Assembly (NCBI GenBank): GCA_044892505.1
Contig: CM097882.1
Coordinates: forward strand, 244,528,001 to 244,592,000
Length of the DNA stretch: 64,000 nt
Source: Schmidtea nova
Taxonomy: Eukaryota
Reading direction: 5' to 3'
The notes under the pieces are model-generated. The model worked only from the letters and a program-made list of their open reading frames with translations. It was not told where the DNA came from and ran no database searches. Every line of letters begins with the position of its first letter. Position 1 is the stretch's first letter. Below, one piece after another: positions 1 through 64,000 of this stretch. A program made the position numbers and the translations under genes.

Positions 1-111
1 ACAAGTACGCCGAGCCCGATGAAATCAGTATTAACGCCAGGAACAAGTTCAAGATGATCTGAGACAACACCTAGGGAAAACAGAGAAAGGACTCCACCAC
101 AACCATACGAC

Positions 112-1734
112 GTGGACGAAATATTGACAGACAGCGACGAGGTAATAGAGGAATTAATCGAACTAACAAAAGAGAAATACGACAACATTTTCGAAAGAAT
201 ACAAGAACTACTTACCACAATACAAGTAACCAATACCGTAGAAGAAGAAGTCGAACAAGAAATAATAATAGAAGAAGTAAGCGATTTGACAGAAGACGAA
301 ACGAGAAGAGTGAATGTTGAAAATGTACAATTAACACAAGAAATGGAAAGATGGTTAGAAGAAAGAGCTAACGAACCAAGAGATGTAACGGAGGAAACCG
401 GACGAGTAACAAGATTGGTAGAAACCGGAACAGGAATGTATAGACGACCTCGAGGTAGACCTAAGACAGATCCAGCAAATATAGTTATAAGAAATAAGGA
501 TGAAAAGAGACAAGATCAATGGGAATTATGCTTAAAGAAATTAAATAAAATCGCAGAAATAAAAGAAAAAGAAACAACACAAATGTGTCAAGGTGAGGAA
601 TGGATATCGAAAACAATAATGGAAATATTGGCAATAATTGATCCGGAATTAAGAAAATATTGGCGAATAACCGAGATAAGTGAAAAGGAGAAGTCATTAC
701 ACAGCGCAATTGCACCCATCTTACCGGAATTTATAAAAGAAAAGACAAAATCAAATCATTTAGACTGGCAAGGAACCACTACGTTAATAAAGAAACTGAC
801 AGAAGGAGCGGAAACGGACAACAAATATGTAATAGCCATTGCATACACTATTTACAATCTGCTAACACTGAGTAGAGGTCGACCAAAACCTATCGCGTTA
901 GAAAGACATATAAAAAATACCGCAAAAATTATAGCCAGAGAAATAGAACCCTACATCATTAGCAAAGGAGGATGGGAAACATTTATCAAAACTAACCAGA
1001 AGAAAACGCAAGCCAAGAATATGAAAAAGAAATTTGAAGAAATATCGGGAGAATTGGAAAAAGAACAAGCAGGAACAGGGAACGCGAAGTCGTCATTGAA
1101 TCTGAGTTCAATTATAATGATGATGTTAATATGGATGATTAGTACCGACAGCGCAACAGCGTTTGAAGTATTCGACTGCGATCAGATGGCATTAGGTGAA
1201 ATATATTCATTGCGAGGTACAGAGCAATGTAAGGATGCAACTCCAACAGAACTAAAGACAATACAAAAGAAACAACTATACCATGTGTACCAGGAAGCGG
1301 AATTGACAAGAACAATGGTTAGAGAATGCAAAATTTATAAAATAAGATTTGCTTTTTATTGTGGACACCGTCACTACTCTGCAATTGTGATGTCAGAAAC
1401 CGAAAGAGAACCAGTAATGCTACAAGGAGAAGATTGCGAAAAATTGTTCAGACACGGAGAAATAGAAACAAGAGATAGGATAAGATTGAAAGGGAAAGTC
1501 GGAGCGATATTACAACAAACCTTATACGTAGCAGGAGCTATTACAGGAGGAGAAGGCTATTGTCAAGGAGCAACTTACCCTATATTTGGAGTACCAGCAA
1601 CAAACATAGTGGTGATTGACACCTATACAGTAGAACTTAAAACATACGAAGGATTTTTCGATCCAGTAAGGGGAGAAATGAAAACCCTGCCAACATGTAA
1701 GATTGACGCGAACACCTGCCAAACCGGCATGTAA
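112..1734 (+). pseudogene. Polyprotein fragment: Bcl-2-like domain plus N-terminal part of envelope glycoprotein
   Basis: PYIISKGGWETF (BH2-like, 949-984), hydrophobic SIIMMMLIWMIS, then FEVFDC...YSLRGTEQC; premature TAA at 1732-1734 where the intact copy has Ser. Confidence 0.85.
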
Positions 1735-4700
1735 ATTCTAACATACCAGACGCGAGGAAATGAATGCCAACTACAATTTTTAAAGCAAGCAGAATTCGAC
1801 GAAATACAACGTAAAACCTTCCAAGAAGAAGAGGAAGACAAAGTAGCAAGAGGAAAGATTCTCAAAGAAACAGTACAAGAAGAGAGAAAAATCGAAGCAA
1901 CACAGGAAAAACAAATCAGGATGAGAAATACCCCAACGGTACTAATCTCCTCAGATGCAGATATAGGAATGAGATTCGTAAAAGGCAAAACAGCCTTAAA
2001 ATGTGGAGTTTCGATGTTAGAAACCAACTACCCCGGTATTTTCGTATCAAGACAAGATGTACCTAATGCAAAACGCCAAGTAAACACGAACGATGTTAAA
2101 CTACACCTTTACGTAAACAATAAAATGGATTTCCTATTTCACAGAGGACAAGACTCATTGCAAAAAGTGTATTATGACCTGATCAACAACGATTGTATAT
2201 TAAATAGAGAGATACTGAAAACAAAATTAGCAGTGGTCATCACAAACCCAGACAGCGCAATGCCACTATTACCATTGAGAGAAAGTCACTTCGGAAGAGT
2301 AGTTGGTGAAGTCAGGTACGTATATATATATATATATATGCAAGAAAACAAACGCAAAAGTTGCAACGGCGACAAAATTACAACCAGGGCAATGTACAAA
2401 CGAATTTGAAATAGAATACAAAGGAAAAGTTAGTACAAGAATCATAAATCCAGTAAACTTCGAACCAAACCCTTTCAATTGTAGCAACGCGTATGGACCA
2501 TTATATCAAAAGCCAGATGGCAATTGGGTTATGTTTCCTTCAAGAACGGAAGTACCAGCACCAAGAGAGTTCGAACTAATGCAACTATCGAAAAGACGAA
2601 AATTCAAAGATGTCAATGTAAGCAATATGGGATTCTACAGCGCAAAAGATCTAGAAGCAGCAAGACAAAATATACTATTTCCAGCAAGAAGAGAAGCGGT
2701 ACTATCCAGCATCGTAACTATAACCGGAGGAACAAATTACCAGGGTGGACCTAATTACGAACTACTTTTATCACCAGCTCGTTTTAAGAAAGCAACCGAG
2801 AATGTGATGTGGGGAAGATTTTTGATTTTCGGACAAATGATGGCAGGAATACTCGGAGTCATACTGATAATACAAATAATACGGGTGGTCATAACACAAA
2901 TGCTCGCATGTTTTGACATTTACAAAAGAGAAAAGAAAGTTTACTGGAAATTAGTGGTAGGATTCTTACCTTTCTTAGCTAAAACAATGGTGTTACACGG
3001 ACACTCGAAAGATATCCACCGGATAAAAAGACTTCTAAAGATACTGGCCAAAATGAAAGGAACAGATGAGGAAGTAGGAGGAAAATATAAAAAGATAATG
3101 AATGACGAACAAGCAAGACAACAGCTCAAGAGAGAAAGAAAAGGATTGTGGGAGAGGATGAAAGGATATAGAACCCAAGACGATTTGAGAGACGACGATG
3201 ATGACAATGACGATTATAAAGGAGGACAAGTGTATAAGAACCAAGCACCACAATACATCGAAAAGAATCCGGCTGACGCATGGAAATGTTATGCACCTCC
3301 ACCAACAACGTATCAAGAACCACTGCAAGGAGGAAGAACTAACACAATGCAAATGATGCCAATGACGAATGTATACCCCATAATACCAGAAGACTATAAA
3401 ATGAGAAGATGCAGAAGTGTAGATCCACAAGGAGACGCACATACCATCGCCGTAATGTCATCAAACACAGGTCCTGTATTAACCACGACAATAGAGATTA
3501 ACAGAAGGGAAATCGAAGCAATGATCGACACGGGAGCAAATATCTCCGCCATCGACATCAAATGGATACCACAAGAGCAAAGACGGGAAATAGAAAGGAC
3601 AAACGTCCACGTAATTGCATGTAGCAAAGAAATCGTAGAAGTAGCAGGAAGATGGTGGGTAAAAATACGCCATTTAAATACAGAAATCGACACCTACGTA
3701 GCAGTCATACCAGCATTAAGCGTACCATGCATTATCGGAACAGATCTGATGCCAGCTTTATTTAAAGAAATTGTAATCGATCTCGGAACAATGAGATTAA
3801 AAGATCGCACCGGACAAATATGCGCAATAGAAGCCAAAGTAACAAGTTCAAAGCAAATAATTATACCTGTAAGAAAGGAAAAAATATGTTACGTAAAAAT
3901 AGACCCTACAATCCAAGGTGATATGATTTTCGAACCAAGTAAAAGATTCGAGAAAAGAAAAGCATTACCAATGGCAAGAGGACTAGTCAACATAAACGAC
4001 AATGGGGAAATCCCCATAAACGTAGTAAACTTCGACGAAGAAGATAAAATAATCTACGAAAACGAAAGATTAGGTAAGCTAACTCCAATGATGGATATCG
4101 AACTACCAATAGAAGGGAAAGAGAAAGATAAAGAACCAACCTGGAATATTGATAGCGAATTATTGAATGAAGATCAAAAGAAACAGTTAGAAAAACTTCT
4201 GATAGAGTACAAAGACATATTTGCAGTGTCCGATTTAGATCTAGGAACATGTGATGTCACGTTACACACGATACCATTAACAGATGAAACACTAATTGCA
4301 TTAAGGCCGTACAAATTAGCGGAAGCTCAAAAAGCGGTAGCAGAAGCAGAGGTGAAGAAAATGTTGGATGCAGAAGTAATCGAACCCAGTTGTTCACCCT
4401 GGCAATTTCCAGTGGTTATGGTAAAAAAGAAAGACGGAACACAGAGATTTTGCATCGATTATCGAAGATTGAATACAGTGACAAAACGAGATACCTACCC
4501 ATTACCAGACATTAATGAAATGCTATTAACATTACAGGGAGCAGCATATTTTACATCACTAGATCTGAAAAGCGGATATTGGCAAATAAAAATGAAGGAA
4601 GAAGATAAAGAGAAAACCACCTTTACCATCGGTAGAGACTTATATCAATTTCGAAAGATGCCATTTGGATTAACGAACGCACCAGCATCATTCCAGAGAT

Positions 4701-4861
4701 GTATGAACTTCGTCTCCCATGGAATAAAGCAGTGTATGGTCTACATCGAAGATTTATTAATTTACTCCAGTACATTTGAACAACACATACAAGATATCCG
4801 AGACATATTCGTCAGACTCAGGCAATGGAAGTTAAAACTCAAGCCATCCAAATGTGATTGA
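1735..4861 (+). pseudogene. Polyprotein fragment: rest of Env, aspartic protease and reverse transcriptase
   Basis: CILNREILKTKLA, TM FLIFGQMMAGILGVILII, MIDTGAN, RFCIDYRRLN, MPFGLTNAPASFQR. RT motif mutated to YIED (4742-4753); frameshift near 2330; TGG>TGA at 4859. Confidence 0.9.
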
Positions 4862-5458
4862 GCCAAAGAAAAAGTAACATTTCTGGGACACATAGTGTCA
4901 GCAAAAGGGAAGGAACCAGATCCCAGAAACATCGACAAAGTAAAAGAATGTCCAGTACCGAAAACAATAACCCAAATACAAGAATTTCTTGGATTATGCG
5001 GATATTATAGGAAGTTTAAAAAGGATTACGCCGGAATTGCAAAACCTATACAGGAGCTAGTAAAGAAAGATGTATCATTCATATGGGGAGATGAACAGCA
5101 AACTGCCTTTGAAACATTAACAGATAAACTGATAACAGCACCTATCTTAGTGCACCCAGACTTCAAGAAGCCATTCTTACTTGCAACAGACGCAAGCGGA
5201 TATGCAGCGGGAGCAGTGTTAGGACAATACGACGATGAAGGAAAAGAACGCGTAATCGGATATTATAGCCGAACATTCAAGAAGCATGAGAAAAATTATT
5301 CAGTAACGGAGCGGGAAGCGTTAGCAATTATATTAGCTATAAAACATTTTAAATATTTGTTATGGGGCCACATCATCTGCATAACGACAGACCACCAACC
5401 TCTTGTATGGTTAGGACAACATAAGGAAACATCCAGTAGATTAATGCGATGGGCAATG
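4862..5458 (+). pseudogene. RT thumb / RNase H fragment
   Basis: LATDASGYAAGAVLGQ, NYSVTEREALA, TDHQPL, RLMRWAM; cut by the insertion at 5459. Confidence 0.9.
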
Positions 5459-7041
5459 TGTAATGTTTTGTGGACACACCATAATAACTCTCATTGGTAA
5501 CGTTTGGATATAAATTTTTAACGTATATGTTTATTCGTGTCTTATGTATATTTAAAGTTATGTAAATTAAGGTTATAAAAAATTGTTATGTAATTATATA
5601 TGTAAAAATTTTATTATTTCAATATTTTATGGTTTGTTTAAAAAAAAGTTGTTAAGCGGTTAACCCGCACGATATCAGAAATAAATATTAGAAATCGCTG
5701 TTAGACTTTTTAAATTTCTGTTTTAAAATATATCTTAATATTAGAAATTGATTACTGAAATATTATTTAAATACAATGTTGAATGATGAATATATAGAAG
5801 AATCAGAAAAGCGGCGTTTACGGTTCGCATATATTATCGCTGATGATGATGCAAGATTCGAAAGATCAGTAAAGTACCTAGATCTGTTAGAAGTAAAAAA
5901 ATCATTACGGAAGATACGGATCTGTCGTTCCTACATTGGGTTGCTCTCAAAGACTCAGTTGTAATTAGGAAGGTTTTTGAAGGCAAGCACGTCCTGGGTG
6001 AAATCAAGTATTACATGTCGCTGCTTAATCTAACTATTCCAAGATCGAGAGAACTATTTAAAAGTATTCAAATAAATTGCTACTCACCATACGCATACAA
6101 TATCTTCACAAATGAAGTTTTGGTCCAGAATTCTAAAATTGATTTCCAACGCATTTTGTCATTCATTAAATTGCATATTATATCGTATGTCTTAGGAGTG
6201 TTTCACGAATTTCATCAGTCTAATTTCAATTATTTTTATCCGGTAAAGTGGAAAGATTCTGATAAAAGTTTAGTAATAGGAAAATGGTTTATCATGCTAT
6301 ACAATCAAACGGAAGAAAGTGTAATTATCGCTAACTATTATATGATGAACTTATTCGTTTCAAGAAAATTGCGATTTTATTGTCAATTGATATCCTATCA
6401 AGGTCCGAAAATGAATGTATTTAGAGTATGTACTGTACTACCAAATCCGTTTGTGGATCATTTTTATATGGTTAATCAATCTTTGAGATCTCATTTTATT
6501 TTAATTCATGAAATTTTGGTAAACTGCATGTTTTATATTTTCACAGACATTTCCAAAACTTGGTGTTATGCTTTCAATCTTATTCTTAAATTTTACAGAT
6601 TTTTCAAAGTCTCTTTCAATCAATTAATAAAGAAAAATGATACAATTGAGATTTATATAGACACTGGTTATCAAATAAATAATACCTTTTCTGACAATTA
6701 TATCTACACAATCCGAGTTATTGGACAAGTATTTTCTAATAAGCAAGCCGTCAGTGTGACACTTCCTTATGAGATCCTCCTTGGGGGATTACCCGATGAT
6801 TTCGATCGATCTTTGGTTTGGCCTGGAATTCGTCTTTCGTTGCTATTTGGCATGACTGAGTATATGGTAACAAATTTCCGTAAACTGAATACAACCTACA
6901 AACATCCCAAAACAAAAGTATTATTAGATTCATTTGTAAGCTTATGTAAAATAATAAGCGAGGGAACAAATATAAAATTGATGAATCGGCAACCACGCCA
7001 AAATTCAGAATACCTTGGTGTGATTTCCGGTTCATCAAACA
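5459..7041. mobile_element. 1.58-kb insertion into RNase H, possibly a solo LTR (TGT...ACA ends)
   Basis: Host reading frame WAM|QLQEYS resumes at 7042-7045. Duplication is CAATG (5454-5458 / 7040-7044), or ATG if the element ends in ACA. Confidence 0.75.
6015..7041 (+). CDS. Orphan ORF (about 342 codons within the insertion), function unknown, open to the insertion end
   Basis: Long stop-free frame in very AT-rich DNA; no recognisable motif. The tail of the tracked ORF (to 7148) is out-of-frame host pol sequence. Confidence 0.5.
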
Positions 7042-9045
7042 ATGCAATTACAAGAGTACTCACCAGATATAAAATTCAAATCGGGACGAGCAAATGCAAA
7101 TGCAGACTGTATGTCGAGACTGACATTTCCGAAACTAACCGATCCTGAGGTTCAAAGGATTTGTGTATTAATCGCGGAAGATTTGGATTTCAGTGAGTTA
7201 AAGAAAGATCAACAAGAAGACAAAGAGTTAGGACAGATCAGAGAATTCCTAACATCTCGAAATATGGATCTATTCAAGGATAACAAAGAGTTAAAAGAAC
7301 ATATAGGAAAATATCAACATCGATATATAGTAGAAAAAGGATGGTTATTGATACAAGACGGAGAAAAGAGACTGATGTGTCTACCGGAAAACCGAAGAAA
7401 GGAAATAATAATTCAGTATCACGATGGGAAGTTAGGAGGACATATGTCCGACAAAAAGACACTAAATCGAATGAGACAAAAATAATTTTGGCGAACAATG
7501 GAAGAAGACATAAAAGAATGGATTAAAAATTGCCTAACCTGCGCAACCAGAAAGGATAGTGGGAAGAAATGGAAAAACCCGCTACAACCAATGCCGATAC
7601 CAGCAGAGCCGATGACAACCATCGCAATGGACGTAATAGGACCACTACCGGAAAGTCTAAACGGCAATATTTACATATTAGTGATAACAGACTACCTGAC
7701 AAAATTCCCAGAAGCATTTGCCATGCAAGACCAAAAAGCAAAAACAGTGGCAAAATCTTTGGTAGAAGAAATATGTTGTAGATATGGAACTCCAAAACAG
7801 ATACTCACAGATCAAGGAACTAACTTTATGAGTGAGTTATTAGACGAGGTGACAAACTATTTCAGAATAGCAAAATTAAGAACGTCGCCTTACCACCCGC
7901 AAACAAATAGACAAACAGAGAGATTCAATGGCACATTAATTAGAATGCTATCAAATTACGTCAGTAAACACCAAACTGATTGGGACGAATACATAAAACT
8001 ATGTTTAACGGCCTACCGAATGTCGATACATGCCGCAACAAAACTCAGCCCGTTTCAACTAATGTATGGGAGAGAATGCAACATGCCCATAGACTTGGAG
8101 TACCAACCACCATTATCGCAATATATGGAAGACGACGACTATGTAACCAAATTTAAAGAACGGATGCAGGAAATATGGAAGACGGCGGAACTGAAAATAA
8201 AATTTTATCAGGAAAGTTATAAAGACTTACACGACCAGAAGAAAAATGTTAAAGCAAACGATCTAAAACCGGGAGACTGGGTAATAATAGAAACTCCGGA
8301 AATAATGCCAGGAACCGTCAAGAAACTACAAAGACCTGGAAAAGGACCCTATGAAATTATATACAAGAAAGAAAATAATGTCAAGGTGAAACTAGTAAAT
8401 CGACAACTAGTACGACCGATATATGTAAATACCTGCAGATGCAAGAAAGTGCCTAAAACAATCACTACAGCACCAGAAGATCGAATGATAACCAGATCAC
8501 AAACAGCCAGGATAAGTATGCTCAGAGCAGATACAACCCACCAAATCGACGAAGCAGAAATAAGGCAAAAGGAATTCAGAAATAAAGAAATTGTATTAAA
8601 AGCGAGAGAAGTAACAGGAAGATGGAATGCCAGAGACGAAGTGAACATATTAAAAGACATAAGATGGATAATTAGCGATTACGCACAACGTTTACCAACC
8701 AAACCAATTATTTCTGAGCTGTTAGAGAAAATTCCTGAAATACTTTTATTACAAGATGTAGGAGGACAACCCGCCTTACACAATGCGGTAAAGTGTGGAA
8801 ATATAGAAAGAGCGAAAGAATTCCTAAAAATTGCAAAAGAAACCAATCAACACCTAGGTTTCGGGAATCGTGAACAAGAAACACCATTAATGATAGCAGC
8901 AATTTACCAAGCAGACAAGGAAATGGTAGACCTTTTGATAAAGGCCCGTTTCAACTGGACAGAACGAGATAGAGAAGATAAAACAGTCCTAAATCACGTA
9001 ATATGGAGTTCACACCAACTAATGCTGAAACATATAATAAAATAA
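7042..9045 (+). pseudogene. End of RNase H, integrase and first ankyrin repeats
   Basis: HDGKLGGH...CLTC, IAMDVIGPLP, TDQGTNF, TSPYHPQTNRQTERFN, GPYEI, GGQPALHNAVK, QETPLMIAA; stop at 7483-7485. Confidence 0.92.
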
Positions 9046-9244
9046 ACATATAATAAAATAAACATATATAAAATAAACTGTTAGTCCATAACAAAAATTC
9101 TAACTAATAAAATTTTAGTATATTAATGATTAATTAATTTAAAATTGTTTCTTCAAAGCCAATCAAATTGTTTAAAAAATAATCATAATTACTCAATTTT
9201 GTCATTTAAAAAGTTATTAAAACATATTTATTAGAAAAGGGATA

Positions 9245-9658
9245 ATGAGCGCACGGCGTCACAGCAATTCAGGTATTAATTTAAAAACAAAATTAAAAGC
9301 CATCCGAATGCACAACAGGAACATGAGTATCCGTGAGATAGGCGTGAAACTTGGATATGGACAAAACACCATAAGGTATTGGATCAGGAAAGGTGAAGCT
9401 TACTATTTGCTTCTAGCAAATCCCAAGAAATATAAAACATTTACAAAGAAATTGAAAGTCCAAGCTTTAGAAATGGTTAAAAATGACAATACAGTTCAAG
9501 AAATCGTTACTTTATTTAATGTTCGACCAAGAGCCGTCAGGTCGTGGATGAATAAAATTTCAAGTAGTACTTTTAATGAGAATTTACAAAATAATCTGAC
9601 TGATGGACAACCTGCGGACCCAAGTGCAAACCAGCCGGAATTGTTACAGACAATTTAG
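9245..9658 (+). pseudogene. Tandem helix-turn-helix DNA-binding domains, probable transposase N-terminus relic
   Basis: KLKAIRM..SIREIGVKLGYGQNTIRYWIRK and KVQALEMV..TVQEIVTLFNVRPRAVRSWMNK resemble psq/transposase HTH repeats. Confidence 0.6.
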
Positions 9659-10606
9659 CACTCAAATTGAATTCAAAAACTGAATAATTGTCACCATTTT
9701 GATTACTTTCACTTTTTGCAATATATTCTTTTAGCTGTGTCCCAGTTTTATGTCCTTCTGCTGAGTTGGCCTTTCAGGAAATTCGCGTTTGTAATTCATT
9801 TGTTAAGGGTTAATTTAGATAAACTTCTTGAAATGGTATATTATCGAATGGGCAGGCGCACGGCTTTCTGTAGTTGCTAGGTCCACTGGGGTGATGCGTA
9901 TTCGCATTCAATGGACGCATGAGATTTAGGTGATCTACCCTTTACAATGTGATATAAAATACGTTTGATATGAAAACTTTCGTGATAGAGAAATTATAAT
10001 TTCTTCGAAGATTAGCGTATACCACCTTTATTTATAAAATAAAATAATTCAATCTAATCTGGCGCAAACTCTAACAATCAGCAACTTTTTAGATAGATGC
10101 TTGTTTATCTCGTCGGGCAAATATAAAACTTTATATTAGTATCATGTTGTTGTTTATTTATAGGCCCTGCCAGTTTTGCAATATTTAATCTGATATACTT
10201 TAATTTTAAAGATCTTCATTGGAATTAAAGTGCCAGTCAGTAATGAATACTTAATTAAAGTGAAATGCACAAAAATAGTAGGATGTGTCTCCATCATATA
10301 TAGGTCACCCCCTCCCCACCTAGAAAGCTTTTTTATGTAGGTCAATTAGTCTTTATTACAATATTTAAAATGAAAAACAATTCAATTTACTCATTAGCAA
10401 CCAGTTACTGATTATTGATAAATTCGATATTTTAAATTCGATATATTAAGAATTACACTACAAATTAATTTTAAAACGATTAATTATTAACAAAGATTTT
10501 TTTAAATTTATTAACTATTTAAAAAATATACTTTAAAAAATTTTATTTAAAAATTTTTTATTTATTTTATTTATTCAATTTAATTTAATTTCATCATTCA
10601 ATATAT

Positions 10607-11089
10607 TTAATACAACAAAACACAAATACTAACACACAAAATATTAAAAACATTCAAAATACACGTGTTCACAGTATTCTGCACATTAATTTTAGGATTT
10701 AAATATCTTATCAAAAGCGCTAAAAATATAATGCATTGATAATGATTATTAAGATTTTTTGATAATATTTTAAAATCAGACATACTAATCTTTCTGTTAC
10801 AGATTTTATTTTGATCAATAATATTGGACACTTCCTTCGGTCGATCATGTTCAAGAACTCGAGTACAGAGATGACGGGCAGTCTCTCCAATGTATGTGGC
10901 ATTACACCCATTACATGTAAATTGATAAACGAGATCTGAACCCAATCCAACCGGAGTTTGCGTCTTTTTAACAAACATACAACTCACTTTGCACAAATTG
11001 GATACAATCCTAAAATTTAAATTACTCGATTGATTTCCTATCTTCCTTTTATACTCTTTAAATCCCTCTGAATACGACAATACTATCAT
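10607..11089 (-). mobile_element. Penelope-like element GIY-YIG endonuclease relic
   Basis: VYQFTCNGCNATYIGETARHLCTRVLEH...DFKIL...LNPKINVQ. Confidence 0.8.
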
Positions 11090-12899
11090 TAATTTTGGAT
11101 TTTCTTGTTAGCATAGTTTTAATGGATACTTGATGATGACATAGTGTCTGTCGAAATATATAATTGTATGTTGTATAAATTGTGTTTTACTTTAATAAAA
11201 TCGTTGCCATGTTTGTTTAAGTAATTATTATTATTATTGTTATCATTATTAAAAGTTATTTTATTGAATTAAAATATGGAAATATAGTTATTTTCCAAAA
11301 ATTTTCAGAAAATGAATTTACATAAACTATTTTCAAATATATAAAAGAAAATTATATTCATTTTTCAAAATATTTAAAATAAAGTTAATTAAATTAAAAT
11401 TAATTTTTCAAAATCATATAAAATGTTTTTCAAATATGTTAGGAGGTATGGGTGATGTTATAAAAATTATTAACGATTTCTAGGGATTAATATAACCCAA
11501 TTTGTTTCAAAGTCGCCGCATTGGCGCAACCCTCGAAAGAGTCGCGACCAAAAGGCTTTTCACCACGGGGTCGACAACCACCGAGGCGCATCTTATGTAT
11601 TTTACCCAGGATATTGTAAGGGCTTACTCGCAAATAAATGTAATAAACATAACAAAATCAAATATCTATTACTACCAATACAAATTACAAATGAAAAATT
11701 ATACCTTCAACAAAATAAAAACATACTTACGCTTTCGACTGGCTGACGAAATACAAAATTGTACTCACTGCAAATTAATGCCAAGTAAGTTTAAATTCTG
11801 ATTTTTCAGCGTCTATTTATATTAAATTTACTGACACTCACATATGTTGTTATTTAAATAATGATTTTAACAATTAAACTTACTTATTGTTTTTAATAAA
11901 TGAGTATTTATTTATTTTTTGTAAATTTAATTTAATAATTCTATTTATTTATTTTCTAAAATATTTGTTTTTAATTTCGTTAAATGATGTGTGTATCCAT
12001 CGTGTTTTGTGTATTAATTGATTGACTAAAACAATCAAATTCAATTTTTTATTTTTATCTCTGTTAATTTTACGATATTTCAATTGTGATTTTTGCTATA
12101 ATTTTTAATAAATTATTTTATTTATTATGATACCAATTTTATTTTTCGATCATGCGTTTCGTAATCATTATACAAGCAATGATCTTCAGCATTCAATTCT
12201 TGTGCGGTCTTTCGTATGTAAATGCGACATGCACTCAAATTGTGGGCTCTCTTTTGAGATGCCTCTTTTCTATCGTTTCAACCCTATCTCAACTGACTTT
12301 AAAAAAATTCGGTTCGAATGACTACTACTGTACTTTACTGTTTTATTTTTTGCGTTATTTTACTGTTTAACGTTTTATCTTGCGTTTTTCAACTTGTTCT
12401 CTTTTGCATATATTTAATTTTTGATAAATTTAAACAAGATTTATTTTTCGATTTCGCCATCCCCACAAATAAGTATTTTTATAAAATAAGAGGCATTTCA
12501 AATCACTAATAATTTGCTAGGCACTTGCCTGTCTTCAGTGTCATCATGTATTGTCCATTTCTTTACGTTTACTTTTACTTTTTACGTGCTTGGTGCCGCA
12601 TCGAACAATAATTTTAATTAAATTTCTTAATTACATCTAATGCCAACTTTTGCATTTTAATGGAGATCAAATGGTGTATTAAGTACAGCCATTAATATCG
12701 TTTATTGATTGGAAAAAATATTGAAACTATAATCAGGTGGGTTACCGTCAGATATATTTCCCTAATACAAAGATATTTTAGAGTAAATTGTTTCAGTTTG
12801 TATTTTGTTGACACTGTTGTCTAGTTTTTGTATGCAATATTTTTGTTTTACAACGTATTTTATTTTCAAAGATAATTATTTCAGGACATGGACATTGAT

Positions 12900-12979
12900 T
12901 ATCTGTATTATTATCTATGTATTATTATTTATGTATTATTATCTATGTATTATTATCTATGTATTATTATCTATGTATT
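12900..12979 (+). repeat. 14-bp minisatellite (TATGTATTATTATC)n, left part
   Basis: About 5.5 units read directly. Confidence 0.9.
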
Positions 12980-15900
12980 CAGCGCCGGCTCTAGCGGTAC
13001 TATCACCTCGATGCAAGTTCCTGTTTAGCGCCCTGAATAAAAAAATATATCAACAAACTCAAATACAAATTAAACTATATTGATTATTGTATATTATTTA
13101 AAATTAAACATTTATTTTTTATCAATTGTAATTAACAGATATCAATTATACATAAAATAAATTGCACGATGAATTCAAAATTTTATTTTTCTTGCTTTTA
13201 TCGAAGCAAATCCATCCAAAATATCATTAATTTTTATTTCTTCGCAGATATCGCTTTCAATTGCAATCATTGCCAACCCAACTAATCTCTCTTGAGAAAT
13301 ACTTGATCGCAAATATGTCTTAATTAGTTTAAGTCTAGAAAATGATCTTTCGCCACTTGCGACAGAAACTGGTAGAGTTAATAGTATCCGCAAAGATATT
13401 GTTAAATTTGGAAATATCCCAAATAAATCATTTGTATATATATATATATACTGTAAAATATTTAAGGGATCATAATTGTTTAGTGGCTTTATTGTATCTT
13501 TAAATATAAACTGTTCATTATATAACTCTGAAGAATTTATGTCTATTTCTTCACCATCAGTTAATACAGTTTGTAAATCGGTACATTTAATTTTCATTAC
13601 TTCATCACCCAAATTATAAATTTCATTGAAATTTATAAGAAATTGAAATTTTTCAGCATGACTATTCAGAAGTTTGAATCTCTCTATTAAGGAGTTAATT
13701 GCACTGTCCACAATTGGAAGAAAGAATGAAATTTTATAGTTCTGTTCCGGGTCTCTCGGCCTCTCATCACTACATTCGTAATTAAACATACGTTGTTTAC
13801 GCCGTCGTAATGGATTTGTTTTAAATTGAGGACAAATATCTACATCTGCCAAGGTTACAGCTTTGTTTATTATATTGTTAAAATTGTCATCTAAGCGGAA
13901 TTCTTTAAAAAAAGTTATTAAATTATTTAAACATTTTGTTGATTCATTTAGGTTGGTACTTGAAGATTGGAACATTTTGCTCACAACATTAATTCTGCTT
14001 AAAATCTCGTACCAAATTATTAGCGAACAAATAAATTCGCAGTCAAGCTTCATTGCTAAAGATTTAGCTTCAGATTTTGTATTATTGTCATTATTTTCAT
14101 TATCGTATATAGCAAGTAAAGCATCTAAATAATCTCCAATATTGTTTCTTAATGGGCTAAGTGCTTCAATTCTTGATTCCCACCGAGTATCCGATAAAGG
14201 TTTGAGCGTAATTTTACTAAATTGTTTTAACACATCCCAACGTTTTGCTGAAGCACTGAAAAAATTATAAAGTTCTTGTATAATACCAAAAAGAATTATA
14301 GTTTCTGAAATAACTTTCGCCGCATCACTGACCACTAAATTCAAGGTGTGAGCCGCACATGGAACAAAGAATGCTCGTGGATTCTCATTCAAAATACGTC
14401 TTTGAACACCGCTATGCTTACCGCGCATATTAGCACCATTATCATATCCCTGTCCACGTAAATGTTTTATATTTAAATCTAATTCTTTTAGTTTTTCAAC
14501 TATGCATCTGAACAAACCTTCGCCGGTAGAATCATTTATTTCTACGAAACCCAAGAAATGTTCTTCTACGGTAATCTGGTTGCTTTCATTTTTGTGGACA
14601 AATCTGACAATTACAGTAGTTTGTTCAGTGTGACTTACGTCGGGAGTACAATTCAATATTATGGAAAAATATTTGGCATTACTTACCCTCTGGATAATAG
14701 CATTCACATATTTTTTTGAAATTAAAGATATTATTTCATTTTGGATATTTTTTCCCAAATAATGGACGGTGTCTTTTTGTATGTTCTGAATTTTCGCGAG
14801 ATGAGTTTCCATTACAATATCAAATTTTGAAAATAGTTCAACTAATTTTAAAAAATTACCATTGTTTTTCTGAAAAATTATATCTGACGAGCCGCGAAGA
14901 GCTAAATTTTGTTTAGCGAGATATTTTATTATTTCAACAATTCTTTCTAACACACTACGCCAATGTCGTTTTTCCCTTTCATATACCTTTTCAAGTTCAC
15001 TATCTATTGTGGTATGTTTCTCCAACTGTTTTTTTAGTTGAACCCGTTTTATAAACGATGTTAAATGTGATCTACTTACTTCATGGAAACTTAATGTCTT
15101 TGATAAATTTTGCCAATTTGAGAAACCATCTGTTGTTAAATGACTTTTTTCACCTGCAAATAATTTGCAACAAGAACAGAATACGCAGTTTTTATAAGAT
15201 GAATATTTGAGCCACGTTCGTAAAACAGTTTCATTATTTGCTATCTTACGATAATAATAATTATTATTAAAACTACGACCAAAATCATCTCGTGGATATA
15301 ATTTATTTTTTATCTGTACCATCGCACCTTGCTCAATAATAACTTTTCGTATTTTGTCATTAATAATTTCCGGCCAAGTGGCTGGATCATTTGAATTAAA
15401 TAAACTAAAATCTTCACTTGCTGTTTCGCTTACTTGCACTGTATTTTCTGTTTGTTGTGGTGAAGATAAATTATATTCAGAAGTTGACATGTTTTCATGT
15501 TCATTGTGTTGATCTGGTAATGCTAAAGAATGTGAATCAGTAACTTTTTCTACTGTGACTGAATGTAGATTTTGCGGTTCATTGTTAGTACTATTTATAT
15601 TTACAGAGCTGTTATCGTTTTTTTTAAAAAATTTTGTCAATTGACCTTTTAGCTTCTTTTCTTGAATTTCTCTCAGCGCTTTTCTTTTCCGGTACTCTGC
15701 TCCAGATAATTTCTTTTTTTCCATTTTTAAAATTTTTGGGTAAGATACTGCAAAATTTTAATAATTTAAAATACATAAAATTGATAAAAACCATTATACT
15801 CACAAAAATGATATTATCCAACAAATTACACTTTTTTTCTTACACTTTAATGTCTAATTCAAATTAAATATTTAACAAAACAAATTATATTTTTTTTATG

Positions 15901-16320
15901 TTATTATTCAACAAATTACAATTTTTTCTTACACTTTAATTGGACATTAAAGTTTAATGTTCAATTAAAATTAAATATTTCACAAAAGAAATCATATTTT
16001 TTTAATGTAATGAATACTATTTAATGTAATGAACAGTACGGAAAAAAATTAAATTAGTTGGAAAATGTGTGTAATTTTATAAAAACAAAATTTATTATGC
16101 GAATAAAAATTCGTTTGAAAAAAAGAACCTACTACGAATAGATTATTTTTCGTGTTATTTTTAATTGGAGCGAAGAAATTTTTTTTTCAAAAAAAAAGGA
16201 TTGGAAATTAGATTTTAAAAAAATTGAAAAAAGTGGATAATCACTTTTCGATTTCAGCGCCCTTTTAGAGTGGCGCCCCGATGCGGTGCATCTTCTGCTT
16301 CCACTGTTGAGCCGGCCCTG
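12980..16320 (-). mobile_element. Full-length hAT DNA transposon
   Basis: TIRs CAGCGCCGGCTC / CAGGGCCGGCTC (1 mismatch); 8-bp TSD TATGTATT / TATGCATT; internal transposase. Confidence 0.93.
13175..15724 (-). CDS. hAT transposase (ZMYM1-like/Tip100 type), open ORF with first catalytic Asp changed to Asn
   Basis: FSIILNCTPD, GQGYDNGANM, CAAHTLNL, TRWESR, C-terminal dimerisation motif LPVSVASGERSFSRLKLIKTYLRS. Confidence 0.93.
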   Translation of the reverse strand: MEKKKLSGAEYRKRKALREIQEKKLKGQLTKFFKKNDNSSVNINSTNNEPQNLHSVTVEKVTDSHSLALPDQHNEHENMSTSEYNLSSPQQTENTVQVSETASEDFSLFNSNDPATWPEIINDKIRKVIIEQGAMVQIKNKLYPRDDFGRSFNNNYYYRKIANNETVLRTWLKYSSYKNCVFCSCCKLFAGEKSHLTTDGFSNWQNLSKTLSFHEVSRSHLTSFIKRVQLKKQLEKHTTIDSELEKVYEREKRHWRSVLERIVEIIKYLAKQNLALRGSSDIIFQKNNGNFLKLVELFSKFDIVMETHLAKIQNIQKDTVHYLGKNIQNEIISLISKKYVNAIIQRVSNAKYFSIILNCTPDVSHTEQTTVIVRFVHKNESNQITVEEHFLGFVEINDSTGEGLFRCIVEKLKELDLNIKHLRGQGYDNGANMRGKHSGVQRRILNENPRAFFVPCAAHTLNLVVSDAAKVISETIILFGIIQELYNFFSASAKRWDVLKQFSKITLKPLSDTRWESRIEALSPLRNNIGDYLDALLAIYDNENNDNNTKSEAKSLAMKLDCEFICSLIIWYEILSRINVVSKMFQSSSTNLNESTKCLNNLITFFKEFRLDDNFNNIINKAVTLADVDICPQFKTNPLRRRKQRMFNYECSDERPRDPEQNYKISFFLPIVDSAINSLIERFKLLNSHAEKFQFLINFNEIYNLGDEVMKIKCTDLQTVLTDGEEIDINSSELYNEQFIFKDTIKPLNNYDPLNILQYIYIYTNDLFGIFPNLTISLRILLTLPVSVASGERSFSRLKLIKTYLRSSISQERLVGLAMIAIESDICEEIKINDILDGFASIKARKIKF

Positions 16321-16412
16321 TATGCATTATTATCTATGTATTATTATCTATGTATTATTATCTATGTATTATTATCTATGTATTATTATCTATGTATTAT
16401 TATCTATGTATT
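16321..16412 (+). repeat. 14-bp minisatellite, right part
   Basis: Six full TATGYATTATTATC units plus a partial unit. Confidence 0.9.
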
Positions 16413-16739
16413 TTTTAGTATAATTTTCAAAATTTTGTTTCGTATTTTGCAAATTCCATTAGCATTGACATCATCATACGTTCCAAATATAATATTATTT
16501 GGTTTAATATCATTTTCCATTTTCATATTTATATTTAAAAAATACAAACTTAATTGATCACATATTGATGTATAATTTGGTTGAACTTTTATGGAATTAT
16601 GTTCTAATAAACTATTTACCGTATTTCCCCGAAAATATGACACTGTCTTATTTCAAATTTAGAACAAAGAATCAAATTAGGTCTTATTTTAAGGTCCATA
16701 TTTTCTAAATAAATATAATTTAATTGCAAGTTGTCATTT

Positions 16740-18023
16740 ATTCAAATATAGTCATGTCATCTAACTCTCCAACATCGTCCCCATTATTATTCTCTCTCGT
16801 CACTGGTTGAATTATCTGGGATTCTAATGCTTGTAACTCCATTGGGCCAAATTTCTCATGTTTGGCAATGTGACTATCTCTGAATGAATAATTTTTATCC
16901 AGATATCCTGCTCGTAATGCGTTACCAACGCTATCATCCGTGATCCCATCCTAGGATTTTTTAACCCAGGATACAACTTCGTGTATGCCTGGCTTGACAT
17001 AATTCCCAAGTTGATTCCGAACCATTCTCTTATCTATATAATCATTTATTTCTGCTCGTATATAATCTTTGAATTGTTTATTTATTGCAATGTCAAGTGT
17101 TTGAAGGTATCCTGTCATGCCGGCAATCATGATCTGATCAATTCTTTTTTCTGCAAGAAAGTTTTTTATGTCTTGTGCACAATGGGTGCTGGCCGAAACC
17201 CATACAAGCATGCCTCTTTTCCCGGATCTCAAAACAGTTGGTAACATTAAATCTGTCCACCTCCTTATAACTGTCTGCGAACACCATGCCTTTTCCGATT
17301 CAAGCACGTATATTCCAGAAATACGCACCAGCTTGTCCTTCTTACCTTTCGTTATTATTTGAGGTGCGAGCTTCTTTCCATCCAATCGAATTCCCAAAAT
17401 ACAAGTCACACACATGCTTTCATAACCAGTCGATGGGATATAGATTGATGATTCCCCTTTTTGTTGATTGTTGTTCGTGATTCTGTACCCATGAACACGG
17501 CAGTTTCGTCCATAGCCACCACGTTAGAGAGTTCATGTTTCGAAAAATCAGTTTTGCCAATAAATTCTTTGAATGCAATAGCACGATTAATAATTTGTGC
17601 ATCATCCAAATTGAATAGGGTCGTTGATCTTCGTAACGAAAGTTCATATCTTGAAAAAAATTGTATAACCAGTGTTTTGAATTCATCGGAAGAAATAAAA
17701 AAATGTGATATCAAAGATAGTGCGAATTTATGAACATCTGTCCTGCTAACAACCAACCCTACAGATATCCTGTTAGCGATCCATTCAAATACAACATCTT
17801 CTAACTCAGGAAACAGCACTTGCCGGCCAGAACCCAACTTACGTTTCTTTGCATGTCCATCAGCTGCCCTTTGAACAAGGTTTTCATATTCGGCTCACCA
17901 TTTACGAACCAGTTAAGATCTAGCTTCTTGTCCTTGCAAAAAAAAAGTAAGATTCTTTCCTTGTGATTCCTCCACGATTGCTTTCTTATATTCGATTAAA
18001 TAGCTTTTTCGATTTGCGCTCAT
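16740..18023 (-). pseudogene. Frameshifted pogo transposase (CENP-B HTH plus DDE_1)
   Basis: GRQVLFPELEDVVFEW, VAMDETAVF, DGKKLAP, LVWVSASTH, GMTGYLQTLDIAINKQFKD spread over several frames. Confidence 0.85.
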
Positions 18024-18442
18024 TATATGGGCAATTAAAATTACAGTAAGATTTGTAAATCTCATACATAATGAATCAAGTTTTAAACTAAATTGAACAC
18101 TTTTATTTATCTCATATTTACCTGGAAGATATATTTAAGTCATGTTCTACTATATAAATCAAGTTTTTTTAAATATTTAATTTTATTTCAAAAAATATAA
18201 TATTTTTTTTAAAATGATAATTATGACATGTTTTTTGAATTGTATTTAGATGGCAATTCTTTAAAACAACGACTTATTTAAAAAATCTTAAATAATAGAA
18301 GTGTTAATCCATATGAGCAAGTATTTTTAGTATTGTTTTTGAATACCATATTGTACCTATTTCTGCACGTTAATTTATATTAGAGATGTTTATGGTAGGT
18401 CTTATTTTCGGGGTAGGTCTTATAATTATTTCGGTCATATAA

Positions 18443-18680
18443 CCCTTTCTAAGGTGGTGGCAATATACTGTATACCATTTTAAACTAATAAAAATATCTA
18501 AGTGTAACGCTGATGCAATGTTACTTAAAGGTAGTGGCAATCATATTGCCACCCCTTCTCCCTAAAAGCCTCTTGTTTTTTTCTGTTTTTATTTTTTTAA
18601 TGATCATTCGTAACTATATAATTGTTATTAATAAACTTTGAGTTTTACATCACTTTTAGTTTCCTTTGCCTTAGAAAGGG
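18443..18680. mobile_element. Small MITE nested in the pogo element (piggyBac-like CCC ends)
   Basis: Perfect 12-bp inverted ends CCCTTTCTAAGG / CCTTAGAAAGGG; TTAA TSD not intact. Confidence 0.5.
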
Positions 18681-19392
18681 TCTTACATGTTAAGTCTTAT
18701 TTTTAGGATAGGTCTTATTATGTGGGAAATACGGTACTAGTTTAGTGTTTGTTATAAGGCTAATAATATTCACTGATTCTTTTGGTGGTGATACACCTGG
18801 TCTCAAGCAATAAACGTAACTATGATACAAGTATGTGTGCACACCTACTTGTTACTCATAGTTACTTTGTTGAAATTATTAATTTTTTCATTTAGCATTT
18901 TTTTTAAATGGCCATCAGGTAAGTTTTTATTAAGATATCTTTTAATGCTTCTATTTTGATATTACAATGATATAAGATCACTATAAAAGCTTTGAAAGTT
19001 TATCTATATGCTGGTGTGTTGGTTAGATTGACAACTGAGATCCTTATGATTTTATACGTTAGGGTGATCTCGCCAACATAAAAACATTCCCCCGCTGACA
19101 CCCATGATGTATCCCTAACTACTCATCATGTTGGTGCTGTGTCAACGTTGTGAAATGACAAGGCAGGTGAGCAACCTTGCGGCTACTATTCCCTTGTTTA
19201 TTCACGGGTCCACCACTACCGTTAGAAGGTGTCTGTGGCTTTCTTTCGGTCCCACTTATGCTCTTTTCTTTTGTCCTAGGGTAATTTACATTTTAGATAT
19301 CTGCAGCTTTAAATGAACCAGGTTTTCATTACCTTTAATTCTCATACATACTTCAACAAACAAGACAAATCAAATCATTCATTTATATACAT

Positions 19393-19940
19393 TTATTTGT
19401 AGTTCAACAATACAGAGGGTCGGATTACGTTTAGTAGCTCTTGCTCAGATAGGCCACTGAGCAAGTCTACTTCGATCCCAAGGCTATCTGCGTATGCTCG
19501 TCTTTCCCTACGCTTTTTCGCTCCCAAGCGATTCCGTCTCTTTGTTCGTTTCGAGCCCTCCAGAATTATTGGGGATGTTGTGGTAGTTGTGATTGGGATG
19601 GTTTCTATTTCCGTTTGGGTACTTGTTGTCGTAGATATTGTGTCTACCCACCGATTAATGGTGCTAGCCCGGATCACTGGGCGTAATTGCTCGGTGATGC
19701 CCTCAAGTAATTCGCCAGCTCCATCTTTAGGGCTGCAATCTCTCTGGCATGTTCCTCAGCTACTCGTTCTGCCCTGTATCTAGCCTGCAGGATGGACTTA
19801 ACCTGCTCTGGGTTAAACCATGTAGTCTTAATTCGCTGGTGCTCGTCGTTGAGCTGTCTCAAGCGGTTTTCTAGGACTCGCGATCGTGCTTTATGTTCTT
19901 TGGCCTCTTGTTTGTGGTTCTTAGTTGAATGTTCGCTCAT
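19393..19940 (-). pseudogene. 3' LTR copy of the 187-aa Arg-rich ORF, frameshifted by the 16-bp deletion
   Basis: Split into ORFs 19674-20021 and 19393-19677, versus a continuous ORF in the 5' LTR. Confidence 0.8.
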
Positions 19941-20129
19941 TTCTGAAAAATGTATCATTAATCGGGTTATGTATGGTTTGTCTGTTCTCTCAGTCACTTT
20001 ATTATTAAACAGGTGTTTCACTTTTAGACCACTTCATGCTCACAAAGTCATAACAAAACCCAAAAATTGAATACATTTATTTTTTAACACACATATCCTC
20101 GTTCTTCGAATGATCGACTTCCTTGCGAT

Positions 20130-20765
20130 TTAGAGGAAGGGTCTTAATTCCTGATCGCTGGTATTCTCGTCGCGACGGATTCCATTCTCCCAATACATTT
20201 CTGGGGCTGGGTTCCAACTCAGCTTGTCTTTGTAGATAAACACCTCCCAGAGGCGAAGCTCCTTGGGCTCGGGGTGTTGTTCCACGGAAACACTTCCTGG
20301 CGCATTGGAATAAGCGAAGACTTCCTCAGTGTAGCGACACCGAGGCCTGTCTAGCAGCGTGTATCCGAGTTTGTGTAGCTCTTTTCCGGTCATCGTTCCG
20401 GTACTTAGCAGCCAGCGGGGTTGCTGTAACTCATCGCAGAATTGATAGAACCATCGGGGGTTCTCCGGCTTACTATGATCCGAGGAGAGTACCCAATCAG
20501 TATCCCCTTCCCACCGCAGCTGTAGTCCAAACGCGCAAGCTGGGGTGTTAGCCGCTAAGCTCATATGGGCCCTCATCCACCGTCGTAGGTGGCGACGTGA
20601 TATTTCTGTCACCTTTCGAGGTGCTTCGTTTTCTCCTCTGACGTTTATGATCGTATTGTGTCGGATGACGGAGCGGGTGCGCCGTTTCTTACGAAGGATG
20701 GTTTCCTCTAGCTTTATCGGGTGCGCGATCATCGACTTCCTTTGGAGATTCTCTAGTTTCACCAT
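20130..20765 (-). CDS. LTR-encoded 211-aa protein (3' LTR copy)
   Basis: Identical translation to 46123-46758; basic RKKRR motif. Confidence 0.65.
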   Translation of the reverse strand: MVKLENLQRKSMIAHPIKLEETILRKKRRTRSVIRHNTIINVRGENEAPRKVTEISRRHLRRWMRAHMSLAANTPACAFGLQLRWEGDTDWVLSSDHSKPENPRWFYQFCDELQQPRWLLSTGTMTGKELHKLGYTLLDRPRCRYTEEVFAYSNAPGSVSVEQHPEPKELRLWEVFIYKDKLSWNPAPEMYWENGIRRDENTSDQELRPFL

Positions 20766-22124
20766 AGTATTTCTAAAGAAAATGGTTGTTTGTTAACTAT
20801 GGATTCTATGGTATAACGGGCCTATTTATATCAGTCAACCCACCCGTTATACTTAATTTTCAACACTCATGTTCAACCACTCAGCTTTAACAGTTTTTAT
20901 TGATCGATAATACTATTTAATCACATTCAATCTCATCAGTCGTTTTCGATTAGTTCCTCATTTAACTAGTAATGATCATGCCATGTCGGGTAATTCTCGT
21001 AAGTTCCTGTGGTCATTGTACACTGGGGTTCATCATTTTATCGGTCCTCAATGCCTGTAATTTGTTTATCATCTCTCCTGGCGACTAAACATAGCTGACA
21101 GAGGTTATCGATTATCCTTAACCATTGATACTAGGTTCACTATGCCCGAACTCGTACGCGCTAAGGTTGACATATACCTACCCTCGTCGTTACCTAATTC
21201 ATAGGCACTAATATTATTCACTACACGTATATCCCTCGTCTAGACCTCGCCACGATATATATCTTTCCCATACCACGGGTTTCTCGTTACGCTCGTTTAC
21301 GACTACTAGTTTATGCTCGATACCCTATCATCGTGATGTATATCGTTTATATTAGATCATCGCTACCTTGATTTCGTTCACAATCATTAGGTCTTACTCG
21401 ATACCCTATGTGCATCCCCTTTTTTCCCCCCACCAAGTATTTAATAAACTTATGGTCCCGCCGCATCAGCACCTCACAACCGAAAGATTGTGTTGCGCTG
21501 AGAGGCCCCAAGAATCCGTCAGGCTGTTAGGCCTCCGGAAAACCTTATTGATTTTAATATGGTTAACAATTATGAGGGTTTATATGAATGATACAAAACA
21601 TAACTCAACCATACCTTTTATTTCCAACTGGTTTCCAATACAAGGTTGTTACAAGTTATCAGTTACAACTTGCACTCGGTAAAAATGACATTACCAAATA
21701 CTGATTTGACTTCAGTATTTATACTCAACCGGTGTTGTTGGTTAGCCAATCAGCATCGAGTATGTGTGTATGTTTGATTCATTATTTTGTGTTGCCGGCT
21801 TTTTGGTGCCTAACTCAACTCAATGATTTATTTGGTTAATCATGCGGTAAGTTTTTCTTAGTCATCAATTTATTTTATTTTATTTTTGTTTTAGGTCTTT
21901 GGTGACATCCGCCCACGCGCTGTCATATTCCAATTTTATCTGCTTCGCATGAGTGAGTTTTGAAGATTTTTGTTGTTTTGATTAATATTTTATTTCTTTT
22001 AGATGTTGCCGCCTATTTTGTTACGCTTTGGTGTTGGTAATTTATTTTGTTGTTATTCTGTATTTAATTTATTTTATTGATTGTACATTATTTTCAGATG
22101 CTGCTCGATTTGGCTGGCCCAACA

Positions 22125-22143
22125 TCACTCGGGGTCCCCTTAA
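22125..22143 (-). promoter_or_regulatory. Putative polypurine tract region
   Basis: Minus strand TTAAGGGGACCCCGAGTGA abuts the 3' LTR; only partly purine-rich. Confidence 0.45.
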
Positions 22144-22327
22144 AATTGCGTCCCGCAATTACATGCATATACCTACATCAACATACATAAAAAGTTCGTG
22201 ACAGAACTTACATGCAAAACCACATAAGGTGGTAGCTTTTATACACATTTATACAAAGTCACACATTGTCATTGTCATGTTTATATTGTTACACAGTTCA
22301 ATGTTTCTGGCTCATAGGGGTTGATTT

Positions 22328-22843
22328 TCAGGTCCTTTCACTGGTTGACTGCATTTCGTATCGGGCTTGGATTTGTCGTAGATGACTTCTCATCCTTTGT
22401 TGGGTTTTTGCTTCACATCTACACATTATCGTTTGTTGTTGTTTGAGGCTTCTGATTCGATATAGGGTATTCGTAATCACGATGATCAGGATGATTGTCA
22501 GTATTGTCATTGTGACTATTCCCACGATGATCCATCTGTTTCGGATTTCGGATTCGATTTGGGTTTGACCTTTGATTGGCTTTAGGTGATCTTGAAATGT
22601 TCTATGGATTTCTCGGATCTTCTCGATTTGATTGAATAGGGTTTGTAAGGGTTTGCGATGATCATGACTGATTCGCATTTGTCGTATTAATTGTTTCAAG
22701 TCTTCTCTGACTTCATTTAGTTGTTTTTCGATCTCCTGGGATATTTCATTTGACAGGGTTCTTTGAATTTCGGTTGTCGAATAGTTCATGATGGTTACTG
22801 TTAACATAATCGTTAGGATGGGTAGGGTTTTGAGCCAGATCAT
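22328..22843 (-). CDS. 171-aa membrane protein: N-terminal hydrophobic segment, coiled coil, TM helix
   Basis: LPILTIMLTVTIM; heptad-rich middle; WIIVGIVTMTILTIILIIVI. Confidence 0.75.
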   Translation of the reverse strand: MIWLKTLPILTIMLTVTIMNYSTTEIQRTLSNEISQEIEKQLNEVREDLKQLIRQMRISHDHRKPLQTLFNQIEKIREIHRTFQDHLKPIKGQTQIESEIRNRWIIVGIVTMTILTIILIIVITNTLYRIRSLKQQQTIMCRCEAKTQQRMRSHLRQIQARYEMQSTSERT

Positions 22844-22916
22844 TTCTGTTTATTCTACTGATTAATACCTGTTACATCGATTTGTACATTTTTACACACG
22901 GATTTTTCGCCTCTTT

Positions 22917-24077
22917 TTACACATCCGTCTCTTCTGGTTCATGGAACCCTTCGTCTTGGAGCTCCATTGGTGGTGGTGGTATAAACGGTAACCACACCAC
23001 TCTACTTCTCCACATTGCGATTTCGTCTTGATACGTTCGGGAGATTTGTATCTCTTCATCTAACAGATACTCCATATAGTCTGATTGTTCGCTCAGAGTT
23101 TCGATTTGTCTTTCCATCTCTTCCACTTTTCTCTTCAGTGTTTCTACTTCTGTTGGTTCGGTTTCTATTTCTGGGGTTTCTTTCTCTGCTTTCAGGGTTA
23201 TTATTTGTTGTTTCAGCTCCTCGTTTTCTTTCGTCAAGTTCGTTATATTTTCCTCGTAAGCTCGGTTTGATTCCGCATGCCTTTCTTTCACTGCTTTCAA
23301 CTCCATTTTCTTTTGAGTCACTACTCCTTGGTAACCATTTACATCTCTTTCCAGACTTTCTTTTTCCCTGATCAACTTTTGTCTTTCCGCTTCCTCTTTT
23401 TGTCTAATGCCTCGCATTTCTCCATTTATCATCTGTATTTGCCATTGCGTTTTCTTTAGTTCCTTTGCCTGTTCTCGAATAAATCGCTGTCGTTTTCGAC
23501 TCCATTCTTTGTTTGCTTGTTCTTGTCGTTTTCTCTGTTCTAATTCCTCTTTTAATTCGTCTATCTCTTGATACAGTTTCCAATCTTCGCTGTATGCTGT
23601 CTTTCTGATTATCTCTTTGGCCTCTTTATACACTCGTTTCGACTCCATTTTCCAATGTCTCGCTTGAGCCTTGATTGCTAGTATTTTTTCCTCCATCTTT
23701 TCCTCTTGTTTCTCCCTCTCTTCTCTTCGCGTTTTCATCATATTTTTATAATGTTCTGCTTGTTTCCTCATCAACTGATAGGTTTCCTCTATCTTCTGCC
23801 GACTTCGTACATTCGTTCCTTTTAGCTTCTCTATTTGGGCTGTCAGTTGTACTATCTCTTTATTCACTTCCTCGAGTTCTAGTTGATATAACTCCATTCG
23901 TCGTTCGCATTCTAGTTTCTCGTAGAAATTGTTTGTCATCACTTCGTGTAATTCTCTGGTTCTTTGTTCCACTTCCATTTTACATCTCCTTTCGATTTCT
24001 CTTTCTATTGTTTCTTGTTCGTTCAACATCTCGCTTCTCGTTTCATCTTCGATTACATGTTCATTTGCGTTTTCCAT
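22917..24077 (-). CDS. 386-aa long coiled-coil protein
   Basis: E/K/R/Q-rich heptad pattern throughout; element-like codon usage; proline run near the C-terminus. Confidence 0.8.
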   Translation of the reverse strand: MENANEHVIEDETRSEMLNEQETIEREIERRCKMEVEQRTRELHEVMTNNFYEKLECERRMELYQLELEEVNKEIVQLTAQIEKLKGTNVRSRQKIEETYQLMRKQAEHYKNMMKTRREEREKQEEKMEEKILAIKAQARHWKMESKRVYKEAKEIIRKTAYSEDWKLYQEIDELKEELEQRKRQEQANKEWSRKRQRFIREQAKELKKTQWQIQMINGEMRGIRQKEEAERQKLIREKESLERDVNGYQGVVTQKKMELKAVKERHAESNRAYEENITNLTKENEELKQQIITLKAEKETPEIETEPTEVETLKRKVEEMERQIETLSEQSDYMEYLLDEEIQISRTYQDEIAMWRSRVVWLPFIPPPPMELQDEGFHEPEETDV

Positions 24078-24166
24078 TCTGTAATTTACAAATTTACACT
24101 TGTTATACTACACGTTTATTGTTGTTGTCGATTTTTACACTTTATTTACAGGGTCGTTCATTCTGA

Positions 24167-25579
24167 CTACTCTAACCATCCTTTCGTTGACTTCGTGTTC
24201 ATCACTGTTGTACTTGCTTTCCTTTCGATCTCCAACTCTACATATAAGTTGTCATCGTACAACATTTCCCACATTGTTTGGTGTGGTATGAATTTTGGTT
24301 CTCCAGTCGCTAATGAACATTCTGTGGTTGGTCTTTTGTAAGCTTCGTGCTTACTATCAATTTTGAATACTCTCGCTATTGTTTCTTTCGAGTTTCTCAC
24401 TCTCATTATAGCCTTTGTTTCTAGTGGCCATTCTAATATGTCGTCGTAACCACCTTTACACAACGCAAAGAATAATGACACATGCGTTTCCTTTCCTGAT
24501 CCATCTCCATTTGGATAAATTCTCATCCGGACTTTGTATCCATTTTTCCACAGATAGAATGGTGGACTTGTTACCGACACTTGACTTCCTGCTTTTGCTG
24601 CTGCGAACTTTTCGTTGAACTTCTTGATTTTCCATACATATGGTGCGACCGGTAAACTCTCGATATCCTCTGCATCTCGCACCCACATTTGGTGTCGTAC
24701 ATTTACTTCCTTTACTAGCGTCTCTATGACTTTGATTTTCTCCATCATTTTCTCTCTGGTGAGCTCGAATTGTTCTCTTGTTTCCAGTAATAACTCCGTC
24801 ATTATCCTCTGAGATTCGATTTCTTTTTCCAGCTTCTGTATGGTTTGTTCCATTCCGTTTAAATTTTCTGTTAGCATCTCTGCGTGTTGTACCGTCTCTG
24901 TTTCTAAATGCTCTTTCATTTCTTTGCTCGTTTTCTTTACTAGACATCCTTGTTTACTCCATACGCACTTCCTTGGTCTTGATTCGCACCGTTCCCAATG
25001 TTCTCTCACCATCACTTCTTCTCCGGTTCCGCAATTACTTGGACAAATTCCTCGGAATTTTCCGCACACTTTCTCTTCTGCTACGTTGAGATGTTCTGTT
25101 TCGATTACTTCTCTCGTCTCTCTTTGTTTGCAGTATTGACACTCTACTATCTCTGCTTTGCACTCATCCTTGTGCTTTTTTGACTGCTTGATGGTTATCG
25201 TCTGTTGACACTTTTCACATATCGCTTTCTTGTTTTCACATTTCCCCAGATGCTGTCTTAGCTCGATTATTTGTCCTTTCCATTCACAGGGTTGGTTTAT
25301 ACATTCTGTTTTTATTTTCCAGATCTCCTTTTGTATTGCTTTGTCTGGTTTCGTCTCGTTGATTAGTAGTTTATCGACACACTCTGGACACTTTCTTGTC
25401 TCACTTTCACTGATTATTTGCAATATACACTTGGTGCACATCCTGCATCCACATTCGGTTTGTCTCGGTTTCAACAGTAAATTTCTACACTTTACACACG
25501 TCACATTTACTCCCCATTGTCGATTTTCTCCTCTCAGAATTTCGATTGTTTGGTAATCTGCTTCACTTTCTGCTCTCAT
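24167..25579 (-). CDS. TRAF-family protein: RING, TRAF zinc fingers, coiled coil, MATH domain
   Basis: CVKC..KPRQTECGCRMCTKC..CPEC; PDKAIQKEI..C..CEWKG; YVWKIKKF; SPPFY..GYKVRMRIYPNGDGSGKETHVSLFF..KGGYDDILEWP. Confidence 0.95.
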   Translation of the reverse strand: MRAESEADYQTIEILRGENRQWGVNVTCVKCRNLLLKPRQTECGCRMCTKCILQIISESETRKCPECVDKLLINETKPDKAIQKEIWKIKTECINQPCEWKGQIIELRQHLGKCENKKAICEKCQQTITIKQSKKHKDECKAEIVECQYCKQRETREVIETEHLNVAEEKVCGKFRGICPSNCGTGEEVMVREHWERCESRPRKCVWSKQGCLVKKTSKEMKEHLETETVQHAEMLTENLNGMEQTIQKLEKEIESQRIMTELLLETREQFELTREKMMEKIKVIETLVKEVNVRHQMWVRDAEDIESLPVAPYVWKIKKFNEKFAAAKAGSQVSVTSPPFYLWKNGYKVRMRIYPNGDGSGKETHVSLFFALCKGGYDDILEWPLETKAIMRVRNSKETIARVFKIDSKHEAYKRPTTECSLATGEPKFIPHQTMWEMLYDDNLYVELEIERKASTTVMNTKSTKGWLE

Positions 25580-25668
25580 TCTACAACGATATTTACATCA
25601 ATTTCCCCATATTTTTGATTTTTCTGGTTCTTTATTTACACGTATTTACACAATTTTCCGCTTATTCA

Positions 25669-26019
25669 CTATACATCCTCAGTTGAATCTGGCTCTGGAT
25701 ACACGTCTATCTCATTTACAATCCAGCTCGTCCAACTATCTGGTATCTCTTCCTCTTCATGTCTCGTTAATCGGTCAATTTCCTCTGCTTGCCAGTTGTT
25801 CACTTCATTCAATGTTCGGTTCTCGTTCTGTAATTCGTTTATCTGTAGTTGTTGAATCTCGATTTTGTTCATTGCTTCGAAATTACAGTTGTAACTCTCG
25901 GTTAATAATTGCGTTTTGGCCGTCAACTGGCTCTGTAATTCGTTTATTGTTCTGGCTAGCAGGTCACATTGCACTTTCCATCTTGTCATCGTTGACATCT
26001 CGATATTTTCTTGGTTCAT
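25669..26019 (-). CDS. 116-aa coiled-coil protein
   Basis: Heptad pattern with acidic tail; sits in the tightly packed 3' cassette. Confidence 0.65.
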   Translation of the reverse strand: MNQENIEMSTMTRWKVQCDLLARTINELQSQLTAKTQLLTESYNCNFEAMNKIEIQQLQINELQNENRTLNEVNNWQAEEIDRLTRHEEEEIPDSWTSWIVNEIDVYPEPDSTEDV

Positions 26020-26142
26020 TGTTTTTCTAGATTATATACATCATTCTCTTTTTTCTGTTTTTATGTTTTATAATATTTATACCCATACGTATACGGTTAT
26101 GCATTGGTTTTTACACTATTATTTACACTCATATTCCACCCT

Positions 26143-29100
26143 CTATACAATCACCACTGGTTTTCCTTCGTACAGTTCTTCGTCCTCGATCTGTACCCAC
26201 ATCTCTTCGTGTTTTGATCGTCTTTTCAGTTCCTCTCGTACTTCTTTTGATAGTTTTATGTTGTAGTTCGTGACCTTTACGTCTGGCCATTTTACTGCTA
26301 TGGTCTTATTTCTCATGCCATATCTCCAACATACTATCATGATCGTTATCAGTGGTATACACGCTATGAATACTCCCATGCTGATTAATCCCATTACTGT
26401 TTTTCCAATGCTCATTCTTGGAGTCTCACTTTGGTTTATCATCACGCCATATTGACCTTTCCATTCTGCTTCCCATTGTTCATATTGTTGTTGTCTCCGT
26501 CTGACTTCTTCGATCACTTTCTCTGGTTCCCATTTTTCTTGTCGATTTGGTATTGTTTCTTCCTTCTCGTTTTGTTCTCTCTTCTGACTCAATTCTCGGA
26601 ATTCTAACTTGCGGGTTCCCCCTTTTATCGTTATGTTCCTTGGCGTGTAATAGGTTTCGCACCTTTCTTGTTGATTTCCTTGTGCGTCTACTTCTTCGAT
26701 TGCACACACTTCGTATTCTGCGTTTGTTTTCAACCTCCTCATTTCTACCTCGATTGTTTCCCTTTTGTCATTTGATGTCTTTTGACAGTTTCGTGGAGAC
26801 TCTCTCATACTGTTTGGCATTAATGTCCAACAGATTTCTAGGACCTTTTTATGGATCTTCCATATTATCAGGGTTGTTGACTCTGGTTCGTTTTCTATTG
26901 TCGTCCTTTCCGTTGTTGCCTGTTGAGTTCTCTGACTGTTGGTTGTCGTGGTCCTTCTTGACTTTCTTTTCCTCTGTCGACTTCTTCCCATTTCAATCGT
27001 TCTCGTTCCGTTAATTTGCTCTGGCGTCTGGTACAGTTTGCACTCCAGGCTTCTTTGTATTATTTCTCTTATTCTTCGGATTACGCAAATTTCGTAGGCT
27101 TGTCCGACTTCGAATCCATTTAGTTGAAACGGGATTCCTCGTTCTCTCGTTCTGCATTGCGGTATTATGTTGTTGGTCGGTATTCCGATGTATTTTCTCC
27201 AACACATCCCAATTGTTCTCCGACCAATGTTTTTTATCTCCACGGTTACTACTTCATTCGCAATCGTTTCTTGATCTTGTTTCTTTCTTTTTGGGAACTC
27301 AATTATCTCCTTTGCTTGGAACACTTTACACTCGCTTGTTCCTGGTCTGTTTCCGTTTGCTGCTTTTTCCATGAGGCATAGTTCACATGTTTTCTCTGTT
27401 TCCATTTCAGTTATCTCGATTTCCTCATTTGTCTCTGCCTCTCGACTTTCTCTTGTTTCGCTGATTCCAATTACTTCATTGTTTCGTCCCCAACATCTTC
27501 CATTCGTTGTTCGTTGATCTTGGATGTTTACTAACGTCATCACGCTGATATCTATGTCCTCCATGATTCTCTTAATGAGGATTAATATTAATGCTACACA
27601 TATCAATTCTGGTTGGAATGTTAATTTGCCCGCTGGATTTTTGGTTATTCTTTCTTTCTCTGTTCGGTTTCTGATTCCCTCTTCTGCTTCGGTTTGATTC
27701 TTCCCTTTCTCTGATTCCACTTCTGTTCTTCTCGTCGTCTCTTTGCTTCTTTTCTCAATCCATTTCTGTATTTTCAGCGCTTCTGTTGCTTTGTATAATT
27801 GACATGCAGTTACTTGAGGTGCTTTTGGTTCTCCTCTCTGCTTTATTGCGCATATTATGTATGACTTTTCCTTCTCCAATCCTTTGATTTGGATGACGTC
27901 TCGCTTCAGATCTGACAATATACACTTCAGCGTATCGTTTTTCTTCAGGTTTTCTTTCCAGCATATTCTTTCATATACTTCATTTCCTCTGATTATTTCC
28001 AGCGTGACGTATTGTTTCTTGGCTTCTCCTTGCCCGATGATTGTTATCAATATCGCAATACACAACATTTCTGGTCTCAAAAGTAGACTTCCTGTTCGTT
28101 TTCCATAGTTCGCATGTTCGTCTTCTGTTCCACTGTTTTCTCGTTCTTCGGCTTCCCCTTTCTTGTCGTTTCTCGTTGGCTTCGGTTCTTCTTGTCTTTC
28201 TTTTTCATTGTCTTCGTTGTTATCTTTGTTGTCTTCTTTCTTGCTGTCACTTTTGTCGTCGAAATCTCTGTAACCACCCCCTGGTCCTTTTGAAATGTCG
28301 TCCTCGACATTAATTTCTTCAATCAATCTTTCATACGCTTGAACCGCGAGTGTGCTAGACTCGAATTCCCGTATTTCCATATCCTTGGATGGTTCTATGT
28401 CTTTTAGTCTACTTTGCTTGATTGTTTCTTTGGCATTTGCCCACTCCTTCACATACTTTCTGAACAAGTCTTTCCATCTTCCTATTCGTTCCTGTTCCTT
28501 TGAGTTGTTCGTAAATTTCAAATCTCTTCTCTTCAAGAATTCTTCTACTATCTCTGGCTTTTTGTGTCTCAATAACGCGCTTCTGATACACCAATTCTGA
28601 TTTTGTTCCATATGGTCATTGATCTTGAACGCTGGTTCCTTGGTGACTGGATTCACCCATGTTAGTAATGCTCTTGTTTTCTCTATGTCGTGTATCATTA
28701 CTGTTAGACTGAAGTTCTTTACGTTATTCGCCAGGTATTCGATATCGTCTTGCTTCTTGATGGACTTTATGAACTTGATCATCTCGAAGTTGTTCCACTG
28801 TATTGCGATGTCTATGATGGAATTATTCTTTCCATTTTTCCCTTCGATTTTTGCTCCTGCTTCGTATAACTCGTTTAGCACTTTGCAGTTCGTCTTCTTC
28901 CTCGCTGCGATTATCATGATTGTGTCTCCGTTATCATCAGCCGTGTTCATGTCTGCTTCGCATTTGACCATCGCTTTCGTTATTTCCAGCACTTCGTTTT
29001 CTTTCTTTCGACGTAATGCCCAGTGTATCGGTAGTCTTCCATCCTTTGATAAAAGGAATGCTACTGGCATTTGGTTCTTGATCGTTTCTATGTCACTCTC

Positions 29101-32100
29101 GTTATAATCCCCTTCTGCATATCTGTGCACTTTCTCTGTAATTGTTCCTAGTATTTCCAACGAATTTTTATTCTCCTTGAATTCCGATAATTTCTCCTGT
29201 GCTTTTGCCACGATTGCGTTTAATCTCTCTTGATAATCGGCTTTTGCATTGAACAACACTGCTTTGCTTCTTATTCGCGTTTGCATCTGTTTCATTCGTT
29301 GGTCTTGATACACTGCTTGTCTGAAGAATTGTCCATACTTCAATGCTTCCACCAGCTCTTTATATCGCTTGCTTATTTCTTTGTGCTGCTTTTGGATGTC
29401 ATAGAAATGTTCGAAGCTCATATCCGGATTCCATTGCTTATCACACCATTTCTTGATTAATCCGAATAGTTCTTTCTTCCTGTCTTCTAACTTGTATTCT
29501 CTTGGGTTTTCACTAACCCGTAGCGTATCTCTCGCTACTAACACTGCAAGGGTTTTTGGATCGTATGTTACTTCTAATAGATGTTTCAGTAACGCATTTT
29601 CTCCCCTTGTGAACACTTCATTACAATCTATGACCCACGAATCTCCTTCTGGTCTTTTCCACTTTAGCAATATTCTCCAGGTTTTACTGTTCTTTACCCC
29701 GATTGCTTGTTTCATGATCGATCCTCTAGTTAGTTCATTGATTTCCCACGTGGCATTTTCCGTAATATACTTTAGTATTCGGTGATTCGCTCTATCAATT
29801 GCATGATTCAAGAACGTTCGTCCTTCTTTATCTTTTGTCAACCAATTCGATCTGGTGTTTCCGAATAGCTTGATTATCTCATCGTTTCTTCCATGAATCG
29901 TCATCATCATAAGTGGAGTAATTCCTTCCCAATTCACTTTGTCAATTTCTCCTCCACCTTCGAGTATCATCTCCACGATCTCTTTCACTTTCTCGTTTCC
30001 GCTGTGCTTGATTGCATTATGTAACGCGGTATTACCGTCTTTGTCTTGTAAATTCAACGTCTGAGGGATCTCCTCTAGCAGCGTCCTTGTTATTGGATGT
30101 GCTGTTCTATCCTTCGCATAGTCCATTACATTCTTTCGAACTTCTGACAGTATATTGAAATCGTGCCACCATTTCCACTCTGGTATAATTTCTCTGGTTT
30201 TCTTTGCCAGTTCTTTGATGTCTATTATCTCCCTTCGGTTGTCTTCTAGACTTGTTTGCGGTTTTTGTTGTACTCGCAACATACTGATTCTCGCCGTCTG
30301 TGATCTTGTCATTACCCGTTTCTCTGGTAATAGAGTTACTGTCTTTGGTATTTTCCTGCATCGACATGCGTTCACGTATATTGGTCTTACCAATGGATTG
30401 TTCACCAATCGTACTCGCACGTTATTTTCATTTACTGTTGTTATTTCATATGGCCCTTTGCCTGGTCGTTGGAGTTTCTTGACCGTACCGGGTATTATCT
30501 CTGGTGTTTCGATTATCACCCAATCTCCAACTTTTAAATCATGTGCTTTCACATTCTTTTTCTGATCATGCAGATCCTTGTAACTCTCTTGATAGAACTT
30601 GATGTTTAGTTCCGCCGTTTTCCAGATTTCTTGCATTCTTTCTTTGAACTTTGTAACGTAATCGTCAACCTCCATGTACTGTGATAATGGTGGTTGGTAT
30701 TCTAAATCGATCGGTAAGTTGCAATCTCTTCCGTACATCAGTTGGAATGGACTTAGCTTTGTTGCCGCATGTATTGACATTCTGTATGCCATTAAACACA
30801 AGTTAATATACTCGTCCCAGTCAGTCTGATGTTTACTGACGTAATTCGACAGCATGCGTATCAATGTCCCATTGAATCTTTCTGTTTGACCGTTCGTTTG
30901 TGGATGGTATGGGGATGTTCGTAATTTCGCAATTCGGAAGTAATTCGTAACTTCGTCTAATATTTCACTCATGAAATTTGTTCCTTGATCCGTTAGGATT
31001 TTCTTTGGTGTTCCGTATCTGCAGCATATCTCTTCCACCAATATTCTCGCGACTGTTTTCGCTTTTTGATCCGGTATTGCGAACGCTTCTGGGAACTTTG
31101 TTAGATAGTCCGTGACTACTAATATGTATTGATTTCCCTTCAAACTTTCCGGCAATGGTCCAACTACATCCATTGCTATCGTTGCCATCGGTTCTGCAGG
31201 TATTGGCATTGGTTTTAGTGGTGTTTTCCACTTCGTTCCGACGTTCTTTCTTGTCGCACAGGTTAAGCAGTTCTTTATCCATTCCTTCACATCATCTTCC
31301 ATGGTTGGCCAAAAATACTTTTGTCTCAATCTCCCGATTGTCTTTTTCACTGACATATGTCCGCCTAATTTTCCGTCATGATATTGAGTCATGATTTCTT
31401 TTCGCCTATTCGCAGGTAAGCACATCAATCTCCGTTCTCCATCCTGTATCAATAACCATCCTTTTTCCATCACGTATCGGTGCTGATATTTCTGCATATG
31501 TTCGCGCAATACTTGGTTCTTGCCGAATATTTCTATTTCCTTTTCTTTCAAATACTGGCTGATCAGTCCCAACTCCTCATCTCCGAGTTGATCTTTCCTT
31601 AATTCGCTGAAATCCAAATCTTCCGCTATTAATGCACATATTTTTAGAGCGTTCAGGTTCACCAATTCTGGAAATATAAACCTCGACATGCAATCCGCAT
31701 TTGCATTTGCTTTTCCTGCTTTAAACTTTATGAACGGCGAGTATTCCTGTAACTGCATCGCCCAACGCATCAATCTACTTGATGATTCTTTATGTTGGCC
31801 TAACCATACCAATGGTTGATGATCCGTCGTGATATATATTTCATGACCCCACAGTAGGTACTTGAAATGCTTGATTGCCAATATTATCGCATAGGCTTCT
31901 CTTTCCGTGACTGAGTAATTCCTTTCATGTTTCCTGAAGGTTCGACTGTAATATCCGATTACTCTCTCTTTGCCTTCTTCATCAAATTGGCCTAGTACTG
32001 CTCCTGCTGCGTATCCACTTGCATCTGTTGCCAACAAAAATGGCTTCTTAAAATCTGGATGGACTAATATTGGCGCTGTAATCAGCTTGTCTCGTAATGT

Positions 32101-35100
32101 CTCAAATGCTGCTTGCTGTTCTGTTCCCCACACAAACGACACGTCTTGTCTTACTAATTCTTGCATTGGCTTTGATATTCCTGCATAGTCCTTGATGAAT
32201 TTTCGATAATATCCACACAATCCCAAAAATTCTTGTATTTGAGTCACTGTCTTTGGTGGTGGACATTCTTTGACTTTTTCGATATTCCTTGGATCTGGTT
32301 CTTTTCCTTTTGCTGATACAATGTGACCTAAAAATGTCACTTTCTCTTTTGCCCAATCGCACTTTGACGGCTTCAATTTCAGTTTCCACTGTCTTAATTT
32401 CACGAACACATTTCTGATGTCTTGTAAGTGATCTTCAAATGTTGCGGAGTAGATCAATAGATCGTCGATATACACCATGCATTGTTTTATGCCATGTGTT
32501 ACGAAATTCATGCATCTCTGGAATGATGCTGGCGCGTTTGTTAACCCAAACGGCATTTTCTTGAATTGGTACAGATCTCGTCCGATTGTAAATGCTGTCT
32601 TTTCTTTATCCTCGTCTTTCATTTTGATCTGCCAATATCCGCTTTTTAAATCTAGTGACGTGAAATAAGCTGCTCCTTGTAACGTCAATAACATTTCGTT
32701 TATATCTGGCAATGGGTACGTATCTCTTTTCGTAACTGCATTCAACCGTCTGTAATCGATACAGAATCTCTGAGTTCCATCCTTCTTTTTTACCATCACC
32801 ACTGGGAATTGCCAGGGTGAGCAACTAGGTTCGATGACCTCTGCATCTAACATTTTTTGTACTTCTTCTTCTGCTACTGCTTTTTGGGCTTCTGCCAATT
32901 TGTATGGTCGTAATGCTATTGGCGTTTCGTCCGTCAACGGTATCGTGTGTAATGTTACATCACATGTTCCCAAATCTAAATCTGATGCTGCAAATATATC
33001 TTTATATTCCATCAACAGTTTCTGTAACTGTTCTTTTTGTCGTTCGTCTAACAACACACTGTCGATTTTCCATGGTAATTCGCCTTTGCCTTTCTCATTC
33101 TTGTCTGGTATTTCGATTTCGGACATTGGTGTCAATTTACCCAATCTCTCATTCTCGTATATTATCTTGTCCTCTTCGTCGAAATTTACCAGATTGATCG
33201 GTATTTCTCCTTCCTGGTTTATCGTAACCAATTCTCTTGCCATTGGTAATTCTTTCTTTGCTTCGAACTTCTTACTTGGTTCGAATATCATATCTCCTTT
33301 TATTGTCGAATCGATCTTGACATAGCACATCATTTCGTGCCTCGCTGGCACTACTATTTGTTCCGCACTTGCCACTTTAACTTTCATTCTGCAGATTTTT
33401 CCTGTCCTATCTTTTAGTTTCATTGCTCCTAGATCAATTACGATTTCCTTGAACAGGTCTGGCATCAGGTCAGTTCCAATAATACATGGTACACTCAGCG
33501 ATGGTATTACAGCGATGTACGTGTTGATCTCTGCACCTCGATGCTTAATTTTTACAAACCATCTTCCGGCTACTTCTACTGTCTCTTGACTGCACGCGAT
33601 TACATGTACATTCGTCTTCTCGATTTCTCCTTGATTTTTCTCTGGTATATAATTAATGTCGATCGCCGAAATATTCGCGCCTGTATCGATCATAGCTTCG
33701 ATTTCTCTTCCATTTATTTCTACGGTTGTTGTTAAAATCGGTCCCATATTTGTGGACATAACCGCTATCGTATGCGTGTCTTTTAACGAGTTTACACTTC
33801 CACCTCGTTTTACTTTGCATCCTTCTGGAATTATCGGGTATATACTTGTCATCGGCATCATCTGCATCATATTCGGCTTCGCTTTGTATATCGGTTCGTT
33901 ATACATTGACTGAGGTGGAGCGCTGTATCTCCAATTCTCAACTGCACTCTTTTCGTTATACTGTGGAATCTGGTTTATATTCGCTTGTCCTCCTCGATCG
34001 TCATCGTCATCATCATCATTGCTTGAGTCATCTTGCGTTCGATATCCTCTCACTCTTTCCCATAATCCTTTCCTTTCTTTCTTTAGTTGTCGCCTTGCTT
34101 GTTCATCTTGCATTATCTTTTTGAATTTCCTTCCGACATCTTCATTTGTTCCTCTCATTTTTGCAAGTATCTTCAACAACCTCTTTATTCGATGTATGTC
34201 TTTTGAGTGTCCGTGTAACACCATCGTTTTCGCAAGGAATGGTAAAAACCCTACTACCATTTTCCAATTCACTTTCTTTTCTCTCTTGTAGATGTCGAAA
34301 CACGCTAACATTTGCGTTATTATCACTCTGACGATTTGTATAATCAATATAACACCCAGTATTCCAGCCATCATTTGTCCAAAGATCAGGAATCTTCCCC
34401 ACATTGCCTTCATCATATTTTCCGTAGCTTTTTTGAAATGTGCCGGTGACAACAGCAGTTCGTAATTCGGTCCTTCTCGATAATCCGTTCCTCCCGTTAT
34501 CGTTACGATATTTGACAGTAATGCTTCTCTTCTTGCCGGGAATAATATATTCTGCCTTGCTGCTTCTAAATCCTTTGGACTATAGATTCCGTTGTTTGAG
34601 ACATCTACGTCACTGAACTGTCTATCCTTTGACAACTGCATTAGCTCAAATTCTCTTGGTGCTAATACTTCAGTTCTTCCTGGGAACATAACCCATTTGC
34701 CATCTGGCTTCTGATAAAGCGGTCCGTACGCGTTACTACAGTTGAATGGATTTGGTTCAAACCCTGGTGGATTGATGATTCTCGTCACCGGTTGAACGTA
34801 TCGTACTTTTCCTTTATAATCGATTTCTAGTTCGTTTGTACATTGTCCAGGTTTCAACTGCGTTGTTGCTGCTAGCGATGCGTGTGTCTTTTCGCAAATG
34901 TATACGTACATTGCTTCTCCGACCACTCTTCCGAAATGTCCTTCTCTCAGTGGTAATAATGGCATCGCGCTATCTGGATTCGTAATCGCTACGGCCAACT
35001 TTGTCTTTAATATTTCCCGATTCAGTATGCAATCGTTATTTATCAGATCATAGTACACTTTTTGCAATGAGGCTTGTCCTCTATGGAATAAGAAATCCAT

Positions 35101-38100
35101 TTTATTATTCACATACAAGTGTAGCTTGATATCCATTGTGTCGATCTTGGGTTTCGCATTCGGCACTTCTTGTTTTGACACGTATATTCCTGGATAGTTT
35201 GTTTCGTATACTGTGGTACTGCACTTAAGGGTTGCTTTCCCTTTTATGAATCTCATGCCCACATCCTGATTTGTGGTTATCAACACTGTAGGTGTGGTTC
35301 TCATCTCTATCCGTTTTTCTCTATGATCTGGCTTCAATTGTCTTTTATTCTCTAACGCTTCTTTGAGATGTTTTGCTCTAGCTTTGTCATCATCGTCTTC
35401 TTCTTGGAATGTTTTCCCTTGAATTTCGTCGAACTTTGCTCCTTGTAGCAGTTGTAATTGACATTCGTTCACTTTTGGTTTATACACCAATGTTGACATT
35501 CCCGTTTGACACATGCTTCTGTCAATTTTACACATGGATAACGTTTTCATTTCTCCTGTTGTTGGTTCGAAGAATGCTTCGTAGCTTTTCAGTTCGACTA
35601 TATACGTATCCATTACCACTAGGTTGGTTGCAGGTACTCCAAATATCGGATAGGTTTCTCCTTGACAATACCCTTCTCCTCCCGTAATTCGTCCTGCTAC
35701 ATAATACGTCTGCTGCAACATCATTCCTGGCTTTCCTTTTATCTTGATTTTATCTCTCGTTGTCACTTCTCCATGCTTGAATAATGCTTCACAGTCTTCT
35801 CCTTGTAACACGATTGGTTCTCTTTCGGTTCCTGGCATGACAATTGCTGAATAATGTCCTCTCCCACAATAGAATGCGAATCTCGTCTTCTGTACCTTGC
35901 ATTCATTCACCATTGTCTTTATTAGTTCTGCCTCTTGATACACGTGATACCATTGTTCCTTTTTGATCTCTTTCAATTCTACTGGAGTTGCATCTTTGCA
36001 CTGCTCCGTACCTCTCAATGAGTACTTTTCTCCCAATTTCATTTGATCACAATCAAATACCTCGAACGTTGTTACACCTTCTGTGCTTAACAACCATACT
36101 AACATCATCATGATTATCGAGTTTAAATTCAACGTCGATCTCCCGTTTCCTTGCATCGTTTGTCTATTCTCCATTTCTCTCAATACTCCTTCGAGTTTCT
36201 TTCTCATAACGTTAGACCCTTCTTTTGTCTGGTTCTCTTTTATGAACTTTTCCCATCCTCCTTTTCTGAGGATATATGGTTCAATTTCCTTCTCGATAAT
36301 CATCGCCGTACTCTTGATATGTCTTCCCATCGGACTTGACTTCGGACTTCCTCGGCTTAGCGTTAGCAAATTGTATATCGTATACGAGATTGCTACTAGA
36401 TATTTGCTATCCGTCTCTGCTCCGTTAAGTAGCCTTTTTACCAACATCGTGGTTCCTTGCCAATCTAGATGATTCGATTTTGTTTTCGCCTTAATCAATT
36501 CTGGCATAATCGGTGCTATTGCATTGTGTAGCATCCTTGCCTTTGTACTAGGTTCGTTTATCCGCCACAAATTCTTTAATTCCGGGTCGATTATCGCTAA
36601 CACATCCATTATCGTTTTGGTGAGCCATTCCTCTCCTTGGCAGACTTGATTCTCCTCCTTGCCTCTGATTTCTGCGATTTTATCTAATTTCTTCAAGCAA
36701 ATCTCCCATTGCTCTTGTCTCCTTTCTTCCCTTGATTTTAGGATTGTTGTTGCTGGATCTGTCTTTGGTCTTCCTCTTGGTCGTTTTTCCATTCCGGTTC
36801 CCGTTTCTACAAATCTCACTGCTCTTCCCGTTTCTTCTGTAACATCTCTTCCTTCGTTCGCTCGCTGTTCTAACCATCTTTCCATTTCTTGAGTAAACTG
36901 GGGTTGTTCTTGCTCGTCTTCCGATTCGTTTACCATTTCTATGACTACCTCCTGTTCCACTCCTTGATCGTCGATTTCTGCTGGTGACGTTATTGGCATC
37001 TCTATTATTCTGTCAAAGATGTTCGCTGTTGGTTTTTGAGTCAACTTCGTTAATTCCTCTATCGCTTCATCACTGTCTGTTAGTATCTCATCTACGTCAT
37101 ACGCTTCTGGCGGTGTTCCCTCTCTGATTTTTACTGGCATTGTCCTTGTTTGTCCCGAACTTGTTCCTGGGGTCATTGTTGACTTCATCGGACTTGGTGT
37201 ACTCATGCTTCCCTTCGCTTTCTTTTCCTCTTTAAACTTCAGTGGTTGACCCACTATCTGTGCCACTGTTAGCGTATTCATTAGATCCAATTGCACTGGT
37301 GTCAGCCAGATTTCCAAACTATTATCCAACGATCGTCCTTGATGTTGCAGGTGGAATGGTAGTTCGTACATCAGTTTCTCTTTAACACTCTTCACTTTTT
37401 CTGTTAGCATCACCCAAAACTCTTCTTTTCTTTGATTCGGATACATTATCCTCAAATGTATTTTCTGTGGCGTTTCCTCCGCAAACTCTTTGTTTCTCCA
37501 CTTTTTTATTACGTCGTCTAGTTGCTCTGGACACCACTCGTTAACTCTCTTGTATTCTGCTATCGCCTTAGCTACTTTTCTCAAGTTCGTTATGTCTTCT
37601 CCATTTGAGATTATGAAACCTGCTAAGCCTTTTATTGTTTGTCTTTTTCCCCGAGTATTTCCTCTCAACCGCTCGATCAATTCACTCGTTTTCTGTTTCT
37701 CCAATTCTGCCCATATTACTGCAGTTTCTGGTCCGTCTAAGTCCGTTGGTAGTAACCTCCTTGTTACCATACATATTCGTTTCGTATTCCGTTCATATCT
37801 GTCTTCTCCTTCCGGATCTTCTTCATACACGCCTCTTTTCACTTTCCAACATTTCTCTTTGTTATCCCATTGTTTCTCTACTGGCGTCAATCGTCGTCTG
37901 TTGAGATCCAATTCTCCCAATATTGTCTCCCATTCTGGCTTCATCTGCCAGTTCCGATAGATTTCTACTATCTGTCTCAGCTTGCGCATAACGTCCTCTT
38001 GTCGTTTCTTTTTCCTTTCCTCATCTCTTGGTGTTGCTCTTGGCACATCATCCATTCTGATGACGTGTATTGTCTGATAATTATCCCATATGCCGATTTT

Positions 38101-41043
38101 GTACGCTCGTCTTTCGTCACGTTCGTTCAGTAGATGTTCTTTGTATTTTATCGCAATGTCATCCTCAAATTCGTCTTCCCGTTCTCGTTGCAATATCTTC
38201 TCGTTGATGACCTCTACTATTTCTCCCACTTTACTATCTGGTATTACCTCAATTTGTCTTGTCTCTTCGTTTGGTAATCTCACGGTAATCTTCAGATCTG
38301 ATACTTCTCCTCGTCTAAACATTTCTTTTCCTATCTTTGCGATTAGCTTGTCCGTTTTGAAATTCGAATGTCTCGTTTGACTTGTATCTCGTATGTTCTC
38401 GATACATTGCTTCAAATTCTCATACTCGCTTTTCGTCAGTTCCTTTCGATGTTTCTTGATTTGTTGGATGATCTGTTCTATCATCGTATTCAAATTCTCT
38501 GCCAAGATTCTTTCTTTTGCCTCTACCAACTGAGGTTTTATTCTCATCTCGTAACACGTATTCGCTTCTTTGATGATTCCTTGTAAGTTCTCTTCCTTCT
38601 TGGTGTTGCATATAGATAACGTTGTTATTTCTCCTGGCCAGATGCCTGTATCTATCATATGCGTTCCCTTTTTCACCAATCCGTTTTCCGAATATATGAA
38701 CTTGTCTTTGTACGAGCTTCCCAATCTGTCCTCAACCCATCTGTAAATTCCATCCGTCATTGGGTTCCTTATCCAGATTCTCGGTGAACACTCGTTTATC
38801 CATATCTGTATTATGTATTCGTTGAGTGGTTCTTTCAATAACTTCTCTATGAACTCTTGTATTACCCTCACTTCTCTTTCTTGTAACCACTCTTTGTACT
38901 TCATTTGCCATACTGCTCGTATAAACTTTCGGTATCGTTTCGTGTCAATAAACTCCTCGTTATGGATTACTTCCAACGCGTTATCCATCAGCTTCTGAAT
39001 TTCGTCTTCCGTTACTGACACTGTTTCCATCGTCTCAACTACTTCCATCTTTTTGTCCTCGTTTTCCGGTTCCTTTAGCATGTCTCCTGCCAGACTGCTA
39101 ACTTCGCTGTTGTCTTCTTCATCTGACAACTCTTGTCTTGGGTGTCTTAGCATCCCAATATGTGCGGTTGGTCTTGTTTCGTTTTTGCTAACTTCTTGTA
39201 TTAGTTCATTCTCGTTTCCTGTTACTTCAGCTTTTCCCATTCTTTTCTCCAACTCCTCTATTTCTTCCAACCGTCTTCGTCTTATTTTTCCCTTGAATAT
39301 TCGACTGATCCGAGTTTGATGTTTCACTGGTGGGGGAATTTTCTCCGGTTCCACCTCTCTGATGATCATCACGTTTATTTTCGTCTCCGTTACTCCCATA
39401 TCTTCCCATATATCGGTCATCTTTAACTTCACTTCTGGCAAATCCTCTGTTTGTAGGAATGCTTCTCTGGGCAGTTTCGTCACTCCCGGAATCATCTCAT
39501 TTACTTTATTGAACAATCTTCCCACTTCTTCTTTTACATCGTATTTGAATCGCCACACGTGATCATTCGGCATGATCACCAACATTCCTCTTTGTTTGAT
39601 TCTCACTTCCTCTTCTTGATTCGTTTCTTTTTCTGTTTCTTTTTCTGTTTCTGTTTCTTTTTCTTCTTCTTCATCTTTTTGATTCTGCTCTGTAGTTTCT
39701 ACTTCCTGACTCACTTCTTCTTGTTTCTGCTCTTCGTTTCTTTTCTCTTTAACTTCTAACTCGTCTGACTCATCCTGCTGCTTCTCTTCCATCATTGCTC
39801 GCATCATGTTGATCCTTGGATTTCCCTTTTTTAACTGTTGTAATCGTTGTTGCCTGACTTGTTCTTCTTCTCGTCGTACTCTAGCCCATTCTTGATTATG
39901 TTTCTGTTGACTCTCTCTGTTTTCTCTTTCGGCCTCAGCTTCTATTAACTGGATCATGTTTATCTTTGGTTGAGCAGCTTGTTGGCTTCCCTTTGCCATG
40001 CTTTCGATTATCTCGTGTAATCTGGATACCTCCTGTCTCAACTTAGCTTCTTTCATACTAGCTTCGTTTGCACTGCTGTTTGGGTTGTTCCGTTGTTGAC
40101 CCTGATTCCCATAGCTTGGTCGATTCCCGTAATTCGGTCTATTTCCACTGTTTGACCAACTTCTCTGTTGATTACAATCTCTTGACATGTGTCCGGTTTT
40201 TCCACATGTGTAACACGTTTTCCCATAACATCGATTTTCTGAGTGACCTTTTTGTCCACACAGTTTACAGGCTACATTCTGGAAACACTCTTGTTGCCAA
40301 TGTCCGTTTTTCCCACACGTCTGACATTGCCTATTCTGCCTGTCATTGTAACTATTTCCTCCATTCGTATTCACCGTAATATATCCGTTATTCTTCCTCG
40401 CTGGCGGTTCTTTGAACAATCTCTGCGAATGGGGAATACTTTGATTCATGTTTCTTTTTCCTTGTTCTTCATCTTCTGTCGTTTTTCCCATTACCGCCGT
40501 AATTCTCATGTCGTTCATTTCCATATGCAATTCGAATAGGTTGGCTGCTTCCAACGCTTCATCTACTGTTTTACATCCTTTGCATCCCACTTGTGCTCTG
40601 ATGTCAGGTCTCCTGAGACCTCGTACGAATAACGCTGTCATCAATTCTTCGTCTACTGGATTTCCTCTGTTAAATGCCAGTTTCGCCAACTTTCTTAATT
40701 CACTTGCGTACACTGCATTTGACTCGTTTCTCCTCTGTTTTCTTGCTGAGAACTCATCAAACGCTTCGTTCAACACTTTATTTATCCCAAACGTCTGTTG
40801 GAAGAACTCCTTGATTGCTTCCCACGTTCTGGGTGGATTACTTCCCGATCTCTTCTCAATATACAGATCCAATGCGCTATCTTTCAAGTATAGCGGGATT
40901 CGATTCGCTAACGTTTCTGCACTCCATCCGCATATATCCACGAATATGCCAAATTCTTTCAGGAACGTGTCCAATCTACTGGCGTCTCCATTAAATGGTT
41001 CGCCCTTGAATTTTTCTCTTAGATCTTCTCTGTGATCACTCAT
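26143..41043 (-). CDS. gag-pol: 4966-aa Gag-accessory-Env-Pol-accessory polyprotein
   Basis: Single open frame with CA-like N-terminus, 3 CCHC knuckles, DTG protease, YIDD RT, RNase H (TDAS), HHCC and DDE integrase, plus extra domains listed separately. Confidence 0.97.
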   Translation of the reverse strand: MSDHREDLREKFKGEPFNGDASRLDTFLKEFGIFVDICGWSAETLANRIPLYLKDSALDLYIEKRSGSNPPRTWEAIKEFFQQTFGINKVLNEAFDEFSARKQRRNESNAVYASELRKLAKLAFNRGNPVDEELMTALFVRGLRRPDIRAQVGCKGCKTVDEALEAANLFELHMEMNDMRITAVMGKTTEDEEQGKRNMNQSIPHSQRLFKEPPARKNNGYITVNTNGGNSYNDRQNRQCQTCGKNGHWQQECFQNVACKLCGQKGHSENRCYGKTCYTCGKTGHMSRDCNQQRSWSNSGNRPNYGNRPSYGNQGQQRNNPNSSANEASMKEAKLRQEVSRLHEIIESMAKGSQQAAQPKINMIQLIEAEAERENRESQQKHNQEWARVRREEEQVRQQRLQQLKKGNPRINMMRAMMEEKQQDESDELEVKEKRNEEQKQEEVSQEVETTEQNQKDEEEEKETETEKETEKETNQEEEVRIKQRGMLVIMPNDHVWRFKYDVKEEVGRLFNKVNEMIPGVTKLPREAFLQTEDLPEVKLKMTDIWEDMGVTETKINVMIIREVEPEKIPPPVKHQTRISRIFKGKIRRRRLEEIEELEKRMGKAEVTGNENELIQEVSKNETRPTAHIGMLRHPRQELSDEEDNSEVSSLAGDMLKEPENEDKKMEVVETMETVSVTEDEIQKLMDNALEVIHNEEFIDTKRYRKFIRAVWQMKYKEWLQEREVRVIQEFIEKLLKEPLNEYIIQIWINECSPRIWIRNPMTDGIYRWVEDRLGSSYKDKFIYSENGLVKKGTHMIDTGIWPGEITTLSICNTKKEENLQGIIKEANTCYEMRIKPQLVEAKERILAENLNTMIEQIIQQIKKHRKELTKSEYENLKQCIENIRDTSQTRHSNFKTDKLIAKIGKEMFRRGEVSDLKITVRLPNEETRQIEVIPDSKVGEIVEVINEKILQREREDEFEDDIAIKYKEHLLNERDERRAYKIGIWDNYQTIHVIRMDDVPRATPRDEERKKKRQEDVMRKLRQIVEIYRNWQMKPEWETILGELDLNRRRLTPVEKQWDNKEKCWKVKRGVYEEDPEGEDRYERNTKRICMVTRRLLPTDLDGPETAVIWAELEKQKTSELIERLRGNTRGKRQTIKGLAGFIISNGEDITNLRKVAKAIAEYKRVNEWCPEQLDDVIKKWRNKEFAEETPQKIHLRIMYPNQRKEEFWVMLTEKVKSVKEKLMYELPFHLQHQGRSLDNSLEIWLTPVQLDLMNTLTVAQIVGQPLKFKEEKKAKGSMSTPSPMKSTMTPGTSSGQTRTMPVKIREGTPPEAYDVDEILTDSDEAIEELTKLTQKPTANIFDRIIEMPITSPAEIDDQGVEQEVVIEMVNESEDEQEQPQFTQEMERWLEQRANEGRDVTEETGRAVRFVETGTGMEKRPRGRPKTDPATTILKSREERRQEQWEICLKKLDKIAEIRGKEENQVCQGEEWLTKTIMDVLAIIDPELKNLWRINEPSTKARMLHNAIAPIMPELIKAKTKSNHLDWQGTTMLVKRLLNGAETDSKYLVAISYTIYNLLTLSRGSPKSSPMGRHIKSTAMIIEKEIEPYILRKGGWEKFIKENQTKEGSNVMRKKLEGVLREMENRQTMQGNGRSTLNLNSIIMMMLVWLLSTEGVTTFEVFDCDQMKLGEKYSLRGTEQCKDATPVELKEIKKEQWYHVYQEAELIKTMVNECKVQKTRFAFYCGRGHYSAIVMPGTEREPIVLQGEDCEALFKHGEVTTRDKIKIKGKPGMMLQQTYYVAGRITGGEGYCQGETYPIFGVPATNLVVMDTYIVELKSYEAFFEPTTGEMKTLSMCKIDRSMCQTGMSTLVYKPKVNECQLQLLQGAKFDEIQGKTFQEEDDDDKARAKHLKEALENKRQLKPDHREKRIEMRTTPTVLITTNQDVGMRFIKGKATLKCSTTVYETNYPGIYVSKQEVPNAKPKIDTMDIKLHLYVNNKMDFLFHRGQASLQKVYYDLINNDCILNREILKTKLAVAITNPDSAMPLLPLREGHFGRVVGEAMYVYICEKTHASLAATTQLKPGQCTNELEIDYKGKVRYVQPVTRIINPPGFEPNPFNCSNAYGPLYQKPDGKWVMFPGRTEVLAPREFELMQLSKDRQFSDVDVSNNGIYSPKDLEAARQNILFPARREALLSNIVTITGGTDYREGPNYELLLSPAHFKKATENMMKAMWGRFLIFGQMMAGILGVILIIQIVRVIITQMLACFDIYKREKKVNWKMVVGFLPFLAKTMVLHGHSKDIHRIKRLLKILAKMRGTNEDVGRKFKKIMQDEQARRQLKKERKGLWERVRGYRTQDDSSNDDDDDDDRGGQANINQIPQYNEKSAVENWRYSAPPQSMYNEPIYKAKPNMMQMMPMTSIYPIIPEGCKVKRGGSVNSLKDTHTIAVMSTNMGPILTTTVEINGREIEAMIDTGANISAIDINYIPEKNQGEIEKTNVHVIACSQETVEVAGRWFVKIKHRGAEINTYIAVIPSLSVPCIIGTDLMPDLFKEIVIDLGAMKLKDRTGKICRMKVKVASAEQIVVPARHEMMCYVKIDSTIKGDMIFEPSKKFEAKKELPMARELVTINQEGEIPINLVNFDEEDKIIYENERLGKLTPMSEIEIPDKNEKGKGELPWKIDSVLLDERQKEQLQKLLMEYKDIFAASDLDLGTCDVTLHTIPLTDETPIALRPYKLAEAQKAVAEEEVQKMLDAEVIEPSCSPWQFPVVMVKKKDGTQRFCIDYRRLNAVTKRDTYPLPDINEMLLTLQGAAYFTSLDLKSGYWQIKMKDEDKEKTAFTIGRDLYQFKKMPFGLTNAPASFQRCMNFVTHGIKQCMVYIDDLLIYSATFEDHLQDIRNVFVKLRQWKLKLKPSKCDWAKEKVTFLGHIVSAKGKEPDPRNIEKVKECPPPKTVTQIQEFLGLCGYYRKFIKDYAGISKPMQELVRQDVSFVWGTEQQAAFETLRDKLITAPILVHPDFKKPFLLATDASGYAAGAVLGQFDEEGKERVIGYYSRTFRKHERNYSVTEREAYAIILAIKHFKYLLWGHEIYITTDHQPLVWLGQHKESSSRLMRWAMQLQEYSPFIKFKAGKANANADCMSRFIFPELVNLNALKICALIAEDLDFSELRKDQLGDEELGLISQYLKEKEIEIFGKNQVLREHMQKYQHRYVMEKGWLLIQDGERRLMCLPANRRKEIMTQYHDGKLGGHMSVKKTIGRLRQKYFWPTMEDDVKEWIKNCLTCATRKNVGTKWKTPLKPMPIPAEPMATIAMDVVGPLPESLKGNQYILVVTDYLTKFPEAFAIPDQKAKTVARILVEEICCRYGTPKKILTDQGTNFMSEILDEVTNYFRIAKLRTSPYHPQTNGQTERFNGTLIRMLSNYVSKHQTDWDEYINLCLMAYRMSIHAATKLSPFQLMYGRDCNLPIDLEYQPPLSQYMEVDDYVTKFKERMQEIWKTAELNIKFYQESYKDLHDQKKNVKAHDLKVGDWVIIETPEIIPGTVKKLQRPGKGPYEITTVNENNVRVRLVNNPLVRPIYVNACRCRKIPKTVTLLPEKRVMTRSQTARISMLRVQQKPQTSLEDNRREIIDIKELAKKTREIIPEWKWWHDFNILSEVRKNVMDYAKDRTAHPITRTLLEEIPQTLNLQDKDGNTALHNAIKHSGNEKVKEIVEMILEGGGEIDKVNWEGITPLMMMTIHGRNDEIIKLFGNTRSNWLTKDKEGRTFLNHAIDRANHRILKYITENATWEINELTRGSIMKQAIGVKNSKTWRILLKWKRPEGDSWVIDCNEVFTRGENALLKHLLEVTYDPKTLAVLVARDTLRVSENPREYKLEDRKKELFGLIKKWCDKQWNPDMSFEHFYDIQKQHKEISKRYKELVEALKYGQFFRQAVYQDQRMKQMQTRIRSKAVLFNAKADYQERLNAIVAKAQEKLSEFKENKNSLEILGTITEKVHRYAEGDYNESDIETIKNQMPVAFLLSKDGRLPIHWALRRKKENEVLEITKAMVKCEADMNTADDNGDTIMIIAARKKTNCKVLNELYEAGAKIEGKNGKNNSIIDIAIQWNNFEMIKFIKSIKKQDDIEYLANNVKNFSLTVMIHDIEKTRALLTWVNPVTKEPAFKINDHMEQNQNWCIRSALLRHKKPEIVEEFLKRRDLKFTNNSKEQERIGRWKDLFRKYVKEWANAKETIKQSRLKDIEPSKDMEIREFESSTLAVQAYERLIEEINVEDDISKGPGGGYRDFDDKSDSKKEDNKDNNEDNEKERQEEPKPTRNDKKGEAEERENSGTEDEHANYGKRTGSLLLRPEMLCIAILITIIGQGEAKKQYVTLEIIRGNEVYERICWKENLKKNDTLKCILSDLKRDVIQIKGLEKEKSYIICAIKQRGEPKAPQVTACQLYKATEALKIQKWIEKRSKETTRRTEVESEKGKNQTEAEEGIRNRTEKERITKNPAGKLTFQPELICVALILILIKRIMEDIDISVMTLVNIQDQRTTNGRCWGRNNEVIGISETRESREAETNEEIEITEMETEKTCELCLMEKAANGNRPGTSECKVFQAKEIIEFPKRKKQDQETIANEVVTVEIKNIGRRTIGMCWRKYIGIPTNNIIPQCRTRERGIPFQLNGFEVGQAYEICVIRRIREIIQRSLECKLYQTPEQINGTRTIEMGRSRQRKRKSRRTTTTNSQRTQQATTERTTIENEPESTTLIIWKIHKKVLEICWTLMPNSMRESPRNCQKTSNDKRETIEVEMRRLKTNAEYEVCAIEEVDAQGNQQERCETYYTPRNITIKGGTRKLEFRELSQKREQNEKEETIPNRQEKWEPEKVIEEVRRRQQQYEQWEAEWKGQYGVMINQSETPRMSIGKTVMGLISMGVFIACIPLITIMIVCWRYGMRNKTIAVKWPDVKVTNYNIKLSKEVREELKRRSKHEEMWVQIEDEELYEGKPVVIV
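26330..28068 (-). other. C-terminal membrane module: two signal/TM-like segments, about four FN3-like repeats, final TM
   Basis: IKGLEKEKSYIICA, ITEMETEKTCELC, LNGFEVGQAYEICV, MRRLKTNAEYEVCA match the FN3 L-x-x-L-x4-Y-x-V strand; TM VMGLISMGVFIACIPLITIMIVCW. Confidence 0.6.
28765..30054 (-). other. Two clusters of about three ankyrin repeats (29760-30054 and 28765-29052)
   Basis: DKDGNTALHNA, NWEGITPLMM, DKEGRTFLNHA; KDGRLPIHWA, DDNGDTIMIIAA, GKNNSIIDIA. Confidence 0.88.
30400..31400 (-). other. Integrase (HHCC, DDE, GPY/F)
   Basis: HDGKLGGH..CLTC; MDVVGPLP; TDQGTNF; HPQTNGQTERFN; GPYEI. Confidence 0.96.
31680..32060 (-). other. RNase H
   Basis: LATDASG, YSVTEREA, TDHQPL, NANADCMSR. Confidence 0.95.
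32310..32970 (-). other. Reverse transcriptase
   Basis: SPWQFPVV, RFCIDYRRLN, LDLKSGYWQI, MPFGLTNAPASFQR, YIDD (32461-32472). Confidence 0.97.
33400..33740 (-). other. Aspartic protease
   Basis: EINGREIEAMIDTGANIS (DTG at 33679-33687), IIGTDL. Confidence 0.93.
34200..36120 (-). other. Envelope glycoprotein (chuvirus G / herpes gB-type class III fusogen-like) in the polyprotein
   Basis: Internal signal-like SIIMMMLVWLLS; FDC...YSL...C start; Cys-rich ectodomain with CILNREILKTKLA, GEAMYVYIC, CTNELEIDYKG..YVQPVTRII, C..AYGPLY..W; TM at 34297-34392. Confidence 0.8.
36238..36708 (-). other. Bcl-2-like domain in the polyprotein
   Basis: Multi-helical region ending in BH2-like PYILRKGGWEKF; BH1-like DWQG is weak. 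Confidence 0.7.
37249..37461 (-). other. Ubiquitin/SUMO-like domain 2 in the polyprotein
   Basis: IHLRIMYPNQRKEEFWV..TEKVKSVKEKL..FHLQHQGRSLDNS..L..MNTLTV. Confidence 0.55.
38053..38295 (-). other. Ubiquitin-like domain 1 in the polyprotein
   Basis: LKITVRLPNEETRQIEVIPDSKVGEI...IAIKYKEHLL..GIWDNYQTIHVI follows a beta-grasp pattern. Confidence 0.6.
40174..41043 (-). other. Gag capsid plus three CX2CX4HX4C zinc knuckles
   Basis: PFNGD..FL..F; W..IKEFF..TF; KQRRNES..Y; LFVRGL; CQTCGKNGHWQQEC, CKLCGQKGHSENRC, CYTCGKTGHMSRDC. Confidence 0.93.
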
Positions 41044-41917
41044 CCCGATTCCACTATCTTGGAATGCTGTACTAGTTTTCTTTACTTCTAGTTCACCACT
41101 TGTTTCTGAATTCGACTCTTCTTCTTCGCTACTCTCTGTTTCGTTATCTCTTGATTCGCTTCTTGTTCTGTTTTCCCTGACTAGTTCACTGTCTATCGTC
41201 TCTACTTCGTTTTGTACTTCTAGATCTTCTGGGGTTTCTTCTTGATTCTCTTTATTACTCGAATTATCGCTGATCTCTACTTGTTTGTTCTTTTGTTGCT
41301 TAGGCTTGTTACCTGTTCTTGTCCTTTTCGCTGCTTTTCTTTCTGCTTCCGTTAAGATTGGTATTATACCTGATCTTGTTTCTCGTCCCTCAATTTTGTC
41401 TATTCCTCAACTGCTTATATTCTCAACTGCTTTTCTACTCCGCTTTTGCTTTGCTTCTTCTTTGATTTGTTTCTTTTGATTGCTCTGACTGCTAGATTGC
41501 TTTGAATTGCTTGATTGATTTGTTTCCTTAAAACAAATAATCACTTACACGATACGTCCCCGTTATCGTGTTTCTCGTCCCTCTCACGGGTGTAGTCATA
41601 ATTCATGAAGATCCCCATTTTTCAAATTTCCCTTGATTTTAAGTCTATTTAAATTATCTATGCAGTCGCATCAATTATCTATTCTTTATCAAATACACCA
41701 ATTACTTTTCCCCAGTTCCCCAATTACTTTGTCGCTCAGCGCTCTTATTATCCCCTTTACTTTTCTCAGGCTTCTCTGGCTCTGAGTTCAAATTTCCCCT
41801 TATCTGTCGACTACTCTGTTTCTCGACTATTCGCTTTATCTCCTATTCACACTACGTTTACTACTTCATTTCAATTCTCATCTCTACTCACCTTTAATTC
41901 GACTGACATCTCTCGTT

Positions 41918-42384
41918 GGCCTGCTGGGCTTTCCAGTCAGCGCCTTTCATCTCACCTTTTATCTCGACTTTATTACTCTCAACATCACTCATTATCTCAT
42001 TAGCCTGCTGGGTTTTCCAGTCAGCGCTTTTAATCTCACCTTTTATTGTTATCTCGTTACTCTCGACCACGACTGTCGTTTCATTAGCCTGCTGGGTTTT
42101 CCAGTCAGCGCTCTTGTTATCCTCCATTTATCTCTTTACTGTCGACTTTTAACTGCTCTTGACTCCGATGATCATCACTTTTGACCTGCTGGGTCTTCCA
42201 GTCAGCGTCCTCACTTTCACCACTTTATTATTACTCACTTTTATTCTCTCGATCTTTCCTGATCGTTATCATTGACCTGCTGGGTTTTCCAGCTAGCGTC
42301 TTTACCACTTTACCTGTCTTAACAAACCGGTTTTATTTTACTCTCTTCGAATCTCATGGTCTGCTGGTTTTTCCAGTCAGCACC
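41918..42384 (-). ncRNA. Array of six 27-nt bulged stem-loops (putative cis-acting RNA element)
   Basis: Copies at 41918, 42002, 42086, 42183, 42274 and 42358; consensus NNN-G-CTG-A-CTGG-(5-nt loop)-CCAG-CAG-NNN with covarying basal stems. Confidence 0.7.
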
Positions 42385-42710
42385 CTTCACTTACTCACTT
42401 TACTTTGCTACTCCTCCTTGTATGCATACTTTAACATCATTAGGCCACATAATCAGCTTTACTCGCATTTATCAATACCCAGGTGCGCACCTTCAACTCT
42501 CTCATTATTACCTCGGTTTCTTTCAACCCTTATTCCTCATTATTCGCTATTCATTTTCACTATTCATCATTTATCCTCATTATTATTTATTCATCTCCAT
42601 TATCGCTTGTTGATCTTCACTATCCGGATAGTTTTATACTTTATTTAGTCCTCATCTGCCTCACTTCGTCGTCTTTCTCGTGGGCTTTTACTCAATATTT
42701 TATTTCGAAC

Positions 42711-43270
42711 GAGAACTATGCTCACAGCTGAGAACTATGCTCACTAACGAGAACTATGCTCAATGACGAGAACTATGCTCAATGACGAGAACTATGCTCA
42801 CTGACGAGAACTATGCTCACTGACGAGAACTATGCTCACTGACGAGAACTATGCTCACTGACGAGAACTATGCTCACTAACGAGAACTATGCTCACTGAC
42901 GAGAACTATGCTCACTGACGAGAACTATGCTCACGGGCAAAACATGGTTGTTATGAGGGTTTTGCTTACTGATGGAAACTCTTTGCTCCGGGGACTATGT
43001 TCCCCGATGAGAACTATGCTCACTGATGGTGACTACAGGAATTATGTTTCCTGATGAGAACTACGCTCACTACGATGACTATGCTTATTGATGAGAACTA
43101 CGCTCACTGATGAGGACTATGTTCGCTGGTCTTGTGTTTATTAATGAGAACTCTGCTCACTACGAGAACTATGCTCACTATGATGTTGTGTTTTTATGAC
43201 GAGACCTATGCTCACTAGGATGTTATTTTTATGACGAGACCTATGCTCACTATGAGACCTATGCTCACGA
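42711..43270. repeat. 19-bp tandem array (GAGAACTATGCTCACTGAC): 12 copies at 42711-42934, degenerate copies to about 43270
   Basis: Read directly. Confidence 0.95.
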
Positions 43271-43967
43271 ACGAAAACTCGAAATATCATCTCTCAGTGG
43301 TTGCATGTGTTGCTTCGGGATGTTCCTCCCAGTGGTCACTTATGCTTCTTCGGAGAATCTATTGTCGTGTTTCGTTAAGTTCTATCTTTCAAGAACTATG
43401 GGTAAATCCTTTCTCTTTAGGACCCCTCTTATCATTTCCTTTCTTTCAAGGAATTCATTTAACCTCGAGTTTTCCATTTACTCGGTTCATCTGTTATACC
43501 CCTTTATTCTATTATCGATTCGTCAACCTCTCTACTTGATTTTACCTTATGCGAGCTGATTACGTGCCTTTCATTATCTACCACATTTCTCTACTCATCT
43601 TACTCATTTCATTGCTTTATCTCTCTCTTTACTGATCAGTTTTAATATCCTATTTTTATAGTTTTTCTGCGCGCGCCTAAACCTCATTGAGTTGTCCCTA
43701 CCTTTCACCCCAACCAAAATATATAAAAAGATCGCATTGGTCCACTGATGCACGATGTGGTGATCAATCACATCACAAGAGCTTTCCAATATCCGCGATT
43801 GGCCCCTTTCTACACATTTCGGGTAAGTTGATCAGTTGGTTCCCCCCAATGGGTGCTTAACGGACTACTCGTAAGTAGCTCATAATTACTTAGGTCATTT
43901 TTACCAATTCATTGTTAAACCCTCATAATTTCAATAACAACTGCACTTGTTCAAAACTTTATTTCTA

Positions 43968-44426
43968 TTACAAGTACACTGTTATTCTTTCGGATACGGT
44001 AAGGTTGCACATAGGACATCGTTCATTTATTTTACAGTCATTACAGAATCGAAAATGCCCACATGGCAACAACATTATCTGTATTTTGTTCATTTCACAG
44101 ATATAACACGTCAGATATTGTCTCGTATGTTCTGTTGTTATTCTTATCCATTCATCGTGTTTTGTTGTTAACTGTTGTTCTAGCCTGTGGCACTCGATAT
44201 TCATCTCAGGGTTGCTTAATCTTTCTCTATACCATTGATATCGTGTTGTTGTATCCACTGTTATCTTATTCTCGCTTATGCTCATCATCATGTCGGCTCT
44301 TTCTGTGTTGTTTGTCGGTTCGTGATATTCTCCTACCTCGAGTCGTCTTAACTTCCTCATTATTGTCTCCACTGTTTCGTTGTTTGTTTCGAAAAACGTT
44401 TGCATTTCTTTTATTTTGTTCTCCAT
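43968..44426 (-). CDS. 152-aa protein with C-terminal IAP-type C3HC4 RING (putative E3 ligase)
   Basis: CYICEMNKIQIMLLPCGHFRFCNDC..CPMCNLTVSERITVYL at the extreme C-terminus; no BIR domain. Confidence 0.9.
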   Translation of the reverse strand: MENKIKEMQTFFETNNETVETIMRKLRRLEVGEYHEPTNNTERADMMMSISENKITVDTTTRYQWYRERLSNPEMNIECHRLEQQLTTKHDEWIRITTEHTRQYLTCYICEMNKIQIMLLPCGHFRFCNDCKINERCPMCNLTVSERITVYL

Positions 44427-44960
44427 CCCCTGAATGAATTATCATTAATTTCTGTCGATTTTTATTTATTATTTATCATTCTTATTCTATGGTAGCCCTA
44501 CTGTTCGCTTTCTGTTGTTCTGTTTTGCGTCACTGCGTGTATATCCCCCCGTGTTCTTGAATGTCGCCCCGACATGATCATTGTTAGTTGCTCACACTCA
44601 TACCATTTTCATACACGCTTTTCAGCATACTTTTACCTTACGTCATGCATACTTTTCATCACTTTTCATACTGTTATTCCACATACTATTCATCATACTT
44701 CATTCGTCCTCATACTTCCATTCCATTATCATTCATACTTTCATTCTCATGCATACTTTCATCACGTTCATCAATCTCATTATTTTACACTCATACTTTT
44801 ATTTATTATTTTTCAACCCGATTTATTCTTGCTTCAGGACCCTCAAACCCTCTGTTATTCTTTACTTTACTTTTCCTCGCTAAATTCACTTTCATCCCGG
44901 TTCATGCGCTCTAAACTGTCCGCAGCTATCGCATTCACTTTTTCACACAAAGATCGATTT

Positions 44961-44979
44961 AATCCCGGCTGAGCCCCCA
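44961..44979 (-). promoter_or_regulatory. Primer-binding site, tRNA-Pro type
   Basis: TGGGGGCTCAGCCGGGATT, 6 nt after the 5' LTR; two mismatches to the MLV Pro PBS TGGGGGCTCGTCCGGGAT. Confidence 0.85.
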
Positions 44980-45369
44980 AATTTATGCTGGTGTGTTGGT
45001 TAGATTGACAACTGAGATCCTTATGATTTTATACGTTAGGGTGATCTCGCCAACATAAAAACATTCCCCCGCTGACACCCATGATGTATCCCTAACTACT
45101 CATCATGTTGGTGCTGTGTCAACGTTGTGAAATGACAAGGCAGGTGAGCAACCTTTCGGCTACTATTCCCTTGTTTATTCACGGGTCCACCACTACCGTT
45201 AGAAGGTGTCTGTGGCTTTCTTTCGGTCCCACTTATGCTCTTTTCTTTTGTCCTAGGGTAATTTACATTTTAGATATCTGCAGCTTTAAATGAACCAGGT
45301 TTTCATTACCTTTAATTCTCATACATACTTCAACAAACAAGACAAATCAAATCATTCATTTATATACAT

Positions 45370-45933
45370 TTATTTGTAGTTCAACAATACAGAGGGTCGG
45401 ATTACGTTTAGTAGCTCTTGCTCAGATAGGCCACTGAGCAAGTCTACTTCGATCCCAAGGCTATCTGCGTATGCTCGTCTTTCCCTACGCTTTTTCGCTC
45501 CCAAGCGATTCCGTCTCTTTGTTCGTTTCGAGCCCTCCAGAATTATTGGGGATGTTGTGGTAGTTGTGATTGGGATGGTTTCTATTTCCGTTTGGGTACT
45601 TGTTGTCGTAGATATTGTGTCTACCCACCGATTAAAGGTGCTAGCCCGGATCACTGGGCGTAATTGCTCGGTGATGAACTCCTTGGTTGATGCCCTCAAG
45701 TAATTCGCCAGCTCCATCTTTAGGGCTGCAATCTCTCTGGCATGTTCCTCAGCTACTCGTTCTGCCCTGTATCTAGCCTGCAGGATGGACTTAACCTGCT
45801 CTGGGTTAAACCATGTAGTCTTAATTCGCTGGTGCTCGTCGTTGAGCTGTCTCAAGCGGTTTTCTAGGACTCGCGATCGTGCTTTATGTTCTTTGGCCTC
45901 TTGTTTGTGGTTCTTAGTTGAATGTTCGCTCAT
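45370..45933 (-). CDS. LTR-encoded 187-aa protein (coiled coil, Thr-rich linker, Arg-rich motif, Leu-rich tail)
   Basis: Start chosen at TTTTTCAG|AAATG rather than the tracked GTG at 46014; KRTKRRNRLGAKKRRERRA; stop overlaps AATAAA. Confidence 0.7.
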   Translation of the reverse strand: MSEHSTKNHKQEAKEHKARSRVLENRLRQLNDEHQRIKTTWFNPEQVKSILQARYRAERVAEEHAREIAALKMELANYLRASTKEFITEQLRPVIRASTFNRWVDTISTTTSTQTEIETIPITTTTTSPIILEGSKRTKRRNRLGAKKRRERRAYADSLGIEVDLLSGLSEQELLNVIRPSVLLNYK

Positions 45934-46122
45934 TTCTGAAAAATGTATCATTAATCGGGTTATGTATGGTTTGTCTGTTCTCTCAGTCACTTTATTATTA
46001 AACAGGTGTTTCACTTTTAGACCACTTCATGCTCACAAAGTCATAACAAAACCCAAAAATTGAATACATTTATTTTTTAACACACATATCCTCGTTCTTC
46101 GAATGATCGACTTCCTTGCGAT

Positions 46123-46758
46123 TTAGAGGAAGGGTCTTAATTCCTGATCGCTGGTATTCTCGTCGCGACGGATTCCATTCTCCCAATACATTTCTGGGGC
46201 TGGGTTCCAACTCAGCTTGTCTTTGTAGATAAACACCTCCCAGAGGCGAAGCTCCTTGGGCTCGGGGTGTTGTTCCACGGAAACACTTCCTGGCGCATTG
46301 GAATAAGCGAAGACTTCCTCAGTGTAGCGACACCGAGGCCTGTCTAGCAGCGTGTATCCGAGTTTGTGTAGCTCTTTTCCGGTCATCGTTCCGGTACTTA
46401 GCAGCCAGCGGGGTTGCTGTAACTCATCGCAGAATTGATAGAACCATCGGGGGTTCTCCGGCTTACTATGATCCGAGGAGAGTACCCAATCAGTATCCCC
46501 TTCCCACCGCAGCTGTAGTCCAAACGCGCAAGCTGGGGTGTTAGCCGCTAAGCTCATATGGGCCCTCATCCACCGTCGTAGGTGGCGACGTGATATTTCT
46601 GTCACCTTTCGAGGTGCTTCGTTTTCTCCTCTGACGTTTATGATCGTATTGTGTCGGATGACGGAGCGGGTGCGCCGTTTCTTACGAAGGATGGTTTCCT
46701 CTAGCTTTATCGGGTGCGCGATCATCGACTTCCTTTGGAGATTCTCTAGTTTCACCAT
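46123..46758 (-). CDS. LTR-encoded 211-aa protein of unknown function
   Basis: Open in both LTRs; TTTTCTTTAG 7 nt upstream, TATAAATA 58 nt upstream, AATAAA about 50 nt downstream. Confidence 0.65.
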   Translation of the reverse strand: MVKLENLQRKSMIAHPIKLEETILRKKRRTRSVIRHNTIINVRGENEAPRKVTEISRRHLRRWMRAHMSLAANTPACAFGLQLRWEGDTDWVLSSDHSKPENPRWFYQFCDELQQPRWLLSTGTMTGKELHKLGYTLLDRPRCRYTEEVFAYSNAPGSVSVEQHPEPKELRLWEVFIYKDKLSWNPAPEMYWENGIRRDENTSDQELRPFL

Positions 46759-47674
46759 AGTATTTCTAAAGAAAATGGTTGTTTGTTAACTATGGATTCT
46801 ATGGTATAACGGGCCTATTTATATCAGTCAACCCACCCGTTATACTTAATTTTCAACACTCATGTTCAACCACTCAGCTTTAACAGTTTTTATTGATCGA
46901 TAATACTATTTAATCACATTCAATCTCATCAGTCGTTTTCGATTAGTTCCTCATTTAACTAGTAATGATCATGCCATGTCGGGTAATTCTCGTAAGTTCC
47001 TGTGGTCATTGTACACTGGGGTTCATCATTTTATCGGTCCTCAATGCCTGTAATTTGTTTATCATCTCTCCTGGCGACTAAACATAGCTGACAGAGGTTA
47101 TCGATTATCCTTAACCATTGATACTAGGTTCACTATGCCCGAACTCGTACGCGCTAAGGTTGACATATACCTACCCTCGTCGTTACCTAATTCATAGGCA
47201 CTAATATTATTCACTACACGTATATCCCTCGTCTAGACCTCGCCACGATATATATCTTTCCCATACCACGGGTTTCTCGTTACGCTCGTTTACGACTACT
47301 AGTTTATGCTCGATACCCTATCATCGTGATGTATATCGTTTATATTAGATCATCGCTACCTTGATTTCGTTCACAATCATTAGGTCTTACTCGATACCCT
47401 ATGTGCATCCCCTTTTTTCCCCCCACCAAGTATTTAATAAACTTATGGTCCCGCCGCATCAGCACCTCACAACCGAAAGATTGTGTTGCGCTGAGAGGCC
47501 CCAAGAATCCGTCAGGCTGTTAGGCCTCCGGAAAACCTTATTGATTTTAATATGGTTAACAATTATGAGGGTTTATATGAATGATACAAAACATAACTCA
47601 ACCATACCTTTTATTTCCAACTGGTTTCCAATACAAGGTTGTTAGAAGTTATCAGTTACAACTTGCACTCGGTA

Positions 47675-47750
47675 AAAATGACATTACCAAATACTGATTT
47701 GACTTCAGTATTTATACTCAACCGGTGTTGTTGGTTAGCCAATCAGCATC
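47675..47750 (-). promoter_or_regulatory. Candidate LTR core promoter
   Basis: TATAAATA on minus (47709-47716), CCAAT box AGCCAATCAG (47737-47746), Inr-like TCAGT/TCATT downstream. Confidence 0.45.
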
Positions 47751-48122
47751 GAGTATGTGTGTATGTTTGATTCATTATTTTGTGTTGCCGGCTTTTTGGT
47801 GCCTAACTCAACTCAATGATTTATTTGGTTAATCATGCGGTAAGTTTTTCTTAGTCATCAATTTATTTTATTTTATTTTTGTTTTAGGTCTTTGGTGACA
47901 TCCGCCCACGCGCTGTCATATTCCAATTTTATCTGCTTCGCATGAGTGAGTTTTGAAGATTTTTGTTGTTTTGATTAATATTTTATTTCTTTTAGATGTT
48001 GCCGCCTATTTTGTTACGCTTTGGTGTTGGTAATTTATTTTGTTGTTATTCTGTATTTAATTTATTTTATTGATTGTACATTATTTTCAGATGCTGCTCG
48101 ATTTGGCTGGCCCAACATATAT

Positions 48123-49077
48123 CAGTGGTTCTCAACCCGTGTTCCACGAAAAAATCTACACTTTATCTTTAAATTTGCATTTAAGATACATATCATCTAA
48201 AACCTCAATTAATTTTTTTATAAGATGATTCAATAAAAAACCCGTCACACAAATATATAAACATACAAAGATAAAAGTATTTTTATTGCTTGTTATTGTT
48301 GCGCGTGGCATTTTCATTGCTTCTAAGAAGGCATTGTTTACGTTTACGACAGGGTTATAGTAATTTGTGATTGGTCACTCATTGTGGCCCCACCATAAGA
48401 TTTTCCCAGTTATAGAGTAAAATTAAATATGAAACATTCGTTATCCAAGTTTCAAGATGTACATTTTTGAAAAGATTGGCAGTGAATAAATGTGATTATC
48501 AATAAATTAATACATTTGTTTTTCTACTATATTATAATTTAAATCAGTCACGTCAATAATATTACATTCAATAAAAACAATTATTAAAATCATAAATTAA
48601 AGTACTTTATTATTAATGATAATGGATAAATTTATCATAAGAAAACGTCTTCGCGATAAAAGCGATGCTGATGATAGTGCTAGTACTAATAATAGTGTAG
48701 TGAAAACTAATGAAAACAGTGCTAAAGAAACTAAAACTAAAGCAAAAAAAGTCATTCGCTTATATGACGAAGAATATTTAAAGTTTGGGTTTTCATGAAC
48801 CGGAGAAAAAGATTCTCCAGTTCCAATTTGCATTGTAAGTATTGTAACTACTGAAGGTATTTCTTTGTTGAATTAATTTGTTTTTTTAATGTGCGTTTAT
48901 ATTTAATATCTTCAAGACCAATTATAAATAGAGGATGGTTCAAAAGTCGTTTCATTATTCAAAAATGAAACAATATGTTGGTTTGTGAATTTTTTAATAT
49001 ATTTTTTTGTCAGTGTTCCACGTAAAAAAAATCATGTGAATGGTGTTCCGCACTTTTAAATTAGATGAGAACCACTG
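48123..49077 (+). mobile_element. Internally deleted hAT (Charlie/Buster-like) element
   Basis: TIR CAGTGGTTCTCA at both ends; 8-bp TSD ATCTATAT (left copy split by the LTR element); relic N-terminus RLYDEEYLKFGF..P.C at 48616-48835. Confidence 0.88.
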
Positions 49078-49945
49078 ATCTATATTCTTCAATATTAATT
49101 TGATTTTATATTCATTAGCTTTTTAGAAAAATATGATTTTTATGAAGTTTTTTGTAAGTATTTTACATTAAACGTAAGTAAAAATATTTTTTAACAATAG
49201 TTTAATCAGTTTCCGAATGTTTCCATTATATTTTTATACACTTACTTTTATTTAATTTTTAAATACTATTTAGGAAATCATAATTTTTTTAAACATTCTT
49301 TGAGTATTATTTTCATTCACGTTAGTTAAAAATCATTTTTAAATAAGAATTATTATTATTAAATAAAAATTTTCTATTTTTGTAATATTTTTTGGATATT
49401 TCAAGAAATAATTTAATTAAGCCTAATTTGTTATTTCAAGAATTGCCAAATTTTATTGTCATGCGTTATCTGTGACTTCAAAATGATCTATATTGAAGTG
49501 TAAATATGTTTAATAGTCTATAATTTGAAAATAATTAGACGGAATTATTTTTTTGGCTACTGAAAACAGAAAGATTTTCATAATAATTTTTGGAAATATA
49601 TGAAATTTTATAAATAAATAAAATTTACAATGTTATTTATCCATTTTCTCGACAACTCCCCTAGGAAATATTCCAAATATTTACCAAAAAAACATATTTT
49701 AAAAATAAAAAAATTTATTATACTCTAATCATATGCAATTTTAATTATGTGTTGTGTTTGTGCGTATAGTTTATTTTTTCTTACAGAATGTCTATCACAT
49801 ATTAAAACTTTTAAACTACGAAATATCAAAATGTAACACATACGTAAGTTTTCATTTGCTATTGGTTATTTTTAATTTATATTATATACACTTTTAATGT
49901 ATGACACCAGGTGTAGGTCATGTGAATCAAATGGAAATTATTATA

Positions 49946-50536
49946 TCAATTATTGACAAAGCAAACAGCGAAACACACCCATTGAAAACTATTTAATTTA
50001 GAAAAATAATAAATATATAATATAAACCGGATGAAAACAATATATATATTCGTCATTGACATTGAGGATAGAACAGTTGATGAATGGGTTACTTGGCTTT
50101 CATAATCACTAATCTTTGACAGCATAATCTGTTGATTTTTATTGATTGTACCAGGATTCGGGATTGTTTGGACATTAGATGAAATGCTTTCGATAGGTTT
50201 TACTGTTGAACTTTCACTGTTTCTTGTACCAGTCGTCGATGTTGCTGAAGATGTTGACGATACAACAAACGAACTTTCGACGCTATTCAAACTTGATGAT
50301 TTCTCACTAGTTTTGTTTGGTGATATCGAAGACAATTCTGGTTGGTTACACGACTTGGTTGATAAGTGCGTTGATGGCGTCTCACTTGAAGAACTAGTGT
50401 TTCTTATTGAGCTCGAAGTTTGTGTAATTAATGTCGTCGGTGATTCTGAACTTGTCACAATTGTTTTCTAACTAGGTGAAATGATCGTTGCAACATTTTG
50501 ATTTGAAAAGATTTCATTGGATTTCTTGTTGGCCAT
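49946..50536 (-). pseudogene. Ser/Thr-rich low-complexity reading frame with an in-frame stop, origin unclear
   Basis: MANKKS...SPS*KTIVTSSES... mucin-like composition; no domain recognised. Confidence 0.3.
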
Positions 50537-51854
50537 GATGATTTTTAAAAGTTAAAAGTGCTATTTTTGATTATTTAAAAAAGAAAAAAGATCATTTAAT
50601 ATAATATTACATTAATAATTTAATTATTAAATTAATGTCATTATTAAATTGAAAAGTTTGATGCACCACATTTAGTTTGGTTTTTTTAAAAATAATAATA
50701 TAGTACTTTTTACTTTTATAATTTCTAGAATTATTTCTTTCGAAAATATTTATCATCGTATTTTATTTCACATTAATATTTTTATTTATAAATCTAAATC
50801 TCTAGAAATATCATATAAATCAAAATTACAAGTTAGAGTAATTCCACATTTTCGTATAAAATCAATAAGATTCATTTGTTCATTATTTTATATTAATTAT
50901 TATTATATTATAATAATTATATTATTATAATTATAATTATATAATATCAAATGAAATGCAATATCTAGAATTTGTGTTAAATTGGAAATATTTTGAGCTA
51001 ATTTCTGAAAGAATGAAATTATATGGAATTGTAAATATCAGATTAAAAAGATTAAAAATTAATCATTTTACTTTACTAATATCGAAATAATTTCGTTCTT
51101 TTTTCCAAATTTAATTTCAATTTCTTAAAATAGAAATTTAAAGTAATAAATCAAAAACGACTGAAATAAAAAATTCACGTTTTAAGTTTTACATCTAAAC
51201 ATAAAAAGAAAATTTCAAGTCTCCTTAGGCCGCTATCAATCATATAATCATTGGATGAGAATCAGTTATCAAATAGTTTATTAGCGCCGTTTCTTTTGGT
51301 GTCAACGAAAAATTTATTTTGCTAACATCCGTAAAATTAGTAGCTTAAAAAGTTTTCTTTTAGAAAGTACAAATTTTGAACTGAGAATCAGAAATAAATA
51401 ATTTTAGACAAATTCAAAGAGCTCTATTAATAATTGACAATAAAAAATTAGGATCTAAAGAGATTTTCTATTGATATTTATTGAGACTTAAACAAATTGA
51501 ATTATGGAATTAAGTTAAAGGGAAAAGTTTTGAGATTTTCGAAGATTTGATAAGTGTAATAATTAGATTATCTTTGTCACTGAATTCGAGCTGAGTTATT
51601 ATTTTTTGAATGTTTTCTTTTTTTATTAATTTCTTGCTCTTATTTAATATTTAATAGAATTTTGTAAAATTATTTATAAAATAATAAATTTTAATTATCG
51701 ATATTTAGAGCAAATTGTTTAATTTAATGAAATTATTATTGCCATTAAATTAAAGAAAATATTGTAACTGTATAAATTTATTTAATATAAAAAGGCAATT
51801 AATATAACAAAGGAAATGTTAAACAAGTTTATGATTAACAAGACATTACAACAA

Positions 51855-51855
<1 letters not shown>

Positions 51856-51898
<43 letters not shown>
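51856..51898 (+). repeat. (TAA)n microsatellite, about 14 units
   Basis: Read directly. Confidence 0.95.
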
Positions 51899-51899
<1 letters not shown>

Positions 51900-52049
51900 T
51901 TGGGCTGGTACAACCAAATCTTACAATAAATACCAGCATATGATCAGCACATAATGTAAAAATATGAAAAAAAAGAATTAAGCTAAAATAAAAATAATGA
52001 ACGAATTAAAAGATTAAATTTTCAGAAAAAAGCAAAGGACTTATTGATA

Positions 52050-54060
52050 TTATAATAAATTATAAATATAAATCATCGCCGATAAACGCTTATTTAATTT
52101 GCAATTCTTAATTTCAAGGAAGAAAGAGTCAGTGTCACCAACAACAATGTCAATCTTACAATTGAAAAGATTCCTATATTTCTTCAATTCAAGATATTGG
52201 AGTTGATACATTCTAAGTTTAGACAGATCTAGTACCGCTTGACCGATATAACTAGGTCTGTCTAAACATGTCAAATCCTTGTTAAAATGAACTGCAATCA
52301 AATCGTCATCGACTTTGATGCACTTTACGAATGACGGTTTCGATGAATAAGTAATCATTTTTTCAGATGAATTACACAAACGCAAATTTATCCGCTTTTT
52401 TAAATTTTCTACAGATTTACCATAAAGGCTATTATTAAGAAGCCCAAAGTAATTTTATCCAACTCAGTTGTTGAATTTGCTCTCAAAGAAGTATTAGTGT
52501 CAAAATATTCCTGTAAATATAGTAGCCTGTTTGAATTTTATAGGCCTATGTACTTTACTAATCTTTACACCAAGAGAAAGAAACATCTTGAGAAGTCTCC
52601 AAAGAAGAACGTAGAAATTGTACATTTCCATATTCAAAAAAAGTTCAATAGGTTCCTTCAATGTTATGAGAGCAGAAGCCCATGACATTCCTGGAATTCC
52701 AAAAAAAATTTAAAGGATCCAATCCATTGTGAGCAATGGACTTGGCGCGAAATTGTTGAAAGAAGTCAGCAAGTAGGAAAACGTATAATTTTAAATAGAC
52801 CATCATATAATATAACAAAGTGTTACAATTATTTTCAGTCCAGACTTGTTGAGCTCTCAAGTACTCAGTTTCAGTACCATCATTCCAGATAGGAGGTAAT
52901 TCAAAGGTTGTCTCAAGAATATCCAAACTCGTCGCAAAGTTAAAGGGAAAAATACCTTTACAATCCATTATTGATCCTAAATTCAGAAGCAATTAATGGA
53001 AAACTATCAAGAGTTTTAACTGCTTTTGCTAATGAAGCATTAATGAACTGATAACTATCTATAAAGCGAACAGAAATTTTCTCAATATGATCAATTAAAG
53101 AAATGAATTTTTCAGTACTAGTAGGAATAATATTTAATTCCCAATTAGGAAAATTAAAAAGACCATACTTTAAAATGTAATGCATATCATAGCCTCTCAA
53201 GTTATGGAAAATAACAGGAAAGTGCTGACAAATTATCCTTCAAATATTACAGAGATTACAAGCAGCACCAAGATAACGACCCGAAAAGTGATCATGATCT
53301 TTAACTCGATTTCTAATCGGTTTCTTACAAAGGAAACAATAAGAGCAAGTCCAAAAAGATCTTTCCTCATCAAAAGATAAAGTTGAAATAGGTTTATTAC
53401 CATGATTTTCATAATTTGGGAGTACTATTGTGACAGCAATCTCCTCAACCTTTTTCAAAAATTCAAAAACACAATTTAAAATTATAAAACTGAAATAAGA
53501 AGAAAAAGAATTTAAATTATTAATTAATAATAACCCTGCTGATATAGGTAAATGTCTGTGATGGTGCTGTATGTCACTAGGCAAAATCGACTCAAAATCA
53601 CCATAAATTACAAAAGGAGGTTTAACAGTTTTTGAAAAATCACTAAACTCTAAATTTTTATTCTTGGGGAGTGTAAATAAAGTTGTTGCTATTTGATTTT
53701 TACTACATAAATCAATTTGAATATCAAAAGCTTCCTGACGTCGGAAACCATTGAGACATCTTATACACCAAGGACATCTTATTCTTACGTTTATTAAATT
53801 ATTTTTATGGCAGCCCATTAATTTTTGTAAATTACTGACTGCAGTATAATGAAAATTTCCATTGTTTTCAATTAATAATAAGTATATGGGTGTAATATCT
53901 GTTATTTTGGTCCTATGAACTATATCTAAGTGGGGGTGATGTGCTACATATTCATCATTATTTTAATCATCGCAATCATTAGGAATATTTGTAGAGTATT
54001 AACTAAGTACATTTATAGCTAAACCCGTCTTATTTTCCTCAAATTTAGGAATATTACATA
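52050..54060 (-). mobile_element. Polinton/Maverick protein-primed DNA polymerase B relic
   Basis: KPPFVIYGDFESIL, HDHFSGRYLGAACNLCN, GYDMHYIL, RFIDSYQF, DRPSYIGQAVLDLSK, GDTDSFF; many frameshifts. Confidence 0.85.
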
Positions 54061-54259
54061 ATTTCATGGAGCAGTCATTAACTTCGTCAAAAATTTAGTT
54101 CTTAGAGAAAAGATGTATAGATACTAGTACAGCTTCTATTATTTTCTTACACATTATATTTTCTTATTACTAAAATACTATATACAAAATAGAAATCGTC
54201 AGAGTTTTTCACATTAATAAAAACCTTTTACCTTTCAAAACTTAAGGGGTTTTAATAAA

Positions 54260-57200
54260 TGACAATAAAAAAAAACAATAACAATAAAAAAATAAATCCA
54301 ACAAAAAGAAAATAAATTCAGTATAGAGAAAATCAAAAAATGGTTTCTACAAAAAATTAAAAAGAAAAGGTTGAACAAGAAAAAATAATTAGGAAAAAGT
54401 AGAACAACAAAAATTCAAAATGAAAATATTTTATAAAATAAATAAAAAGTTTTATTGTGAATTTATAAAAAAGAAATAACAATAAAATAAATCAAACAAA
54501 AAGAAAAGAATTCAAAAAATGGTTTCTAAAAAATAGAAAAAAAATGTAGACCAAGAAAAAATAAAATAATTATAAAATAAATGCAAAAAGATTTTATCCA
54601 ATAACATTACTTGAAATTATTGATATTATATAACAATTGATATTATTATTAATTTTGAAATCAAAATATTTTTGAAAAGAAATAAAAGTTTAATTGTGAA
54701 TTTATAAAAAATAAATAACAATAACAAAATCAAACAAAAGAAAAGAAATCAAAAAATGGTTTCTATAAAAATAGAAAAGAAAATGTAAACCAAGAAAAAA
54801 TATAATAATTAATAGATTATTTAAAAAAGATTTTATCCAATAGAATTACTTGAAATTATTGAAAATATAAAAATGGTTATTATTATTATTAATTTTGAAA
54901 TCAAAATATTTTTGAAAAAAAATAAAAGTTTTATTGTAAATTTATAAAAAATAAATAACAAGAAATAAAAAGAAAATAAGTCCAATATATATATATAAAA
55001 TAAAAAATGGTTCCTACATAAAAATTAAAAAGAAAAGGTTGAACAAGAAAAAATAATAAAAAAAATGAAGAACAAGAAAAAAATCAAAATGAAAGCATTT
55101 TATAAAATAAATAAAAAGTTTTATTGTGAATTTATAAAAAATAAATAACAATAAAATAAATCAAACAAAAAGAAAAGAATTCAAAAAAGGGTTTCTATAA
55201 AAATAGAAAAGAAAATGTAGACCAAGAAAAAATATAATTATTAATAGATTATTTAAAAAAGATTTTATCCAATAGAATTACTTGAAATTATTGAAAATAT
55301 AAAAATGGTTATTATTATTAATTTTGAAATCAAAATATTTTTGAAAAGAAATAAAAGTTTTATTGTGAATTTATAAAAAATAAATAACAATAAAATAAAT
55401 CAAACAAAAAGAAAAGAATTCAAAAAAGGGTTTCTATAAAAATAGAAAAAATATAATAATTAAAAGATTATTTATAAAAGATTTTATCCAATAAAATTAC
55501 TTGAAATTATTGAAAATATAAAAATGGTTATTATTATTAATTTTGAAATCAAAATATTTTTGAAAAAAAATAAATAACAATGAATAAAAAGAAAATAAAA
55601 AGAAAAAAGGTCCAATATATAGAAAATCAAAAAATGGTTTCTACAAAAAAATTAAAAAGAAAAGGTTGAACAAGAAAAAATATAAAAGAATAAGTAGAAC
55701 AAGAAAAAAATCAAAATGAAAACATTTTAGAAATAATTAAATAAAAAGTTTTATTGTGAATTTATAAAAAATAAATAACAATGAATAAAAAGAAAATAAA
55801 AAGAAAAAGAGTCCAATATATAGAAAATCAAAAAATGGTTTCTACAAAAAAATTAAAAAGAAAAGGTTGAAAAAGAAAAAATAATAAAGAAAAAGTAGAG
55901 CAATAAAAAATTCAAAATGAAAATATTTTTTAAAGTAAATAAAAAGTTTTATTGTGAATTATGAAACAATACAAAATTTCAACGAAATGAAAATCAATCC
56001 AGTGTACAGAAAATCAAAAAATGGTTTCTATAAAACTAGAAAAGAAAAAGTAGACCAAGAAAAAATATAATAATTATAAAATAAATGCAGAAAGATTTTA
56101 TCCAATAAAATTACTTGAAATTATTAAAAATATAAAAATGGTTATTATTATTTATTTTGAAATCAAAATATTTTTGAAAAAAAATCAAAAAGAAATCAAA
56201 AAAAAATCAAAAAAAATGAAAAGAAATCAAAAAATGGTTTCTATAAAAATAGAAAAGAAAATGTAGACCAAGAAAAAATATAATAATTAATAGATTATTT
56301 AAAAAAGATTTTATCCAAATTATTGGAAATATAAAAATGGTTATTATTATTATAAATTTTGAAATCAAAATATTTTTGAAAAAAAATAAAAGTTTTATTG
56401 TGAATTTATAAAAAATAAATAACAAGAAATAAAAAGAAAATAAGTCCAAAATATAGAAAATCAAAAAATGGTTTCTACAAAAAAATTAAAAAGAAAAGGT
56501 TGAACAAGAAAAAATAATAAAGAAAAAGTAGAATAATATAAAATTCAAAATGAAAATATTTTTTAAAGTAAATAAAAAATTTATTGAACAATAGAAAAAT
56601 TCAACAAAATGAAAATCAATCCAGTGTACAGAAAATCAAAAAATGGTTTCTATAAAACTAGAAAAGAAAAATTAGACCAAGAAAAAATATAATAATTATA
56701 AAATAAATGCAAAAAGATTTTATCCAATAAAATTACTTGAAATTATTGAAAATATAAAAATGGTTATTATTATTAATTTTGAAATCAAAATATTTTTGAA
56801 AAGAAATCAAAGTTTTATTGTGAATTTATAAAAAATATATAACAATAAAAAAAATCAAACAAAATGAAAAGAAATAAAAAAAGTGGTTTCTATAAAAATA
56901 GAAAATAAAATGTAGACCAAGAAAAAATATAATAATTAATAGATTATTTAAAAAAGATTTTATCCAATAGAATTACTTGATATTATTGAAAATATAAAAA
57001 TGGTTATTATTATTATTAATTTTGAAATCAAAATATTTTTGAAAAAAAATAAAAGTTTTATTGTGAATTTAAAAAAAATAAATAACAAGAAATAAAAAGA
57101 AAATAAGTCCAATATATATAAAATCAAAAAATGGTTTCTACAAAAAAATTAAAAAGAAAAGGTTGAACAAGAAAAAATAATAAAGAAAAAGTAAAACAAT

Positions 57201-58950
57201 AAAAAATTCAAAATGAAAATATTTTTTAAAGTAAATAAAAAGTTTTATTTTATTAACAATATAATTCAACAAAATGAAAATCAGTCCAGTGTACAGAAAA
57301 TAAACAATAGTTTCTATAAAAATATAAAAGAAAAAGTAGACAAAGAAAAAATATAATAATTATAAAATAAATGTAAAAAGATTTTATCCAATAAAATTAC
57401 CTGAAATTATTGAAAATATAAAAATGGATATTATTATTAATTTTGAAATCAAAATATTTTTGAAAAAAAATAAAAGTTTTATTGTGAATTTATAAAAAAT
57501 AAATAACAATAAAAAAATTAAATAAAAAGAAAGGAAATCAAAAAATGGTTGTTATAAAAATAAAAAGGAAAATGTAGACCAAGAAAAAATATAATAATTA
57601 ATAGATTAATTAAAAAAGATTTTATCCAATAAAATTACTTGAAATTATTGAAAATATAAAAATAGTTATTATTAATTATTATAAAATCAAAATAACTTTG
57701 AAAAAAAATAAAAGTTTTATTGTGAATTTATAAAAAATAAATAACAATAAAAAAATCAAACGAAAAGAAAAGAAATCAAAAAATGGTTTCTATAAAAAAA
57801 GAAAAGAAAATGTAGACCAAGAAATAATATAACAATTAGTAGAATAATTAAAAAAGATTTTATCCAATAAAATTACTTGAAATTATTGATAATATAAAAA
57901 TGGTTAAATAAAAAAAATATTTTTGAAAAAAATTAATTGTGTTATTGTGAATTTATAAAAAATAAATAACAAAAAATAAAAAGAAAATAAGACAAAAAAA
58001 TGGTTTCTACAAAAAAATTAAAAAGAAAAGGTTGAACAAGAAAAAATAATAAAGAAAAAGTAGAACAAGAAAAAAATAAAAAATGAAAACATTTTATAAA
58101 ATAAATAAAAAGTTTTATTGTGAATTTATAAAAAATAAATAACAATAAAATAAATCAAAAAATGGTTTCTTTAAAAATAGAAAAGTTAAATGTAGACCAA
58201 GAAAAAAGATAATAATTAATAGATTAATTAAAAAAGATTTTATCCAATAAAATTACTTAAAATTATTGAAAATATAAAAATGGTTATTATTAATTATGTT
58301 GAAATCAAAATATTTTTGAAAAAAAATAATTGTGTTATTGTGAATTTATAAAAAATAAATAACAATAAATAAAAAGAAAATAAGTCCAATATATAGAAAA
58401 TATAATATATAAATCTTATATATTAAAAAANNNNNNNNNNNNNNNNNNNNNNNNNNNNNNNNNNNNNNNNNNNNNNNNNNNNNNNNNNNNNNNNNNNNNN
58501 NNNNNNNNNNNNNNNNNNNNNNNNNNNNNNNNNNNNNNNNNNNNNNNNNNNNNNNNNNNNNNNTATAAATCTAATATATATAAAAAAATATTAAAAAAAA
58601 TATTATATATAAATCCAATATATAGAAAATAATTGTGTTATTGTGAATTTATAAAAAATAAATAACAATTAATAAAAAGGAAATAAGTCCAATATATAGA
58701 AAATAAGTCCTATATAAAAAAAATGGTTTCTACAAAAAAATTAAATAGAAAAGGTTATAAAGAATAATAAAAAATAATAAAGAAAAATTAGAACAATATA
58801 AAATTCAAAATGATAATATTGAAAATATTGTGAAAATATTGTGAAAATATTGTGAATTACAAAACAATACAAAAATTCAACAAAATGAAAATCAATCTAG
58901 TATACAGAAAATCAAAAAATGGTTTCTATAAAAATAGAAAAGAAAATGCA
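54260..58950. repeat. A-rich complex satellite with about 238-bp and about 180-200-bp subunits
   Basis: Marker GATTTTATCCAA recurs 12 times at spacings of about 213-240 or 380-430 bp (one about 615 bp). Confidence 0.9.
58431..58563. other. Assembly gap (133 N)
   Basis: Run of N. Confidence 1.
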
Positions 58951-59224
58951 GAAGTAGTAGGAAGTGAGCCCGCCAGATATAGGTCAAGACCCCTCCTAGA
59001 AAATTTTATGTAGGTCAATTTAAGTCCAAATATTTCTCTTAAGGACACTTTAAGATCAAACTTTTCACTCAAAGTCAAAAAAGTAGGTCAAAGTCGTAGT
59101 CAAAGCGCGACCTTTCTTCCCACTTTGACATTCTGTCAACATAATTACTTCATCCACTTCTCTCTTTCTCCATGACCAGTAATAACTCTCCACGAGTCCT
59201 CCTTTAATTCCAAATGTGGAAGAC

Positions 59225-61259
59225 TCACCACCTTATCACCTCTGGAGGAAGTATTTCCTTCCAATCAATTCTTTGCATCCATGTTTCTTGCATTATGCAT
59301 TTATTTATGAATTTTGCAGCTGTATAAATCAATATTCGAACCTTTTTAATTTCCCCATCACGCCCCACATCTGGACAATGCAGCAGACACCATTTCGTTC
59401 TATTTTCCTTTACATTAACTTCTAATTTAATCAACTAATTTAACCATCTCGTTTGGATTCGACCAATTCTTCGCCAGTATTCATTACATTGTTAGAAATA
59501 TAAATTTCCCCTTCGGTAATTATTTCCAATTTCCTTGAGACTTCTTTAACCAACTCCATGTTAGTATTGAGTCCCATTTTCAAGAAATCCTTTTCTATCA
59601 TTAAAGATTTCAAGTTTAATTTAATATATTCAATCATTCCCAGACTACCATTTAGTTTAATTATTAAATTACAGATTACTTCCATCAAATCCTTCACCAA
59701 GGTTTGCTGAGAAGAGATTTCGTCATTAGCCTCTCGAAGTTTTTCTAGGTAATCATTTTCCTTTTCTTTCATCTCCACATTTAAATGCCTTTCTTTCGCA
59801 GTAAGCTCATTTAAATAGATTTCATTTCGTTCAATTTTTATATCTAGTTCTCGATTTACAGTTGCCAATTTAAAGTTAATATCATTTACATTTTCTATCT
59901 CAGCTGACAACGTTTCTACAGTTTCAGCCAAATTCGCTAATTTTACTTCTAATTCAATCGTGTCTATTTCATGTTGAAGAACTTCTATTTTTAAATGAAG
60001 CTGTGTTATTAAACCCGACTTGTCAGCTAGGGCGCGTTTTGTTTCGATTTCATAATTCCTCAAATTCTTTCCAGCTCACCTTTATGAGCTTTAACTAATG
60101 CCAGCTCGTCAAATAATTTTGAATATTCTTCAAATAAAGATTCCAATTTACTTTGAATTACATTCTTGCTTTTCGATAAATTCTCATAATTAACCTTGCA
60201 AGATTTCATTTTCGTCTCTAAATCGGCCACCTCCTTTTCTCTCAATTTTAACGATATTGTCTTGCTTCTTTCTTTTTCTAATTCCAATTCAAAAATATTT
60301 TTCCTCTTTTAAAATTCATTTTTATCCTTTAGTTTTTCATTTATCAAATTCCCATTTTTCTCTTTCAAACTATTTATTTCTTTGTTCAATTCTGATATTG
60401 TTCTTTCTGACGATACTTCTATCTCTTGGCTTTCAATGCTTTTGTCCATCATTCCTTTTCCTGGATAGCGATTTGCTTTGTTAACTACGCTATTGTCTAT
60501 CTCTAGTCTCTTTTCCACTGAACTTCTACTTGACATTCCTCGGATAGAGCCCCGTTGCGAATCTACTTTGAAACTTCTTTCTGCTATCTTCCTCGATAGA
60601 TATTCATTACGCTCTTCAATTGATGCTAATTCTTGACCAAAGTGCTTGGCAGCTTCCAGGTCCCCCAACTCTTCTGCCAAGCTCTTCAGCCTGCACCAGT
60701 CCTCCTGCACTTCCTCACATTTCTCTTCATTTATCAATTTAACATTTTTCTCTTTCAAACTATTTATTACCTTGTTCAGTTCTGAAATTGTTCTTTCTGA
60801 CGGCACTTCTCTCTCTTGGCTTTCAATGCTTATGTCCAACATTCTTTTTCCTGGATAGCGATTCGCTTTGTTAACTACGCCATTATCTATCTCTAATCAC
60901 CCTTCAACCGAACCTCCACCTGACATTCCTCGGATAGAGTCTACCCGCAAACGTTCGTTAAGACTTATTTCTACCGTCTTCCTCCCTAAATGTTCATTTC
61001 GCTCTTCAATAGCATCTAATTCCTGATCAAAGCGTCTGGCAGCTTCTAGGTCTCCCAACTCTTCTGCTAAGCTCTTTAGCCTGCTCCAGTCCTCCAGCAC
61101 TTCATCAAAGTCTTCTTCGTATTCCTCTTGACGTTGCACGCGATCCGCTTCCGACAGGTATTCTGAGGCTCTCGTGAATAGTTTGGTGAGATGCGACTTC
61201 TGAACGCAGAGCTTCTCGATCCCATTCTTTAGCTGCAACTGTTTGTCTTGGGTATCCAT
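59225..61259 (-). mobile_element. Degenerate BEL/Pao-like retroelement relic with an internal tandem duplication of about 390 bp
   Basis: TWMQRIDWKEILPPEVIRW resembles the Pao LW..L.WD..LP motif; coiled-coil ORFs; duplicated unit at about 60340-60730 and 60730-61115. Confidence 0.55.
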
Positions 61260-61594
61260 ACCTCCTCGCAATCCCAACACCAAATGCAAGGTAGATTCCC
61301 TTTGCATATTGTAATAACATAATGTTCGTCCGTCTTCCAGTTGTTTTCCGACGAAGATCAACCTTTGCTGGTTAGGAGGAATGCCTTCTTTGTCTTGTAT
61401 TCTCGTTTTTACATTTTACATTTTACACTTTACATTTTACATTTTACATTTTACATTTTACATTTTACATTTTACATTTTACATTTTACACAACTTGATT
61501 CAACTTCCAGGGTAATAGTTTTCCCTGATAAAGTCCTCACAAACATCTGTATACCACCTCTCAATCGTAAATCCAATTGCAAAGTTGACTCCGT
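61260..61594 (-). pseudogene. Polyubiquitin fragment: tail of one unit plus one unit interrupted by a microsatellite
   Basis: [33 protein letters not shown]...[45 protein letters not shown]. Confidence 0.92.
61407..61490 (+). repeat. (TTTTACA)12 heptamer repeat
   Basis: Read directly; one variant unit. Confidence 0.95.
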
Positions 61595-61900
61595 TTTATT
61601 TTCTTTCATTCGCGGACTATACTCTTTTAAACTTGTACTTGCATCACAACTTGGCATTGAATAAAAACACAAACATTCCGCTACTTTAACTTCATTTACC
61701 CTGTCTTCATGAATACCCAATTTAATATTTTTAGCAAATTGATCATACAACTTTTTATAATTAGCTTCGGATTCAATTATTAGTTCAAAAAGTTCTAAAC
61801 CTTTTCCTCCTAATTATTTTCTGATTACTTTCAAATTCATATTTTGTTGCAACATTTCCCGGCTGATATTCAATAGAAAATCTCCCCTGACATAGCCGGT
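61595..61900 (-). pseudogene. HSP90: HSP90 middle-domain fragment
   Basis: [50 protein letters not shown]. Confidence 0.88.
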
Positions 61901-62539
61901 CCACATAGTCGGTCCACTGACTTTTGATTTAACGTAAATTTAAAAAGATTAATTGCTGAGTGTGATTTGGAATTTTTGAGTTTCGATTTGGATTTTAATT
62001 TAATGGAACTTTTGGTTTAAATATTGGATTTGTGAATTTTTCTAGGATTTGATTTTGTTTAGCTGATTTAATTGCTTTTGAGCTTCGTTTTCGTCAGTTG
62101 ATTGGAATAAAAGAGGTTTCGAATTTGGGATTTATGTTTTGCGAATTCGAATTTTGTAACATTTGGAATTAAATAAAGTCATTGTGACTTCGAATTTTGA
62201 TTTATATTCAATTAGAAAAAATGAAATGAAATTTGATAACAAACTATATTTGGATAGCGTTCGGACTGTAGTTTATGGGAAAGTGCTGACTTTCTCAGTT
62301 TCTTTGGAGTTCCCTTTATAAAGAGTTTAGATAAAGCTGCCTGTTATGAAGAGAATCCTAATTCGAATTTGATCAATGGAATCGAAATCTCTTTTGTTGA
62401 CGAATCAAAAGTATGCCGTGCACAATTGGAAGCTGCACGATGTGAATGCGAATTTCATCATGAAATGTCCTGTGACATGACTTGTAGATGTATTGCCGAA
62501 AATAATCAATCGTACAATCGAATTTATGGTTTACGGACA

Positions 62540-63650
62540 CTTTAAGGACAAAAAAATAAGCCAAGGTCATTTTAAGAACACTATAAGGACAAAATAAGTA
62601 GGTCAAATATTTTTAAGATGAATTTAAGGTTAAAATAAGTAGGTCAAATATAATTTTCAAATTTTTTCTATGTCAGGAAAAAGTAGGTCAAATATTTTTA
62701 AGTTGCTATGACAACGAATAAGTAGGTCAACTTTATTTTTTCAAAATTTGCTAGTTGCTATGACAACGAATTAAGTAAGTCAATATTATTTTAAAAAATT
62801 TTTTAATGTCAGAATTAAGTAGGTCAAATATAAAAACTTGAAAATTTTTCTAAATCTAAATTAAGTAGGTCAATAATAATTTTCAAAATTATTCAAAGTT
62901 ATAATAAATTAAAACTTTTTTCTATGTCAGAATTAAGTAGGTCAACTTTATTTTTTCAAAATTTTTCTGTCAGAATTAAGTAGGTCAAATATAAAAACTT
63001 GAAAATTTTTCTAAATCTAAATTAAGTAGGTCAATAATAATTTTCAAAATTATTCAAAGTTATAATAAATTAAAACTTTTTTCTATGTCAGAATTAAGTA
63101 GGTCAACTTTATTTTTTCAAAATTTTTCTATGTCAGAATTAAGTAGGTCAAATATAAAAACTTGAAAATTTTTCTAAATCTAAATTAAGTAGGTCAATAA
63201 TAATTTTCAAAATTATTCTAAGTTATAATAAATTAAAAACTTTTTCTATGTCAAAATTAAGTATGTCAAATATAATATTTAAAATTTGTCTATGTCATAA
63301 ATAAGTAGGTCAAATATAAAATTATTCAAAGTTATAATAAATTTAAAAAATTTTCTATGTCAGAATTAAGTAGGTCAATTTAAGGTCACGACGAGGACAA
63401 ATTAAGTAAGTCAATAATAATTTCTAAATTTTTTCTATGTAAAAATGAAGTAGGCTAATAATAAATTTCGAAATTTTTCAAAGTCAGAATAAAGGGTACA
63501 TTAAGGATACTTTAAGGTCAACAAAGTAGGTGAAATATAATTTTTCTATGTCAGAAAAAAGTAGGTCAAATAGATAATTTTCTATGTCAGAATTATGAAG
63601 GTCAAATATAAAAACTTTAAAATTATTCTATGTTAAAAAGTAGGTCATCA
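62540..63650 (+). repeat. Array of AAGTAGGTCA motifs with an internal unit of about 160 bp
   Basis: 16 perfect copies counted plus several variants, all on the + strand. Confidence 0.9.
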
Positions 63651-64000
63651 AAATCTGTTTGATAATAATAATTATTAGCAGCAACGATCTCAAATTCGTT
63701 TTCGGCATCCATTAAAAAATTAAATCAGCAACAAAATTTATTAAATTTAAAACTTCGCTTTTTTTTCCAAATATTTAAACAAAAACTTGAAGGCTATTCT
63801 TCTGTAATTCTGATATTGATTCAAATGCTGGATAATTTTTAAATAAAAATTAACATATATTTTAAAATTAATTTAATTAATTAATTTAAGATGTTTAAAT
63901 AAAAATTTATGAAATCTGACAAATACAATTTAAATGTTTATTAGCAATTTTAATTTAAACGTGAATTCTACCCTTTCATCCCCCTTCTTTAAATTCTTTT

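Follow-up and report, generated by a model that had tools for sequence, protein, structure and literature searches.

A 29.1-kb retroelement with LTRs of about 3.1 kb lies on the minus strand of the window, by which we mean the whole 64-kb stretch of DNA that was analysed. Two open reading frames, named here ORF A and ORF B, are located within its 5' LTR and point in the sense of gag-pol. The features of the element, with (−) denoting the minus strand, are as follows.

44986..48117 (−): 5' LTR, about 3.13 kb, TG..CA, both ORFs intact
46123..46758 (−): ORF A, 211 aa, orphan, 5' LTR, gag-pol sense
45370..45951 (−): ORF B, 193 aa (second ATG at 45933, giving 187 aa), 5' LTR, gag-pol sense
44962..44979 (−): primer-binding-site-like 18-mer, adjoining the 5' LTR on the internal side
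43968..44426 (−): RING-finger accessory ORF in the leader, 152 aa (Pfam zf-C3HC4_3, E 6.9e-09)
42710..42946 (unstranded): 19-nt tandem array in the leader, TGACG in 8 units
41891..42398 (−): six bulged 27-nt hairpins (at 42384-41918) with interleaved splice-donor-like sites
26143..41043 (−): polyprotein, 4,966 aa, from the ORF list and Pfam
22328..26019 (−): four 3' accessory ORFs, from the ORF list and Pfam
19009..22124 (−): 3' LTR, with 3 substitutions and a deletion of 16 nt relative to the 5' LTR
20130..20765 (−): copy of ORF A in the 3' LTR, protein identical
19674..19958 (−): copy of ORF B in the 3' LTR, frameshifted, 94 codons, the coiled-coil part alone kept
45368, 26127, 26040, 25650, 25640, 25597 and 24150 (−): TGTA[ACT]ATA octamers, from a motif scan

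The two LTRs align over 44984-48118 and 19007-22125, the TG..CA ends of the 5' LTR falling at 48117 and 44986, and a TATA target-site duplication is present at 19005-19008 and 48118-48121. Since the LTRs differ by three substitutions and one 16-nt gap, the element inserted recently. The 18-mer next to the 5' LTR bears what we take to be a likeness to tRNA-Pro. The polyprotein contains zinc knuckles, a mononegavirus-type fusion glycoprotein, protease, RT, RNase H, integrase and ankyrin repeats. More than 100 open codons lie 5' of its first ATG (41044-41530, −); beyond them come a stop in the same frame and an acceptor-like site, and the true start of the protein may be upstream of that ATG. The 3' accessory ORFs encode a 116-aa protein, a 470-aa TRAF-like protein (RING, zinc finger, MATH), a 386-aa charged helical protein and a 171-aa protein with a hydrophobic segment.

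By its layout, set beside the published description of Burro elements, the element is of a Burro-like giant gypsy type. The layout of Burro / GYPSM1, the giant gypsy-like retroelements of planarians, is described in PMC6431247, and on that basis the likeness covers size (LTRs, a length of about 30 kb and a polyprotein close to 5,000 aa, here 29.1 kb and 4,966 aa), domains (zinc knuckles, ankyrin repeats, and a mononegavirus-type env placed in frame ahead of protease-RT-RNase H-integrase) and extras (MATH/TRAF as a domain or accessory ORF, and tandem repeats). In contrast to the same description, the TRAF protein here has an ORF to itself, downstream of pol. Of the Burro motifs, the BCL2-like, BIR and ubiquitin-like ones gave no match in the element by Pfam at E up to 1, a search to be set beside the paper's extra annotation, which used HHpred. 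The 54 polyprotein hits included no named Burro protein; three of them are unnamed relatives with env inside the polyprotein (42% identity), and their genomic loci were looked for and not found.

Other mobile and repeated sequences share the window. Positions 1-9045 (+) contain a further relative of the element, older, split into several ORFs and with an identity of about 75%, for which no LTR homology was detected within the window. A hAT transposase is found between 14-nt tandem arrays (13175-15724, −), together with a helix-turn-helix ORF (9245-9658, +), a DDE_1 fragment (16951-17415, −) and AT-rich satellite-like repeat blocks (54270-58950 and 62560-63630).

An earlier note on this DNA had described a 211-aa and a 187-aa ORF in the LTR, in sense orientation and each followed by AATAAA, the shorter protein having a basic stretch and then a Leu-rich tail. 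These observations hold: both frames are present on the minus strand of the 5' LTR, AATAAA occurs at 46074 and 45374, and both peptides can be read in the 5' copy of ORF B. The further statement that each LTR holds both ORFs is correct for ORF A, which is identical in the two LTRs, and incorrect for ORF B, which is cut in the 3' LTR by the 16-nt deletion. The missing nucleotides match 45672-45687 and lie between short direct repeats; counted from the first ATG, the 3' frame runs for 94 codons and then stops, so that neither the basic stretch nor the Leu-rich tail is kept in frame. In contigs of four runs, all from one study, the deletion was not among the best 12 of 89 indels in other copies; it is therefore probably an assembly error or a change confined to this copy.

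The surroundings of the two frames resemble one another. ORF A, which contains 8 Trp and two basic clusters, is preceded by TATAAATA at 65 nt and by a pyrimidine-rich YAG 7 nt before its ATG, and the AATAAA at 46074 follows 49 nt past its stop codon, with a G/T-rich tract behind. In ORF B, a YAG is positioned 2 nt before the second ATG, and the AATAAA at 45374 overlaps the stop codon. The hexamer is frequent on the A-rich minus strand, with 12 sites per LTR, so that AATAAA behind an ORF says little alone.

That protein-coding genes reside inside the LTR, as had been proposed, is backed by several modest lines of evidence, namely simulation, a codon model, the YAG layout and a synonymous excess in ORF B. 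First-order simulation produced no LTR with two ATG-initiated ORFs of at least 187 aa (0/2,000), and one such ORF in 0.6%. A codon model trained on the polyprotein scored the annotated frame as the best of six for both ORF A and ORF B, with scores below those of the internal ORFs. Moreover, a YAG 0-7 nt before the ATG was found at all seven accessory ATGs, compared with 23% of 698 ATGs, a pattern that was noticed first and tested afterwards. The five internal accessory ORFs with this YAG-then-ATG start begin at 44426, 26019, 25579, 24077 and 22843 (−), and the accessory genes mostly have a poly(A) signal behind them. A start common to all the accessory ORFs suggests one processing scheme, either cis-splicing or spliced-leader addition. 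As ORFs A and B are built like the other five accessory genes, each would probably be made from its own processed mRNA. Minus-strand intron ends were absent among the joints listed (15 of 45), which has no bearing on expression either way.

Contigs from the four runs cover the whole stretch and represent a diverse family. Among the best-supported 40 of 734 differences, four of the five in ORF B were synonymous (expected fraction 0.29, p 0.026), as were two of the five in ORF A (p 0.42, no excess) and six of the ten in both ORFs together (p 0.034). Within the same 40, the density of differences in the LTR, at 10 per 1,200 nt of coding versus 15 per 932 nt of non-coding sequence, was not significantly different (p 0.11), and the best 12 of the 89 indels included none in ORF A or ORF B. 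For the reading as genes these data give modest support, better for ORF B than for ORF A. Judged on sequence, ORFs A and B are probably genes.

The LTR ends (44940-45267 and 47400-48200) had contig depths of 19-40x and 7-8x the neighbouring bin, respectively, with many loose ends at 45230; by this measure, summed contig depth being a poor one, they seem to be common to more abundant relatives. Two placements of the ORFs are consistent with the TATA/AATAAA pairs: transcription starting at about 47690 would put them in R or U5, and starting at about 45335 would put them in U3. Genes in U3 are read from the 3' LTR, and genes in R/U5 can be read from the 5' LTR. If the ORFs are in U3, reading would be from the 3' LTR, where ORF B of this copy is broken; if in R/U5, it would be possible from the intact 5' LTR. 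The TGTA[ACT]ATA octamer, a motif identical to the Pumilio element, occurs seven times from the start of the LTR to the 3' LTR, in each case in a gap just behind a stop codon and never in the 20 kb of ORFs.

Homologues were sought for both proteins. For ORF B, 5.8 billion proteins (near-length only) gave 448 candidates and none at E up to 1, 1.84 billion representatives gave none at E up to 0.001, and viral contigs gave none; the best value in the ESM Atlas was 0.77, under the lead level, and fold searches with its structure model returned nothing at E up to 0.001. Similarly, 99 candidates for ORF A from the 5.8 billion proteins (near-length only) included no homologue, and none was detected in metagenome contigs, viral contigs or the ESM Atlas. 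Three hits of ORF A in the PDB were unrelated (E 0.5-2), its fragments matched no Pfam family, and neither ORF A nor ORF B matched any of the 54 long polyproteins. The structure model of ORF A was unusable (pLDDT 33). A winged-helix fold (ETS/HSF/IRF), an idea formed by eye, received no backing from the Pfam fragments or the PDB. ORF A is small, basic and an orphan, and is probably a nuclear protein too.

ORF B consists of an N-terminal long helix or coiled coil, a Thr-rich linker, a basic helix and a hydrophobic-acidic tail. A single-sequence model (mean pLDDT 68) contains two long, confident helices within residues 8-97 of 193, a low-confidence linker and the basic helix at 149-164. The basic stretch has 12 K+R (8 R) in 19 aa, the maximum being 9 in the 6,346 windows of seven other proteins of the element. 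When modelled as a homodimer, the 187-aa form of ORF B gave a parallel coiled coil whose contacts stay in register from residue 6 to residue 82, with a score of 0.51 versus 0.02 for the best of three controls, a run agreement of at least 59% and a pLDDT of at least 56. Among paired proteins, 21 of 30 microbial and 17 of 29 eukaryotic ones attained the dimer mark (animal proteins, 7 of 16; proteins lacking an older solved relative, 1 of 7). No single chain did so (0/23 and 0/30), and a coiled coil may pass through its likeness to solved ones. It appears most likely from these models that ORF B pairs via a parallel N-terminal coiled coil; the C-terminal part lies outside the confident interface, and the zipper-like tail is unused in the predicted dimer.

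The C-terminal piece of ORF B points to a different comparison, since its matches are to the Fos-family bZIPs. When the C-terminal part of the 5' copy was scanned as four overlapping fragments, each had the Pfam family bZIP_1 as its only or top match (E 0.0015-0.013, model positions 5-42), and the last 59 aa gave five PDB matches, all to Fos or FosB (E 0.42-6.2). These fragments were picked after the bZIP likeness had been noticed, and the best score of 19.0 bits (range 15-19) is below the Pfam cut-off of 27.6. Full-length ORF B had no bZIP match in Pfam or the PDB. Among five control basic fragments, one also matched bZIP_1 (E 0.033), and another matched an unrelated family (E 0.0019). PMC4676100 defines a bZIP by an N-x7-R/K basic motif with the first zipper Leu nine residues after the R/K, followed by heptads. 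Under this definition, N142 and R150 of ORF B form an N-x7-R motif, and heptad-spaced Leu residues follow; however, the first Leu is 8 rather than 9 residues away, and the zipper is limited to two heptads, with two Leu (L159 and L166) and then E173 and P180. A further difference from the Fos family is that pairing is predicted for the separate N-terminal coiled coil. By the defining tests, ORF B is not a member of the bZIP family; it may nonetheless work like one, with the pairing moved to the N-terminal coil. No consensus AP-1 site was found in the LTR or leader. The 42710-42946 array carries the TGACG half-CRE in 8 units, and four TGAGTAA sites are present in the leader; as the array is one amplified unit, this is weak evidence.

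The earlier note had compared the 187-aa protein with HIV Rev and had termed the similarity compositional only. Support for the comparison does not extend past composition: the REV family gave no Pfam match and Rev chains no PDB match, and no homology of ORF B to Rev, Rex, Rem or Rec was detected in Pfam scans, the PDB or the 1.84 billion representatives. In PMC5568270, these Rev-like proteins share an Arg-rich stretch placed before a Leu-rich stretch, and a coiled coil. ORF B is likewise small and basic, with an Arg-rich stretch, by composition alone, ahead of a Leu-rich one, and its predicted dimer supplies an oligomerisation helix that is not specific to Rev. In contrast to Rev, the quoted tail has no forward nuclear export signal (NES) pattern. 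With the NES class patterns, 1b-R and 1d-R being added by symmetry, the forward classes 1a, 1b and 2 did not occur anywhere in ORF B; matches to classes 1c and 1d contain Pro, and reverse-spaced patterns match residues 159-169. Shuffled versions of the Leu-rich tail matched some NES class in 89% of cases. The Rev label for ORF B is hence a hypothesis built on a weak, compositional likeness, and the Fos-type likeness would appear to fit somewhat better.

The hairpin array that had been proposed as the RNA target, at 41918-42384, is present as six bulged stem-loops. Its three outer pairs covary, each with two pair types and all six copies paired, and 59 of 60 cells are paired; the region has a z of -3.7. 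No Rfam match was obtained in 41000-48200. Donor-like sites (8 or 9 of 9 letters) are concentrated here, five of the six strongest in the 26 kb scanned being in the 0.5-kb hairpin array and none of the strongest within the 15-kb polyprotein, and in five of the six hairpins such a site lies 5-14 nt upstream. None of 5,000 shuffles of the array reached five donor-like sites, where the units are duplicates and not independent. This arrangement provides a real setting for the RNA-level regulator that the earlier note had in mind; it would also suit a packaging signal, U1-based protection from the many AATAAA sites, or a site for a host factor. Rev-type RNA targets are reported in PMC5568270 to be always in env or the LTR, whereas the candidate here is in the gag leader of a gypsy-type element. 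Within env and the LTR, no 200-nt window stood out for extended stable RNA structure except 46918-46719 (z -3.9).

Our best reading, and a tentative one with somewhat less than an even chance, is that ORF B would be a dimeric, bZIP-like nuclear regulator expressed from an LTR-internal accessory gene. ORFs A and B would be accessory genes of a Burro-like element that happen to be situated in the LTR, each with its separate processed mRNA. The ORF B dimer, paired as predicted, would bring its pair of C-terminal basic helices into the nucleus; there the helices might act as a degenerate Fos-type bZIP basic region and bind DNA or AP-1/CREB-type partners, and the outcome could be tuned transcription of the element or of host genes. 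It is rather unlikely that the basic patch is instead a nuclear or nucleolar localisation signal on a coiled-coil adaptor that acts on host proteins. The recognisable accessory products of the element are protein-interaction modules (TRAF, RING, ankyrin), the coiled coil is the confident part of the ORF B model, and the control fragments put the bZIP_1 match within the reach of chance; against the adaptor, no other basic stretch in the element is as long or as dense as the basic helix, and the helix lines up with the bZIP basic region in register, the Asn and the Arg among the matched residues. The two frames could also be passengers without a role at present, belonging to a cassette, captured or in decay, in a variable part of the LTR. 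A broken ORF B in one of the two LTRs, the lack of homologues in any of the searches and the absence of synonymous enrichment in ORF A would agree with this, as would the 7-40x greater depth of the LTR ends over the ORF region, which, for all that depth is a poor measure, may mean that many relatives are without the cassette. However, the long frames, their codon fit, the acceptor/poly(A) layout in common and the synonymous excess of ORF B argue the other way, as does the deletion not being among the best 12 of 89 indels in other copies, and we regard the passenger explanation as very improbable, the least probable of those considered.

Two further explanations involve RNA, and each seems quite improbable. 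In one, ORF B would be a Rev/Rex-like exporter that oligomerises on the leader hairpins by way of its Arg-rich helix, engages CRM1 through its Leu-rich tail and exports unspliced genomic RNA. Its appeal lies in the general Rev-like layout of basic motif, Leu-rich tail and coiled coil (PMC5568270), in hairpins that are a true repeated RNA structure, in the reverse-spaced patterns at residues 159-169, and in the many acceptor-like sites and the donor cluster, from which a route for unspliced RNA would be needed. Set against it are the missing Rev family and structure matches, the forward classes that are absent or contain Pro and the ease with which shuffled tails match; moreover, the array is upstream of gag and about 6 kb from the env-like region, unlike the Rev-type elements reported in PMC5568270, and host NXF1 can export without a viral adaptor (PMC10746203). 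In the other, ORF B or ORF A would bind the donor-adjacent hairpins and switch splicing or premature polyadenylation, with no part in export. The clustering of donor-like sites and their regular position upstream of the hairpins favour such a switch, and so do the covarying outer stem pairs in an element full of AATAAA; yet the units arose by duplication and are not independent, and no observation connects the array with ORF A or ORF B. Arrays in a leader 5' of gag can serve as packaging signals for the zinc knuckles of Gag, and the present one may equally be such a signal or a host-factor site. A broader and rather speculative proposal, which we consider unlikely, is that the element is organised as a complex retrovirus: seven accessory genes would be expressed from separately processed RNAs, and an LTR-encoded dimer with a bZIP-derived basic helix would be in control, acting on DNA or on the donor-side hairpins to switch between spliced and genomic RNA. 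If this were true, a Rev- or HBZ-type regulator would have evolved independently outside retroviruses.

Should the ORFs prove to be expressed regulators, these giant elements would possess control proteins of their own besides the modules for apoptosis and ubiquitin that they have captured, and the gene control of complex retroviruses would have a convergent counterpart. The hairpin array with its donor-like sites, like the uniform acceptor/poly(A) layout, lends itself to direct and cheap testing at the RNA level.

The element type is already known, and genes wholly inside a gypsy-type LTR may be its new aspect. LTR-internal genes in gypsy-type elements had no example among the titles and abstract openings searched, which did not cover the original Burro paper and its supplements, where such ORFs may already be shown, and they are absent from the Burro description in the available portion of PMC6431247. 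As described in the accessible section of PMC7264820, additional ORFs of LTR retrotransposons are internal, and most of them follow pol and precede the 3' LTR; ORFs A and B resemble these family-wide orphan ORFs of unknown function, and differ from them in lying inside the LTR.

Among retroviruses, the bZIP-like reading of ORF B invites comparison with viral bZIPs. HTLV-1 HBZ is a viral bZIP, and ORF B differs from viral bZIPs of the HBZ type in its sense orientation. A few complex retroviruses are known to have genes that lie entirely within an LTR, and sag of MMTV is located in U3. MMTV sag is listed in PMC12789967 as a singly spliced accessory gene. The likeness to sag is that of a protein gene inside an LTR which, in the present element too, would probably be expressed from a processed subgenomic RNA. 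In contrast to sag, the LTR here contains two whole genes, both of which have a poly(A)-like signal of their own, and the proteins are unrelated.
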